Source: Maledivibacter halophilus (GTDB lineage Bacteria > Bacillota > Clostridia > Peptostreptococcales > Caminicellaceae). Taken from it: a stretch of 24,000 bases of DNA. A program made the translations under genes and the position numbers. Below, piece after piece: positions 1 through 24,000 of this stretch. The number at the start of each line of letters is the position of its first letter. Within the stretch, counting starts at the first letter, position 1. The notes beneath the pieces are model-generated. The model had not been told where the DNA came from and made no database searches. It was given only the letters and a program-made list of their open reading frames with translations. The DNA lies in assembly GCF_900167445.1 (NCBI RefSeq), contig NZ_FUZT01000001.1, positions 567,839-591,838 on the forward strand. Direction: 5' to 3'.

Positions 1-24
1 AACAATTATATATACTATTATAAC

Positions 25-65
25 AAAAATCAAAGCCCCTATGTAAATTAGAGGCTTTGATTTTT
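25..65 (-). terminator. Rho-independent terminator hairpin downstream of the 70..474 (-) gene; looks bidirectional
   Basis: Perfect 13-bp arms AAAAATCAAAGCC (25-37) and GGCTTTGATTTTT (53-65) with a 15-nt loop. The minus-strand stop codon is at 70-72. An A-run and a T-run flank the stem. Confidence 0.75.
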
Positions 66-69
66 GTTA

Positions 70-474
70 TTAATAGAATGGAGAACCATAGCCACCATAG
101 CCGCCATAGCCAAATGGCCTTCTACGTCTTCTACGTCTTCTACCTCTTCTTCGTCTCCTACCCAACAATTCTCCAAGCAGTAGTATAGTAATTAAATCCC
201 TTCCAAAACCCCTTCTTTGTCTTGTAAGATTATTATTTTCTCCAAGTTTTTTCAAATCTTCATAATCATTATTATACTCTTCTTCTATTTCTTCTGCCAT
301 TCTATTTATCAGTTCTCTATTTGGGAAAGGGTTCATCATCTGATTATATTCGTTGTCATATTCCTCACATTTTCTTTTTACATATGGCGATAGCTTGTAA
401 TATATTTCGGGATACATTTTTTCTGCTTCCTGTTCACAATAATACATATAGTTATCATAATAGATATTATCCAA
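70..474 (-). CDS. Small hypothetical protein (134 aa) with a Tyr/Glu-rich N-terminal part and a poly-Arg plus GYG-repeat C-terminal tail
   Basis: ORF-track frame. TTG start at 474, preceded by a strong SD AAGGGAGGT (minus strand, 489-481) 6 nt upstream. TAA stop, with a terminator directly downstream. No family recognised. Confidence 0.7.
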   Translation of the reverse strand: MDNIYYDNYMYYCEQEAEKMYPEIYYKLSPYVKRKCEEYDNEYNQMMNPFPNRELINRMAEEIEEEYNNDYEDLKKLGENNNLTRQRRGFGRDLITILLLGELLGRRRRRGRRRRRRRRPFGYGGYGGYGSPFY

Positions 475-609
475 TTTTAAACCTCCCTTAAAATTAATAT
501 CCTAAAGAATAGTAAAACGTATACAATATCATAATATGTTTAGAATATAAAAAAGTTACATTTAATGTAAAATAAAGATAATGGAAATAACTTAATAATA
601 ATTAAAACA

Positions 610-618
610 TGGTATAAT
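610..618 (+). promoter_or_regulatory. Extended -10 promoter element (TGgTATAAT) for the 749-7942 operon
   Basis: TG at 610-611 and TATAAT at 613-618. No good -35 is visible. It implies a leader of about 120 nt before the ATG at 749. Confidence 0.45.
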
Positions 619-748
619 AAGACTAGAAATTTACGGGATATATTATTACATGATCTAAAAGGATTCTCAGTGGTCACGGTCGTAAATTAAACATCTATAT
701 GAAGTTTCCTAAATTTAAAGGCTCTTACATAAAACAAGGAGGTATAAA

Positions 749-3700
749 ATGGCGAGTTCTCTAATTGAAGAATTATATAGGAAAATATCAGATAAACTTT
801 TAGCCCCTGACTTATTAAATGAAACTGCATTATCATCAGATTTTATTAAGGAATATATAAATTTAGATAGTTTTATAAATAAGATTGATGCAATAGTTGT
901 AAATAAAAATTATTCATGTAAAGCAGTTTTATCATTATGTAAAGATATAATGGAAAAGACAGTAAAAACTAAAGTTCCAGAGGATTGGCTTTTTTATATC
1001 TATCAGTATGCTCTAAATAAATCCTTTCCCGATGCGGTGACTATAAAACTTTATAAACACCTGGATAATGCTTGTATCATATATTTGGAGATTCTAAGGA
1101 TTGTATTAGAGATTCATAAGGTTTCCGATGACTATAGCTGGGAAAATAGTTATCCCCTTGATTTTTTAACTTTAGAAGAAGAAAATGAGCTTGAAAGTAT
1201 TGAAGAATATAGAACATTTAAAAGGGCCTTTCAAGATGAATATATATACGAAATGATGAAGCTAAATGAGGAGATTATGGGATACAGTTCCTTGCAGCAT
1301 ATATGTGGGGTACATTATCTGGCACTTTTCATAGGAAGACAATTGAAAAGTTCAGGTTTACCAATAGATTTGGGGCGAGTTTCCGGTTCTGCTGCAGGAC
1401 ATGATATAGGAAAGTTTGGCTGTAAGGAATCGGAATCAGAAAGAGTTCCATATCTTCATTATTATTACACCGGTGAATGGTTTAAAAAGCATAATATTGT
1501 ATATATAAGAAATATTGCTATTAATCATTCAACTTGGGATTTAGAGGTTGAAAATTTATCCTTGGAGAATCTAGTATTAATATATTGCGATTTTCGTGTT
1601 AAGAAAAAGGATGAAGAAATGCATATCTATAGTCTAGAAGAATCCTTTAACGTAATATTGGAAAAGTTAGATAATGTAGATAAAGCCAAGGAAGATAGAT
1701 ATTCAAGGGTATATGCAAAGCTTAAAGACTTCGAAGATTATATGCTTGATTTAGGTATAGATTTAGATGTTACTCCAGGAAAAAAGAATCCGGAAGAAAA
1801 AGTATTAAAGAAAAAGTATTACTCCTTAATGCAGGGAAAAGAGATAATTGAAAATATTAAATATCTTTCAGTAAATCATAACATAAATTTAATGTATAAG
1901 CTAAGGGATGAGTTTTCATTAAACTCCATAATAGAAATAGTAAGAAGTGAAGATGATTCAAATAATCTTAGGGGCTATTTAAATGGCTTTCAAGAGTATT
2001 CAACATATCTTACCCAAAAACAAAAACTAATTACCATAAGATTTTTATATGAACAATTAATTCATCCTGAAGACGATATTAGAATCCAGTGTGCAGAAAT
2101 TATAGGGTCACTGATTGCCACATTTGACGAAACATATAAGAAGGAAGTTCCGGATGATGTGAAGCTTGAAACAGCTGAATATGCTTCCTATGAACTGTTC
2201 CAGGACTATTTAGACCTGTTTTTATTTCCCAGCAGGCAGATTATACCAAAGCATCAAATGTGGATAGGGAAAAGTGCAAAGGTAATGGTTTTATCTCTTT
2301 TTTCAAACTCTCCTGATTATCAAATCAAGGATTTTATAAAAGTATTGTTGAGATATTATAAAAACAGTCAAGATAAAAGCAATGAATACAAGTTAAATAC
2401 CCTTAATATAGCAAAACATATTCCTATCCATCAGTGTGAAGAAAAAGAAATAGAAATATTAGTGGAATATATAAGAAATAATGTTTATGGAGAAAATAAT
2501 CTTTTAAGATTATTAGCCCTTGAAACAATATATAATTTAATACCTAAGTTTAATAGAGATTCCAATGTTTTAAAGCATATCAAAAAAGAGTTTTGTTTAA
2601 ATAGTGAATACTCACAATTTGCAGTTGAGAATTTTTTGAGATTAAAGATTGCCAATATTCTTGAGTTGGATAATGGTACAATTAGTAAATATAAAGAGTT
2701 TTGCAGATTAGATGAAGAAAAGATATCAAGTATGTTTTTAAGCAATCTTAAGACAGCAACCGATTGGGTAACAAAGAAATATCAGATAGAGCTTATAATG
2801 GAGAATACCTTGGATAATTTGGAGAATACGGGAATACATACGGCAATGCATTTTTGTAATCTTTTAAAGGTCAGTGCCAGTGAAAGTGTGAGAAATAGAG
2901 CAGGAGAAGCTTTAATAAAAATAGTTCCCAATTTGCCCTTTGATCAGAGAAATGATATTTTGGTTGAATTGTTAAGATCTTTAGAAATAGAAGGGCATCA
3001 ATTTACAAAATATATACCAAAATATCTTGGAAAACTTATACTTTACTTAGCTCCCATTGAATTAGATGAACTAATAACGGATTTTATTGAAAAAATAAGA
3101 CAATCCAGTACTGCGGTCATATCGCTTTTGCTGGAAACTATAGGTATAGTGATAGTAAACTATCCTAAGTATAGGGATTTTTGCACTGAATCTCAAAAAT
3201 TTTACAGAAATAGATTTAGTAAGATGCTGGGAATACTATTGAATGGACTTGTTAATAATAATCTTCAGGTTAGACAAGTGGCATTTAAGGTTATAGGGAT
3301 AGATGTTTTTGGATCAAAGGAGCTGAGCTTAGAAGAGAAGAAGAATATATTCAGACTTGCTGCAAAAAAGATTCTTACTCTTTTAGGAAATTCTGAAGAA
3401 TCTAAGGAATTATATTTTTTAACAAATTCAGCCGGATTGAATCATATCTATAGATTTATATCTGATTACAAATTTTATAATGGTCCTATTAAAATTCAAC
3501 AACCAAAAAAGATAGCGTTTTTTCCAGGAAGCTTTGACCCCTTTTCATTGAGTCATAAGGAGATTGCTAAGGAAATAAGAAATTTAGGCTTTGAAGTTTA
3601 TTTGGCTATTGATGAATTTTCATGGTCAAAGAGAATTCAACCTAATTTAATCAGAAGGAATATAATTAGAATGTCTATTGCAGATGAGTTAGGAATATAT

Positions 3701-5638
3701 TTATTTCCCGATGATATTCAAATAAATATCGCTAATAGTAATGATCTTGAAAGATTAAGAAATGTTTTTTCTCCCTGCGATGTTCATGTTGTTACTGGAA
3801 GTGATGTTGTTTTAAATGCTTCGGCTTATAAAAAGGAGAGTGGAACTTCTATCACTTCATTTTCCCATATCATATTTGATAGGAGAAGCCTATATTCCTC
3901 AGAAAATGATGATTTAGCTCTTGATAAAATTATTAAAAAAATAAAGGGAAATGTATTGAGACTAAGTCTAAAGCCCCAATACGAAGATATAAGTTCAACT
4001 CAAATTAGAAATTATATAGATCAAAACAGAGATATATCCAGTTTAGTTGATCCCCTTGCACAAAAATATATCTATGAAAATGGCCTATATAGAAGGGAGC
4101 CCCAATATAAGACCCTTATTCAAACAAAATCTATTTCAATAGAGGTTATATATGATATTTCAGAGGCTTTATTGAATGAACTTACCAGTTTTTTAATAAA
4201 ATATAATGAAAAAGCCTATGATATATTAAAAAATACATTGAAAAAGCTTTCAACTAGAATAATGATTTTGAGAGATATAAAAAACAATGGGAAGATATTA
4301 GGCTTTTCGATTTTCCATTGGATACGTTCAAATATGCTATTTGAGGAATTTCAAAACAATAATGTATCTGAATATATTCGTGAAAATTATATAGGAAGAA
4401 TGATAGTAATTGATGGAATATTTGCAGATAAAGATTTAGATATTCCTAATCTAAATCAAATTATACTTACTGAAAGTCTTGCTTTCTGTCTTGCAAAGGA
4501 CTATACCTATGGAATTTTTAGAAATGTAGTAGAAGGTTACTTATGTGACGATTTACATGAATATTTGGAATTACAGGGATTTAGGCTAGTACCGGGCTGT
4601 GATGAAAATAAACCTGTATTTACTGTGGATATGACGGCTCCATGTACATTATACTTAGGTGTTGAGACCTTTATAAAAGAACCCTTTGTAAGCAATTTAA
4701 ATGTAATGGAGGCTATAAAACGCTGTAGAAAAAGACTTCAAAAAGCTATTGTTAATCTTTATCCTGGAAACCTTGTATTGGCTATAGATAAACAAATGGT
4801 TTTCGAAAATCTCATTAAGAAAATTTGTGATGAAAATGGAGTTCCTACTACACCTGTTACTCCAAGAAAATTAGGTCAGGCTATGTGTGTTCCCTTTGGC
4901 CAGATTCTAAAGGGTTATATAATACCAAATACTGTGACAAAGTCTATGCATACTGAAAAATACTTCTGGCCTAATGTTAAAGATTATGAAATAGGGGCTT
5001 ATCCCTATTATATGAACTTAGAAAATCAAGTGAAAATGATTCGTTCCTTTAATAAGCCTTTAATACTGGTAGACGATTTGCTCCATAAAGGATATAGAAT
5101 AAAGACCCTTGATCCAGTACTTAAGAAAGTAAATGTAGAAGTTAGAAAGATTTTTGCTGGTATACTTTCAGGTAGAGGCAAGGAGCTTATGGATATTCAA
5201 AATAGAGAAGTGGATTTTGCTTATTTTATTCCAAAGCTAAAGGTTTGGTTTAATGAGAGCCTCATGTATCCATTTATAGGAGGAGATACTCTCTGGAGAG
5301 GCTTTTATCCAAAAAGAAATTTAGTTCCTTCAATCAATTTAATACTTCCATATACATCACCTACATTTATTAAAGGGACATCTAATAGGGCAATATATAA
5401 TCTATCAAAGGTCAGCATAGAAAACTCAATAGAAATACTAACAGTTCTTGAATCGGAATATGAGAAAATAAATGAAAGAAGTTTGACTCTGGCTAATTTG
5501 GGAGAAGTATTTATTTCACCAAGATGCCCTGACCATGGAGAAAATATGAAGTATGATTTAAAACGCAGTCCATCCCACTATTTGAAAAACGATTTGACTT
5601 CTTTAGAGCGGCTTGAATATACAATATGCAAGGAATAA
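749..5638 (+). CDS. Giant multidomain protein (1629 aa): HD phosphohydrolase, HEAT-like repeats, NadD/cytidylyltransferase-like nucleotidyltransferase, GNAT-like region and type-I phosphoribosyltransferase-like C-terminus
   Basis: SD AAGGAGG sits 7 nt before the ATG at 749; TAA stop.
- HD signature: HICGVHYLA ... AAGHDIGK (HD codons at 1400-1405).
- HEAT-like signatures: IRIQCAEIIGSL, VRNRAGEALIKIV, LQVRQVAFKVIG.
- Nucleotidyltransferase: IAFFPGSFDPFSLSH (aa 922-936) and ISSTQIR (aa 1081-1087).
- PRTase-like acidic loop: PLILVDDLLHKGYRIKT (aa 1437 onward). Confidence 0.85.
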   Translation: MASSLIEELYRKISDKLLAPDLLNETALSSDFIKEYINLDSFINKIDAIVVNKNYSCKAVLSLCKDIMEKTVKTKVPEDWLFYIYQYALNKSFPDAVTIKLYKHLDNACIIYLEILRIVLEIHKVSDDYSWENSYPLDFLTLEEENELESIEEYRTFKRAFQDEYIYEMMKLNEEIMGYSSLQHICGVHYLALFIGRQLKSSGLPIDLGRVSGSAAGHDIGKFGCKESESERVPYLHYYYTGEWFKKHNIVYIRNIAINHSTWDLEVENLSLENLVLIYCDFRVKKKDEEMHIYSLEESFNVILEKLDNVDKAKEDRYSRVYAKLKDFEDYMLDLGIDLDVTPGKKNPEEKVLKKKYYSLMQGKEIIENIKYLSVNHNINLMYKLRDEFSLNSIIEIVRSEDDSNNLRGYLNGFQEYSTYLTQKQKLITIRFLYEQLIHPEDDIRIQCAEIIGSLIATFDETYKKEVPDDVKLETAEYASYELFQDYLDLFLFPSRQIIPKHQMWIGKSAKVMVLSLFSNSPDYQIKDFIKVLLRYYKNSQDKSNEYKLNTLNIAKHIPIHQCEEKEIEILVEYIRNNVYGENNLLRLLALETIYNLIPKFNRDSNVLKHIKKEFCLNSEYSQFAVENFLRLKIANILELDNGTISKYKEFCRLDEEKISSMFLSNLKTATDWVTKKYQIELIMENTLDNLENTGIHTAMHFCNLLKVSASESVRNRAGEALIKIVPNLPFDQRNDILVELLRSLEIEGHQFTKYIPKYLGKLILYLAPIELDELITDFIEKIRQSSTAVISLLLETIGIVIVNYPKYRDFCTESQKFYRNRFSKMLGILLNGLVNNNLQVRQVAFKVIGIDVFGSKELSLEEKKNIFRLAAKKILTLLGNSEESKELYFLTNSAGLNHIYRFISDYKFYNGPIKIQQPKKIAFFPGSFDPFSLSHKEIAKEIRNLGFEVYLAIDEFSWSKRIQPNLIRRNIIRMSIADELGIYLFPDDIQINIANSNDLERLRNVFSPCDVHVVTGSDVVLNASAYKKESGTSITSFSHIIFDRRSLYSSENDDLALDKIIKKIKGNVLRLSLKPQYEDISSTQIRNYIDQNRDISSLVDPLAQKYIYENGLYRREPQYKTLIQTKSISIEVIYDISEALLNELTSFLIKYNEKAYDILKNTLKKLSTRIMILRDIKNNGKILGFSIFHWIRSNMLFEEFQNNNVSEYIRENYIGRMIVIDGIFADKDLDIPNLNQIILTESLAFCLAKDYTYGIFRNVVEGYLCDDLHEYLELQGFRLVPGCDENKPVFTVDMTAPCTLYLGVETFIKEPFVSNLNVMEAIKRCRKRLQKAIVNLYPGNLVLAIDKQMVFENLIKKICDENGVPTTPVTPRKLGQAMCVPFGQILKGYIIPNTVTKSMHTEKYFWPNVKDYEIGAYPYYMNLENQVKMIRSFNKPLILVDDLLHKGYRIKTLDPVLKKVNVEVRKIFAGILSGRGKELMDIQNREVDFAYFIPKLKVWFNESLMYPFIGGDTLWRGFYPKRNLVPSINLILPYTSPTFIKGTSNRAIYNLSKVSIENSIEILTVLESEYEKINERSLTLANLGEVFISPRCPDHGENMKYDLKRSPSHYLKNDLTSLERLEYTICKE

Positions 5639-5651
5639 AGGAGATGAAAAA

Positions 5652-6896
5652 ATGTTTTTTTACATGCTGGATGATAAGATATTGCTTTCAAATATCAAAT
5701 ATGATGATTTAGAGGAAATAAGTGAAAATACAGCAAGGGAGAACAAAGAAATTATTTATTATTTGAAAAAGGTAGATCCTTTGAAATCAAGAAGGAGATT
5801 TTGTGTATCTGATCCTTTATTATTATTTCTTAAGGAAGAAGGGCTCAATTTAATATATAAGAAGGATTTAGAAGAGTATAATTTACCCAAATGGGTAATA
5901 GATAGAATAAATAATAAAAAAGTTACTGGAATAAATACAAACTACCCAAATTGGAAAAATGCTATAAATAATACCCTTCCAAAGAAATGGAAAGTGAATG
6001 TTTTTGGATTGGGAGATGTTGGCGGCACTCTAATAACAGGACTTAGATTGTTGGGTGGAGATTGTATTTCTGAAATTGGAATATACGATAGAACAGAAAA
6101 CAAGAAAAAAAGATGGATTCTTGAAGCCAATCAAATACTTTCAGCCTTTGATGGAAAATCTTATCCTAAAGTTAAAGGCATTGCTTCAGAAGAGCTATTT
6201 GATTGCGATATGTTTGTGTTTTGTGCAAGTGTAGGTGTTCCACCAGTAGGAGAGAGGGTTAAGGATGTAAGGATGATTCAGTTTGAAGGGAATTCAAAGC
6301 TGCTTTCAGCCTATGCAAATATGGCGAGAAAATGTGGATTTAAAGGAATATTCGCAGTTGTATCTGATCCTGTGGATCTATTATGTAAGTCTGTTTTTAT
6401 AGATAGTAACACCAATGAAAATGGAAAAATTGACTATAAAGGTTTAGCACCGGAGCAAATAAGAGGCTATGGCCTTGGAGTTATGCATGCCAGAGCGGCC
6501 TATTATGCAGGTTTAGCTAAAGATACAGCCCATTATTTAAATGAAGGTAGAGCATATGGGCCCCATGGCATAGGTCTTGTGATAGCAGACAGTATAGAAA
6601 ACTATAATGAAGATAAATCAATATATTTGACAAAAAAAGCCAAAGAAGCAAATTTACAGGTTAGAGAAACGGGTTTTAAGCCCTATATTGCTCCAGCACT
6701 ATCCTCTGGGAGCCTATCGCTTTTAGCAACTATTAGAGGACAGTGGCATTATAGTGCCACATATATGGGAGGAGTTTTTATGGGAGCTAAAAATAGATTT
6801 ATTGAATCCGGTGTTGAGATAGAAATATTAGATATTCCAAATGAATTGCTTCTTCGTTTACAAGAGACCTATAGGAAATTGGAGAGAATAATATGA
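5652..6896 (+). CDS. Divergent LDH/MDH-family NAD(P)-dependent dehydrogenase with an N-terminal extension of about 110 aa
   Basis: The ORF-track frame opens at TTG 5613. ATG 5652 is preferred because SD AAAGGAG (5637-5643) lies 8 nt upstream, just after the stop of the previous gene. Motifs: KVNVFGLGDVGG (GxGxxG), AVVSDPVDLL, YGPHGIG (LDH-like catalytic His context). The TGA stop overlaps the next start. Confidence 0.75.
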   Translation: MFFYMLDDKILLSNIKYDDLEEISENTARENKEIIYYLKKVDPLKSRRRFCVSDPLLLFLKEEGLNLIYKKDLEEYNLPKWVIDRINNKKVTGINTNYPNWKNAINNTLPKKWKVNVFGLGDVGGTLITGLRLLGGDCISEIGIYDRTENKKKRWILEANQILSAFDGKSYPKVKGIASEELFDCDMFVFCASVGVPPVGERVKDVRMIQFEGNSKLLSAYANMARKCGFKGIFAVVSDPVDLLCKSVFIDSNTNENGKIDYKGLAPEQIRGYGLGVMHARAAYYAGLAKDTAHYLNEGRAYGPHGIGLVIADSIENYNEDKSIYLTKKAKEANLQVRETGFKPYIAPALSSGSLSLLATIRGQWHYSATYMGGVFMGAKNRFIESGVEIEILDIPNELLLRLQETYRKLERII

Positions 6897-7942
6897 ATAA
6901 GATATATTTAATTATGCCCGGGGAAATATCTGACAGGCTTTCTAAAATGACTGATGCAGCCACAGAAGGATTAGATATTGATATAATTAAAGATTCTTAT
7001 AATATTCCCGATCTTAGAAATAAAAAAATAATATTTGCAGTTCAGTTAAGTGATATCGGATATAATATACCATTATTTGAAATATTGACTAAGCTCTCAC
7101 AAAGAGGTAGGGAAGCCCTTAGAGGTTCTAATGGGGTTATAATAATAAATAGTTCAAATGAATTATTTACTAAGAGTGCTGCTCAGGATATAATTTTTAA
7201 AACAAATCAAATGGGTTGTCGTTTTCCGGGACATCCAATAGTTGAAGCAATAGAGGATTTAAAAAATCTACGTACATGGCAGAAAAATTTGAGTTTACCC
7301 CTTGATGATATATGTATTAAATTATGTAGAAAACTACGAAAAAACTTTATTAATGACAATCCTAAGATTATAAAAAATCCCAGGATTATAGTACTTCATG
7401 CAAGTACCCATGAAACTTCAAATACTTTAAAGCTTTGGAAGATGACAAAAAAGCATTTAAAAAATTGTGAAATAGAAGAATATCATGTTGAAAATGGAAC
7501 AATAGTAGATTGTAAAGGCTGTTTATATACTACATGTATGCATTACAGCGAGAAAAAATCATGTTTCTATGGGGGGATGATTACTAAAGAATTGCTGCCT
7601 GCAATTGAAAGAGCAGATGCCGTTGTATGGGTATGTCCCAATTATAATGATGCTGTATCTGCCAAGCTTATGGCAGTAATAAATAGGCTGACGGTTCTTT
7701 ATAGAAGAACAAAATTCTATAAGAAAACATTGTTTGGGATAATTGTATCGGGAAATTCTGGTTCCGATTCAGTTTCCAAGCAGCTAATCGGCGCTTTGAA
7801 TATTAATAAAAGCTTTAGATTACCGCCTTATTTTTCTATTATGGCTATAGCAAATGATCCAGATGAAATAATGAATATACAGGATATTGATGAAAAAGCT
7901 AGGGAATTTGCAAATAATATTATGGGGGAAATTAAGGCATGA
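6893..7942 (+). CDS. Flavodoxin-fold NADPH-dependent FMN-reductase / iron-sulfur-flavoprotein-like protein with an extra N-terminal domain (349 aa)
   Basis: ATGA start/stop overlap with the upstream gene; SD GGAGAG upstream. C-terminal half: IIVLHASTHETSNT, Cys cluster DCKGCLYTTC...SC, ADAVVWVCPNYNDAVSAKLMAVINRL. Confidence 0.75.
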   Translation: MNKIYLIMPGEISDRLSKMTDAATEGLDIDIIKDSYNIPDLRNKKIIFAVQLSDIGYNIPLFEILTKLSQRGREALRGSNGVIIINSSNELFTKSAAQDIIFKTNQMGCRFPGHPIVEAIEDLKNLRTWQKNLSLPLDDICIKLCRKLRKNFINDNPKIIKNPRIIVLHASTHETSNTLKLWKMTKKHLKNCEIEEYHVENGTIVDCKGCLYTTCMHYSEKKSCFYGGMITKELLPAIERADAVVWVCPNYNDAVSAKLMAVINRLTVLYRRTKFYKKTLFGIIVSGNSGSDSVSKQLIGALNINKSFRLPPYFSIMAIANDPDEIMNIQDIDEKAREFANNIMGEIKA

Positions 7943-8081
7943 CATTTTAAATACATTTGGTATATTTGTAAAGGTTTATTGTTTTTAAAATAAGTATAAT
8001 TAATTTTGTAAGAAATTTTTAAGAAAATACAACTACCAATTAATTACAAAATCAATTATAATAGATTTTGGGTGATGGGAT

Positions 8082-9041
8082 ATGAAAAAATTTTATATTA
8101 TACTAATAGTAACTTTTTTATTGACCTCCTGTTCAAATAATGAGGTTGAGGTGGCTGTGGAAAAACTTGAGTCAGATAACAGTCTTTTAAAGGAACAAAT
8201 TAAATCCTTAGAAAAGGAAAATCAATTACTTAACAATCAAAATAAGGAATTAGTAGAGAAAAATAAAAGCCTTAATGAGGGAATAAAGAAAAAGGATTCA
8301 AAGATTGATACGCTAAAAAAAGAAATAGAAACATTCCAGCAGCACCAATCCTTTTCTGATAATATAAAAAAGACAAAGGTTTTAGATGCTGATCTCAATA
8401 ATGATGGGGAAAGAGAAATTATTAAACTTGAATCTAGCCAAAATAAATACTATAGACTGTTTACTAATGATATTTCTATAACAAGTATAGGTTTAAATGT
8501 AGACTATGATTTTAAAGTTGTAGACATTGATATTGAAGATCATGTAAAGGAAATTGCAATAAGTGAATGGGGATCAAATAGTAAAGAACCAAAAACTAAA
8601 TTTTACATATACTCTACAGACAATATATATTACATAGGTAAAATTCATGGACATATTAATGATATAACTATTAATGGTGATGGAAGTTTAATAATACCGG
8701 CAAAGGGAAATATCCTTTATTCATGGAGCTATTCTAAGAAATATAAGCTATCTACAGGACATATGCTTGTAGAAGAGCCCCAGGAGCTATATCAAATCAA
8801 TCAAAAGGTTAAGGTTTTAAAAAGCATTCCATTATTAAAATCTACTACTGAAAATGAAATGATAGCTGCTCTTACTGTAGGAGAGGAAGTAACTTTATTA
8901 TCCAGTGATAATAAAAAATGGTGTCAGGTGGAAAAGGCAAATGGAGTAAAGGGATGGTTTGAAGTAGAAGACTTTGATAAAATCAAGGGAACAGAGTACA
9001 CAGCAAAGGATGTTTTTGAGGGATTAGATAATAATAGTTGA
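8082..9041 (+). CDS. Lipoprotein with a coiled-coil region, a DxNxDG-type motif and a C-terminal bacterial SH3-like domain
   Basis: Signal peptide plus lipobox LLTSC (aa 13-17). Heptad-like E/K/L/N-rich segment. LDADLNNDGEREII. C-terminus KWCQVEKANGVKGWFEVEDF. Terminator downstream. Confidence 0.75.
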   Translation: MKKFYIILIVTFLLTSCSNNEVEVAVEKLESDNSLLKEQIKSLEKENQLLNNQNKELVEKNKSLNEGIKKKDSKIDTLKKEIETFQQHQSFSDNIKKTKVLDADLNNDGEREIIKLESSQNKYYRLFTNDISITSIGLNVDYDFKVVDIDIEDHVKEIAISEWGSNSKEPKTKFYIYSTDNIYYIGKIHGHINDITINGDGSLIIPAKGNILYSWSYSKKYKLSTGHMLVEEPQELYQINQKVKVLKSIPLLKSTTENEMIAALTVGEEVTLLSSDNKKWCQVEKANGVKGWFEVEDFDKIKGTEYTAKDVFEGLDNNS

Positions 9042-9084
9042 GAAAATTATAGATAATTCTAATTTCCTCAGTTAATAATTGAAG

Positions 9085-9121
9085 CCTATTAGTTTTATTT
9101 AAAAAACTAGTAGGTTTTTTT
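9085..9121 (+). terminator. Rho-independent terminator after the lipoprotein gene
   Basis: Arms CCTATTAGTTTT (9085-9096) and AAAACTAGTAGG (9103-9114) with one mismatch, followed by a T-run at 9115-9121. Confidence 0.7.
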
Positions 9122-9286
9122 GTGCTGAAAAATAGTAGGGAAAAACAGCGTTTGCTATACTTTATATAGGAAAAAAATAAAAAAATTACACAAGTTACAA
9201 ATTATGACAACATTTTTGGCTGAATTTGTGTATTATATATATTAAGGACATTAATTAGTTTTGTATCGGATTAATAGGGGGAACAT

Positions 9287-9754
9287 ATGATGCTAGAATA
9301 TATATGGGTTGCGGTTTTTGCTTCTTTTCCAGAGGCTGCATTAGCACTTCTTATGGGATTCAATCTATCAAATGTAAGGGATATAAAATTGTGGAAGATT
9401 TTAATTGTTGCAGGAATTCAATCTGGAATTGCTTTGTTTGTAAGAATGACTAATGTATATTTCGGACTTCATTCAATAGTGCAAATTATAACATTATATT
9501 TACTTGTTATTATATTTTTTAAAATTAAATATTATAAAGCCATTATTCCAGTAGCTATAAGCTATATATCACAAGTGGCACTTCAAAATATTATAATACC
9601 GATAATTAGTATAGCTTTTAGAATAGATATAGCTAATTTATATTATAATTCTAAAAAATTAATTTTAGTTAGTATTCCGGTTTCTTTAATATACTTGATT
9701 TTCCTGATGATTATTATAAGAAAAAATCTATATCTATGTGATATTAATGATTAG
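9287..9754 (+). CDS. Polytopic membrane protein (155 aa, about 5 TM helices); appears to be the N-terminal sensor half of an AgrC-like kinase, ended by an in-frame TAG
   Basis: SD AGGGGGA lies before ATG 9287. The sequence is almost entirely hydrophobic helices. It is in the same reading frame as 9758..10639, separated only by TAG (9752-9754) and one codon. Confidence 0.6.
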   Translation: MMLEYIWVAVFASFPEAALALLMGFNLSNVRDIKLWKILIVAGIQSGIALFVRMTNVYFGLHSIVQIITLYLLVIIFFKIKYYKAIIPVAISYISQVALQNIIIPIISIAFRIDIANLYYNSKKLILVSIPVSLIYLIFLMIIIRKNLYLCDIND

Positions 9755-9757
9755 AAG

Positions 9758-10639
9758 GTGGTAGTTTTGAAGAACAAAAATAAATATATAATTATATTTA
9801 CCATGTTATTTCAAGCCATTATTATAAGTATACTTAATGGTATAATATGGAATTCTAATACTTTAAATATAATTGAAGAAAATATATTCTTTAATTATAT
9901 TCTTACAGTAATTATAGTAATAACAACCACTCTTATATTTATTTCCTTAAAAAAATTTAGCTATTATGAAAAAAAGGAAGCAGAATTCAAGTTAATAAAA
10001 GCCAATATGAAAAATACAGAAGAGTTAATAAATTTATTACATTCCCAAAGACTAGAATATTTAACCCATATTCAATCTATAGGGGCACTGGTATATTTAG
10101 AAGAATATGAAGAACTATCTAAGTATTTAAAAGGTATATCTAAGAATTATAGATTCAATGGTGGTATTATCAGTGCAGGACATCCAGCACTTACTGCATT
10201 GATTAATGCTAAAAGAGAAATAGCCCGTGAAAAAAATATATTTTTCTATACTAGAATCAAACAAAAACTGAATTGTATGAATATACCTTCTTGGGATTTA
10301 TGTATACTTTTTTCAAACCTTATTGAAAATGCAATAGAAGCAGCCTCAATGACGGAGGGAAAAAAGTGGATGAAGGTAGTGATTGATTATTATAATAATA
10401 ATTTTGTGTTTGAAATTGAAAATACAGGACAAATGGAAAATAATATTATGAAAAATTTATTTAAACAGGGAAATACCTCAAAGGCATCTTCGGGAAGGGG
10501 ATATGGACTATATATTTCTAAAAAAATTCTGGACAAGTACGATGGTTCTATAGATATCAAAAATACAGATATAGGTACAGTATTATGTACTGTAACATTA
10601 CCTAGGGAGGTAGGTAATTATAATGAAGAGGTTAGCTGA
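9758..10639 (+). CDS. AgrC-like / GHKL sensor histidine kinase half (2 TM helices, Spo0B-type dimerisation helix and ATPase domain)
   Basis: GAAGGTGG (9754-9761) straddles the upstream stop. Candidate starts are GTG 9758 or in-frame TTG 9767. H-box-like segment LLHSQRLEYLTHIQSIGAL; N-box FSNLIENAIEA; G2-like SGRGYGLYISKKI. The 3' end overlaps agrB by 17 nt. Confidence 0.75.
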   Translation: MVVLKNKNKYIIIFTMLFQAIIISILNGIIWNSNTLNIIEENIFFNYILTVIIVITTTLIFISLKKFSYYEKKEAEFKLIKANMKNTEELINLLHSQRLEYLTHIQSIGALVYLEEYEELSKYLKGISKNYRFNGGIISAGHPALTALINAKREIAREKNIFFYTRIKQKLNCMNIPSWDLCILFSNLIENAIEAASMTEGKKWMKVVIDYYNNNFVFEIENTGQMENNIMKNLFKQGNTSKASSGRGYGLYISKKILDKYDGSIDIKNTDIGTVLCTVTLPREVGNYNEEVS

Positions 10640-11231
10640 TAGTATTTCAAACTATATGGCAAAGGAATTGAAATATGATGATGAAAAGAGGGAGATACTT
10701 TCCTATGGTCTACAGGTTTTTTTAGGAGATTTAGCAAAAACTATAAGTATGTTGGTATTAGCATATTTTTTAAATATTTTTATTACTACTTTAGTTGTAA
10801 TGATATCATTTGTTTTTTTTAGAAGAATTATTGGAGGAACCCATGCTGATACTTATAATAAATGTTATTTTGTTAGTGTTCTTTTAATACTTTTATTAGG
10901 AAAAGTGGGAGAAATAGTTGATCTAAAATTTACACAGATTACGATATTAATTTTAATAGTTTATATATTAGCTGTGATAGCCACAATTTTATGGATTCCT
11001 GCAGGGACTGAAAAGAAAATGATAAAAAATAAAGCTACACGAAAAAAAATAAAAATTGAAACAATGATTTTATTAACATTTTGGGCTATATTAATTAGCT
11101 ATTTAAACAGCTTAGAGCTATTTAAATATGTAATATCAAGCTTATTAGGTGTTGCTCTAGCATTTTTCTTTACAACTCCATTAGGTTATAGATTTATGGA
11201 CTTTAAATTACTTAAGATAAATATTAACTAA
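10623..11231 (+). CDS. agrB: AgrB-family autoinducing-peptide processing and export protease
   Basis: 202-aa polytopic membrane protein. The motif RRIIGGTHADTYNKCYF has His and Cys spaced H-x6-C, the same spacing as the catalytic H77/C84 of S. aureus AgrB. It lies immediately upstream of an AgrD-like peptide gene. Confidence 0.85.
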   Translation: MKRLADSISNYMAKELKYDDEKREILSYGLQVFLGDLAKTISMLVLAYFLNIFITTLVVMISFVFFRRIIGGTHADTYNKCYFVSVLLILLLGKVGEIVDLKFTQITILILIVYILAVIATILWIPAGTEKKMIKNKATRKKIKIETMILLTFWAILISYLNSLELFKYVISSLLGVALAFFFTTPLGYRFMDFKLLKININ

Positions 11232-11247
11232 AGGGGGATAATCAAAT

Positions 11248-11388
11248 ATGTTTAAAAGCTTAAAAACTTTTTTATTATCATCAGCAGCTTGTTTACTTAC
11301 TTTAGTAGCTATGAGTGGCGTTAGTACTAGATGTTGGTATTGGACTTATGAACCAGATATTCCAGAAAGCTTAAAGAGGGATTTATAA
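11248..11388 (+). CDS. agrD: AgrD-type cyclic (thio)lactone autoinducer peptide precursor, 46 aa; not in the ORF track
   Basis: SD AAGGGGGA (11231-11238) lies 9 nt before ATG 11248; TAA at 11386-11388. Translation: MFKSLKTFLLSSAACLLTLVAMSGVSTRCWYWTYEPDIPESLKRDL. It has an amphipathic/hydrophobic leader, a single core Cys and a C-terminal acidic EP-x-x-P recognition tail, and sits directly after agrB. Confidence 0.8.
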   Translation: MFKSLKTFLLSSAACLLTLVAMSGVSTRCWYWTYEPDIPESLKRDL

Positions 11389-11406
11389 TTCAAGATTTAA
11401 CTTTTA

Positions 11407-11502
11407 ATGGATGTTTTAATATGTAGCGACGATCAGTATTTAGGAAAAATGCTAGAGAAAATAACACCTTTAGTAAATAAGGTAAAAAATAGTTTACCGT
11501 AG
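11407..11502 (+). pseudogene. Probable remnant of a response-regulator receiver-domain N-terminus (31 codons)
   Basis: Translates as MDVLICSDDQYLGKMLEKITPLVNKVKNSLP*. The xxVLICxDD start resembles strand beta-1 and the acidic pair of AgrA/LytTR-type regulators. It ends at TAG and is in a different frame from the LytTR ORF. The position matches where agrA would start. Confidence 0.4.
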
Positions 11503-11525
11503 ATAAGTTTCATCTTTATCACAGT

Positions 11526-11577
11526 ATATATGGAGTACGCAATAAATTCTTATTACGTATTTCCATATATTTTTTTG
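11526..11577 (+). terminator. AT-rich hairpin plus T-run between the receiver remnant and the LytTR gene (candidate agrBD terminator)
   Basis: ATATATGGA (11526-11534) pairs with TCCATATAT (11562-11570), with further partial pairing GTACG/CGTAT. A T7 run follows at 11571-11577. Confidence 0.45.
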
Positions 11578-11618
11578 AAGCCCGTTAATATTTAGGACTT
11601 TAAAAGGAGGCAGGGATT

Positions 11619-11993
11619 ATGAAAGCTATTCAAAATGAAATATTAAATGAGAATGATAATAATTTAGATAAACTAGCTATTAAAGAAGAAGGACATATAA
11701 ATTTTGTAATGGTAAAGGACATATTATATTTTGAAAAAAGTCATAGAAAGGTTTTAGCCCATACAGCTAAAAATACATACACTTTGAACAGCACTTTAAA
11801 GGAGCTAGAAGAAAATTTAGACGATAAATTTACTAAAACCCATAGATCCTTCATAGTTAATAAGAAGAAAATCAAAAAGATAAAAGAAGTAGGTGACCGG
11901 ACATACGAAATTCAATTTTTTGATACTGATAAGAAGGCTAGTTTAAGCAGAAAAAAATATGAGGAACTAATGAAAGGCTTGTCTATTTTTTAG
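11619..11993 (+). CDS. Stand-alone LytTR DNA-binding domain protein (124 aa; AgrA-like C-terminal domain without a receiver)
   Basis: Strong SD AAAGGAGG (11602-11609) before ATG 11619. An in-frame TAA at 11601 prevents extension upstream. LytTR-type sequence: INFVMVKDILYFEKSHRKVLAHT...THRSFIVNKKKIKKIKE. Confidence 0.8.
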   Translation: MKAIQNEILNENDNNLDKLAIKEEGHINFVMVKDILYFEKSHRKVLAHTAKNTYTLNSTLKELEENLDDKFTKTHRSFIVNKKKIKKIKEVGDRTYEIQFFDTDKKASLSRKKYEELMKGLSIF

Positions 11994-12067
11994 AGAAATA
12001 ATAGATATGAGATGATTGTACAAAAGAGATTGTGTTCTACATCTTTATTTAGTAATATATTTGTAAA
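11969..12067 (+). repeat. Direct-repeat copy 1, covering the 3' end of the LytTR gene and its downstream region
   Basis: 11969-12007 matches 13457-13495 with 4 mismatches in 39 nt. About 12013-12067 matches about 13721-13776 at roughly four-fifths identity by eye. Confidence 0.8.
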
Positions 12068-12332
12068 TTAATAAATAGGGAAGTGAACTATGAAGTTTAG
12101 AAAATATGTGCTTAGATGAAATAATTAGCTTTTTTTGGCAAGAATCTAAAGGAGAGTAAGTTAAAAAGGAGAAATCTTGTTAATATGCTGTCAAAGAAAG
12201 TACCAATATAAATGGTTCTACGATGTTACTAAAATTTGTTTATTGAAAGAAGAGATTTTGTTATTAGATTAAAGCCCAAGTACTAATATAATAAGTGCTG
12301 TATAAAAAATAAAGAGGGAGGGAATATAAAGG

Positions 12333-13424
12333 ATGCTGATTCAATGTACAAAGAAACTAATGGATATTCTTAAAACTAAGACAACTTTGATTAAAGATGA
12401 AAAACCACTCTTTTCATGGCATGCAAACCTGATAAGTATTAATCGTAGAAATACCGTAGTCCTTGTCAATGATAGCAATCGTTATACAATTATTTTGTAT
12501 GGACTAAAGTCCAAAGACTTTAAAAAGCTTGATGAAATTGCAATCAATGCTATTCGTGAGACTTTACTGGCGGAAGGGATAAAAGCTGAAATTGTAGAAG
12601 AATTTATAAATGCTTCGCCTAAAGTTAGCTATGCCAAAACAAAAAATAGATCAATGGTTGCAAGGATGAATAAATCTTGTGATAATGTATATTCTTCTGG
12701 AGAAATATTGGATGCAAATTCCATAAATCAAAGCAATGTTAGTATGGTAGTAAGTGCTCTGCTTGTGGGTAATGGGAAAAATGAGTACATATATCCCAAT
12801 GAAAATATGTACAAGGATTTGGAAAACTTTGTATCTTCATCTATCTTTAGCTGTAGGGCCCTAGAGCTAAAAATATTACTTAATCTTTTAAATCACAAGG
12901 TTTGGAGAAGTATCATTGTGCCAGATTATATTACATTTAAGCAGTTTCATCATATACTTCAAATTGTATTTGATTGGAAGGATTATCATCTTCATGATTT
13001 TTATGTATTTGATGGTGACAAGCCTGTTGTTAATTTAGTTTGTAGTAATGATGCTTTTGAATATCCAAATGAAGTACCTATGCTGCAAGAAAGCAATATT
13101 AAACTATCAGAATATCTTCCTAAATACTCAAGGATAAAATACAACTATGATTTTGGCGACAACTGGGAGCACTATATTACTGTAGAAAAAACAATTGAAA
13201 ACTATATGAAAAATTATCCTATATGCATAGACGGTAAAGGAAATGCACCACCAGAGGATGTAGGTGGAGAGTTAGGGTATGATGAATTTTTAGAAGCAAT
13301 ATCTGATCCTAAGCATCCTGAGCATCATGATATGGTAAATTGGTCTAAAATGCAGGGGTATAGAAATTTTGATTTTGAATTGGTTAATAGAAGACTTAAA
13401 GTATCATTAAAGAGATTGAGCTAG
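12333..13424 (+). CDS. pRiA4b ORF-3-like (MM3350-like) domain protein with an N-terminal domain of unknown function
   Basis: C-terminal half carries the family hallmarks LELKILLNLLNHKVWRSIIVP, YNYDFGDNWEH and CIDGKGNAPPEDVGG. SD GAGGGAGGG upstream; TAG stop. Confidence 0.8.
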   Translation: MLIQCTKKLMDILKTKTTLIKDEKPLFSWHANLISINRRNTVVLVNDSNRYTIILYGLKSKDFKKLDEIAINAIRETLLAEGIKAEIVEEFINASPKVSYAKTKNRSMVARMNKSCDNVYSSGEILDANSINQSNVSMVVSALLVGNGKNEYIYPNENMYKDLENFVSSSIFSCRALELKILLNLLNHKVWRSIIVPDYITFKQFHHILQIVFDWKDYHLHDFYVFDGDKPVVNLVCSNDAFEYPNEVPMLQESNIKLSEYLPKYSRIKYNYDFGDNWEHYITVEKTIENYMKNYPICIDGKGNAPPEDVGGELGYDEFLEAISDPKHPEHHDMVNWSKMQGYRNFDFELVNRRLKVSLKRLS

Positions 13425-13456
13425 AGAATATTGTAAAAATTTTTATATGAAGAATC

Positions 13457-13495
13457 AATGAAAGACTTATCTATTCTTCAGAGAAATAATAGATA
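13457..13495 (+). repeat. Direct-repeat copy 2, part A (a duplicated LytTR-gene 3' end with no gene attached)
   Basis: AATGAAAGACTTATCTATTCTTCAGAGAAATAATAGATA aligns with AATGAAAGGCTTGTCTATTTTTTAGAGAAATAATAGATA at 11969-12007. Confidence 0.8.
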
Positions 13496-13677
13496 GGTCT
13501 TTGTTATGTTTTTGAATTATTTAATTGAGTAAATTGTATAGTTACTTTTGGCAAAAATTGTCTGCTGTATATAGTTTGAAAATTTTCATAGATATACCAT
13601 ATATATTATGCAACTTAGCCAAATTATAGTTATGCAATTTTTTTAATTATGAATTATCAAATATGTATTGGAAATGG

Positions 13678-13728
13678 TCAAATATGCCTCAAAAACGGTC
13701 AGTTATAGATGAAATATGGACAGTTGTG
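13678..13728 (+). promoter_or_regulatory. Candidate LytTR (AgrA-type) binding site: three 9-mers at a 21-bp period
   Basis: TCAAATATG (13678-13686), TCAGTTATA (13699-13707) and ACAGTTGTG (13720-13728), each separated by exactly 12 nt. The last two fit the LytTR consensus [TA][AC][CA]GTTN[AG][TG] at 7 and 8 of 9 positions. The site lies directly upstream of a promoter. Confidence 0.5.
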
Positions 13729-13776
13729 CAAAAGGGGTTGTGTTTTACATCTATGTTTAGTAATATATTTACAAAG
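13721..13776 (+). repeat. Direct-repeat copy 2, part B
   Basis: Matches about 12013-12067. It is separated from part A by about 225 bp that are absent from copy 1. Confidence 0.7.
13738..13766 (+). promoter_or_regulatory. Candidate sigma-A-type promoter of the 13857 gene
   Basis: -35 TTGTGT (13738-13743), 17-nt spacer, -10 TAATAT (13761-13766). It abuts the LytTR-type boxes and sits about 90 nt upstream of the ATG. Confidence 0.4.
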
Positions 13777-13856
13777 ATGTAAAATAGTTTTGTCGGCGGA
13801 AAGATTTTGCATTAGAAATTAGTTTTAACAATATATATTATTAAGGAGGTAAATTT

Positions 13857-14792
13857 ATGAAAAGGTCAATTAAAGTATTAACTGTTGCATTAAGTCTTAT
13901 TATTCTATTTGCATTTCAACCTGTATATGCTTACAATTTAGATAGAAGTGTTGTACAAGATAATATGTATAAATTCTATAAAGTAGATGGAATAGATTTA
14001 AAAGCGAAAAAAATAGTTATAAATTTTGAGGAGGCAATTGATAATCTGAATAGTAAAATATGTAAGTATGAAGAAAATATAAGCGAAACTAACGATACTT
14101 ATAATATCCTTATTGAAAAAGCATATGAAGTAAGTAAAGAAATAGGAATATATAATGCTTTTAAAGATGAAGTTATAAGAAGACAAAAAGAAGGTTTGAA
14201 AATTAATAAAATTACTATTTATGAGACTGAGCCTAAAGAAATTTCTGAATATACGTCAAGTGATGATTTCACATATAGGGGTTATAATATGAAAGAAGTT
14301 TTTATGGAAATTGATTATGTAGGGTTACCAGATGCAAGATATAAAGGAAAAGCAATAGAAACAGTAATAAATAAAGCTTTTACAATAGGACTTGGATATG
14401 GTCCTCCATTAGTATGGGTTCCTGCAACAATATTAGGTGTAGGTAGTCCAATAAGTCCACATACAGATGATATTTTAGTGGTAATGCCTGAATCAACTAT
14501 TACTAGTAGATATATTCTTGTTGAAGATTCAGATCATATTTATAGTAATTTAGATAATAAATATTATACTTTTTCTGGAGCACAACGTGGTTGGTATGAG
14601 ATTGACATTTCTTATCAAAGGGCAGGAAGATCGGATATAAATGAATCTCAGGAATTTACGAGAGTAACTGACCATTATTGGGACAGAAACTATTTAATAG
14701 AAGAAGCATATGATAGTTACATTAACTACTATACAGATCCATATTATGAAACTTTAGATGTTATTTATTATGATTATCCAGATGAAGACTAA
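13857..14792 (+). CDS. Secreted protein of unknown function (311 aa)
   Basis: SD AAGGAGG before the ATG. Signal peptide MKRSIKVLTVALSLIILFAFQPVYA. Tyr/Asp-rich C-terminus. Palindromic terminator downstream. No family recognised. Confidence 0.7.
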   Translation: MKRSIKVLTVALSLIILFAFQPVYAYNLDRSVVQDNMYKFYKVDGIDLKAKKIVINFEEAIDNLNSKICKYEENISETNDTYNILIEKAYEVSKEIGIYNAFKDEVIRRQKEGLKINKITIYETEPKEISEYTSSDDFTYRGYNMKEVFMEIDYVGLPDARYKGKAIETVINKAFTIGLGYGPPLVWVPATILGVGSPISPHTDDILVVMPESTITSRYILVEDSDHIYSNLDNKYYTFSGAQRGWYEIDISYQRAGRSDINESQEFTRVTDHYWDRNYLIEEAYDSYINYYTDPYYETLDVIYYDYPDED

Positions 14793-14828
14793 ATGAAATT
14801 ATCCAATTTCTTGTTCTGAAAGGAAAAA

Positions 14829-14860
14829 AGCTAGGAAATTTCATATGAAATTTCCTAGCT
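14829..14860. terminator. Perfect 32-nt palindrome, a likely terminator after the 13857 gene
   Basis: AGCTAGGAAATTTCATATGAAATTTCCTAGCT is its own reverse complement. An A-run precedes it and T-rich sequence follows. Confidence 0.6.
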
Positions 14861-14976
14861 TCTCTAAATCTTTTAATATTTATATCATTGAATTGTATTT
14901 ATAAATGTAGCATTGAAATAATTAATGGAGTATATTATATAACATATTAAAATTAAATATTGAAAGAAGGAAAAAT

Positions 14977-15573
14977 ATGAATACTAAAAAATTAATATTA
15001 GCATTGCTGATATTTATTTCAATCATTATCCTGCCATTTATATCTCCAAGGTTTGGAAGAAAGATAGATAATTTTAAATATGAGGAAACGAAAACAATAA
15101 AAGAAGATGGAGTTTCTAAAACTAAAGACACATATATTCGCGGAAGTAGTCAAATAGACATCCTGTATGATTCTGAAACAAAGAATCAATTTGATGTTAT
15201 TATAAATAATGAAGAGATATACAAAGTAAGATACGCTGATAATGATGTGTTTATTAAATTTCCTGACCAAAGAGAATACAATTATGAAACAAAAGGTAAG
15301 GATATTTTATTTAGAAGACATCATTATTTTAAGTTTTTAAATATATTAGAAAATGATATAAATAAAATGTATATATCCTATATAATTATAAACGCATTTA
15401 TTATAATAATAGGATTAGTAATGTTTTTCAATCCCAGCTTAGTTATAAACATGAGAGCTTTATTTCTATATGAAAGCTATGAACCTAGTGTATTTTATAT
15501 ATTTTTTGTTAAATTTATTGGAGCTTGCTTTATTGGTTTAGCAATACTAATAGCCCTTAGATTTATAATATAA
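14977..15573 (+). CDS. Membrane protein of unknown function (198 aa; N-terminal TM/signal anchor, two C-terminal TM helices)
   Basis: SD GAAGGAAAAA before the ATG. Hydrophobic segments LILALLIFISIIILPFI, IIINAFIIIIGLVMFF and FIGACFIGLAILIALRFII. Confidence 0.6.
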   Translation: MNTKKLILALLIFISIIILPFISPRFGRKIDNFKYEETKTIKEDGVSKTKDTYIRGSSQIDILYDSETKNQFDVIINNEEIYKVRYADNDVFIKFPDQREYNYETKGKDILFRRHHYFKFLNILENDINKMYISYIIINAFIIIIGLVMFFNPSLVINMRALFLYESYEPSVFYIFFVKFIGACFIGLAILIALRFII

Positions 15574-15601
15574 CAAAAAAAGAATGACAAGGGACGGTTC
15601 T

Positions 15602-15630
15602 TTGTCATTGTTTTGTTGTTATGGTATAAA
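15602..15630 (+). promoter_or_regulatory. Near-consensus promoter embedded in the element's left end
   Basis: -35 TTGTCA (15602-15607, part of the terminal hairpin), 17-nt spacer, TG at 15622-15623, -10 TATAAA (15625-15630). The same arrangement is conserved in all three mini copies. Confidence 0.6.
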
Positions 15631-15657
15631 TAAGGTTTAGATGAAGGTGTGAAGCAA

Positions 15658-16461
15658 ATGGTAAGAAAAAGAAGGGAATTAAGTAGTACAGGAATATATC
15701 ATATAATGATAAGAGGAAATGAAAAAAGAAATATATTTCTTGACGATGATGATAGAGAAAAATTTATTAACATACTATTTGATAAGAAAAAAGATAATGA
15801 ATATAAGCTTTATGCATATTGTTTGATGAACAATCATGTTCATTTACTATTAAAAGAGGAAAAAGAGGATATATCTAGAAATATGAAAAGAATAAATATA
15901 AGCTATGCATATTATTTCAACAAAAAATATGAAAGAGTAGGACATGTATTCCAAGATAGATTCAAGAGTGAAACAGTAGAGGATGATATATACTTATTGC
16001 AAGTAATAAGATATATACACAATAATCCAGTAAAAGCTGGAATAGTAAAAAGCCCTTTAAAATATAAATGGAGTAGTTATAGTTCATATACTTCAAAGGG
16101 TTATAATAAAAATAGTATAGTAGATAATAATTTTATATTGCTGATGTTCTCAAAAAATAAAAGAGAAGCAGTAAAACTATTTATAGAATATTCATTACAA
16201 GAAAACGAAGATGTTTTTATTGATGAAAGAAAAAAAGAAAAGAAGAAAAAAATTATATTGACTGAAAAAGCAGCAAGAGATTTTATAGATAAGTTTTTAA
16301 ACAAAAATAATTTAAAATTAGATGAAATAAGAAATAAGGAAAATAAAAAGTTAAGAAATGAGTTAATTTTAGAGTTGAGAAAAAAATCAAATTTGTCAAT
16401 TAGAAATATTTCTAGTTTATTAAAAATCAGTAGGGGCGTTGTGCAAAATGTGAAAACATGA
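15658..16461 (+). CDS. IS200-like / REP-associated (RayT-like) Y1 tyrosine transposase with a C-terminal HTH-like region (267 aa)
   Basis: ATG 15658 is preferred over the track's GTG 15649 because of SD GAAGGTG 7 nt upstream. Motifs: TGIYHIMIRGNEKRNIF, HUH motif NNHVHLLL, QDRFKS and the catalytic-Tyr context VIRYIHNNPVKAG. Confidence 0.85.
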   Translation: MVRKRRELSSTGIYHIMIRGNEKRNIFLDDDDREKFINILFDKKKDNEYKLYAYCLMNNHVHLLLKEEKEDISRNMKRINISYAYYFNKKYERVGHVFQDRFKSETVEDDIYLLQVIRYIHNNPVKAGIVKSPLKYKWSSYSSYTSKGYNKNSIVDNNFILLMFSKNKREAVKLFIEYSLQENEDVFIDERKKEKKKKIILTEKAARDFIDKFLNKNNLKLDEIRNKENKKLRNELILELRKKSNLSIRNISSLLKISRGVVQNVKT

Positions 16462-16498
16462 CAAGGAACCGTCCCCTGTCACGCGAAGGAGTGTATAC

Positions 16499-17644
16499 AT
16501 GAATAATAAGAATTTAGCAGGTTTTTTATGGAACTTTGTTCTTTTCCTGGGCTTTTTTAGCTTTGTGAGTAGTTTTATATCTCCTATTAAATTTATCAGC
16601 AATACTATAAGTGGAGTTTTTATTATTACTTTATTTTTTATACCCTATCTTAAAAGACCTAATATATGGACTAAGATTATAATGTTAGTTGGTTTTACAT
16701 ATATATTAAGTCTTTTTTTAGATAGAATTTATCCAATAAACTCTTTTATAATAGTTATATTTAAATTAATTTCTATAGTTTTAGCTTTAGGTATCTTTTT
16801 TACAAATTTATTTTTTCCAAGGGTTTTTAATTGTGAAGAAAAGATTAAAGATAGTAAGGATAATGAATTTATTTTACCTCCTAAGCCCTACAGAAAACAT
16901 CCCATTAGAAGCAATATAATATATTTTTTAACACAGTATATATTGATTTTTATAAATCCTATTCAGTTATATCAGAATATATTTGCTTTAATTGGTTCCT
17001 TAATAGCCGAATTAAGAAAAATCAAAACAAATTTTTCTCCTAAGGATTTTAATAGTAGTGTAGAATATCATCTCCCTTTTTCTGGAGAATGGATAGTTGT
17101 AAGTGGAGGTATAAACCAAGAAGATTCTCATTCATGGAATGTTATAAATCAAAGGTATGCCTATGATTTTGTAAAAATTGATTCTAATAAATCCACCCAT
17201 ACAAGAAGCGGAAAAAATTTAAATGATTATTATTGTTACGGTAAGCCTGTGCTAGCACCAGCAGAAGGAAGGGTAGTTGCTGTAAAAGGAAATGTTTGTA
17301 ATGCTAAAAATCCTGGAACCATGTGGATCGATTTTTTAGCAAGGGATTTTCGTGGAAACTATGTTATTATAAAACATGCTGAAAAAGAATATTCCTTTAT
17401 GGGTCATTTTATTCCAGGTAGTATTATGGTTAAAAAAGGGGAATTTGTAGGAAAGCATCAAGTAATAGGTCAATGCGGAAATTCTGGATATTCAACAGAG
17501 CCCCACCTTCATTTCCATTTACAGGATCATCCCAATTTTTATCTAGCAATAGGATTACCGATAAAGTTTAAAAACTTAAAAATAGAAGGTGAAAAATTTA
17601 AAGAAGCTTATATAAAAAGGGGAGAGAAGGTAGAGATTGAATGA
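16499..17644 (+). CDS. Membrane-anchored M23 (LytM-type) metallopeptidase
   Basis: SD AAGGAG (16486-16491) lies immediately after the element's right end. N-terminal multi-TM region. M23 motifs SHSW...AYDF and GNSGYSTEPHLHFHL. The stop TGA (17642-17644) is the first three bases of mini-element 1. Confidence 0.85.
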   Translation: MNNKNLAGFLWNFVLFLGFFSFVSSFISPIKFISNTISGVFIITLFFIPYLKRPNIWTKIIMLVGFTYILSLFLDRIYPINSFIIVIFKLISIVLALGIFFTNLFFPRVFNCEEKIKDSKDNEFILPPKPYRKHPIRSNIIYFLTQYILIFINPIQLYQNIFALIGSLIAELRKIKTNFSPKDFNSSVEYHLPFSGEWIVVSGGINQEDSHSWNVINQRYAYDFVKIDSNKSTHTRSGKNLNDYYCYGKPVLAPAEGRVVAVKGNVCNAKNPGTMWIDFLARDFRGNYVIIKHAEKEYSFMGHFIPGSIMVKKGEFVGKHQVIGQCGNSGYSTEPHLHFHLQDHPNFYLAIGLPIKFKNLKIEGEKFKEAYIKRGEKVEIE

Positions 17645-17913
17645 CAAAGGACGGTTCTTTGTCATTCTTTTGCTATTATGGTATAAATAAGGTTTAGATA
17701 AAGGTGTGAAGCAAAGGGTAAGAAAAAGAAGGGAATTAAGTAATACAGGAATATATCATATAATGATAAGAGGAAATGAAAATAAGAAAAAAATCATATT
17801 GACTGAAAAAGCAGCAAGAGGTTTTATAGATAGGTTTTTAAACAAAAATAATTTAAAATTAGTAGGGGAGTTGTGCAAAATATGAAAACATGACAAAGAA
17901 TCGTCCCCCGTCC
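17642..17913 (+). mobile_element. Non-autonomous deletion derivative (MITE-like) of the Y1 element, copy 1
   Basis: Left end TGACAAAGGACGGTTCTTTGTCA (17642-17664). Degenerate right end TGACAAAGAATCGTCCCCCGTCC (17891-17913). The interior equals the full copy minus about 15730-16245 and about 16321-16429. The transposase ATG is mutated to AGG. Confidence 0.85.
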
Positions 17914-17941
17914 CCTAATATTAAGGAAAGGAGCAAATAAA

Positions 17942-18616
17942 ATGAAAAAATCATTATTTGCGACATTAATTCTATGTATGATTTTCATCTCAATGATCGG
18001 AGGAAGTGCTTTTGCTGATAACGATACAAAATTAGTGTTAGATATGGGAATACTGCAAATTGAAACAAATTATGATGTCCATAACACAATTGTTTCATAC
18101 GAAGAATCGTGTAATAAAGTTGTTGCTATTATTAGAGATAGGGAGACTTTTAAAATTATTGATAAATATGAGCAACTTGTAATTGAAGATCCTTTAACAC
18201 AGGAAATTAATATTTTAAGAAGTGGATACTTAACAGTTCCCTTAAGAAGAGAATATAATCCTACTTCTAGTAATACAACTACTATTACTGCCTTGATAGA
18301 AACTAAACTATATAAAGAGACAATACTTGGACAGGTAGTTTACACATTGATTGATGTTAATGATTATGATCATTATTTGTCAGGAAGTAAACCTTTTGAA
18401 TTAGAAAATAAATATACTAGTATACAAAAGCAAACATCATCATATTGTGATCTTAACATAACTGGTACTATGAAAGCCACAAAACAACAGGCTACATCAG
18501 CAGGACTTTCATTTGAATTCTTGGACGGTTTAGGGTTTGGTATGTCAGGTGAGTCAACTAGCCCGTGGCATGCAAGATTAGCATATAATGGTTCTGTGAG
18601 AATAACTGTTGATTAA
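17942..18616 (+). CDS. Secreted protein of unknown function (224 aa)
   Basis: SD AAAGGAG before the ATG. Signal peptide MKKSLFATLILCMIFISMIGGSAFA. No family recognised. Confidence 0.7.
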   Translation: MKKSLFATLILCMIFISMIGGSAFADNDTKLVLDMGILQIETNYDVHNTIVSYEESCNKVVAIIRDRETFKIIDKYEQLVIEDPLTQEINILRSGYLTVPLRREYNPTSSNTTTITALIETKLYKETILGQVVYTLIDVNDYDHYLSGSKPFELENKYTSIQKQTSSYCDLNITGTMKATKQQATSAGLSFEFLDGLGFGMSGESTSPWHARLAYNGSVRITVD

Positions 18617-18628
18617 ATTTAATTTATA

Positions 18629-18899
18629 TGACAAGGGACGGTTCTTTGTCATTCTTTTGTTGTTATGGTATAAATAAGGTTTAGATAAAGGTGTGAAGCA
18701 AAGGGTAAGAAAAGGAAGGGAATTAAGTAGTACAGGAATATATCATATAATGATAAGAAGAAATGGAAAAAGAAAAAAATTATATTGACTGAAAAAGCAG
18801 CAAGAGATTTTATAGATAGGTTTTTAAACAAAAATAATTTGAAATTAGTAGGGGCGTTGTGCAAAATGTGAAAATATGACAAAAAACCGTCCCCTATCA
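18629..18899 (+). mobile_element. Non-autonomous deletion derivative of the Y1 element, copy 2
   Basis: Left end TGACAAGGGACGGTTCTTTGTCA (18629-18651). Right end TGACAAAAAACCGTCCCCTATCA (18877-18899). It has the same two deletion junctions as copy 1, and the ATG is mutated to AGG. A TATCACG tandem duplication lies at 18895-18908. Confidence 0.85.
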
Positions 18900-18938
18900 C
18901 GTATCACGTAGAAGCCTTTCTTTGATTTATTTTGTCCC

Positions 18939-18971
18939 ATCTTAATAGAATCTTAAGAAAATCTTCAAGTT
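18939..18971 (+). promoter_or_regulatory. Three tandem 11-bp units upstream of ddl (candidate OmpR-family response-regulator site)
   Basis: ATCTTAATAGA (18939-18949), ATCTTAAGAAA (18950-18960) and ATCTTCAAGTT (18961-18971). TATAAT hexamers lie at 19002-19007 and 19013-19018, neither with a good -35. Confidence 0.35.
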
Positions 18972-19048
18972 TTCCATAAGGATTTTAGGATTTTAAACCT
19001 CTATAATAAAACTATAATCAATTAACTAATGAAGGAGGAAAAGGAAAT

Positions 19049-20131
19049 ATGAAAGTTGATGTTTATGTACTTTATGGAGGAAAATCTGTGGAGCATGAGG
19101 TATCTTTACTAACTGCTTTATCTATTATTAATGCTTTAAATAAAGAGAAGTACAATGTATATCCTATTTACATTACAAAGAATGGGATTTGGTATAATAA
19201 AGGACTTGTAAGGGAGACAATAAAGGATGTAGGGGAGTTAAAGAATTTTTCTACAAAATCTATTTTAAAATCTATAGCTGAAGATTTTTTGAAGAAAATA
19301 AAAGCTAATACCAGAACTGTTATTTTTCCTGCTTTACATGGAACAAATGGTGAAGATGGAACAATTCAAGGGCTTTTAGAGCTTTTGGATGTGCCTTATG
19401 TAGGCAATGGAATTATGGCATCGGCAGTAGGTTTTGATAAAGCCATGACGAAGGAATTATTTTCAAAGGCTAATGTGCCCCAAGCTCAATATGAAATTTT
19501 AGATTATCAAGAATGGATAAAAAGTGAAAAAGACAGCTATGTAAGATTAGAGGAGGCAATTGGTTATCCCTGCTTTGTAAAGCCCGCAAGATTAGGGTCA
19601 AGTGTAGGTATTAATCGCTGTGGAAACATAGAAGAATTAAAAGAAGCAATTAATGAAGCCTTTTTTTATGATATCAAGCTAGTTATTGAAAAAGAAATCA
19701 TTGGGAGAGAGATGCAAATATCAGTTATTGGCAATGAAAGCCCTAAAAGCTCTGTAATAGGAGAGTTTATACAGGAAAAACCCTTTATGGATTACTCAGC
19801 TAAGTACCTTGATGGAAAGCTTATTCCTGTTATACCAGCAAGGCTGTCAGATGAAATTACTTCTAAAATGCAGGAAACAGCTCTTAAAATCTTTAAACTT
19901 TTAAATTGTAATGGTTTGGCAAGAGTAGATTATTTCGTAAGCCATAATGATAAGTTTTTTGTTAATGAAATTAACACCATGCCAGGATTTACAAAGGCTA
20001 GTATGACACCTGTTCTATGGGAGAAAACAGATGGAACCTCCTATCAACAGCTTATAGAGAAGCTCATAGAATATGCCTTCGAACGCCATGAGAAAAAAGG
20101 AACATTGCTATATGATAGGAGGATAATATGA
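19049..20131 (+). CDS. ddl: D-alanine--D-alanine ligase
   Basis: SD GAAGGAGG. Motifs GGKSVEHEVSL, KPARLGSSVGI and NEINTMPGFT. The omega-loop reads DYSAKY, with the Tyr of the D-Ala-D-Ala type retained. Confidence 0.92.
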   Translation: MKVDVYVLYGGKSVEHEVSLLTALSIINALNKEKYNVYPIYITKNGIWYNKGLVRETIKDVGELKNFSTKSILKSIAEDFLKKIKANTRTVIFPALHGTNGEDGTIQGLLELLDVPYVGNGIMASAVGFDKAMTKELFSKANVPQAQYEILDYQEWIKSEKDSYVRLEEAIGYPCFVKPARLGSSVGINRCGNIEELKEAINEAFFYDIKLVIEKEIIGREMQISVIGNESPKSSVIGEFIQEKPFMDYSAKYLDGKLIPVIPARLSDEITSKMQETALKIFKLLNCNGLARVDYFVSHNDKFFVNEINTMPGFTKASMTPVLWEKTDGTSYQQLIEKLIEYAFERHEKKGTLLYDRRII

Positions 20132-21522
20132 TTAAACGAAAATTAAAAGATATTGAGAGAATGGTTAAGGGTAATGGATTAGATGAAAAAGGAGAAAGTT
20201 TCTGGATAGAAGGGGTTTCAATAGATACAAGAAGTATTAAAACCAATCAGCTCTATATCCCCATAAAGGGGGAGAGATTTAATGGCCATGATTTTATTGA
20301 AGAAGCGATAAAAAAGGGAGCTGCAGCTGCTCTATGGAGTAAAGATGAACCAACTAAAACAAAAGACTTTCCATTAATTTTTGTAGATGATACATTATTA
20401 GCTATTCAAGAATTGGCGAGGCAATATCGAAAGGAATTGCCTGTAAAGGTAATTGGCATTACAGGAAGTAATGGAAAAACTTCAACTAAGGACATTTTAG
20501 CTAGTATTTTAAAGACAAAATATAAAACCCATAAGACCCTTGGAAATTTAAACAATCATTTAGGAGTGCCTCTAACATTATTACAAATGAAAGAGGATGC
20601 GGAGGTAGCAGTAATAGAGATGGGTATGTCAGCCTTAGGGGAAATAGAAACCTTATCTAATATTGCCTTACCCGATATTGGAGTTATAACCAATTCAACC
20701 AATGTACATATCAATACTCTGGGTTCTGTAGAGAATATCCTTAAGGCTAAGCTAGAAATAGTATCAGGATTAAAGGAGGATGGGCTATTGGTATACTTAG
20801 GGGATAGCTTACCCTTGCATAAGGGTGTAGAAGGTCTTAATCTGACACAGAGAAAAGAAACCTTTGGAACTAAGCTAAATAATGATTATGCTGTAGAATT
20901 TACATCACTTAATAAAAAAGGAATCTGCTTTGAATTAAAAAAGCCTGTTTGTAGAAATTTTTTCTTGTCCATGTTTGGTAAAAACCAGGTTTATAATGGA
21001 GCTGCTGCTATTGCAGTGGCTAGATACCTTAATGTCCCCTATAACTTAATTGAGAAGGGATTGTCTATGGTAGATAGTACAGGAATGAGAAATGAGCTGA
21101 TTCATAGTGCCGGATTTGATATTTTAAATGATGTCTACAAGTCAAATCCTATAAGCTTAAGAGCTGCATTAGAAACCATATATTCCTTCAAGGGATATAA
21201 TAAAAAGATCGTTGTCCTTGGAGATATGATAGGGACTGGGGAAAATGAAGTGGGGATACATGAAAAGATAGGTGAAGATATTAGATCAGATGAAATAGAT
21301 TATGTTTTTACAATAGGAAAATTAGCTGAGCATATTGCTGTAAAAGCTAAAATTAGGCTTGGAGATAATAAAGTTTTTTCATTTAATAAGAAGAAGGACT
21401 TATTAAAAAACTTAAAGGAAGTGATAAATAAAGATACTATTATATTGGTAAAGGGCTCTAGAGGACTGCATTTAGAAGAGGTTGTGGATAACTTAAAGGA
21501 CTTTACACCTATAATATCTTAA
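20128..21522 (+). CDS. murF: UDP-N-acetylmuramoyl-tripeptide--D-alanyl-D-alanine ligase
   Basis: ATGA overlap with the ddl stop; SD AGGAGG. Mur-ligase P-loop GITGSNGKTSTKD. Length and order (ddl-murF) are as in many Firmicutes. Confidence 0.9.
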   Translation: MIKRKLKDIERMVKGNGLDEKGESFWIEGVSIDTRSIKTNQLYIPIKGERFNGHDFIEEAIKKGAAAALWSKDEPTKTKDFPLIFVDDTLLAIQELARQYRKELPVKVIGITGSNGKTSTKDILASILKTKYKTHKTLGNLNNHLGVPLTLLQMKEDAEVAVIEMGMSALGEIETLSNIALPDIGVITNSTNVHINTLGSVENILKAKLEIVSGLKEDGLLVYLGDSLPLHKGVEGLNLTQRKETFGTKLNNDYAVEFTSLNKKGICFELKKPVCRNFFLSMFGKNQVYNGAAAIAVARYLNVPYNLIEKGLSMVDSTGMRNELIHSAGFDILNDVYKSNPISLRAALETIYSFKGYNKKIVVLGDMIGTGENEVGIHEKIGEDIRSDEIDYVFTIGKLAEHIAVKAKIRLGDNKVFSFNKKKDLLKNLKEVINKDTIILVKGSRGLHLEEVVDNLKDFTPIIS

Positions 21523-21620
21523 TAGTATAGGTGACAGATAAGCCTTTTACTTATACCTAAAATAGTATAAAATAATGAAGATAAATAATAAAAAATTATT
21601 GGAAAGGGTATATGTAAAAA

Positions 21621-22328
21621 ATGGTGGAAAGAAATAAAATATTAATTATAGATGATGAAAAGGAAATTGCAGATTTAGTGGGAATTTACTTGATGAATGA
21701 AGGTTATAGTGTATTAAAAGCCTATACTGGCAAAGAAGCATTGGAAACTTTAGAAAAGGAGGCTATTGATTTAGCGATTCTTGACATTATGATGCCAGGG
21801 ATTGACGGTCTTGAAGTATGTAGAAGGATACGTAAAGATAAGAATATACCTATTTTGATGTTAAGTGCTAAGTCGGAAGATATAGACAAAATTCTTGGCT
21901 TGACAACAGGAGCCGATGACTATTTAACAAAGCCCTTTAACCCCTTAGAATTAATTGCAAGGGTTAAATCTCAGCTAAGGAGATATTTATATTTAAATCC
22001 TAAAAATTCTAGGGAAACCTATGAAAAGGATGAAATTGTTTGTAAAGGTTTAACTATAAATAAAGCTATACATACCGTAACACTATTTGATAATATTGTA
22101 AACCTGACACCTATCGAGTTTGATATCCTACTATTACTGGCTAGTAATCCTGGAAAGGTATATACAGTTGATGAAATATTTCATATAGTATGGAAGGAAG
22201 ACTATTTAGAGTCAGATAATACGGTTAGAGTACATATTAGGAAAATTCGAGAAAAGATAGAAAGTGACTCCAAAAACCCTTTATTCATTAAAACGATATG
22301 GGGGGTAGGCTATAAATTTGAAGATTAA
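21621..22328 (+). CDS. OmpR-family response regulator, VanR-like
   Basis: Receiver ILIIDDEKEIADL...DLAILDIMMPGIDG...GADDYLTKPF. Winged-helix C-terminus TVRVHIRKIREKI...IKTIWGVGYKF. By eye it closely resembles VanR-type regulators. Confidence 0.88.
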   Translation: MVERNKILIIDDEKEIADLVGIYLMNEGYSVLKAYTGKEALETLEKEAIDLAILDIMMPGIDGLEVCRRIRKDKNIPILMLSAKSEDIDKILGLTTGADDYLTKPFNPLELIARVKSQLRRYLYLNPKNSRETYEKDEIVCKGLTINKAIHTVTLFDNIVNLTPIEFDILLLLASNPGKVYTVDEIFHIVWKEDYLESDNTVRVHIRKIREKIESDSKNPLFIKTIWGVGYKFED

Positions 22329-23424
22329 AATGATAAAGAGTATAAGATGGAAAATCCTATTTGTTTTTATTATAAGTATTTTAGCAGCTTCAATTACAGT
22401 AGTTGGATTGATATTATTTGCTTTGGCTTTGGGTAGGAATTTTAAACTCTTTTATGATATTCTTAAATTACTATATGATACAATAGGGGTTTTACCTTTA
22501 GGAGTATTGGCAGGAATTTTATTTTTTATTATTTACTTCTTTCTATTAAGTCAAAAAACTATTCGTTATTTAGAGGAAATTACTCAAAGCTTAGACTTAA
22601 TAGCAAAGGGGAATTTTGATGTTGAAATTCCCATCAAGTCAAATAATGAATTAGGAGTATTAGCAGCAAATATTAACCTTATGGCTAGTCAAATAAAGAA
22701 GTCTATTGAAGAAGAAAGAAATGCGGAGAAAAAGAAAAATGAATTGGTTACAGGTGTATCCCACGATTTACGCACCCCTTTAACCTCTATTTTAGGCTAT
22801 TTAGGGTTAATTGTTAATGACCAATATAAAGACGAGATTGTACTTCGATATTATATTGATATTGCCCATACTAAGGCATTGCATTTAAAGGGCTTGATTG
22901 ACCAACTTTTTGAGTATACCCGTGTAAGCTACGGAGGAATGAAGGTTGAAATGAAGAAGGTGAATCTAGTAGAGCTTATGGAGCAGTTAATTGAGGACTT
23001 TGCTCCTTCAATGCAAGAAAAAAATATGAAGTGTCAATTACAGGTTTCTAATGAAAGCATTTTTGTTTGGATAGATCCCAATCTAATGGTTAGAGTATTT
23101 GAAAATCTAATTTCAAATGCTATCCGCTATGGCCACAAGGGCAAAGCTATAGATATAGAAATAGATGAGGAAAAAGATACTGTAGTCAAAGTAATTAATT
23201 ATGGAGAGCTAATAGAGTCCCAGGAATTACCCTATTTGTTTGAAAGGTTTTATAGAGTAGAAAAATCCCGTTCTAAAGAATCCGGTGGGACAGGATTGGG
23301 GTTGGCTATTGCAAAAAATATAGTAGATTTACATAACGGAGAAATCAAAGCTTATAGTAGTTTAGAGCGTACAGTTTTTGAAGTAAGGTTAAGGAGAAAT
23401 AAAAGAAAGTTACTAGTAGTATGA
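22318..23424 (+). CDS. Sensor histidine kinase (2 TM, HAMP, HisKA, HATPase), VanS-like
   Basis: TTG 22318 follows a G-rich SD (22300-22309); ATG 22330 is an alternative start. H-box VSHDLRTPLTSILGYLGL, N-box FENLISNAIRYG, G-box GGTGLGLAIAKNIV. Confidence 0.88.
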   Translation: MKIKMIKSIRWKILFVFIISILAASITVVGLILFALALGRNFKLFYDILKLLYDTIGVLPLGVLAGILFFIIYFFLLSQKTIRYLEEITQSLDLIAKGNFDVEIPIKSNNELGVLAANINLMASQIKKSIEEERNAEKKKNELVTGVSHDLRTPLTSILGYLGLIVNDQYKDEIVLRYYIDIAHTKALHLKGLIDQLFEYTRVSYGGMKVEMKKVNLVELMEQLIEDFAPSMQEKNMKCQLQVSNESIFVWIDPNLMVRVFENLISNAIRYGHKGKAIDIEIDEEKDTVVKVINYGELIESQELPYLFERFYRVEKSRSKESGGTGLGLAIAKNIVDLHNGEIKAYSSLERTVFEVRLRRNKRKLLVV

Positions 23425-23431
23425 TTACATA

Positions 23432-23692
23432 TGACAAGGGACGGTTCTTTGTCATTGTTTTGTTGTTATGGTATAAATAAGGTTTAGATGAAGGTGTGAA
23501 GCAAATGGTAAGAAAAAGAAGGGAATTAAGTAGTACAGGAATATATCATATAATGATAAGAAGAAATGAAAAAAAGAAAAAAATCATATTGACTGAAAAA
23601 GCAGCAAGAGATTTTATAGATAGGTAATAATTTAAAATTAGCAGCGGCGTTGTGCAAAATGTGAAAACATGACAAAGAACCGTCCCCTGTCA
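23432..23692 (+). mobile_element. Non-autonomous deletion derivative of the Y1 element, copy 3
   Basis: Left end TGACAAGGGACGGTTCTTTGTCA (23432-23454). Right end TGACAAAGAACCGTCCCCTGTCA (23670-23692). It has the same two junctions as copies 1 and 2, plus an extra deletion of about 11-12 bp. The ATG is retained. Confidence 0.85.
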
Positions 23693-23709
23693 CGGTATAG
23701 AAAAGTAAT

Positions 23710-23737
23710 AATCCCTAGATCAATAGAACCAGGGATT
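23710..23737 (-). terminator. Candidate terminator of the minus-strand gene at the right edge
   Basis: AATCCCT (23710-23716) pairs with AGGGATT (23731-23737). On the minus strand the stem is followed by ATTACTTTT. It lies just downstream of the stop at 23748-23750. Confidence 0.45.
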
Positions 23738-23747
23738 GGATATTAAA

Positions 23748-24000
23748 TCATATTATGGACCTTTTAGAGATATTAAAAACGATCTTTAGGAAATTTTCAA
23801 TATCTTCAATATTGTGACAATGTAAAGGTGATACCCTTACACAGCCATCAAACTTAAGTGATTTTAACATACGTGAAGAGTATGGACTTGATATTACCCT
23901 TTCAAAGGTAATTACACCTTCCTCTTCTAAAAGACTTACAGCTTTTTTATAATCAATATTATCAAATCCAATTGCCATAATAAAATCTCTTTTTGAAAGG
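23748..24000 (-). CDS. C-terminal part of a class-V aminotransferase / cysteine-desulfurase-like PLP enzyme (5' end outside the window)
   Basis: The frame stays open to position 24000 beyond the track's Met at 23978. The C-terminal sequence VRVSPLHCHNIEDIENFLKIV is typical of that fold type's tail. Confidence 0.55.
   Translation of the reverse strand, partial: LSKRDFIMAIGFDNIDYKKAVSLLEEEGVITFERVISSPYSSRMLKSLKFDGCVRVSPLHCHNIEDIENFLKIVFNISKRSII

Follow-up and report, generated by a model that had tools for sequence, protein, structure and literature searches.

Known systems related to the locus

NAD salvage systems that combine a PRTase with an NMNAT (NadV with NadM, NadR, and NadM-Nudix) follow a two-step logic, in which a base and PRPP give a mononucleotide that is converted with ATP into a dinucleotide, and a hydrolase domain is sometimes fused to them. 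The same two steps are proposed here for the product of gene 1, the first gene of a three-gene locus of Maledivibacter halophilus, although the salvage systems use type II PRTases and lack a scaffold, a GNAT domain, and redox partners, whereas the PRTase-like domain of gene 1 is divergent and type-I-like.

A NadD-type transferase and an HD hydrolase are also found together in the nadD-yqeK pair of Firmicutes and, as a single polypeptide, in the mycoplasma NadD-YqeK fusion JCVISYN3A_0380, whose HD part hydrolyzes NaAD analogues (dinucleotide products) and Ap4A (PMC9426524). Gene 1 likewise carries both domain types in one polypeptide, but in reversed order and with approximately 540 aa of HEAT repeats between them. 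In addition, its HD domain does not belong to the YqeK family, its NadD-type domain does not reach the NadD equivalog cutoff, and the locus adds GNAT and PRTase-like domains and two conserved redox partners. The intervening solenoid has the same HEAT fold as PP2A PR65/A, CAND1, and importins (Foldseek E of about 1e-5), with an identity of only 10 to 14%. In PP2A, the solenoid holds catalytic and regulatory subunits, whereas that of gene 1 is bacterial and covalently flanked by enzyme domains, and its binding of partners is putative.

Organization of the locus

The window (the whole stretch of 24,000 nucleotides that was analyzed) contains, at positions 749 to 7942, three closely packed genes that the ORF calls place on the + strand, preceded by a noncoding region:

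475..748, + strand: upstream noncoding region, with an extended -10-like element (TGgTATAAT, 610-618) and a Shine-Dalgarno sequence (AAGGAGG, 736-742), both from the sequence
749..5638, + strand: gene 1, multidomain protein of 1629 aa (WP_079489142.1; full-length homologues of 1600 to 1650 aa)
5652..6896, + strand: gene 2, LDH/MDH-like NAD-binding dehydrogenase of 414 aa, present in 76 of 82 loci
6893..7942, + strand: gene 3, protein of 349 aa with an N-terminal domain and an FMN_red flavoprotein domain, present in 69 of 82 loci

The long ORF of gene 1 is not a chance one, as its protein matches WP_079489142.1 of M. halophilus with 100% identity and has full-length homologues at 45 to 85% identity. 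Both junctions described in the original prediction can be read from the sequence. The TAA stop of gene 1 (5636-5638) is directly followed by AAGGAG and then by the ATG of gene 2 at 5652, and the TGA of gene 2 and the ATG of gene 3 overlap as ATGA at 6893-6896. An alternative TTG start for gene 2 lies at 5613.

A promoter is predicted upstream of gene 1, with elements that resemble sigma-70 housekeeping types; of 78 upstream regions of gene 1, 10 contain the sequence TGGTATAA, compared with 2 in shuffled sequences. No Rfam family matched the region 475-748, and no riboswitch or regulator site pointing to a metabolite was found upstream of gene 1.

Conservation and distribution

The three-gene linkage of the original prediction is supported and is conserved well beyond M. 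halophilus, across Clostridia and other lineages. In the neighborhood comparison, genes 1, 2, and 3 were present in 82, 76, and 69 of the 82 loci, respectively, with median intergenic gaps of 9 and -1 nt, and no other conserved neighbor was detected in this set. The link persists even in a Lachnospiraceae relative with 33% identity, despite rearrangement. The module was found in Clostridia, Tissierellia, Atribacterota, and Calditrichales, in more than 500 species altogether, usually as one locus per genome and rarely as two, and its genomic context differs between genomes. Sequences from different phyla are more alike than those of some Firmicutes are among themselves, suggesting transfer.

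In a rarer short form of gene 1, the HD domain is missing and the nucleotidyltransferase motif is often degenerate; in some of these proteins the catalytic His is lost and the rest is kept. The two short forms whose loci were examined, both without the HD domain, had no partner genes nearby. As HD domain and partners are both absent in these two, and the nucleotidyltransferase motif is degenerate in other short forms, the parts of the module appear to covary.

The databases name the three proteins automatically as "NadD," "LDH," and "flavodoxin." No characterized orthologue of the gene 1 family, and no paper on it, was found in the databases and literature searched, so no defined biochemical role of an orthologue contradicts the original prediction.

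Domain architecture of gene 1

Gene 1 codes, in order, for a helical N-terminal domain, an HD domain, a HEAT/ARM solenoid of about 540 aa, and NadD-type, GNAT, and type-I-PRTase-like domains:

749..1183, + strand: aa 1-145, N-terminal domain, all-helical (AlphaFold pLDDT of 75 to 95)
1184..1783, + strand: aa 146-345, HD phosphohydrolase domain, with ligands H184, H218-D219, H237, H260, and D281
1841..3463, + strand: aa 365-905, HEAT/ARM alpha-solenoid, with helical hairpins throughout in the AlphaFold model
3491..4114, + strand: aa 915-1122, NadD/NMNAT-type nucleotidyltransferase, with PGSFDPFSLSH (926-936), GSDxxxxxxxY (1017-1027), and ISSTQIR (1081-1087)
4115..4768, + strand: aa 1123-1340, GNAT-fold domain, by fold match only, without a Q/RxxGxG/A loop
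4769..5635, + strand: aa 1341-1629, type-I-PRTase-like domain, with LILVDDLLHKG (1438-1448) and conserved PNTVTK and YPFIGGD

These domain identities go together with retained catalytic-type residues. The five domains originally called from the sequence were all recovered, the PRTase weakly (below the Pfam threshold, with a match in 17 of 27 members), and the motifs H184, H218-D219, PGSFDPFSLSH, ISSTQIR, and LILVDDLLHKG are where they had been placed. The AlphaFold and Foldseek analysis per domain, suggested at that time, matched a HEAT solenoid, a GNAT fold, and NadD structures.

(i) N-terminal, HD, and HEAT regions. The helical domain at aa 1-145, for which no match was found in Pfam or NCBIfam, is recognizable in 59 of 80 long-form representatives. 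The metal ligand signature of the HD superfamily, H...HD...D, is present (H184, H218-D219, and D281), and within the fuller H-HD-H-H-D pattern four to five of the six ligands are invariant, with H237 kept in at least 90% of the sequences. The Pfam HD model scores 12.9 bits in gene 1 and 24.7 bits in a homologue, for a cutoff of 22, and matches 5 of 13 members at E values up to 1. The nearest NCBIfam models are the DVU_1551 C terminus, matched in 9 of 13 members, and TIGR00295, matched in 8 of 13; no YqeK (COG1713) model was matched. The phosphohydrolase signature stands, but membership of the YqeK family was rejected. The HEAT region is modeled with a pLDDT of 79, resembles PP2A PR65 (PP2A-A), CAND1, and importin-alpha in Foldseek (E of 1e-5 to 1e-4), and is matched by Pfam HEAT in 11 of 13 members.

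(ii) Nucleotidyltransferase. The NadD-like assignment holds by Pfam CTP_transf_like (27.7 bits against a gathering score of 21, aa 924-1088) and by a full-length match to Plasmodium NaMNAT (5llt) in the PDB profile search (E of 1.5e-9). The NCBIfam NadD equivalogs also match over their full length, but far below their cutoffs (43.7 against 150 bits for NF000840 and 38.8 against 112 for TIGR00482). The family keeps G-x-F-D-P...H, G-S-D-x7-Y, and ISSTxxR at invariant positions; in the last of these, the invariant residues are S1083 and R1087, and at least 90% of the sequences share S1082, Q1085, and I1086. At the first motif the protein has S933-L-S-H936, in which H936 is invariant across the family. 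The replacements by Ser in the HxGH motif had been pointed out before and are real, but they do not hint at inactivation, as the Plasmodium NaMNAT, aligned over its full length, has GSFDPITYAH, that is, TYAH at the HxGH position and therefore a T/S-x-x-H variant of the same kind. PPATs carry TxGH. From its motifs, the domain looks competent.

(iii) GNAT and PRTase-like domains. AlphaFold modeled the C-terminal half with moderate confidence (pLDDT of 62), and the GNAT domain is the best-predicted part of this model, with Foldseek matches to NatD, AtaT, GCN5, and others at a probability of 1.0 and target TM-scores of 0.5 to 0.6; KacT and Kre33 are also among the matches. At 34 to 50% identity, it is the least conserved part of gene 1. 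The GNAT-like call is correct for the fold, but the Q/RxxGxG/A loop for the acyl-CoA pyrophosphate is absent, the residues that follow the core strand vary between sequences, and no Pfam acetyltransferase model matched gene 1.

Support for the PRTase-like domain is weaker. Pfam Pribosyltran matches 17 of 27 members (best E of 3.9e-4), none of the 27 reaching the cutoff of 26.3 bits, and it does not match the M. halophilus protein. In the segment LILVDDLLHKGYR, the hydrophobic strand, DD pair, and Gly are spaced as in a PRPP loop, but H, K, and R take the place of the usual Thr residues. The second Asp is replaced by Asn in 6 of 27 aligned sequences, several of them from Clostridium. HPRT (4rqa) and Escherichia coli Hpt align at the loop only, with an hhalign probability of 1.4% for Hpt, and the AlphaFold confidence of the domain is low. 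It is nevertheless conserved as highly as any part of gene 1 (52 to 68% identity) and kept even in the short forms, which points to strong constraint.

Genes 2 and 3

Gene 2 is LDH/MDH-like and has an N-terminal extension of about 110 aa, as expected from the original prediction. The evidence is a Pfam Ldh_1_N match (27.4 bits against 27), a PDB profile match to L-LDHs covering the N-terminal half only (E of 1.7e-9), and a set of key residues (GLGDVGG at 119-125, D146, R207, R281, and H305), among which a motif-by-motif alignment equates the invariant H305, R281, and R207 with the catalytic His195 and the substrate residues Arg171 and Arg109 of LDH. The Rossmann domain and these three equivalents are shared with L-lactate, malate, and L-2-hydroxyisocaproate dehydrogenases (Ldh_1). 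Unlike them, gene 2 carries the extension, has a variable residue at the Asp168-equivalent position and Asp at that of Asn140, has a C-terminal domain that Pfam does not recognize (no Ldh_1_C match), and scores far below the LDH/MDH cutoffs (27.9 bits against an equivalog cutoff of 303).

Gene 3 was likewise confirmed as an FMN-reductase-type flavoprotein, with a Pfam FMN_red score of 79.8 bits against 24 and a match in 23 of 23 members. An extra N-terminal domain (aa 1-160) has no family assigned, and no solved structure matching gene 3 was found by sequence. The FMN phosphate loop (S176, N177, and T178) is invariant, and four invariant cysteines (C207-x2-C210-x4-C215-x8-C224) suggest an Fe-S cluster. 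The fold and the FMN phosphate loop are common to the iron-sulfur flavoprotein Isf of Methanosarcina and the FMN_red family. A compact four-Cys motif after the first beta-alpha unit is likewise shared with Isf, whose motif is tighter than the CX2CX4CX8C of gene 3, and gene 3 differs further by its 160-aa N-terminal domain.

Gene 1 is acidic (pI 6.4, net charge of about -9.5, with about -5 in the HEAT region), and genes 2 and 3 are basic, opposite charges that could weakly favor docking.

Proposed function and alternatives

Judged by the domain content, a role in making or turning over an NAD-like (di)nucleotide is reasonable. We tentatively propose, with a probability of about 0.35, that the three proteins form a scaffolded machine that phosphoribosylates, adenylylates, and hydrolyzes a dinucleotide, served by two redox enzymes. 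In the scheme that we infer, all reactions, the assembly of the proteins into a complex, and the nature of the molecule are putative. The PRTase-like domain would bind PRPP or a phosphoribosyl compound and give a base-ribose-5'-phosphate, which the NadD-type domain would adenylylate with ATP to a pyrophosphate-linked, NAD-like dinucleotide. The HD domain, with its dimetal-type ligand set, may cleave pyrophosphate bonds for turnover or proofreading, as YqeK does for NadD. The HEAT solenoid would hold the modules together and dock the two basic partners, and the degenerate GNAT fold may have an accessory role in binding a ligand or handling acyl groups. Genes 2 and 3 would serve either to make the base or acid moiety or modify it, or to use the product, with 2-hydroxy/2-oxo-acid chemistry as the probable role of gene 2.

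This proposal is favored because the nucleotidyltransferase looks competent, the HD ligands are conserved, mycoplasmas offer a precedent for HD plus NadD, the PRTase-like domain is constrained, the trio is conserved, its parts covary, and the charges are complementary. It is weakened by the Pribosyltran scores below cutoff, the PRPP loop without Thr, the GNAT fold without a CoA loop, the non-YqeK HD domain, the pLDDT of 62 in the C-terminal model, and the lack of a riboswitch or regulator site.

The same domains could serve canonical NAD(P) homeostasis, the fusion salvaging ordinary NAD (base to NMN or NaMN to NAD), the HD domain degrading it, and the redox proteins handling reduced or damaged pyridine nucleotides. 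This is possible, if rather improbable: the nucleotidyltransferase finds its best matches among true NaMN/NMN adenylyltransferases and retains the aromatic residue of the G-x-D-x7-W/Y motif, the Rossmann fold of gene 2 is of the NAD type and carries the Asp146 signature, and NadD-HD fusions act on NaAD (PMC9426524). However, scores are far under every NadD equivalog cutoff (43.7 against 150 bits), and the 540-aa scaffold, the GNAT fold, and the two dedicated redox enzymes are left unexplained. The fold in gene 1 is also type-I-like, whereas the nicotinate, nicotinamide, and quinolinate PRTases known to us are type II. By analogy with GlnD, a regulatory or protein-modifying scaffold is another doubtful candidate, in which HEAT repeats would bind partners, the nucleotidyltransferase and HD domains would add and remove a nucleotidyl group, and the PRTase- and GNAT-like domains would sense PRPP or nucleotides and acyl-CoA. 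The substrates of HIGH-motif nucleotidyltransferases (NadD/PPAT type) are small phosphorylated molecules rather than protein side chains, and conservation of the PRTase-like domain is stronger than a relaxed sensor would need; the resemblance to PP2A-A-type scaffolds, the degenerate GNAT and PRPP-loop motifs (as in sensor pseudo-enzymes), the short forms that lose the catalytic His and keep the rest, and the opposite charges would nevertheless suit such a role.

RNA or tRNA modification or repair, with a GNAT domain as in AtaT or TmcA, an HD domain as in CCA-adding enzymes or for cap removal, and HEAT repeats as an RNA platform, is unlikely. In its favor are the GNAT matches to AtaT, KacT, and Kre33 and the removal of Np4 caps by YqeK-type HD enzymes (PMC13010140). 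However, these GNAT matches are generic for the fold, the protein is acidic both in its HEAT region and as a whole, a search for RNA-binding domains found none, and the redox partners are unexplained. An anti-phage or conflict system manipulating NAD or nucleotides is more improbable still. Many defense systems act on NAD, and a variable genomic context and the transfer suggested by cross-phylum likeness would fit one, but a PADLOC search for defense systems gave no match, more than 500 species carry the locus, usually in one copy, with very highly conserved sequence and length, effector-type domains are absent, and the promoter looks housekeeping-like. The least credible explanation is a plain housekeeping NadD: the source name "nicotinate-nicotinamide nucleotide adenylyltransferase" is an automatic transfer from one Pfam domain, and the NadD-like part covers 208 of 1629 residues, with a score of 43.7 bits for a 150-bit cutoff.

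Extending the dinucleotide machine further, we consider it conceivable, though improbable, that the module makes, uses, and degrades a new adenine dinucleotide, an NAD-like cofactor or signal with a non-nicotinamide base or a hydroxy-acid-bearing moiety, that strict anaerobes among the Clostridia, Tissierellia, and Atribacterota would widely share, with the LDH-like protein and the Fe-S flavoprotein as its dedicated redox enzymes.

Implications

The family is well suited to experiment, with three genes, no other required neighbors, and many thermophilic and mesophilic orthologues, and the natural short form, without HD domain and partners, provides a built-in comparison. Even if the product is ordinary NAD, this would be the first bacterial HEAT-scaffolded multienzyme of nucleotide metabolism, and the module would exemplify the coordination of an HD hydrolase with a NadD-type transferase. 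If the proposed chemistry is true, a large group of anaerobes, among them many from sediments, digesters, and the subsurface, would be able to make an NAD-type dinucleotide by a self-contained route, one that is missing from pathway maps and that annotation pipelines label "NadD."

Gene arrangement and conservation

The module comprises three genes on the same strand.

749-5638, plus strand: gene 1, coding for a multidomain protein of 1629 aa
5652-6896, plus strand: gene 2, coding for an LDH/MDH-like dehydrogenase of 414 aa
6893-7942, plus strand: gene 3, coding for an FMN_red flavoprotein of 349 aa

The large protein encoded by gene 1 corresponds to WP_079489142.1 of Maledivibacter halophilus at 100% identity. 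Its TAA stop codon (5636-5638) adjoins an AAGGAG, with the ATG of gene 2 located 13 nt further 3', and the TGA of gene 2 shares an ATGA with the start of gene 3. The three-gene arrangement was thus confirmed, with ORFs, junctions, and motifs as described in the original prediction, and a sequence check found all the motifs quoted there at the residues given. Across the window and 81 fetched loci, gene 2 follows gene 1 in 76/82 and gene 3 does so in 69/82, which bears out the operon linkage that had been proposed and shows that the genes are conserved neighbors; loci without gene 2 or gene 3 are mostly contig ends or second copies. As the median gaps are 9 nt between genes 1 and 2 and -1 nt between genes 2 and 3, tight packing is general and not special to M. 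halophilus. There are no further conserved neighbors in these 82 loci, with no other gene family found in more than 10 of them. No riboswitch or RNA leader was matched by Rfam in the window at gathering scores, and the search for a shared regulator site 5' of gene 1 (78 loci) recovered only Shine-Dalgarno and -10-like words as enriched.

When one genome per species was scanned, at least 558 matching stretches were found, with hosts that include Clostridiaceae, Peptostreptococcales, Tissierellia, Sedimentibacter, Fusibacter, and Dehalobacterium, as well as "Candidatus Formimonas," Atribacterota, and one Calditrichales genome. Copies from Atribacterota (loci L010, L012, L016, L018, L021, and L078) and Calditrichales (L019) are 52 to 54% identical to the Maledivibacter protein, while those of Sedimentibacter or Fusibacter are 45 to 47% identical. 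That copies from other phyla are the closer ones suggests transfer, and the whole module may have moved between phyla. Some genomes carry a second full-length gene 1 copy without adjoining gene 2 or 3 (loci L003, L004, and L027, with L006 coming from the same MAG as L027), and Crassaminicella thermophila and C. indica have two gene 1 copies each (proteins P0017/P0043 and P0048/P0069).

Domain anatomy of gene 1

In gene 1, only the nucleotidyltransferase can be identified from sequence profiles by themselves, and therefore family alignments and two AlphaFold models, one N-terminal (pLDDT of 79, helical throughout) and one C-terminal (pLDDT of 62), were used to establish the anatomy of the protein.

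Domains of gene 1 (aa positions) and the evidence for each
1-145: helical domain without a family match; pLDDT of 75-95 in the model
146-345: HD domain; profiles from Pfam and NCBIfam, ligand conservation
365-905: HEAT/ARM solenoid; matches by Pfam HEAT and Foldseek
915-1122: NadD/NMNAT-type transferase; Pfam and PDB profiles, Foldseek
1123-1340: GNAT fold; Foldseek alone
1341-1629: type-I-PRTase-like; Pfam hits below threshold in 17/27 members

(i) N-terminal half. The family alignment shows no variation at the HD ligands H184, H218-D219, H260, and D281 and has H237 in at least 90% of the sequences. This six-ligand H-HD-H-H-D pattern is that of dimetal HD enzymes. The HD assignment made from sequence is upheld by these ligands and by Pfam HD, which is below the cut-off of 22 in the window protein (12.9 bits) but above it in one homolog (24.7 bits). 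The nearest NCBIfam models are the C terminus of the "DVU_1551 family NTP transferase" (9/13 members) and TIGR00295 (8/13), and membership in YqeK was rejected. The repeats recognized as HEAT-like are supported by Foldseek matches of the solenoid to PP2A PR65, CAND1, and importins (E of ~1e-5) and by Pfam HEAT in 11/13 family members. Nucleic acid binding by this region was considered and rejected, as the region is acidic. HEAT proteins fill the Foldseek list of the N-terminal model, which leaves the HD and N-terminal domains without a structural placement.

(ii) C-terminal half. The NadD-like call is supported by profiles, with Pfam CTP_transf_like at 27.7 bits over aa 924 to 1088 (cut-off of 21) and a PDB profile match to Plasmodium NaMNAT over the full length (E of 1.5e-9), followed by VPA0413, bacterial NadDs, and PPATs. 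NCBIfam NadD models match the domain end to end with scores far under their cut-offs. Foldseek places the first domain of the C-terminal model with NadD structures and the second with NatD, AtaT, or GCN5-type GNATs. In the family alignment, H936 and the motifs G-S-D-x7-Y and ISSTxxR vary little or not at all, and the concern that PGSFDPFSLSH departs from the canonical motif proved unfounded, as the aligned Plasmodium NaMNAT reads GSFDPITYAH. The GNAT-like stretch holds up at the level of the fold, through Foldseek; it is the least conserved part of gene 1 (34 to 50% identity), and the Q/RxxGxG/A loop was looked for in it and is absent.

The PRTase-like assignment of the last 290 residues is the weakest of the domain calls, and the original prediction stands here in part. 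Sub-threshold matches to Pribosyltran are found in 17/27 members (best E of 3.9e-4), with no other family recurring comparably, but none of the 27 reaches the Pfam cut-off and the window protein lacks any match. Searches of the PDB by sequence with the whole protein and with this domain returned NadD/PPAT only, plus an insignificant HPRT loop match, and hhalign of the domain profile against Escherichia coli Hpt aligned only the PRPP loop, with a probability of 1.4%. In that loop (VDDLLHKGYR) the strand, acidic pair, and Gly are retained and the Thr residues are substituted; the second Asp is Asn in 6/27 aligned sequences, several of them from Clostridium. In these six, from loci L029, L031, L039, L040, L041, and L046, VDN replaces VDD. 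At 52 to 68% identity, the domain is equal to the best-conserved parts of gene 1, with its invariant residues lying within PNTVTK, WF-E, YP, GD, and N-I-P. The predicted anatomy of gene 1 was right. The protein falls short of the NadD equivalog and Pribosyltran cut-offs, does not belong to YqeK, and lacks the GNAT cofactor loop, for which reasons its place in those families goes no further than the superfamily level.

(iii) Partner proteins. The Rossmann fold of gene 2 is of the GxGxxG type and has Asp146 at the end of beta-2, and an Asp in this position is the signature of NAD. Its invariant R207, R281, and H305 correspond, by motif-by-motif alignment, to LDH Arg109, Arg171, and His195; unlike in LDH, however, the Asp168 equivalent is not conserved and the Asn140 equivalent is Asp. 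The C-terminal half of gene 2 and its 110-aa N-terminal extension gave no match. In gene 3, the FMN_red domain (79.8 bits) was matched in 23/23 members, and the FMN-loop residues S176, N177, and T178 are invariant. So are four cysteines with the spacing CX2CX4CX8C, a motif that we take to resemble, without being identical to it, the compact one of iron-sulfur flavoproteins. The first 160 residues have no assigned domain, and gene 3 had no match in the PDB by sequence. Both partner proteins are basic (pI of 8.6 and 9.0), and the domains of gene 1 are all acidic except the PRTase-like one.

(iv) Short forms. Among 1.84 billion proteins, the PRTase-like profile recovered 402 representatives, 185 of them at an E of ≤1e-30; roughly 95 hits of this profile are weak ones, with an E of 1e-10 to 1e-3. 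The full HD-HEAT-NT-GNAT-PRT order (NT, nucleotidyltransferase) is found in 80 representatives of at least 1,000 aa, and 24 further ones of this size are short forms, which begin inside the HEAT region and have neither the N-terminal nor the HD domain. This rarer subfamily (1,050 to 1,300 aa) includes P0234 and P0273, as well as P0250, P0251, P0257, and P0259. Two short-form loci were read.

L082, 361-4140: short-form gene, protein P0234
L084, 5843-9544: short-form gene, protein P0273

Neither locus has gene 2 or gene 3 nearby, the short form being followed instead by DUF6514 and a YigZ/IMPACT-family gene. A long form only 33% identical, from a Lachnospiraceae MAG, has the gene 2 homolog directly 3' and the gene 3 homolog 6 kb upstream. 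In these few loci, presence of the HD domain goes together with presence of the two redox partners. Several short forms, other than the two whose loci were read, have the nucleotidyltransferase His changed to Asp (FDPFTLKD) and have lost the ISST motif.

Genomic surroundings

The following features flank the module, among them an agr-type quorum-sensing cassette (9758-11993).

70-474, minus strand: 134-aa ORF, divergent from gene 1, no Pfam match
9758-10639: GHKL histidine kinase, agr-type cassette
10623-11231: AgrB, agr-type cassette
11248-11388: AgrD-like pre-peptide ORF of 46 aa containing STRCWYWTYEPDIPE, agr-type cassette
11619-11993: LytTR-only protein of 124 aa without a receiver domain, agr-type cassette
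12333-13424: PRiA4_ORF3/DUF6933 protein
15649-16461: IS200-type Y1 transposase
19049-23424: Ddl and MurF-type ligase, with an OmpR-type response regulator plus HAMP/HisKA sensor kinase directly after them

The 134-aa ORF has a Tyr/Glu-rich N-terminal part, a run of ~17 Arg with a few Gly, and a GYGGYGGYG tail. The PRiA4_ORF3/DUF6933 protein and the transposase, a few kb 3' of the module, hint at mobile DNA in its vicinity.

Proposed function

No paper was found in the literature on the gene 1 architecture, whose family carries automatic database names, and no characterized counterpart of the architecture or of the three-gene module was found. The analysis shows which domains are present, which residues are conserved, and that the genes are linked; from this we infer, with a probability of about 0.35, a scaffolded machine in which every reaction step, the complex, and the product would be as follows. 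The PRTase-like domain would supply or bind a phosphoribosyl mononucleotide, the NadD-type domain would adenylylate it, and the HD domain would break the pyrophosphate linkage so formed, a step with a precedent in mycoplasmas, where the HD domain of a NadD-YqeK fusion hydrolyzes NaAD analogues (PMC9426524). The HEAT solenoid may arrange these modules and dock the gene 2 and gene 3 proteins, basic partners against acidic gene 1 domains. The partners could contribute redox chemistry, of the 2-hydroxy/2-oxo-acid kind and of the flavin/Fe-S kind, with either the base or acid moiety or the product as its target. The earlier suggestion of an NAD-like or noncanonical (di)nucleotide is plausible.

The working logic of gene 1 is most like that of the fused NAD enzymes NadD-YqeK, NadM-Nudix, and NadR and also like PRTase-plus-NMNAT salvage, and the same chemistry might act on ordinary NAD, although we consider this unlikely. 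A regulatory or protein-nucleotidylating scaffold with pseudo-enzymes as sensors is likewise doubtful. RNA modification is improbable, and a defense system, for which PADLOC gave no match, is very improbable. A housekeeping NadD is rejected as scarcely credible, given the NCBIfam NadD scores. The scaffolded machine remains our tentative preference for a module that is real, ancient, widespread, and uncharacterized, and that brings together familiar kinds of parts in a new combination.

Follow-up and report, generated by a model that had tools for sequence, protein, structure and literature searches.

The agr-type locus at positions 9287 to 11993 of the window, which is the 24,000-nucleotide stretch of Maledivibacter halophilus DNA analyzed here, is best read as one in which a split peptide receptor, comprised of a 155-residue membrane protein (TM155) and a kinase-like subunit, has been kept as a pseudokinase, with signal production intact and the canonical phosphorelay gone; a probability of roughly 0.6 is assigned to this reading on the sequence evidence. 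The receptor probably signals without a textbook phosphorelay. The genes lie on the plus strand in the order TM155, kinase, agrB, agrD, agrA remnant and LytTR ORF, confirming the initial annotation of an agr-type locus with the order C-B-D-(A). That annotation viewed the order as non-canonical; related loci indicate that TM155-kinase-agrB-agrD-agrA is the ancestral order of this agr family and not a rearrangement. The family is apparently a widespread, so far undescribed branch of agr-type peptide quorum sensing in Clostridia.

Organization of the receptor genes

TM155 (9287 to 9754, plus strand) is encoded by its own gene and is predicted from hydropathy to contain approximately five hydrophobic helices, followed by two in the kinase-like subunit (9767 to 10639, plus strand, 290 aa), which also contains a DHp (SPOB_a) domain and a CA (GHKL) ATP-binding domain identified by Pfam and NCBIfam models (SPOB_a and HATPase_c_5/HATPase_c). 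No Pfam or NCBIfam match was found for TM155, which matched 66 homologue clusters, of which approximately 60 are stand-alone proteins (146 to 170 aa) and 3 to 4 are fused to kinases (445 to 463 aa). The alignment of TM155 to the N-terminus of the fused proteins P0045 and P0049, and the position of its gene directly 5' of the kinase gene in every related locus, indicate that TM155 is the counterpart of helices one to five of an AgrC-like sensor. The dN/dS of TM155 was 0.25 to 0.45.

The TAG at 9752 to 9754 closes the TM155 ORF, and the kinase ORF is open in the same frame from 9755. The junction (9752 to 9766, plus strand) comprises this stop, an AAGGTGG ribosome-binding site and then the kinase start codon, probably the TTG at 9767 behind AAGGTGG rather than the GTG at 9758. 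The sequence 'TAGaaggtg' is conserved at the junction of related loci. It is hardly credible that the TAG is read through, recoded or a sequencing error such that one full-length AgrC is produced, even though rare relatives carry a fused protein and the TAG alone separates TM155 and kinase in the same frame in the window, L083, L082, L086 and L084. The two frames differ in L081 and L003, and the junctions of L001, L002 and L005 show TAA or TGA stops and overlapping ORFs. The stop is followed by a ribosome-binding site and start codon (ATG in Caminicella), and independent assemblies carry the identical sequence; the variation at the junction refutes a full-length AgrC produced by readthrough at the level of the family. 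The two-gene split was found in dozens of Clostridia with varying frames and stop codons, an upstream membrane ORF of similar kind is present in loci of Tepidanaerobacter, Syntrophomonas, Moorellaceae and Thermoanaerobacteraceae, and the kinase homologues, followed down to 33% identity, measure 263 to 315 aa, P0045 and P0049 (446 aa) alone being fused. The TAG had been taken for a disabling interruption of the sensor, an interpretation contradicted by nearly all homologues, in which the membrane protein and the kinase are encoded separately with coupled translation. These comparisons indicate that the AgrC-like receptor of the family is encoded by two translationally coupled genes and that the TAG is a gene boundary, rejecting a nonsense mutation. 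The same TAG, the Leu described below and the LytTR ORF are also present in the sister strain L089, whose independent assembly is 99.4% identical across 6.4 kb, which rules out an assembly artefact.

Upstream of the operon, a block at 9173 to 9245 (plus strand) consists of an A-tract, then TTACAAATTATGACAACATTTTTGG, then TGTGTATTATAT. The block is kept across nine aligned related upstream regions, where the intergenic DNA around it differs, and contains a weak sigma-70-like match at 9216 to 9243, suggesting that it may function as a promoter. LytTR-type direct repeats with 20 to 22 bp spacing were found neither upstream of the operon nor elsewhere within the window.

Signal production

Both genes of the signal-production half are complete, as initially annotated. 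AgrB (10623 to 11231, plus strand; PF04647, E 1.5e-38), the AgrD-processing membrane peptidase, contains the motif GGTH-ADTYNK-C with H-x6-C spacing and has a dN/dS of 0.16 to 0.39. The 46-aa autoinducing-peptide precursor AgrD (11248 to 11388, plus strand; TIGR04223, E 8e-12) contains the predicted ring residues CWYWT followed by YEPDIPESLKRDL, the ring boundaries being assigned by analogy with staphylococcal AgrD. Relatives vary at the four positions that follow the Cys or Ser (CMHWT, SMLFT, CMLWV, SMWLL) and share a conserved YEPD.P tail. With AgrB and AgrD both intact, a cyclic thiolactone peptide is most likely still produced by the cell.

Loss of agrA and origin of the LytTR ORF

A search by tblastn with the full-length AgrA of L012 revealed a relic of the receiver part at 11407 to 11595 (plus strand). 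The first 20 codons are kept, approximately 36 codons that include the acceptor-Asp segment (DIDMP) are gone, an in-frame TAG is found at 11500 to 11502, and a recognizable beta4-alpha4-beta5 remnant precedes a second stop at 11593. The 31-aa ORF at 11407 to 11502 shows homology to the N-terminal end of full-length AgrA-like regulators encoded at related loci. Comparison of the relic with the pseudogene of L081 gave a dN/dS of 0.68 (dS 0.34), near neutral. The LytTR-only ORF (11619 to 11993, plus strand; 124 aa, PF04397, E 1.3e-23) has a new ATG with AAGGAGG 8 nt upstream and aligns to residues 119 to 234 of full-length AgrA, in a frame that differs from that of the relic as a result of an indel near 11607. 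The alignments indicate that agrA is a pseudogene in this genome, disrupted by deletion of the acceptor-Asp segment, by a stop codon and by a frameshift, and that the ORF is what survives of its 3' end, encoding the linker and DNA-binding domain. As first proposed, the receiver of the regulator has been lost, with LytTR alone remaining beside a degraded relic. Former agrA coding sequence also forms a terminator-like hairpin with a T-run (11527 to 11576, plus strand); the RNA fold of 11490 to 11625 has an energy of -28.3 kcal/mol (z-score -3.2), the hairpin was not reported by a consensus terminator scan, and it may function as a terminator. The next gene (12333 to 13424) encodes a PRiA4_ORF3/DUF6933 protein in which no hydrophobic segments were found.

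Full REC+LytTR genes encoding 237 to 245 aa were found in L001-L006, L008, L009, L012 and L015, located 3' of agrD or, in L004, before agrD. All relatives with at least 57% kinase identity and available downstream sequence were without an intact agrA. The agrA of L081 contains stop codons and adjoins an IS200-like gene, a remnant of only approximately 20 codons persists in L082, L086-L088 and L094, a faint trace in L084, and none in L090 and L091. Thus, relatives with an uninterrupted AgrC, the phospho-accepting His and a full AgrA were found only in part: distant ones have the His and the full AgrA but the same split, and the close ones have likewise lost agrA.

The initial annotation also raised the option of a new two-protein circuit in which the kinase-like protein lacking its His and the receiver-less LytTR protein act without phosphotransfer. 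The kinase is indeed retained, neither ORF is disrupted in either of two strains, and the LytTR ORF, which begins with an ATG behind a perfect AAGGAGG, matches the family at 24 of 29 highly conserved positions and is free of disabling mutations, several of which are present in the receiver part. Stand-alone LytTR regulators exist in S. mutans (HdrR/BrsR, PMC6193735), and Caloranaerobacter has a stand-alone LytTR relative of 160 aa. Nonetheless the circuit is improbable, the LytTR ORF being a species-specific pseudogene relic. Its only close homologue is that of the sister strain L089, with 4 nonsynonymous and 3 synonymous changes between the two, and the LytTR part is no better conserved than the dead receiver relic. 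The receiver, which is the kinase docking surface, is gone, GGAGG was already inside the ancestral coding sequence, the hairpin lies just 5' of the ORF with no recognizable promoter after it, and the window is devoid of the LytTR-type direct repeats. Furthermore, lineages with Asp, Tyr or Ser in place of the His have no LytTR gene beside the locus, yet the kinase is equally conserved.

Replacement of the phospho-accepting histidine

The H-box of the kinase-like subunit reads SQR-L-EYLTHIQ, in which the Leu (codon CTA, 10052 to 10054, plus strand) aligns with the His of approximately 50 homologues, AgrC-type 'RHDY' proteins among them, validating the earlier assignment of Leu to the phospho-accepting position. 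The codon is CAT in L081, L084, L094, L095 and L001-L003, CTT in L083, GAT in L082, TAT in L086/L088 and AGT in L090/L091; the clade thus records at least four losses of the His, to Leu, Asp, Tyr and Ser, each by a different codon. Tyr replaces the His in the relatives P0008 and P0046. Replacements are confined to lineages without intact agrA, and the canonical His is kept in Caminicella and L081 though agrA is gone. Synonymous differences between the window and L083 are found on both sides of the Leu codon. Because Leu replaces the phospho-accepting His, the sequence indicates that the canonical His-to-Asp relay cannot operate in this genome. The best matches of the kinase to solved structures were the CA domain (4BXI) and the kinase module (6E52) of S. 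aureus AgrC, and Y123, N191, A192, E194, N222, G248 and G250 are invariant across 32 kinase sequences, including those without the His.

Selection on the receptor genes

Selection was evaluated in two comparisons, each within an independent lineage lacking the His, the window with L083 (both Leu, CTA and CTT) and L090 with L091 (both Ser), where L083, L090 and L091 are short metagenomic or SRA contigs. By parsimony, Leu was present throughout the divergence of the window and L083. Between these two, linker and DHp had a dN of 0.038 and a dS of 0.643 (dN/dS 0.06), with 19 changes at 44 synonymous sites versus 7 at 187 nonsynonymous sites (Fisher p = 1.3e-10), and DHp and CA together a dN/dS of 0.10 relative to this other Leu allele. 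The DHp of L090 and L091 had a dN/dS of 0.01 (20 synonymous changes, 1 nonsynonymous, p = 1.8e-15). DHp was the most constrained part of the kinase, and the TM helices had a dN/dS of 0.58 to 0.67. No stops or frameshifts were found in the kinase or TM155 in approximately 12 lineages, though the adjoining agrA was destroyed. The substitution patterns indicate that the kinase lacking its His is under strong purifying selection and that decay is not under way.

The window and L083 are 98-100% identical in the flanks and CA domain, 60-82% in TM155 and the two kinase helices, and 55-88% in agrB. This mosaic pattern could in principle reflect chimeric assembly, of which the dN/dS results are independent. 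Within a single species the sensor helices appear hypervariable from strain to strain, which would suit a receptor that tracks a diverging peptide.

The other option raised initially was simple decay, in which the sensing half is dead, the locus only produces signal as in agrBD-only loci, and TM155 and the kinase are young pseudogenes-to-be that stay open only through their position between promoter and agrBD and through coupling to agrB. Decay fits agrA, which is a pseudogene, and is also consistent with loss of the His, with the absence of LytTR-type repeats upstream of the operon and with the agrBD-only and agrA-less loci known in C. difficile (PMC3901668). The kinase gene ends at 10639 and overlaps agrB (ATG at 10623) by 17 nt, suggesting translational coupling. 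However, polarity selects only against stops and not against amino-acid changes, so that coupling leaves unexplained the low dN/dS of DHp in both comparisons at a dS of ∼0.65, and the adjoining agrA accumulated stops, deletions and near-neutral changes. Together with the invariant ATP-binding residues and the allele-like hypervariability of the sensor helices within species, the constraint on receptor and kinase makes decay of the sensing half unlikely.

Proposed mechanism

In the preferred reading of a retained pseudokinase receptor, TM155 (five TM helices) and the kinase-like subunit (two TM helices, DHp and CA) would form a complex that binds the peptide. Binding would change the conformation of the conserved DHp/ATP-binding module, which may then act on a partner, candidates being a non-adjacent response regulator that is bound or dephosphorylated, or another kinase. 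Output by a pseudokinase is proposed by analogy with DivL.

The strong conservation of DHp also fits a kinase working through another acceptor. The kinase could still be a phosphodonor to a regulator encoded elsewhere, either by an alternative acceptor (the His of THIQ, His101 of 290 aa, five residues downstream) or by CA phosphorylating a partner kinase in trans. Invariance of the CA motifs and of this second His in all family members, constraint on DHp as the regulator-docking surface, and the canonical His retained without agrA in Caminicella and L081, which suggests a non-adjacent partner, are in agreement with phosphotransfer of this kind. The second His is, however, no specific replacement because it is equally conserved in members with the canonical His, the +5 position is expected from helix geometry to lie on another face of the helix, and Leu, Asp, Tyr and Ser share no common chemistry. 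The window contains no candidate regulator, the sole other two-component pair (21621 to 23424) being of the OmpR/HisKA type, and a search for AgrA orthologues yielded none named as Paramaledivibacter or Caminicella, a weak argument in that most matches are nameless. A relocated agrA or a partner kinase may lie elsewhere in the genome. A continued phosphodonor role is therefore doubtful, although less improbable than decay or the two-protein circuit.

Comparison with known systems

The locus resembles staphylococcal agr, in which AgrC belongs to the HPK10 kinase class and AgrA combines a receiver with LytTR, in the H-x6-C of AgrB, a short AgrD with Cys and an acidic, Pro-containing tail, a polytopic receptor with a cytoplasmic part nearest the S. 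aureus AgrC structures, and the receiver plus LytTR regulator of its relatives. The hypervariable sensor helices and agrB beside a conserved kinase domain within a species also recall the staphylococcal specificity groups (PMC10482373). The locus differs in the order C-B-D-A rather than B-D-C-A, in a sensor made of two polypeptides with 5 + 2 helices, in a DHp that matches SPOB_a/DcuS-type models, and in the Leu and agrA pseudogene of this genome.

The agr3 locus of C. difficile (phage phiCDHM1, strains NAP07/NAP08) is agrC-agrB-agrD without agrA and shares the C-B-D order, the overlap of agrC with agrB and the lack of a response regulator in the locus (PMC3901668), whereas its AgrC is a single 453-aa protein with His (YHDMKNH). 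In a phage collection, phiCDHM1 was not among the tblastn matches of the window kinase and AgrB, indicating no detectable closeness. The agrBD-only loci of C. difficile (agr1), C. botulinum/C. sporogenes and C. perfringens also produce signal without an adjoining cognate regulator (PMC3901668, PMC8534292, PMC10602386), although the present locus has kept a receptor-like pair, under constraint, beside agrBD. The LytTR protein lacks a receiver domain as in HdrRM/BrsRM of S. mutans, which combine a stand-alone LytTR regulator with a membrane inhibitor (PMC6193735); the window LytTR ORF is a fragment of agrA without a co-transcribed membrane inhibitor.

An engineered truncated AgrC comprised of TM5-6 and the cytoplasmic domain, produced and reconstituted in liposomes (PMC3841183), resembles the short kinase subunit in having the last helices and the kinase module; it is artificial and keeps the His, whereas the window receptor is split by nature, with a separate gene providing the remaining helices. 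DivL of Caulobacter, with Tyr for His, likewise has a conserved kinase fold with the phospho-His replaced, and the window receptor presumably signals through protein contacts as DivL does (PMC4211667; bioRxiv 10.1101/812529), although DivL belongs to an unrelated kinase family and another cellular context. The mechanism of DivL, which binds DivK~P to control CckA, has been demonstrated, whereas the receptor described here is known from its sequence.

Organization of the locus and the signal-production genes

The locus is on the forward (+) strand throughout. It begins with an open reading frame encoding a 155-residue hydrophobic protein (TM155, 9287-9754) for which domain searches returned no match, followed by genes encoding a kinase-like protein (9758/9767-10639) matching the SPOB_a and HATPase_c_5/HATPase_c models, AgrB (10623-11231; PF04647, E 1.5e-38) and AgrD (11248-11388; TIGR04223, E 8e-12). 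Downstream are a 31-residue ORF that is a remnant of an AgrA receiver domain (11407-11502) and a 124-residue ORF with a LytTR domain only (11619-11993; E 1.3e-23). The preceding gene is closed by a terminator at 9081-9118 in the promoter/terminator scan, and an Rfam search of the window returned no RNA family. The 5' end of agrB is shared with the kinase ORF in an overlap of 17 nt. AgrB contains the catalytic His and Cys in the arrangement GGTH-x6-C, which is conserved in relatives. The adjoining agrD encodes a Cys or Ser ring residue, four variable positions and a conserved YEPD.P tail; the ring residues are CWYWT (predicted) in the window and CMHWT, SMLFT, CMLWV and SMWLL among relatives. 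The initial annotation had described an intact signal-production half, a view upheld by the AgrB motif and the TIGR04223 match of AgrD, and its literal observations were all confirmed (a TAG at 9752-9754 in the same frame, the overlap, GGTH-x6-C and a LytTR ORF preceded by AAGGAGG). The producer genes agrB and agrD are intact, and the sequences predict that their products would make a thiolactone peptide. Ser replaces Cys at the ring-forming position in AgrD of five related loci (L082, L084, L003, L090 and L091), from which lactone rather than thiolactone peptides are therefore expected.

Elsewhere in the window, a very large ORF (749-5638, 1629 residues) heads a block syntenic with related genomes that includes 414-427-residue Ldh_1_N-like, 349-residue FMN_red and 319-residue lipoprotein-like proteins. 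In the region 19049-23424, genes for a D-Ala-D-Ala ligase and a MurF-like ligase precede those for an OmpR-type response regulator and a HisKA kinase. No other complete two-component pair is present in the window, and this one seems to have no connection with the agr locus.

A putative receptor encoded by two genes

The TAG at 9752-9754 ends TM155 and the kinase continues in the same frame, which had led to the view that a single sensor kinase was disabled by an interruption. Comparison with relatives did not bear this out. Nearly all homologues of the kinase piece, including those with as little as 33% identity, have a length of 263-315 residues, and a TM155-like part is fused to the kinase only in two of them (P0045 and P0049, 446 residues). 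An exhaustive HMMER search gave 66 clusters of TM155-family proteins, about 60 of which are stand-alone (146-170 residues) and 3-4 the N-termini of proteins of 445-463 residues. Membrane ORFs with the PWYV...PE motif are also found upstream of short kinases in contigs of Tepidanaerobacter, Syntrophomonas, Moorellaceae and Thermoanaerobacteraceae. At the junction in related loci, a ribosome-binding site (TAGaaggtg) and then a start codon come after the TM155 stop. This codon is ATG in Caminicella, and in the window it is TTG, at 9767, in agreement with the 290-residue database version (P0069). The frames of TM155 and kinase differ in L081 and L003, the genes overlap or have TAA or TGA stops in L001, L002 and L005, and the distant L016 has a fusion of the two. 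The differing frames and stops among loci, and the presence of the same features in an independent assembly of a sister strain (L089, 99.4% identical over 6.4 kb), ruled out read-through, pyrrolysine and sequencing error at the TAG. The putative receptor is thus split over two genes and, as judged from related loci, the TAG is a gene boundary.

Hydropathy analysis suggested five helices in TM155 and two in the kinase subunit, together as many as in the fused forms. The DHp domain of the kinase matches SPOB_a/DcuS-type models, with the sensor spread over the two genes, and the cytoplasmic part most resembles, of the solved structures, the CA domain and the kinase module of Staphylococcus aureus AgrC (4BXI and 6E52); a full-length AgrC was not found among solved structures for comparison. 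The window has the family layout of a stand-alone protein of ~155 residues, a kinase of ~290 residues with two transmembrane helices, agrB and agrD, and TM155 and the kinase-like subunit would assemble into the peptide receptor. Tandem TM155 paralogues are located upstream of one short kinase gene in two related loci, two in L001 (3864-4987) and four in L002 (2691-4987), which suggests that a single kinase subunit could be combined with several alternative sensor subunits. A split receptor gene would be a modular means to change or multiply ligand specificity.

Decay of agrA

A full gene encoding a receiver plus LytTR regulator of 237-245 residues follows agrD in L001, L002, L003 (Anaerovirgula), L005, L006, L008, L009, L012 (Anaeromicrobium) and L015, which indicates that TM155-kinase-agrB-agrD-agrA is the ancestral order of the family; in L004 the regulator is located before agrD. 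The gene order of the window, previously described as non-canonical, is thus normal for loci with a split receptor. The decay of agrA in the window was traced by tblastn with the L012 regulator. In the frame of the 31-residue ORF the relic reads MDVLICSDDQYLGKMLEKIT, then loses about 36 residues, among them the DIDMP segment with the acceptor Asp, and has a TAG at 11500 after the deleted segment. Beyond this stop a beta4-alpha4-beta5 remnant is recognizable, ISFIFITVYMEYAINSYYVFPYIF-LKPVNI, followed by a further stop, and an indel near 11607 puts the LytTR ORF, aligned with AgrA residues 119-234, in a different frame. The deletion, stops and frameshift indicate that agrA is dead in the window and that the 124-residue ORF is a 3' pseudogene remnant, results that also account for the regulator without a receiver reported from the first reading.

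Relatives with at least 57% kinase identity are all without an intact agrA wherever the contig extends past agrD. In L081 the gene has three stops, is truncated and adjoins an IS200-like gene; about 20 codons are left in L082 (Paramaledivibacter caminithermalis), L086-L088 and L094, a faint trace in L084 (Caminicella sporogenes) and nothing in L090 and L091. Both named species belong to the Caminicellaceae, and a search with full-length AgrA returned no match named Paramaledivibacter or Caminicella among the minority of matches bearing names. Separate, recent losses of agrA in each of these lineages were considered. However, where the relic can be aligned between the window and L081 its dN/dS is 0.68, against ~0.23-0.24 for the neighbouring agrB and agrD at similar dS, so that its evolution has been close to neutral; this fits a gene inactivated early and then eroded separately in each lineage. 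The DNA 3' of agrD has the look of a rearrangement hot spot: IS200-like Y1 transposase genes are present in the window (15649-16461) and in L081 (6964-7830, right beside the broken agrA), and the sequence past the LytTR ORF (12008 onward) departs from that of the near-identical sister strain.

A conserved block upstream of TM155 (9173-9245) comprises an A-tract, then TTACAAATTATGACAACATTTTTGG, then TGTGTATTATAT, and an equivalent is also upstream in L081, L082, L083, L084, L086, L090, L091 and L095. The block includes TTGACA-like and TATAAT-like hexamers about 21 nt apart, both perfect in L082. As it is kept in lineages without agrA, another factor probably controls the operon.

The LytTR-only ORF

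One alternative is that the kinase and the LytTR ORF form a dedicated pair. The LytTR ORF is uninterrupted in two strains, its ATG is preceded at 8 nt by AAGGAGG, and 24 of 29 highly conserved family positions are retained. The GGAGG pre-existed within the ancestral coding sequence, as seen in L081, and the ORF is conserved no better than the dead receiver relic. A homologue search returned only the protein itself, with no close homologue outside the species; divergence, measurable only against the near-identical sister strain, amounted to 4 nonsynonymous and 3 synonymous changes. A hairpin with a T-run (11527-11576) is located just upstream of the ORF and was missed (11527-11569) by the promoter/terminator scan, which gave no promoter match for the ORF after this hairpin. 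The hairpin is built from the former beta4-alpha4-beta5 coding sequence of agrA and may now be the terminator of the agrBD operon. Direct repeats of the LytTR-box type with 20-22 bp spacing were found neither upstream of the operon nor in the intergenic regions of the window, and CAGTT-containing repeats at this spacing are present in L003 and L004, both with full agrA. The ORF is probably a relic and unlikely to be functional, and a dedicated kinase-LytTR pair is a less likely explanation.

The repeats in L004 and L003 are candidate LytTR boxes of full-agrA loci. L004 (4528-7470, a Tepidanaerobacter MAG) has the order TM157-kinase-agrB-agrA-agrD and a perfect 10-bp direct repeat upstream, CAGTTGTACC, with 21-bp spacing; in L003 the pair CAGTTTATCG/CAATTTACCG is found about 180 nt upstream of TM155 at 20-bp spacing. 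A system of the LRS type (HdrRM/BrsRM), which also has a stand-alone LytTR regulator, was rejected. HdrRM and BrsRM have a co-transcribed membrane inhibitor, whereas the next gene at the locus encodes a soluble DUF6933/PRiA4_ORF3 protein without hydrophobic segments. The stand-alone LytTR ORF of the window is derived from a pseudogene. An AgrA-family relative with LytTR only (L092, 5001-5483, Caloranaerobacter sp. DY30410; 160 residues, 55% identity over the DNA-binding part) is encoded directly upstream of a lanthipeptide cluster with a 59-residue precursor, an ABC transporter and a LanB-type dehydratase, and looks like a conserved stand-alone LytTR regulator.

Loss of the phospho-accepting histidine and constraint on the kinase

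The Leu in SQR-L-EYLTHIQ of the window kinase shares an alignment column with the His of about 50 homologues, AgrC-like RHDY proteins included. A scan of the genome collection with the kinase alignment, in which a generic N-box pattern recovered mostly unrelated kinases, gave about 15 useful loci among the matches listed. His is encoded by CAT in L081, L084, L094, L095 and L001-L003, Leu by CTA in the window and sister strain and by CTT in L083, Asp by GAT in L082, Tyr by TAT in L086/L088 and Ser by AGT in L090/L091; Ser is also found in P0019 and P0023, and a further Tyr in P0046, outside the loci of known context. The canonical His is absent from the window kinase, as first annotated, and the different codons indicate that it was replaced at least four times in the clade. 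His-less cases of known context are all in lineages also without an intact agrA, and loci with a full agrA all keep His.

The dN/dS values were calculated by NG86, and weight is placed only on the within-clade pairs window-L083 and L090-L091 since dS above 1 between species is saturated. Between the window and L083, both with Leu, synonymous differences flank the Leu codon on both sides, and the linker plus DHp has dN 0.038, dS 0.643 and dN/dS 0.06 (19 changes at 44 synonymous sites vs 7 at 187 nonsynonymous sites, Fisher p = 1.3e-10). The corresponding ratio is 0.16 in the CA domain and 0.67 in the two transmembrane helices of the kinase. The independent replicate L090 vs L091, with Ser in both, has dN 0.005, dS 0.669 and dN/dS 0.01 in the DHp domain (20 synonymous changes and 1 nonsynonymous, p = 1.8e-15). 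None of the 32 aligned sequences, the His-less ones included, deviates at the N-box and G-box residues, and no stop or frameshift was found in TM155 or the kinase of any lineage while the neighbouring agrA was wrecked. An ORF could stay open through polarity or coupling to agrB, but such effects cannot explain constraint at the amino-acid level when synonymous positions change freely. The receptor genes are constrained, and the kinase combines retained ATP-binding residues, a replaced His and a conserved DHp as in pseudo-histidine kinases. The decaying sensing half proposed in the initial annotation thus holds for agrA and fails for the His-less receptor, which has been retained, and plain decay is a less likely explanation of the locus.

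L083, a short SRA contig from which agrD is missing, is a mosaic relative to the window. Identity is 98-100% in the upstream gene, the intergenic region, the first 50 nt of TM155 and the CA domain (10177-10596), compared to 60-82% across TM155 and the two kinase helices, 85-92% in the DHp domain and 55-88% in agrB. Together with the AgrD ring variation, the mosaic would look like that expected of a receptor co-diverging with its peptide. It resembles the hypervariable specificity region known in staphylococcal agr (PMC10482373), with the difference that it is split into two blocks owing to the C-B-D gene order. Between the window and its sister strain TM155, agrB and agrD are identical, and 7 of 38 single-base differences fall within 32 nt of the CA domain (10249-10280: R163K, I164V, N169D, N172D and 3 synonymous), a cluster that is probably a short recombination patch.

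Proposed output of the receptor

The lack of both His and AgrA argues that the output is not the classical relay. The favoured reading is that the receptor is a pseudokinase whose conserved DHp/ATP-binding module would act on a partner outside that relay, for which DivL is a precedent in principle (PMC4211667). In the main rival, phosphate would still be passed on, through a different residue or a second kinase, to a regulator whose gene lies elsewhere. We assign a probability of 0.35 to the proposal that agr-type peptide receptors can work without phosphotransfer, comprising a split seven-helix receptor, repeated loss of His (at least four times) after that of agrA, and a new non-phosphorelay output. 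Under this proposal, the very strong selection and the strain-specific sensor alleles persisting after these losses would mean that peptide binding is coupled to the new output. If confirmed, it would provide a new output route for peptide signals and a natural His/Leu/Asp/Tyr/Ser series for the study of histidine kinases turning into pseudokinases. For annotation purposes, a stop in frame between the membrane ORF and the kinase of such loci marks a gene boundary and not a pseudogene, and a dead regulator can leave a fragment that appears as a LytTR-only ORF.

Comparison with known systems

Descriptions of the agr system, the standard example of peptide quorum sensing, present it as a strict relay from the His of AgrC to the Asp of AgrA. 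The locus and its relatives depart from this scheme in two ways. First, they include a large family of two-gene receptors with no description in Pfam, NCBIfam or the literature searched. Second, one clade has discarded both the regulator and the phospho-accepting His, with a receptor that is still tightly conserved and strain-variable like a functional pheromone receptor. The literature searched contained no account of an AgrC sensor encoded by two genes or of AgrC-like proteins lacking the His, an absence that is not proof. The "split histidine kinases" described there are divided between DHp and CA domains (PMC3591291), unlike the receptor of the window, which is split in the sensor. The nearest match in organization is agr3 of Clostridioides difficile and its phage phiCDHM1, in which agrC overlaps agrB and is followed by agrD, without agrA (PMC3901668). 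The C-B-D order is shared, and the window has agrA as a relic only; however, AgrC of agr3 is a single chain of 453 residues with His, in contrast to the split and His-less receptor of the window. A tblastn search of the phage collection with the window kinase and AgrB did not return phiCDHM1, and agr3 appears not to be close in sequence to the locus. The locus differs likewise from agrBD-only loci, which are without any receptor, in that the receptor genes are kept.

Follow-up and report, generated by a model that had tools for sequence, protein, structure and literature searches.

REP-associated tyrosine transposases (RAYTs, or TnpA_REP) are Y1 HUH proteins, exemplified by Proteobacteria such as E. 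coli (PDB ID: 4er8) and Pseudomonas fluorescens, and are associated with REP, BIME and REPIN repeats. Their single-copy genes lie between inverted palindromic hairpins, and the non-autonomous units, which consist of two inverted hairpins, occupy intergenic sites after genes; REPINs measure ~100 bp and retain nothing of the gene. An open question is whether an ancestral IS200-like element gave rise, through its hairpin ends, to REPs and REPINs (PMC3337134). Among RAYTs, the TIRYT or TIRtron type (Di Nocera et al. 2013, PMC3733652) corresponds to TnpAY1 subclass 2.1 (Quentin et al. 2018, PMC6006769), which in turn corresponds to RAYT group 1 (Bertels et al. 2017, PMC5581495), a group that occurs in Clostridia and, of all RAYT groups, most resembles IS elements. 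TIRYT genes are flanked by terminal inverted repeats (TIRs), some of them self-complementary and dispersed as dimers, and no REP-like structures have been reported for subclass 2.1 (PMC6006769). Classical MITEs (RUP, NEMIS/Correia, ERIC, Nezha) are intergenic units of 70-300 bp with terminal inverted repeats, no coding capacity and possible effects on neighboring genes; they originate as internally deleted versions of autonomous elements mobilized by a DDE transposase. The IS200/IS605 elements (IS200, IS608, ISDra2) and their MITE-like derivatives share the Y1 HUH fold (PDB IDs: 2xma, 2a6m, 2f4f), have hairpin ends and insert without target duplication. In IS200, a terminator-like hairpin at the left end blocks incoming transcription.

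We analyzed a window of 24,000 nucleotides from Maledivibacter halophilus, a Clostridia-class Firmicute. As described in a preliminary description of this DNA, a repeat search of the window revealed four co-oriented copies of one element within 8 kb, comprising a full-length copy and three shorter ones, hereafter minis (Table 1). Judged by its sequence, the full copy (897 bp) is a mobile element whose single gene belongs to the RAYT branch of Y1 HUH transposases; it contains no second ORF and no tnpB. The reading that we favor, with a probability of about 75%, is that this is a RAYT-type mobile element and that the minis are ~270-bp REPIN/MITE-like non-autonomous copies of one deleted ancestor.

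Table 1. Coordinates of the full-length element, its parts and its three minis in the window.
Feature	Position	Strand	Description
Full-length element	15585..16481	+	897 bp; left hairpin, promoter, rayT-like gene, right hairpin
Left terminal hairpin	15585..15607	+	TGACAAGGGACGGTTCTTTGTCA; fully paired, including G:T wobbles
Putative rayT promoter	15602..15630	+	-35 TTGTCA, 17-nt spacer ending TGG, -10 TATAAA; read from the sequence
rayT-like gene	15658..16461	+	267 aa, intact ORF; alternative GTG start at 15649
Right terminal hairpin	16459..16481	-	TGACAGGGGACGGTTCCTTGTCA; G:T-paired form on the - strand
Block 1 retained in minis	15585 to ~15720-15726		full-copy coordinates
Block 2 retained in minis	~16237-16243 to 16319		full-copy coordinates
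Block 3 retained in minis	16429-16481		full-copy coordinates
Mini 1	17642..17913	+	272 bp; 93.8% identity with the corresponding parts of the full copy
Mini 2	18629..18899	+	271 bp; 95.6% identity with the corresponding parts of the full copy
Mini 3	23432..23692	+	261 bp; 97.7% identity with the corresponding parts of the full copy

The full copy had been described as encoding an intact HUH/Tyr transposase, and its ORF product does match Pfam Y1_Tnp (PF01797, E 1.5e-18), with an HUH motif formed by H60 and H62 in NHVH and a predicted catalytic Tyr119 in YIHNNP. Residues N59, H60, H62, Y119, N123, P124, W138 and S140 are invariant across 39 homologues. Motif, tyrosine and fold place the protein in the Y1 HUH superfamily, and the Y---NP motif and the family-level match place it among the RAYTs: it scores 84.1 bits against the NCBIfam model REP_Tyr_transpos (NF047646, cutoff 80), and a PDB sequence search returned E. 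coli TnpA_REP (4er8) as the sole match, with HUH and YxxxNP aligned. Foldseek comparison of its AF2 model (pLDDT 86.9) likewise gave 4er8 as the top match (E 4e-8, TM 0.74), ahead of ISDra2 and IS608 TnpA; 4er8, 2xma and 2a6m were matched at probability 1.00, and 2f4f was also matched. In contrast, the IS200 model NF033573 yielded 19 bits, well short of its cutoff of 55, and the term "IS200-like" in the preliminary description has to be dropped. An IS200-type TnpA (Y---Q, ~150 aa, often accompanied by tnpB) was rejected on this score, the NP-ending tyrosine motif and the length of the protein.

Compared with the E. coli TnpA_REP (about 165 aa), the 267-aa M. halophilus protein carries an additional C-terminal HTH domain, for which we obtained weak matches to HTH_19, HTH_23, HTH_24 and HTH_7; a Pfam search with the C-terminal half alone gave HTH_19 below threshold and nothing else. 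A C-terminal HTH, a length above 230 aa and the motifs NHVH, FQ, Y[IV]HxNP and SS in the tail characterize the TIRYTs, and the M. halophilus protein presents NNHVH, VFQDRF, YIHNNP and KWSSY. Because of its NCBIfam score, its fold match to 4er8, the NHVH, FQ, YIHNNP and WSS motifs and the C-terminal HTH, the protein is identified as a RAYT, and it fits TnpAY1 subclass 2.1, equivalent to group 1 and to the TIRYT type, by the criteria described in Table 1 of PMC6006769 (motifs, SS motif, C-terminal HTH, ~240 aa or more) rather than by the authors' own HMMs.

Like REP-associated genes, the rayT-like gene lies between inverted palindromic repeats. Each end of the element is a hairpin with a 12-bp stem, a 3-nt loop and fixed G:T wobbles, and the ends of the full copy, both imperfect palindromes, are mutual reverse complements in 21/23 positions, within TIRs of 29 nt (86-90% identity in the repeat search). 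The 23-nt terminal motif occurs in the window only at the eight element ends, with none expected in shuffled sequences, and a contig scan located the exact 23-mer at 64 loci in diverse genomes, none of them Maledivibacter, the source genome being either missing from or masked in the scanned set. Among 115 distinct hairpins, the stem covaries at four positions (AT82/TA15 at one, TA94/AT10 at another, and two more), while G:T is fixed at one stem position (115/115) and predominant at two others. The hairpins are thus both covarying and strand-asymmetric: read on the + strand, the right hairpin of the full copy contains A.C mismatches, and the G:T-paired hairpins of the two inverted ends lie on opposite strands, whereas IS200/IS605 elements carry both hairpins on one strand. 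The hairpin foot reads (G)TGACA (AATGACA in the window) and, unlike that of canonical REPs, contains no GTAG or GTGG, the GT[AG]G guide tetranucleotide. The published TIR motif of TIRYTs, GGGGWSAS, finds its nearest match in GGGGACGG, at only 7/8 positions. The hairpin element was unmatched among viral contigs, and a literature search with the hairpin sequence returned unrelated primer matches only. A metagenome match to the family-specific 20-mer GGTATAAATAAGGTTTAGAT, on one contig, was discarded as a chance hit on promoter-like sequence.

Both hairpins overlap other predicted signals. The left one is followed by a T-rich run and is predicted to be terminator-like as RNA (-14.9 kcal/mol), and its 3' arm coincides with the -35 element of the putative rayT promoter. 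The same promoter layout is found in relatives (TTGACA-17-TACAAT, TTGACT-18-TATAAT and TTGACT-17-TAAAAT); a simple promoter scan did not call the putative rayT promoter, because its -10 element is non-consensus, with A at position 6. At the opposite end, the right hairpin starts with three nucleotides that are also the TGA stop codon of rayT.

Global alignments confirmed that minis 1-3 retain one common set of three blocks from the full element (89-100% block identity) and that both deletion junctions are identical in 3/3 minis, lying, as originally noted, in short A-rich microhomologies: junction 1 falls inside an A-rich run, its exact position being ambiguous by a few nt, and junction 2 lies at AAAATTAG/AAAATCAG. 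Mini 2 lacks 1 nt at junction 1, and the extra loss in mini 3, first put at ~11-12 bp, measures 11 bp (16295-16305 in full-copy coordinates). The hairpins of the minis are separated by a gene remnant of ~215-225 bp, the ORFs of which gene callers leave uncalled. The earlier assertion that the termini are hairpins and mutual reverse complements is valid for the full copy, and both hairpins of mini 3 match the motif exactly, but it fails for the right hairpins of minis 1 and 2, which carry three and two mismatches, respectively, and give no predicted DNA fold. Since the copies diverge by 2.3-7% and two right hairpins are weakened, current activity is doubtful, and the family can no longer be presented as actively propagated. 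A tandem duplication of TATCACG (18895-18908) straddles the right end of mini 2.

The minis share features with two kinds of non-autonomous repeat. As in REPINs, an inverted hairpin pair coexists with a single-copy RayT gene; unlike REPINs, they measure ~270 bp and retain gene remnants. The REP/BIME-like relationship originally proposed is apt, the protein being RayT-like and its gene lying between inverted hairpins. Short (261-272 bp), non-coding and bounded by the 29-nt TIRs, they also resemble classical MITEs, from which they differ in that no direct repeat indicative of a target-site duplication surrounds any of the four copies and in that their ends are hairpins suited to a tyrosine (HUH) transposase. 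Deletion-derived minis with gene remnants are absent from PMC3733652, PMC6006769 and PMC5581495, and no Rfam family matched the minis.

All copies had been reported to begin 0-12 nt after a + strand stop codon. This is accurate for the full copy (11 nt), mini 2 (12 nt) and mini 3 (7 nt), but there is no gap at mini 1, whose first three nucleotides (17642-17644) are themselves the TGA terminating the upstream M23-peptidase ORF. An A precedes the left end in 4/4 copies, and CG directly follows the right end in 3/4. This outer CG pairs with the inner TG and may therefore belong to the hairpin foot, in which case the full-length element may extend to 16483. A target motif based on the flanking A and CG was rejected, as relatives show no consensus and the CG is more likely hairpin foot. 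The window has a GC skew of +0.22, and all of its genes are on the + strand.

The hairpin core is present in many Bacillota and Atribacterota genomes, where it flanks RayT homologues 41-69% identical to the M. halophilus protein, and the gene-between-hairpins arrangement was identified at nine of these loci. One MAG harbors at least six full copies with 96-99% identity and sharp hairpin ends. Relatives also contain hairpin doublets of 50-120 bp, mid-size pairs, and deletion derivatives with other junctions that retain other parts of the gene or none. Hairpin dispersal is apparent in Thermotalea, with solitary hairpins on four contigs and one RayT, and in several MAGs. Independently, Methylomusa presents a master copy and two adjacent minis with a common junction (aa18|aa235). 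The suggestion that the blocks retained in the M. halophilus minis may be functionally required finds no backing in this diversity, given that relatives keep different parts or hairpin-only doublets and that the minis are frame-broken; only the left ~50 bp, encompassing hairpin and promoter, stands out as a conserved non-coding feature.

The descent of the minis from a single doubly deleted ancestor, followed by separate insertions, as first proposed, is supported by their shared junctions and substitutions, their unrelated flanks, their precise ends and the lack of target duplication. Independent deletion of three full-length insertions, through slippage recurring at the same A-rich microhomologies, would account for junctions that lie in short repeats and for a family that repeatedly yields deletion derivatives. 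We nevertheless consider it very unlikely, because two different junctions coincide in all three minis, two substitutions relative to the full copy are common to all minis and three more to minis 1 and 2, and derivatives in other genomes use other junctions. Local segmental duplication, recombination or gene conversion in place of transposase-mediated insertion is suggested by the single orientation of four copies within 8 kb, the only region of this genome in which copies have been demonstrated, yet it appears just as improbable: homology ends exactly at the hairpins, the flanks beyond are unrelated among the four copies, different genes lie between the copies, and dispersed copies in other genomes have the same sharp boundaries. 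Even less credible is the notion that a short, truncated RayT peptide, its N-terminus fused to part of the C-terminal domain, is produced from the minis and regulates transposition. Minis 1 and 3 preserve the reading frame across junction 1, mini 1 holds a 59-aa ORF, and the Methylomusa minis fuse aa 1-18 in frame to aa 235-265; in M. halophilus, however, the 109-bp loss at junction 2 causes a frameshift, minis 1 and 2 no longer have the ATG, the ORFs of minis 2 and 3 are broken, and a protein-database search with the concatenated peptides of both strands of the minis matched RayT only. We therefore rejected coding minis on the basis of frameshifts and lost start codons.

A more serious competitor, although still an improbable one, is a domesticated RAYT/REP system, in which the hairpin units would serve mainly as host terminators, mRNA stabilizers or portable promoters and be maintained by the single-copy RayT. 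Domestication of RAYTs has been argued by Bertels et al. (PMC5581495), and several observations are consistent with it here: the exact protein was found on one contig only, with the next homologue 58% identical; all copies are located just after co-oriented stop codons; the left hairpin with its U-run scores as a terminator; and relatives share the promoter layout in which the hairpin supplies the -35. Conversely, the near-identical full copies in one relative indicate IS-like behavior, group 1 is the RAYT group described as closest to IS elements (PMC5581495), and the decaying right hairpins in minis 1 and 2 are unexpected under purifying selection.

For the favored origin as copies of one deleted ancestor, we propose that one copy of the element underwent two successive deletions at short A-rich microhomologies, the first of 516 bp and the second of 109 bp, while retaining both hairpins, and that two or more further insertions of the ~270-bp derivative into intergenic sites nearby gave rise to three minis with gene remnants. 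The shared junctions suggest that the minis would have been replicated as units. By analogy with E. coli TnpA_REP, IS608 and ISDra2, the transposase would bind the hairpins as folded single-stranded DNA, cut near the hairpin foot with the HUH-bound metal and Tyr119, and rejoin the element into a single-stranded target at a replication fork without target duplication, possibly with a replication-strand bias. The strand choreography may differ from that of IS608, because the two G:T-paired hairpins do not share a strand. By the same analogy, mobilization in trans would be open to every unit in which both hairpins are retained. Transcribed into RNA, the left hairpin and its U-run could terminate incoming upstream transcription, while its 3' arm may act as the -35 of an inward-reading promoter; such a combination would render co-oriented intergenic insertion polarity-neutral, which would explain the sites just after stop codons.

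Taken alone, the window is a well-behaved instance of an already known kind of element, and the M. halophilus case is a clear and fairly ordinary example of REP/REPIN-like mini-repeats arising from a transposon. In its extended form, the family comprises autonomous elements of ~900-950 bp, derivatives of ~270-370 bp with gene remnants, doublets of 50-120 bp and solitary hairpins, and the coexistence of these four forms makes a series from transposon to REP-like repeat plausible. With covarying, strand-asymmetric hairpin ends that also occur as solitary and doublet copies, the family contradicts the published absence of REP-like structures in subclass 2.1 (PMC6006769). A broader interpretation, which we regard as tentative and more probably wrong than right, is that group-1 RAYTs run a REP/REPIN-type system across Bacillota and neighboring phyla on one deeply conserved 12-bp hairpin, and that the minis of the window and of Methylomusa are transitional forms, which would act as mobile terminator-promoter cassettes. 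One hairpin with a fixed G:T asymmetry would then combine a terminator-like structure with the -35 of the rayT promoter and, at the right end, the transposase stop codon, and REPIN-like doublets would originate when an autonomous element loses its interior and the product hops locally. The family also supplies a defined hairpin substrate for biochemistry. For genome annotation, the ~270-bp units may add terminators and promoters between genes, and units of this size were also observed to break short-read assemblies.

A repeat search of the window returned four co-oriented copies of one element, whose left 210 nt and right 83 nt recur at 15584, 17641, 18628 and 23431, and global alignment of each of the three internally deleted copies (minis 1, 2 and 3) against the full copy mapped all of them to the same three blocks of the 897-bp unit (table). 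Junction 1 lies inside an A-rich run, which leaves its exact site ambiguous by a few nt, and junction 2 is positioned at AAAATTAG/AAAATCAG. These alignments uphold the preliminary description of one full element and three minis in the same orientation with both deletion junctions in common, as well as the extra loss of about 11-12 bp noted in mini 3, which amounts to 11 bp (16295-16305). Homology between copies ends at the terminal hairpins, beyond which the flanking sequences are unrelated, and no direct repeats flank any of the four copies. When up to 3 mismatches were allowed, the 23-nt terminal motif TGACARRGGACGGTTCYTTGTCA was found in the window only at the eight element ends, with zero occurrences expected in shuffles.

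Positions of the element, its parts and other features (window coordinates, or residues of RayT for remnants in other genomes)
Feature	Position	Context	Basis
Full RayT element	15585-16481	897 bp	
Mini 1	17642-17913		
Mini 2	18629-18899		
Mini 3	23432-23692		
Block 1	15585 to ~15720-15726	retained in all minis	global alignment
Block 2	~16237-16243 to 16319	retained in all minis	global alignment
Block 3	16429-16481	retained in all minis	global alignment
Putative rayT promoter	-35 15602-15607, -10 15625-15630	window	sequence reading
RayT remnant, contig L048	aa 1-46 + 239-266	other genome	profile search
RayT remnant, contig L007	aa 1-44 + 175-266	other genome	profile search
RayT remnant, contig L029	aa 90-116 + 204-266	other genome	profile search
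GHKL/SpoOB-type histidine kinase	9758-10639	agr-like locus	
AgrB	10623-11231	agr-like locus	Pfam 1.5e-38
LytTR DNA-binding protein	11619-11993	agr-like locus	

The first TGA of mini 1 (17642-17644) is the stop codon of an M23-peptidase ORF (16499-17644), and the insertion probably replaced the last few codons of this gene. In an independent short-read assembly (Logan SRR891936), the 4650-bp contig L001 corresponds to window ~18816-23460, carries ddl-murF-response regulator-histidine kinase and ends inside minis 2 and 3, indicating that the length and similarity of the repeat suffice to break assemblies. The right end of mini 2 is straddled by a tandem duplication, TATCACG TATCACG (18895-18908), which may be a slippage product or the footprint of an end-processing event.

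The ORF at 15658-16461 (267 aa), previously taken for an intact IS200/RayT-like Y1 transposase, matches Pfam Y1_Tnp at 1.5e-18, and the RayT part of that label is the one that stands. The protein scores 84.1 bits against NCBIfam REP_Tyr_transpos, above the cutoff of 80, and the one PDB entry matched by sequence, E. coli TnpA_REP (4er8), aligns with it in the HUH and YxxxNP motifs. An IS200 transposase is ruled out by a score of just 19 bits against the IS200 model (cutoff 55), and the protein is thus a REP-associated tyrosine transposase (RAYT). Its AlphaFold model (pLDDT 86.9) also finds its best structural match in 4er8 (E 4e-8, TM 0.74 on target), with the TnpA structures of ISDra2, IS608 and IS200 ranking lower. 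Residues N59, H60, H62, Y119, N123, P124, W138 and S140 are invariant across 39 homologues, and the C-terminal third is helical, with weak HTH matches. The protein is 100% identical to one NCBI-named protein, located on a single 912-kb contig, and the next homologue among 6090 matches at E<=1e-10 is 57% identical in that search and 58% in a separate alignment. Given its NHVH, FQ and YIHNNP motifs, WSS tail motif, C-terminal HTH and length above 230 aa, the protein fits TnpAY1 subclass 2.1 of Quentin et al. 2018 (PMC6006769), and within it probably 2.1.2; subclass 2.1 is equivalent to Bertels group 1 and to most of Di Nocera's TIRYTs (PMC6006769, PMC5581495, PMC3733652).

Both ends of the element are imperfect palindromes. 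The strand that pairs fully, using G:T wobbles, is the + strand at the left end and the - strand at the right end, which makes the two ends true inverted copies. In a scan covering one genome per species, exact hairpin matches appeared at 64 loci, in hosts that include Clostridia, Syntrophomonadaceae, Desulfofundulus, Thermotalea and Atribacterota and have GC contents between 25% and 62%. We analyzed the stem in 115 distinct instances having the 10-nt core GGGACGGTTC, a set picked through this core, for which the outer stem provides the only unbiased test. Over these instances the stem is 12 bp long with no pairing beyond, and compensatory changes at four stem positions (e.g. AT 82 / TA 15; TA 94 / AT 10) each exceed every shuffle. 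Moreover, G:T occupies one stem position in 115/115 instances and predominates at two more; since the complementary strand would have A.C mismatches, the conserved form is a single-stranded fold, of either DNA or RNA. A literature search by sequence did not find the hairpin in the papers covered. Exact matches also occur in MAGs labelled Methanoperedens, archaeon, Saccharibacteria and Peribacteria (contigs L004, L032, L048, L059), which may reflect binning contamination or horizontal transfer beyond Bacillota, and a Lachnospiraceae MAG (L055:3665-3807) holds about five hairpin units at 30 bp spacing and in mixed orientation, forming a BIME-like array.

To compare the minis with the full copy, the latter was first cut to the same blocks, yielding identities of 93.8%, 95.6% and 97.7% for minis 1, 2 and 3, respectively; identity between minis 1 and 2 is 93.0%. 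Two sites set all minis apart from the full copy, three are common to minis 1 and 2, and private changes number 11, 6 and 2 in minis 1, 2 and 3. Together with the two identical junctions, these site patterns support the descent of the minis from one ancestor with both deletions, followed by at least two insertions at new sites, in agreement with the earlier proposal of one deleted ancestor copied repeatedly. The second deletion (109 bp) shifts the frame, minis 1 and 2 have lost the ATG, and neither mini 2 nor mini 3 has an intact ORF, which makes the minis non-coding. The earlier reading of an actively propagated family was not supported: the minis have diverged from the full copy, and minis 1 and 2 have right hairpins with three and two mismatches, respectively, neither of which folds any more as DNA. 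The minis are not young.

In other genomes, convergent hairpin pairs measuring ~920-955 bp end to end enclose RayT homologues that are 41-69% identical to the window protein, and one MAG contains at least six full copies, 96-99% identical and with boundaries sharp at the hairpins, which is IS-like behaviour. The remaining pairs span 50-121 bp (n=18) or 281-709 bp (n=4), and the RayT remnants listed in the table have junctions other than those of the window minis. In Thermotalea metallivorans there is a single RayT, and three further contigs bear solitary hairpins of 25-38 bp. The closest parallel to the window arrangement is Methylomusa anaerophila (L069:8895-10830), where a full RayT element with a GAGTCA stem variant has two minis directly upstream, within 1.1 kb. 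Both share the in-frame junction aa18|aa235, indicating that the pattern of a master copy with adjacent same-junction minis arose independently; the second is cut short at its contact with the full copy's left hairpin, and the stop TGA of the upstream gene lies inside the left hairpin of the first. These relatives support mobility and the repeated birth of minis. Since the derivatives in Methylomusa and on L048, L007 and L029 keep other parts of the gene, no particular internal block is required, contrary to what had been suggested for the blocks retained in the window. In the MFD01112 MAG, partial extra left hairpins lie just outside the left ends of full elements (L014:3666-3710; L042, upstream of its second copy), which points to insertion beside hairpins already present, or to abortive events.

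The hairpins also overlap the transposase stop codon and a putative promoter, an arrangement conserved in relatives. In the window and on contigs L002, L067 and L069, the right hairpin contains the transposase stop codon in its outer stem. As read from sequence across relatives, the 3' arm of the left hairpin supplies a putative -35 box (TTGTCA, TTGACA or TTGACT), followed by a 17-18 nt spacer ending in TGn and a -10 box (TATAAA, TACAAT, TATAAT or TAAAAT); a simple promoter scan of the window did not call the rayT promoter. At the RNA level, the left hairpin has a folding energy of -10 to -15 kcal/mol and precedes a U-rich run, and a terminator scan called all four left ends terminator-like; the right end gave no fold on the + strand. 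IS200 possesses a comparable left-end terminator. A co-oriented insertion would, we infer, stop transcription arriving from upstream and start it anew, so that insertions between co-oriented genes could be tolerated. The uniform orientation of the copies would also be compatible with a lagging-strand-template bias, as established for IS608 and ISDra2, because all called genes of at least 100 aa except ORF 70-474 are on the + strand and the window GC skew is +0.22.

Alongside the observed protein family, hairpin, precise ends without duplication and common descent of the minis, we infer a transposition route in which RayT would bind the folded hairpins of single-stranded DNA and cleave near the hairpin foot through an HUH-bound metal and Tyr119. 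The element would then be rejoined into single-stranded target DNA without duplication, any unit keeping both hairpins could be moved in trans, and reinsertion would often be nearby. In contrast with IS608, the well-paired hairpins of the window element are on opposite strands at its two ends.

RAYT-like genes flanked by TIRs are already known, with some TIR families dispersed as dimers (PMC3733652), and group 1, the most IS-like RAYT group, is present in Clostridia (PMC5581495); the window is a clean example of this known kind of element. Quentin et al. found no REP-like sequences for subclass 2.1 (PMC6006769). In the RAYT literature compared, the hairpin with its covariation and strand asymmetry, its overlap with promoter and stop codon, and the series from full element through minis with gene remnants and doublets to solitary hairpins are apparently undescribed. 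The hairpin features and this series bear on the origin of REPINs, which is an open question (PMC3337134).

The window also contains an agr-like quorum-sensing locus (9287-11993). A pair of conserved non-coding blocks, ~51 and ~52 nt long and 85-86% identical, is found upstream of both ORF 12333-13424 (DUF6933/PRiA4_ORF3) and ORF 13857-14792. The first copy (11957-12067) has the two blocks side by side, and in the second (13445-13495 and 13724-13775) they are separated by 228 bp; these blocks may be duplicated LytTR-regulated promoter regions. Lastly, the sole Pfam match of a 1629-aa ORF (749-5638) is a weak cytidylyltransferase-like domain at aa 924-1088.
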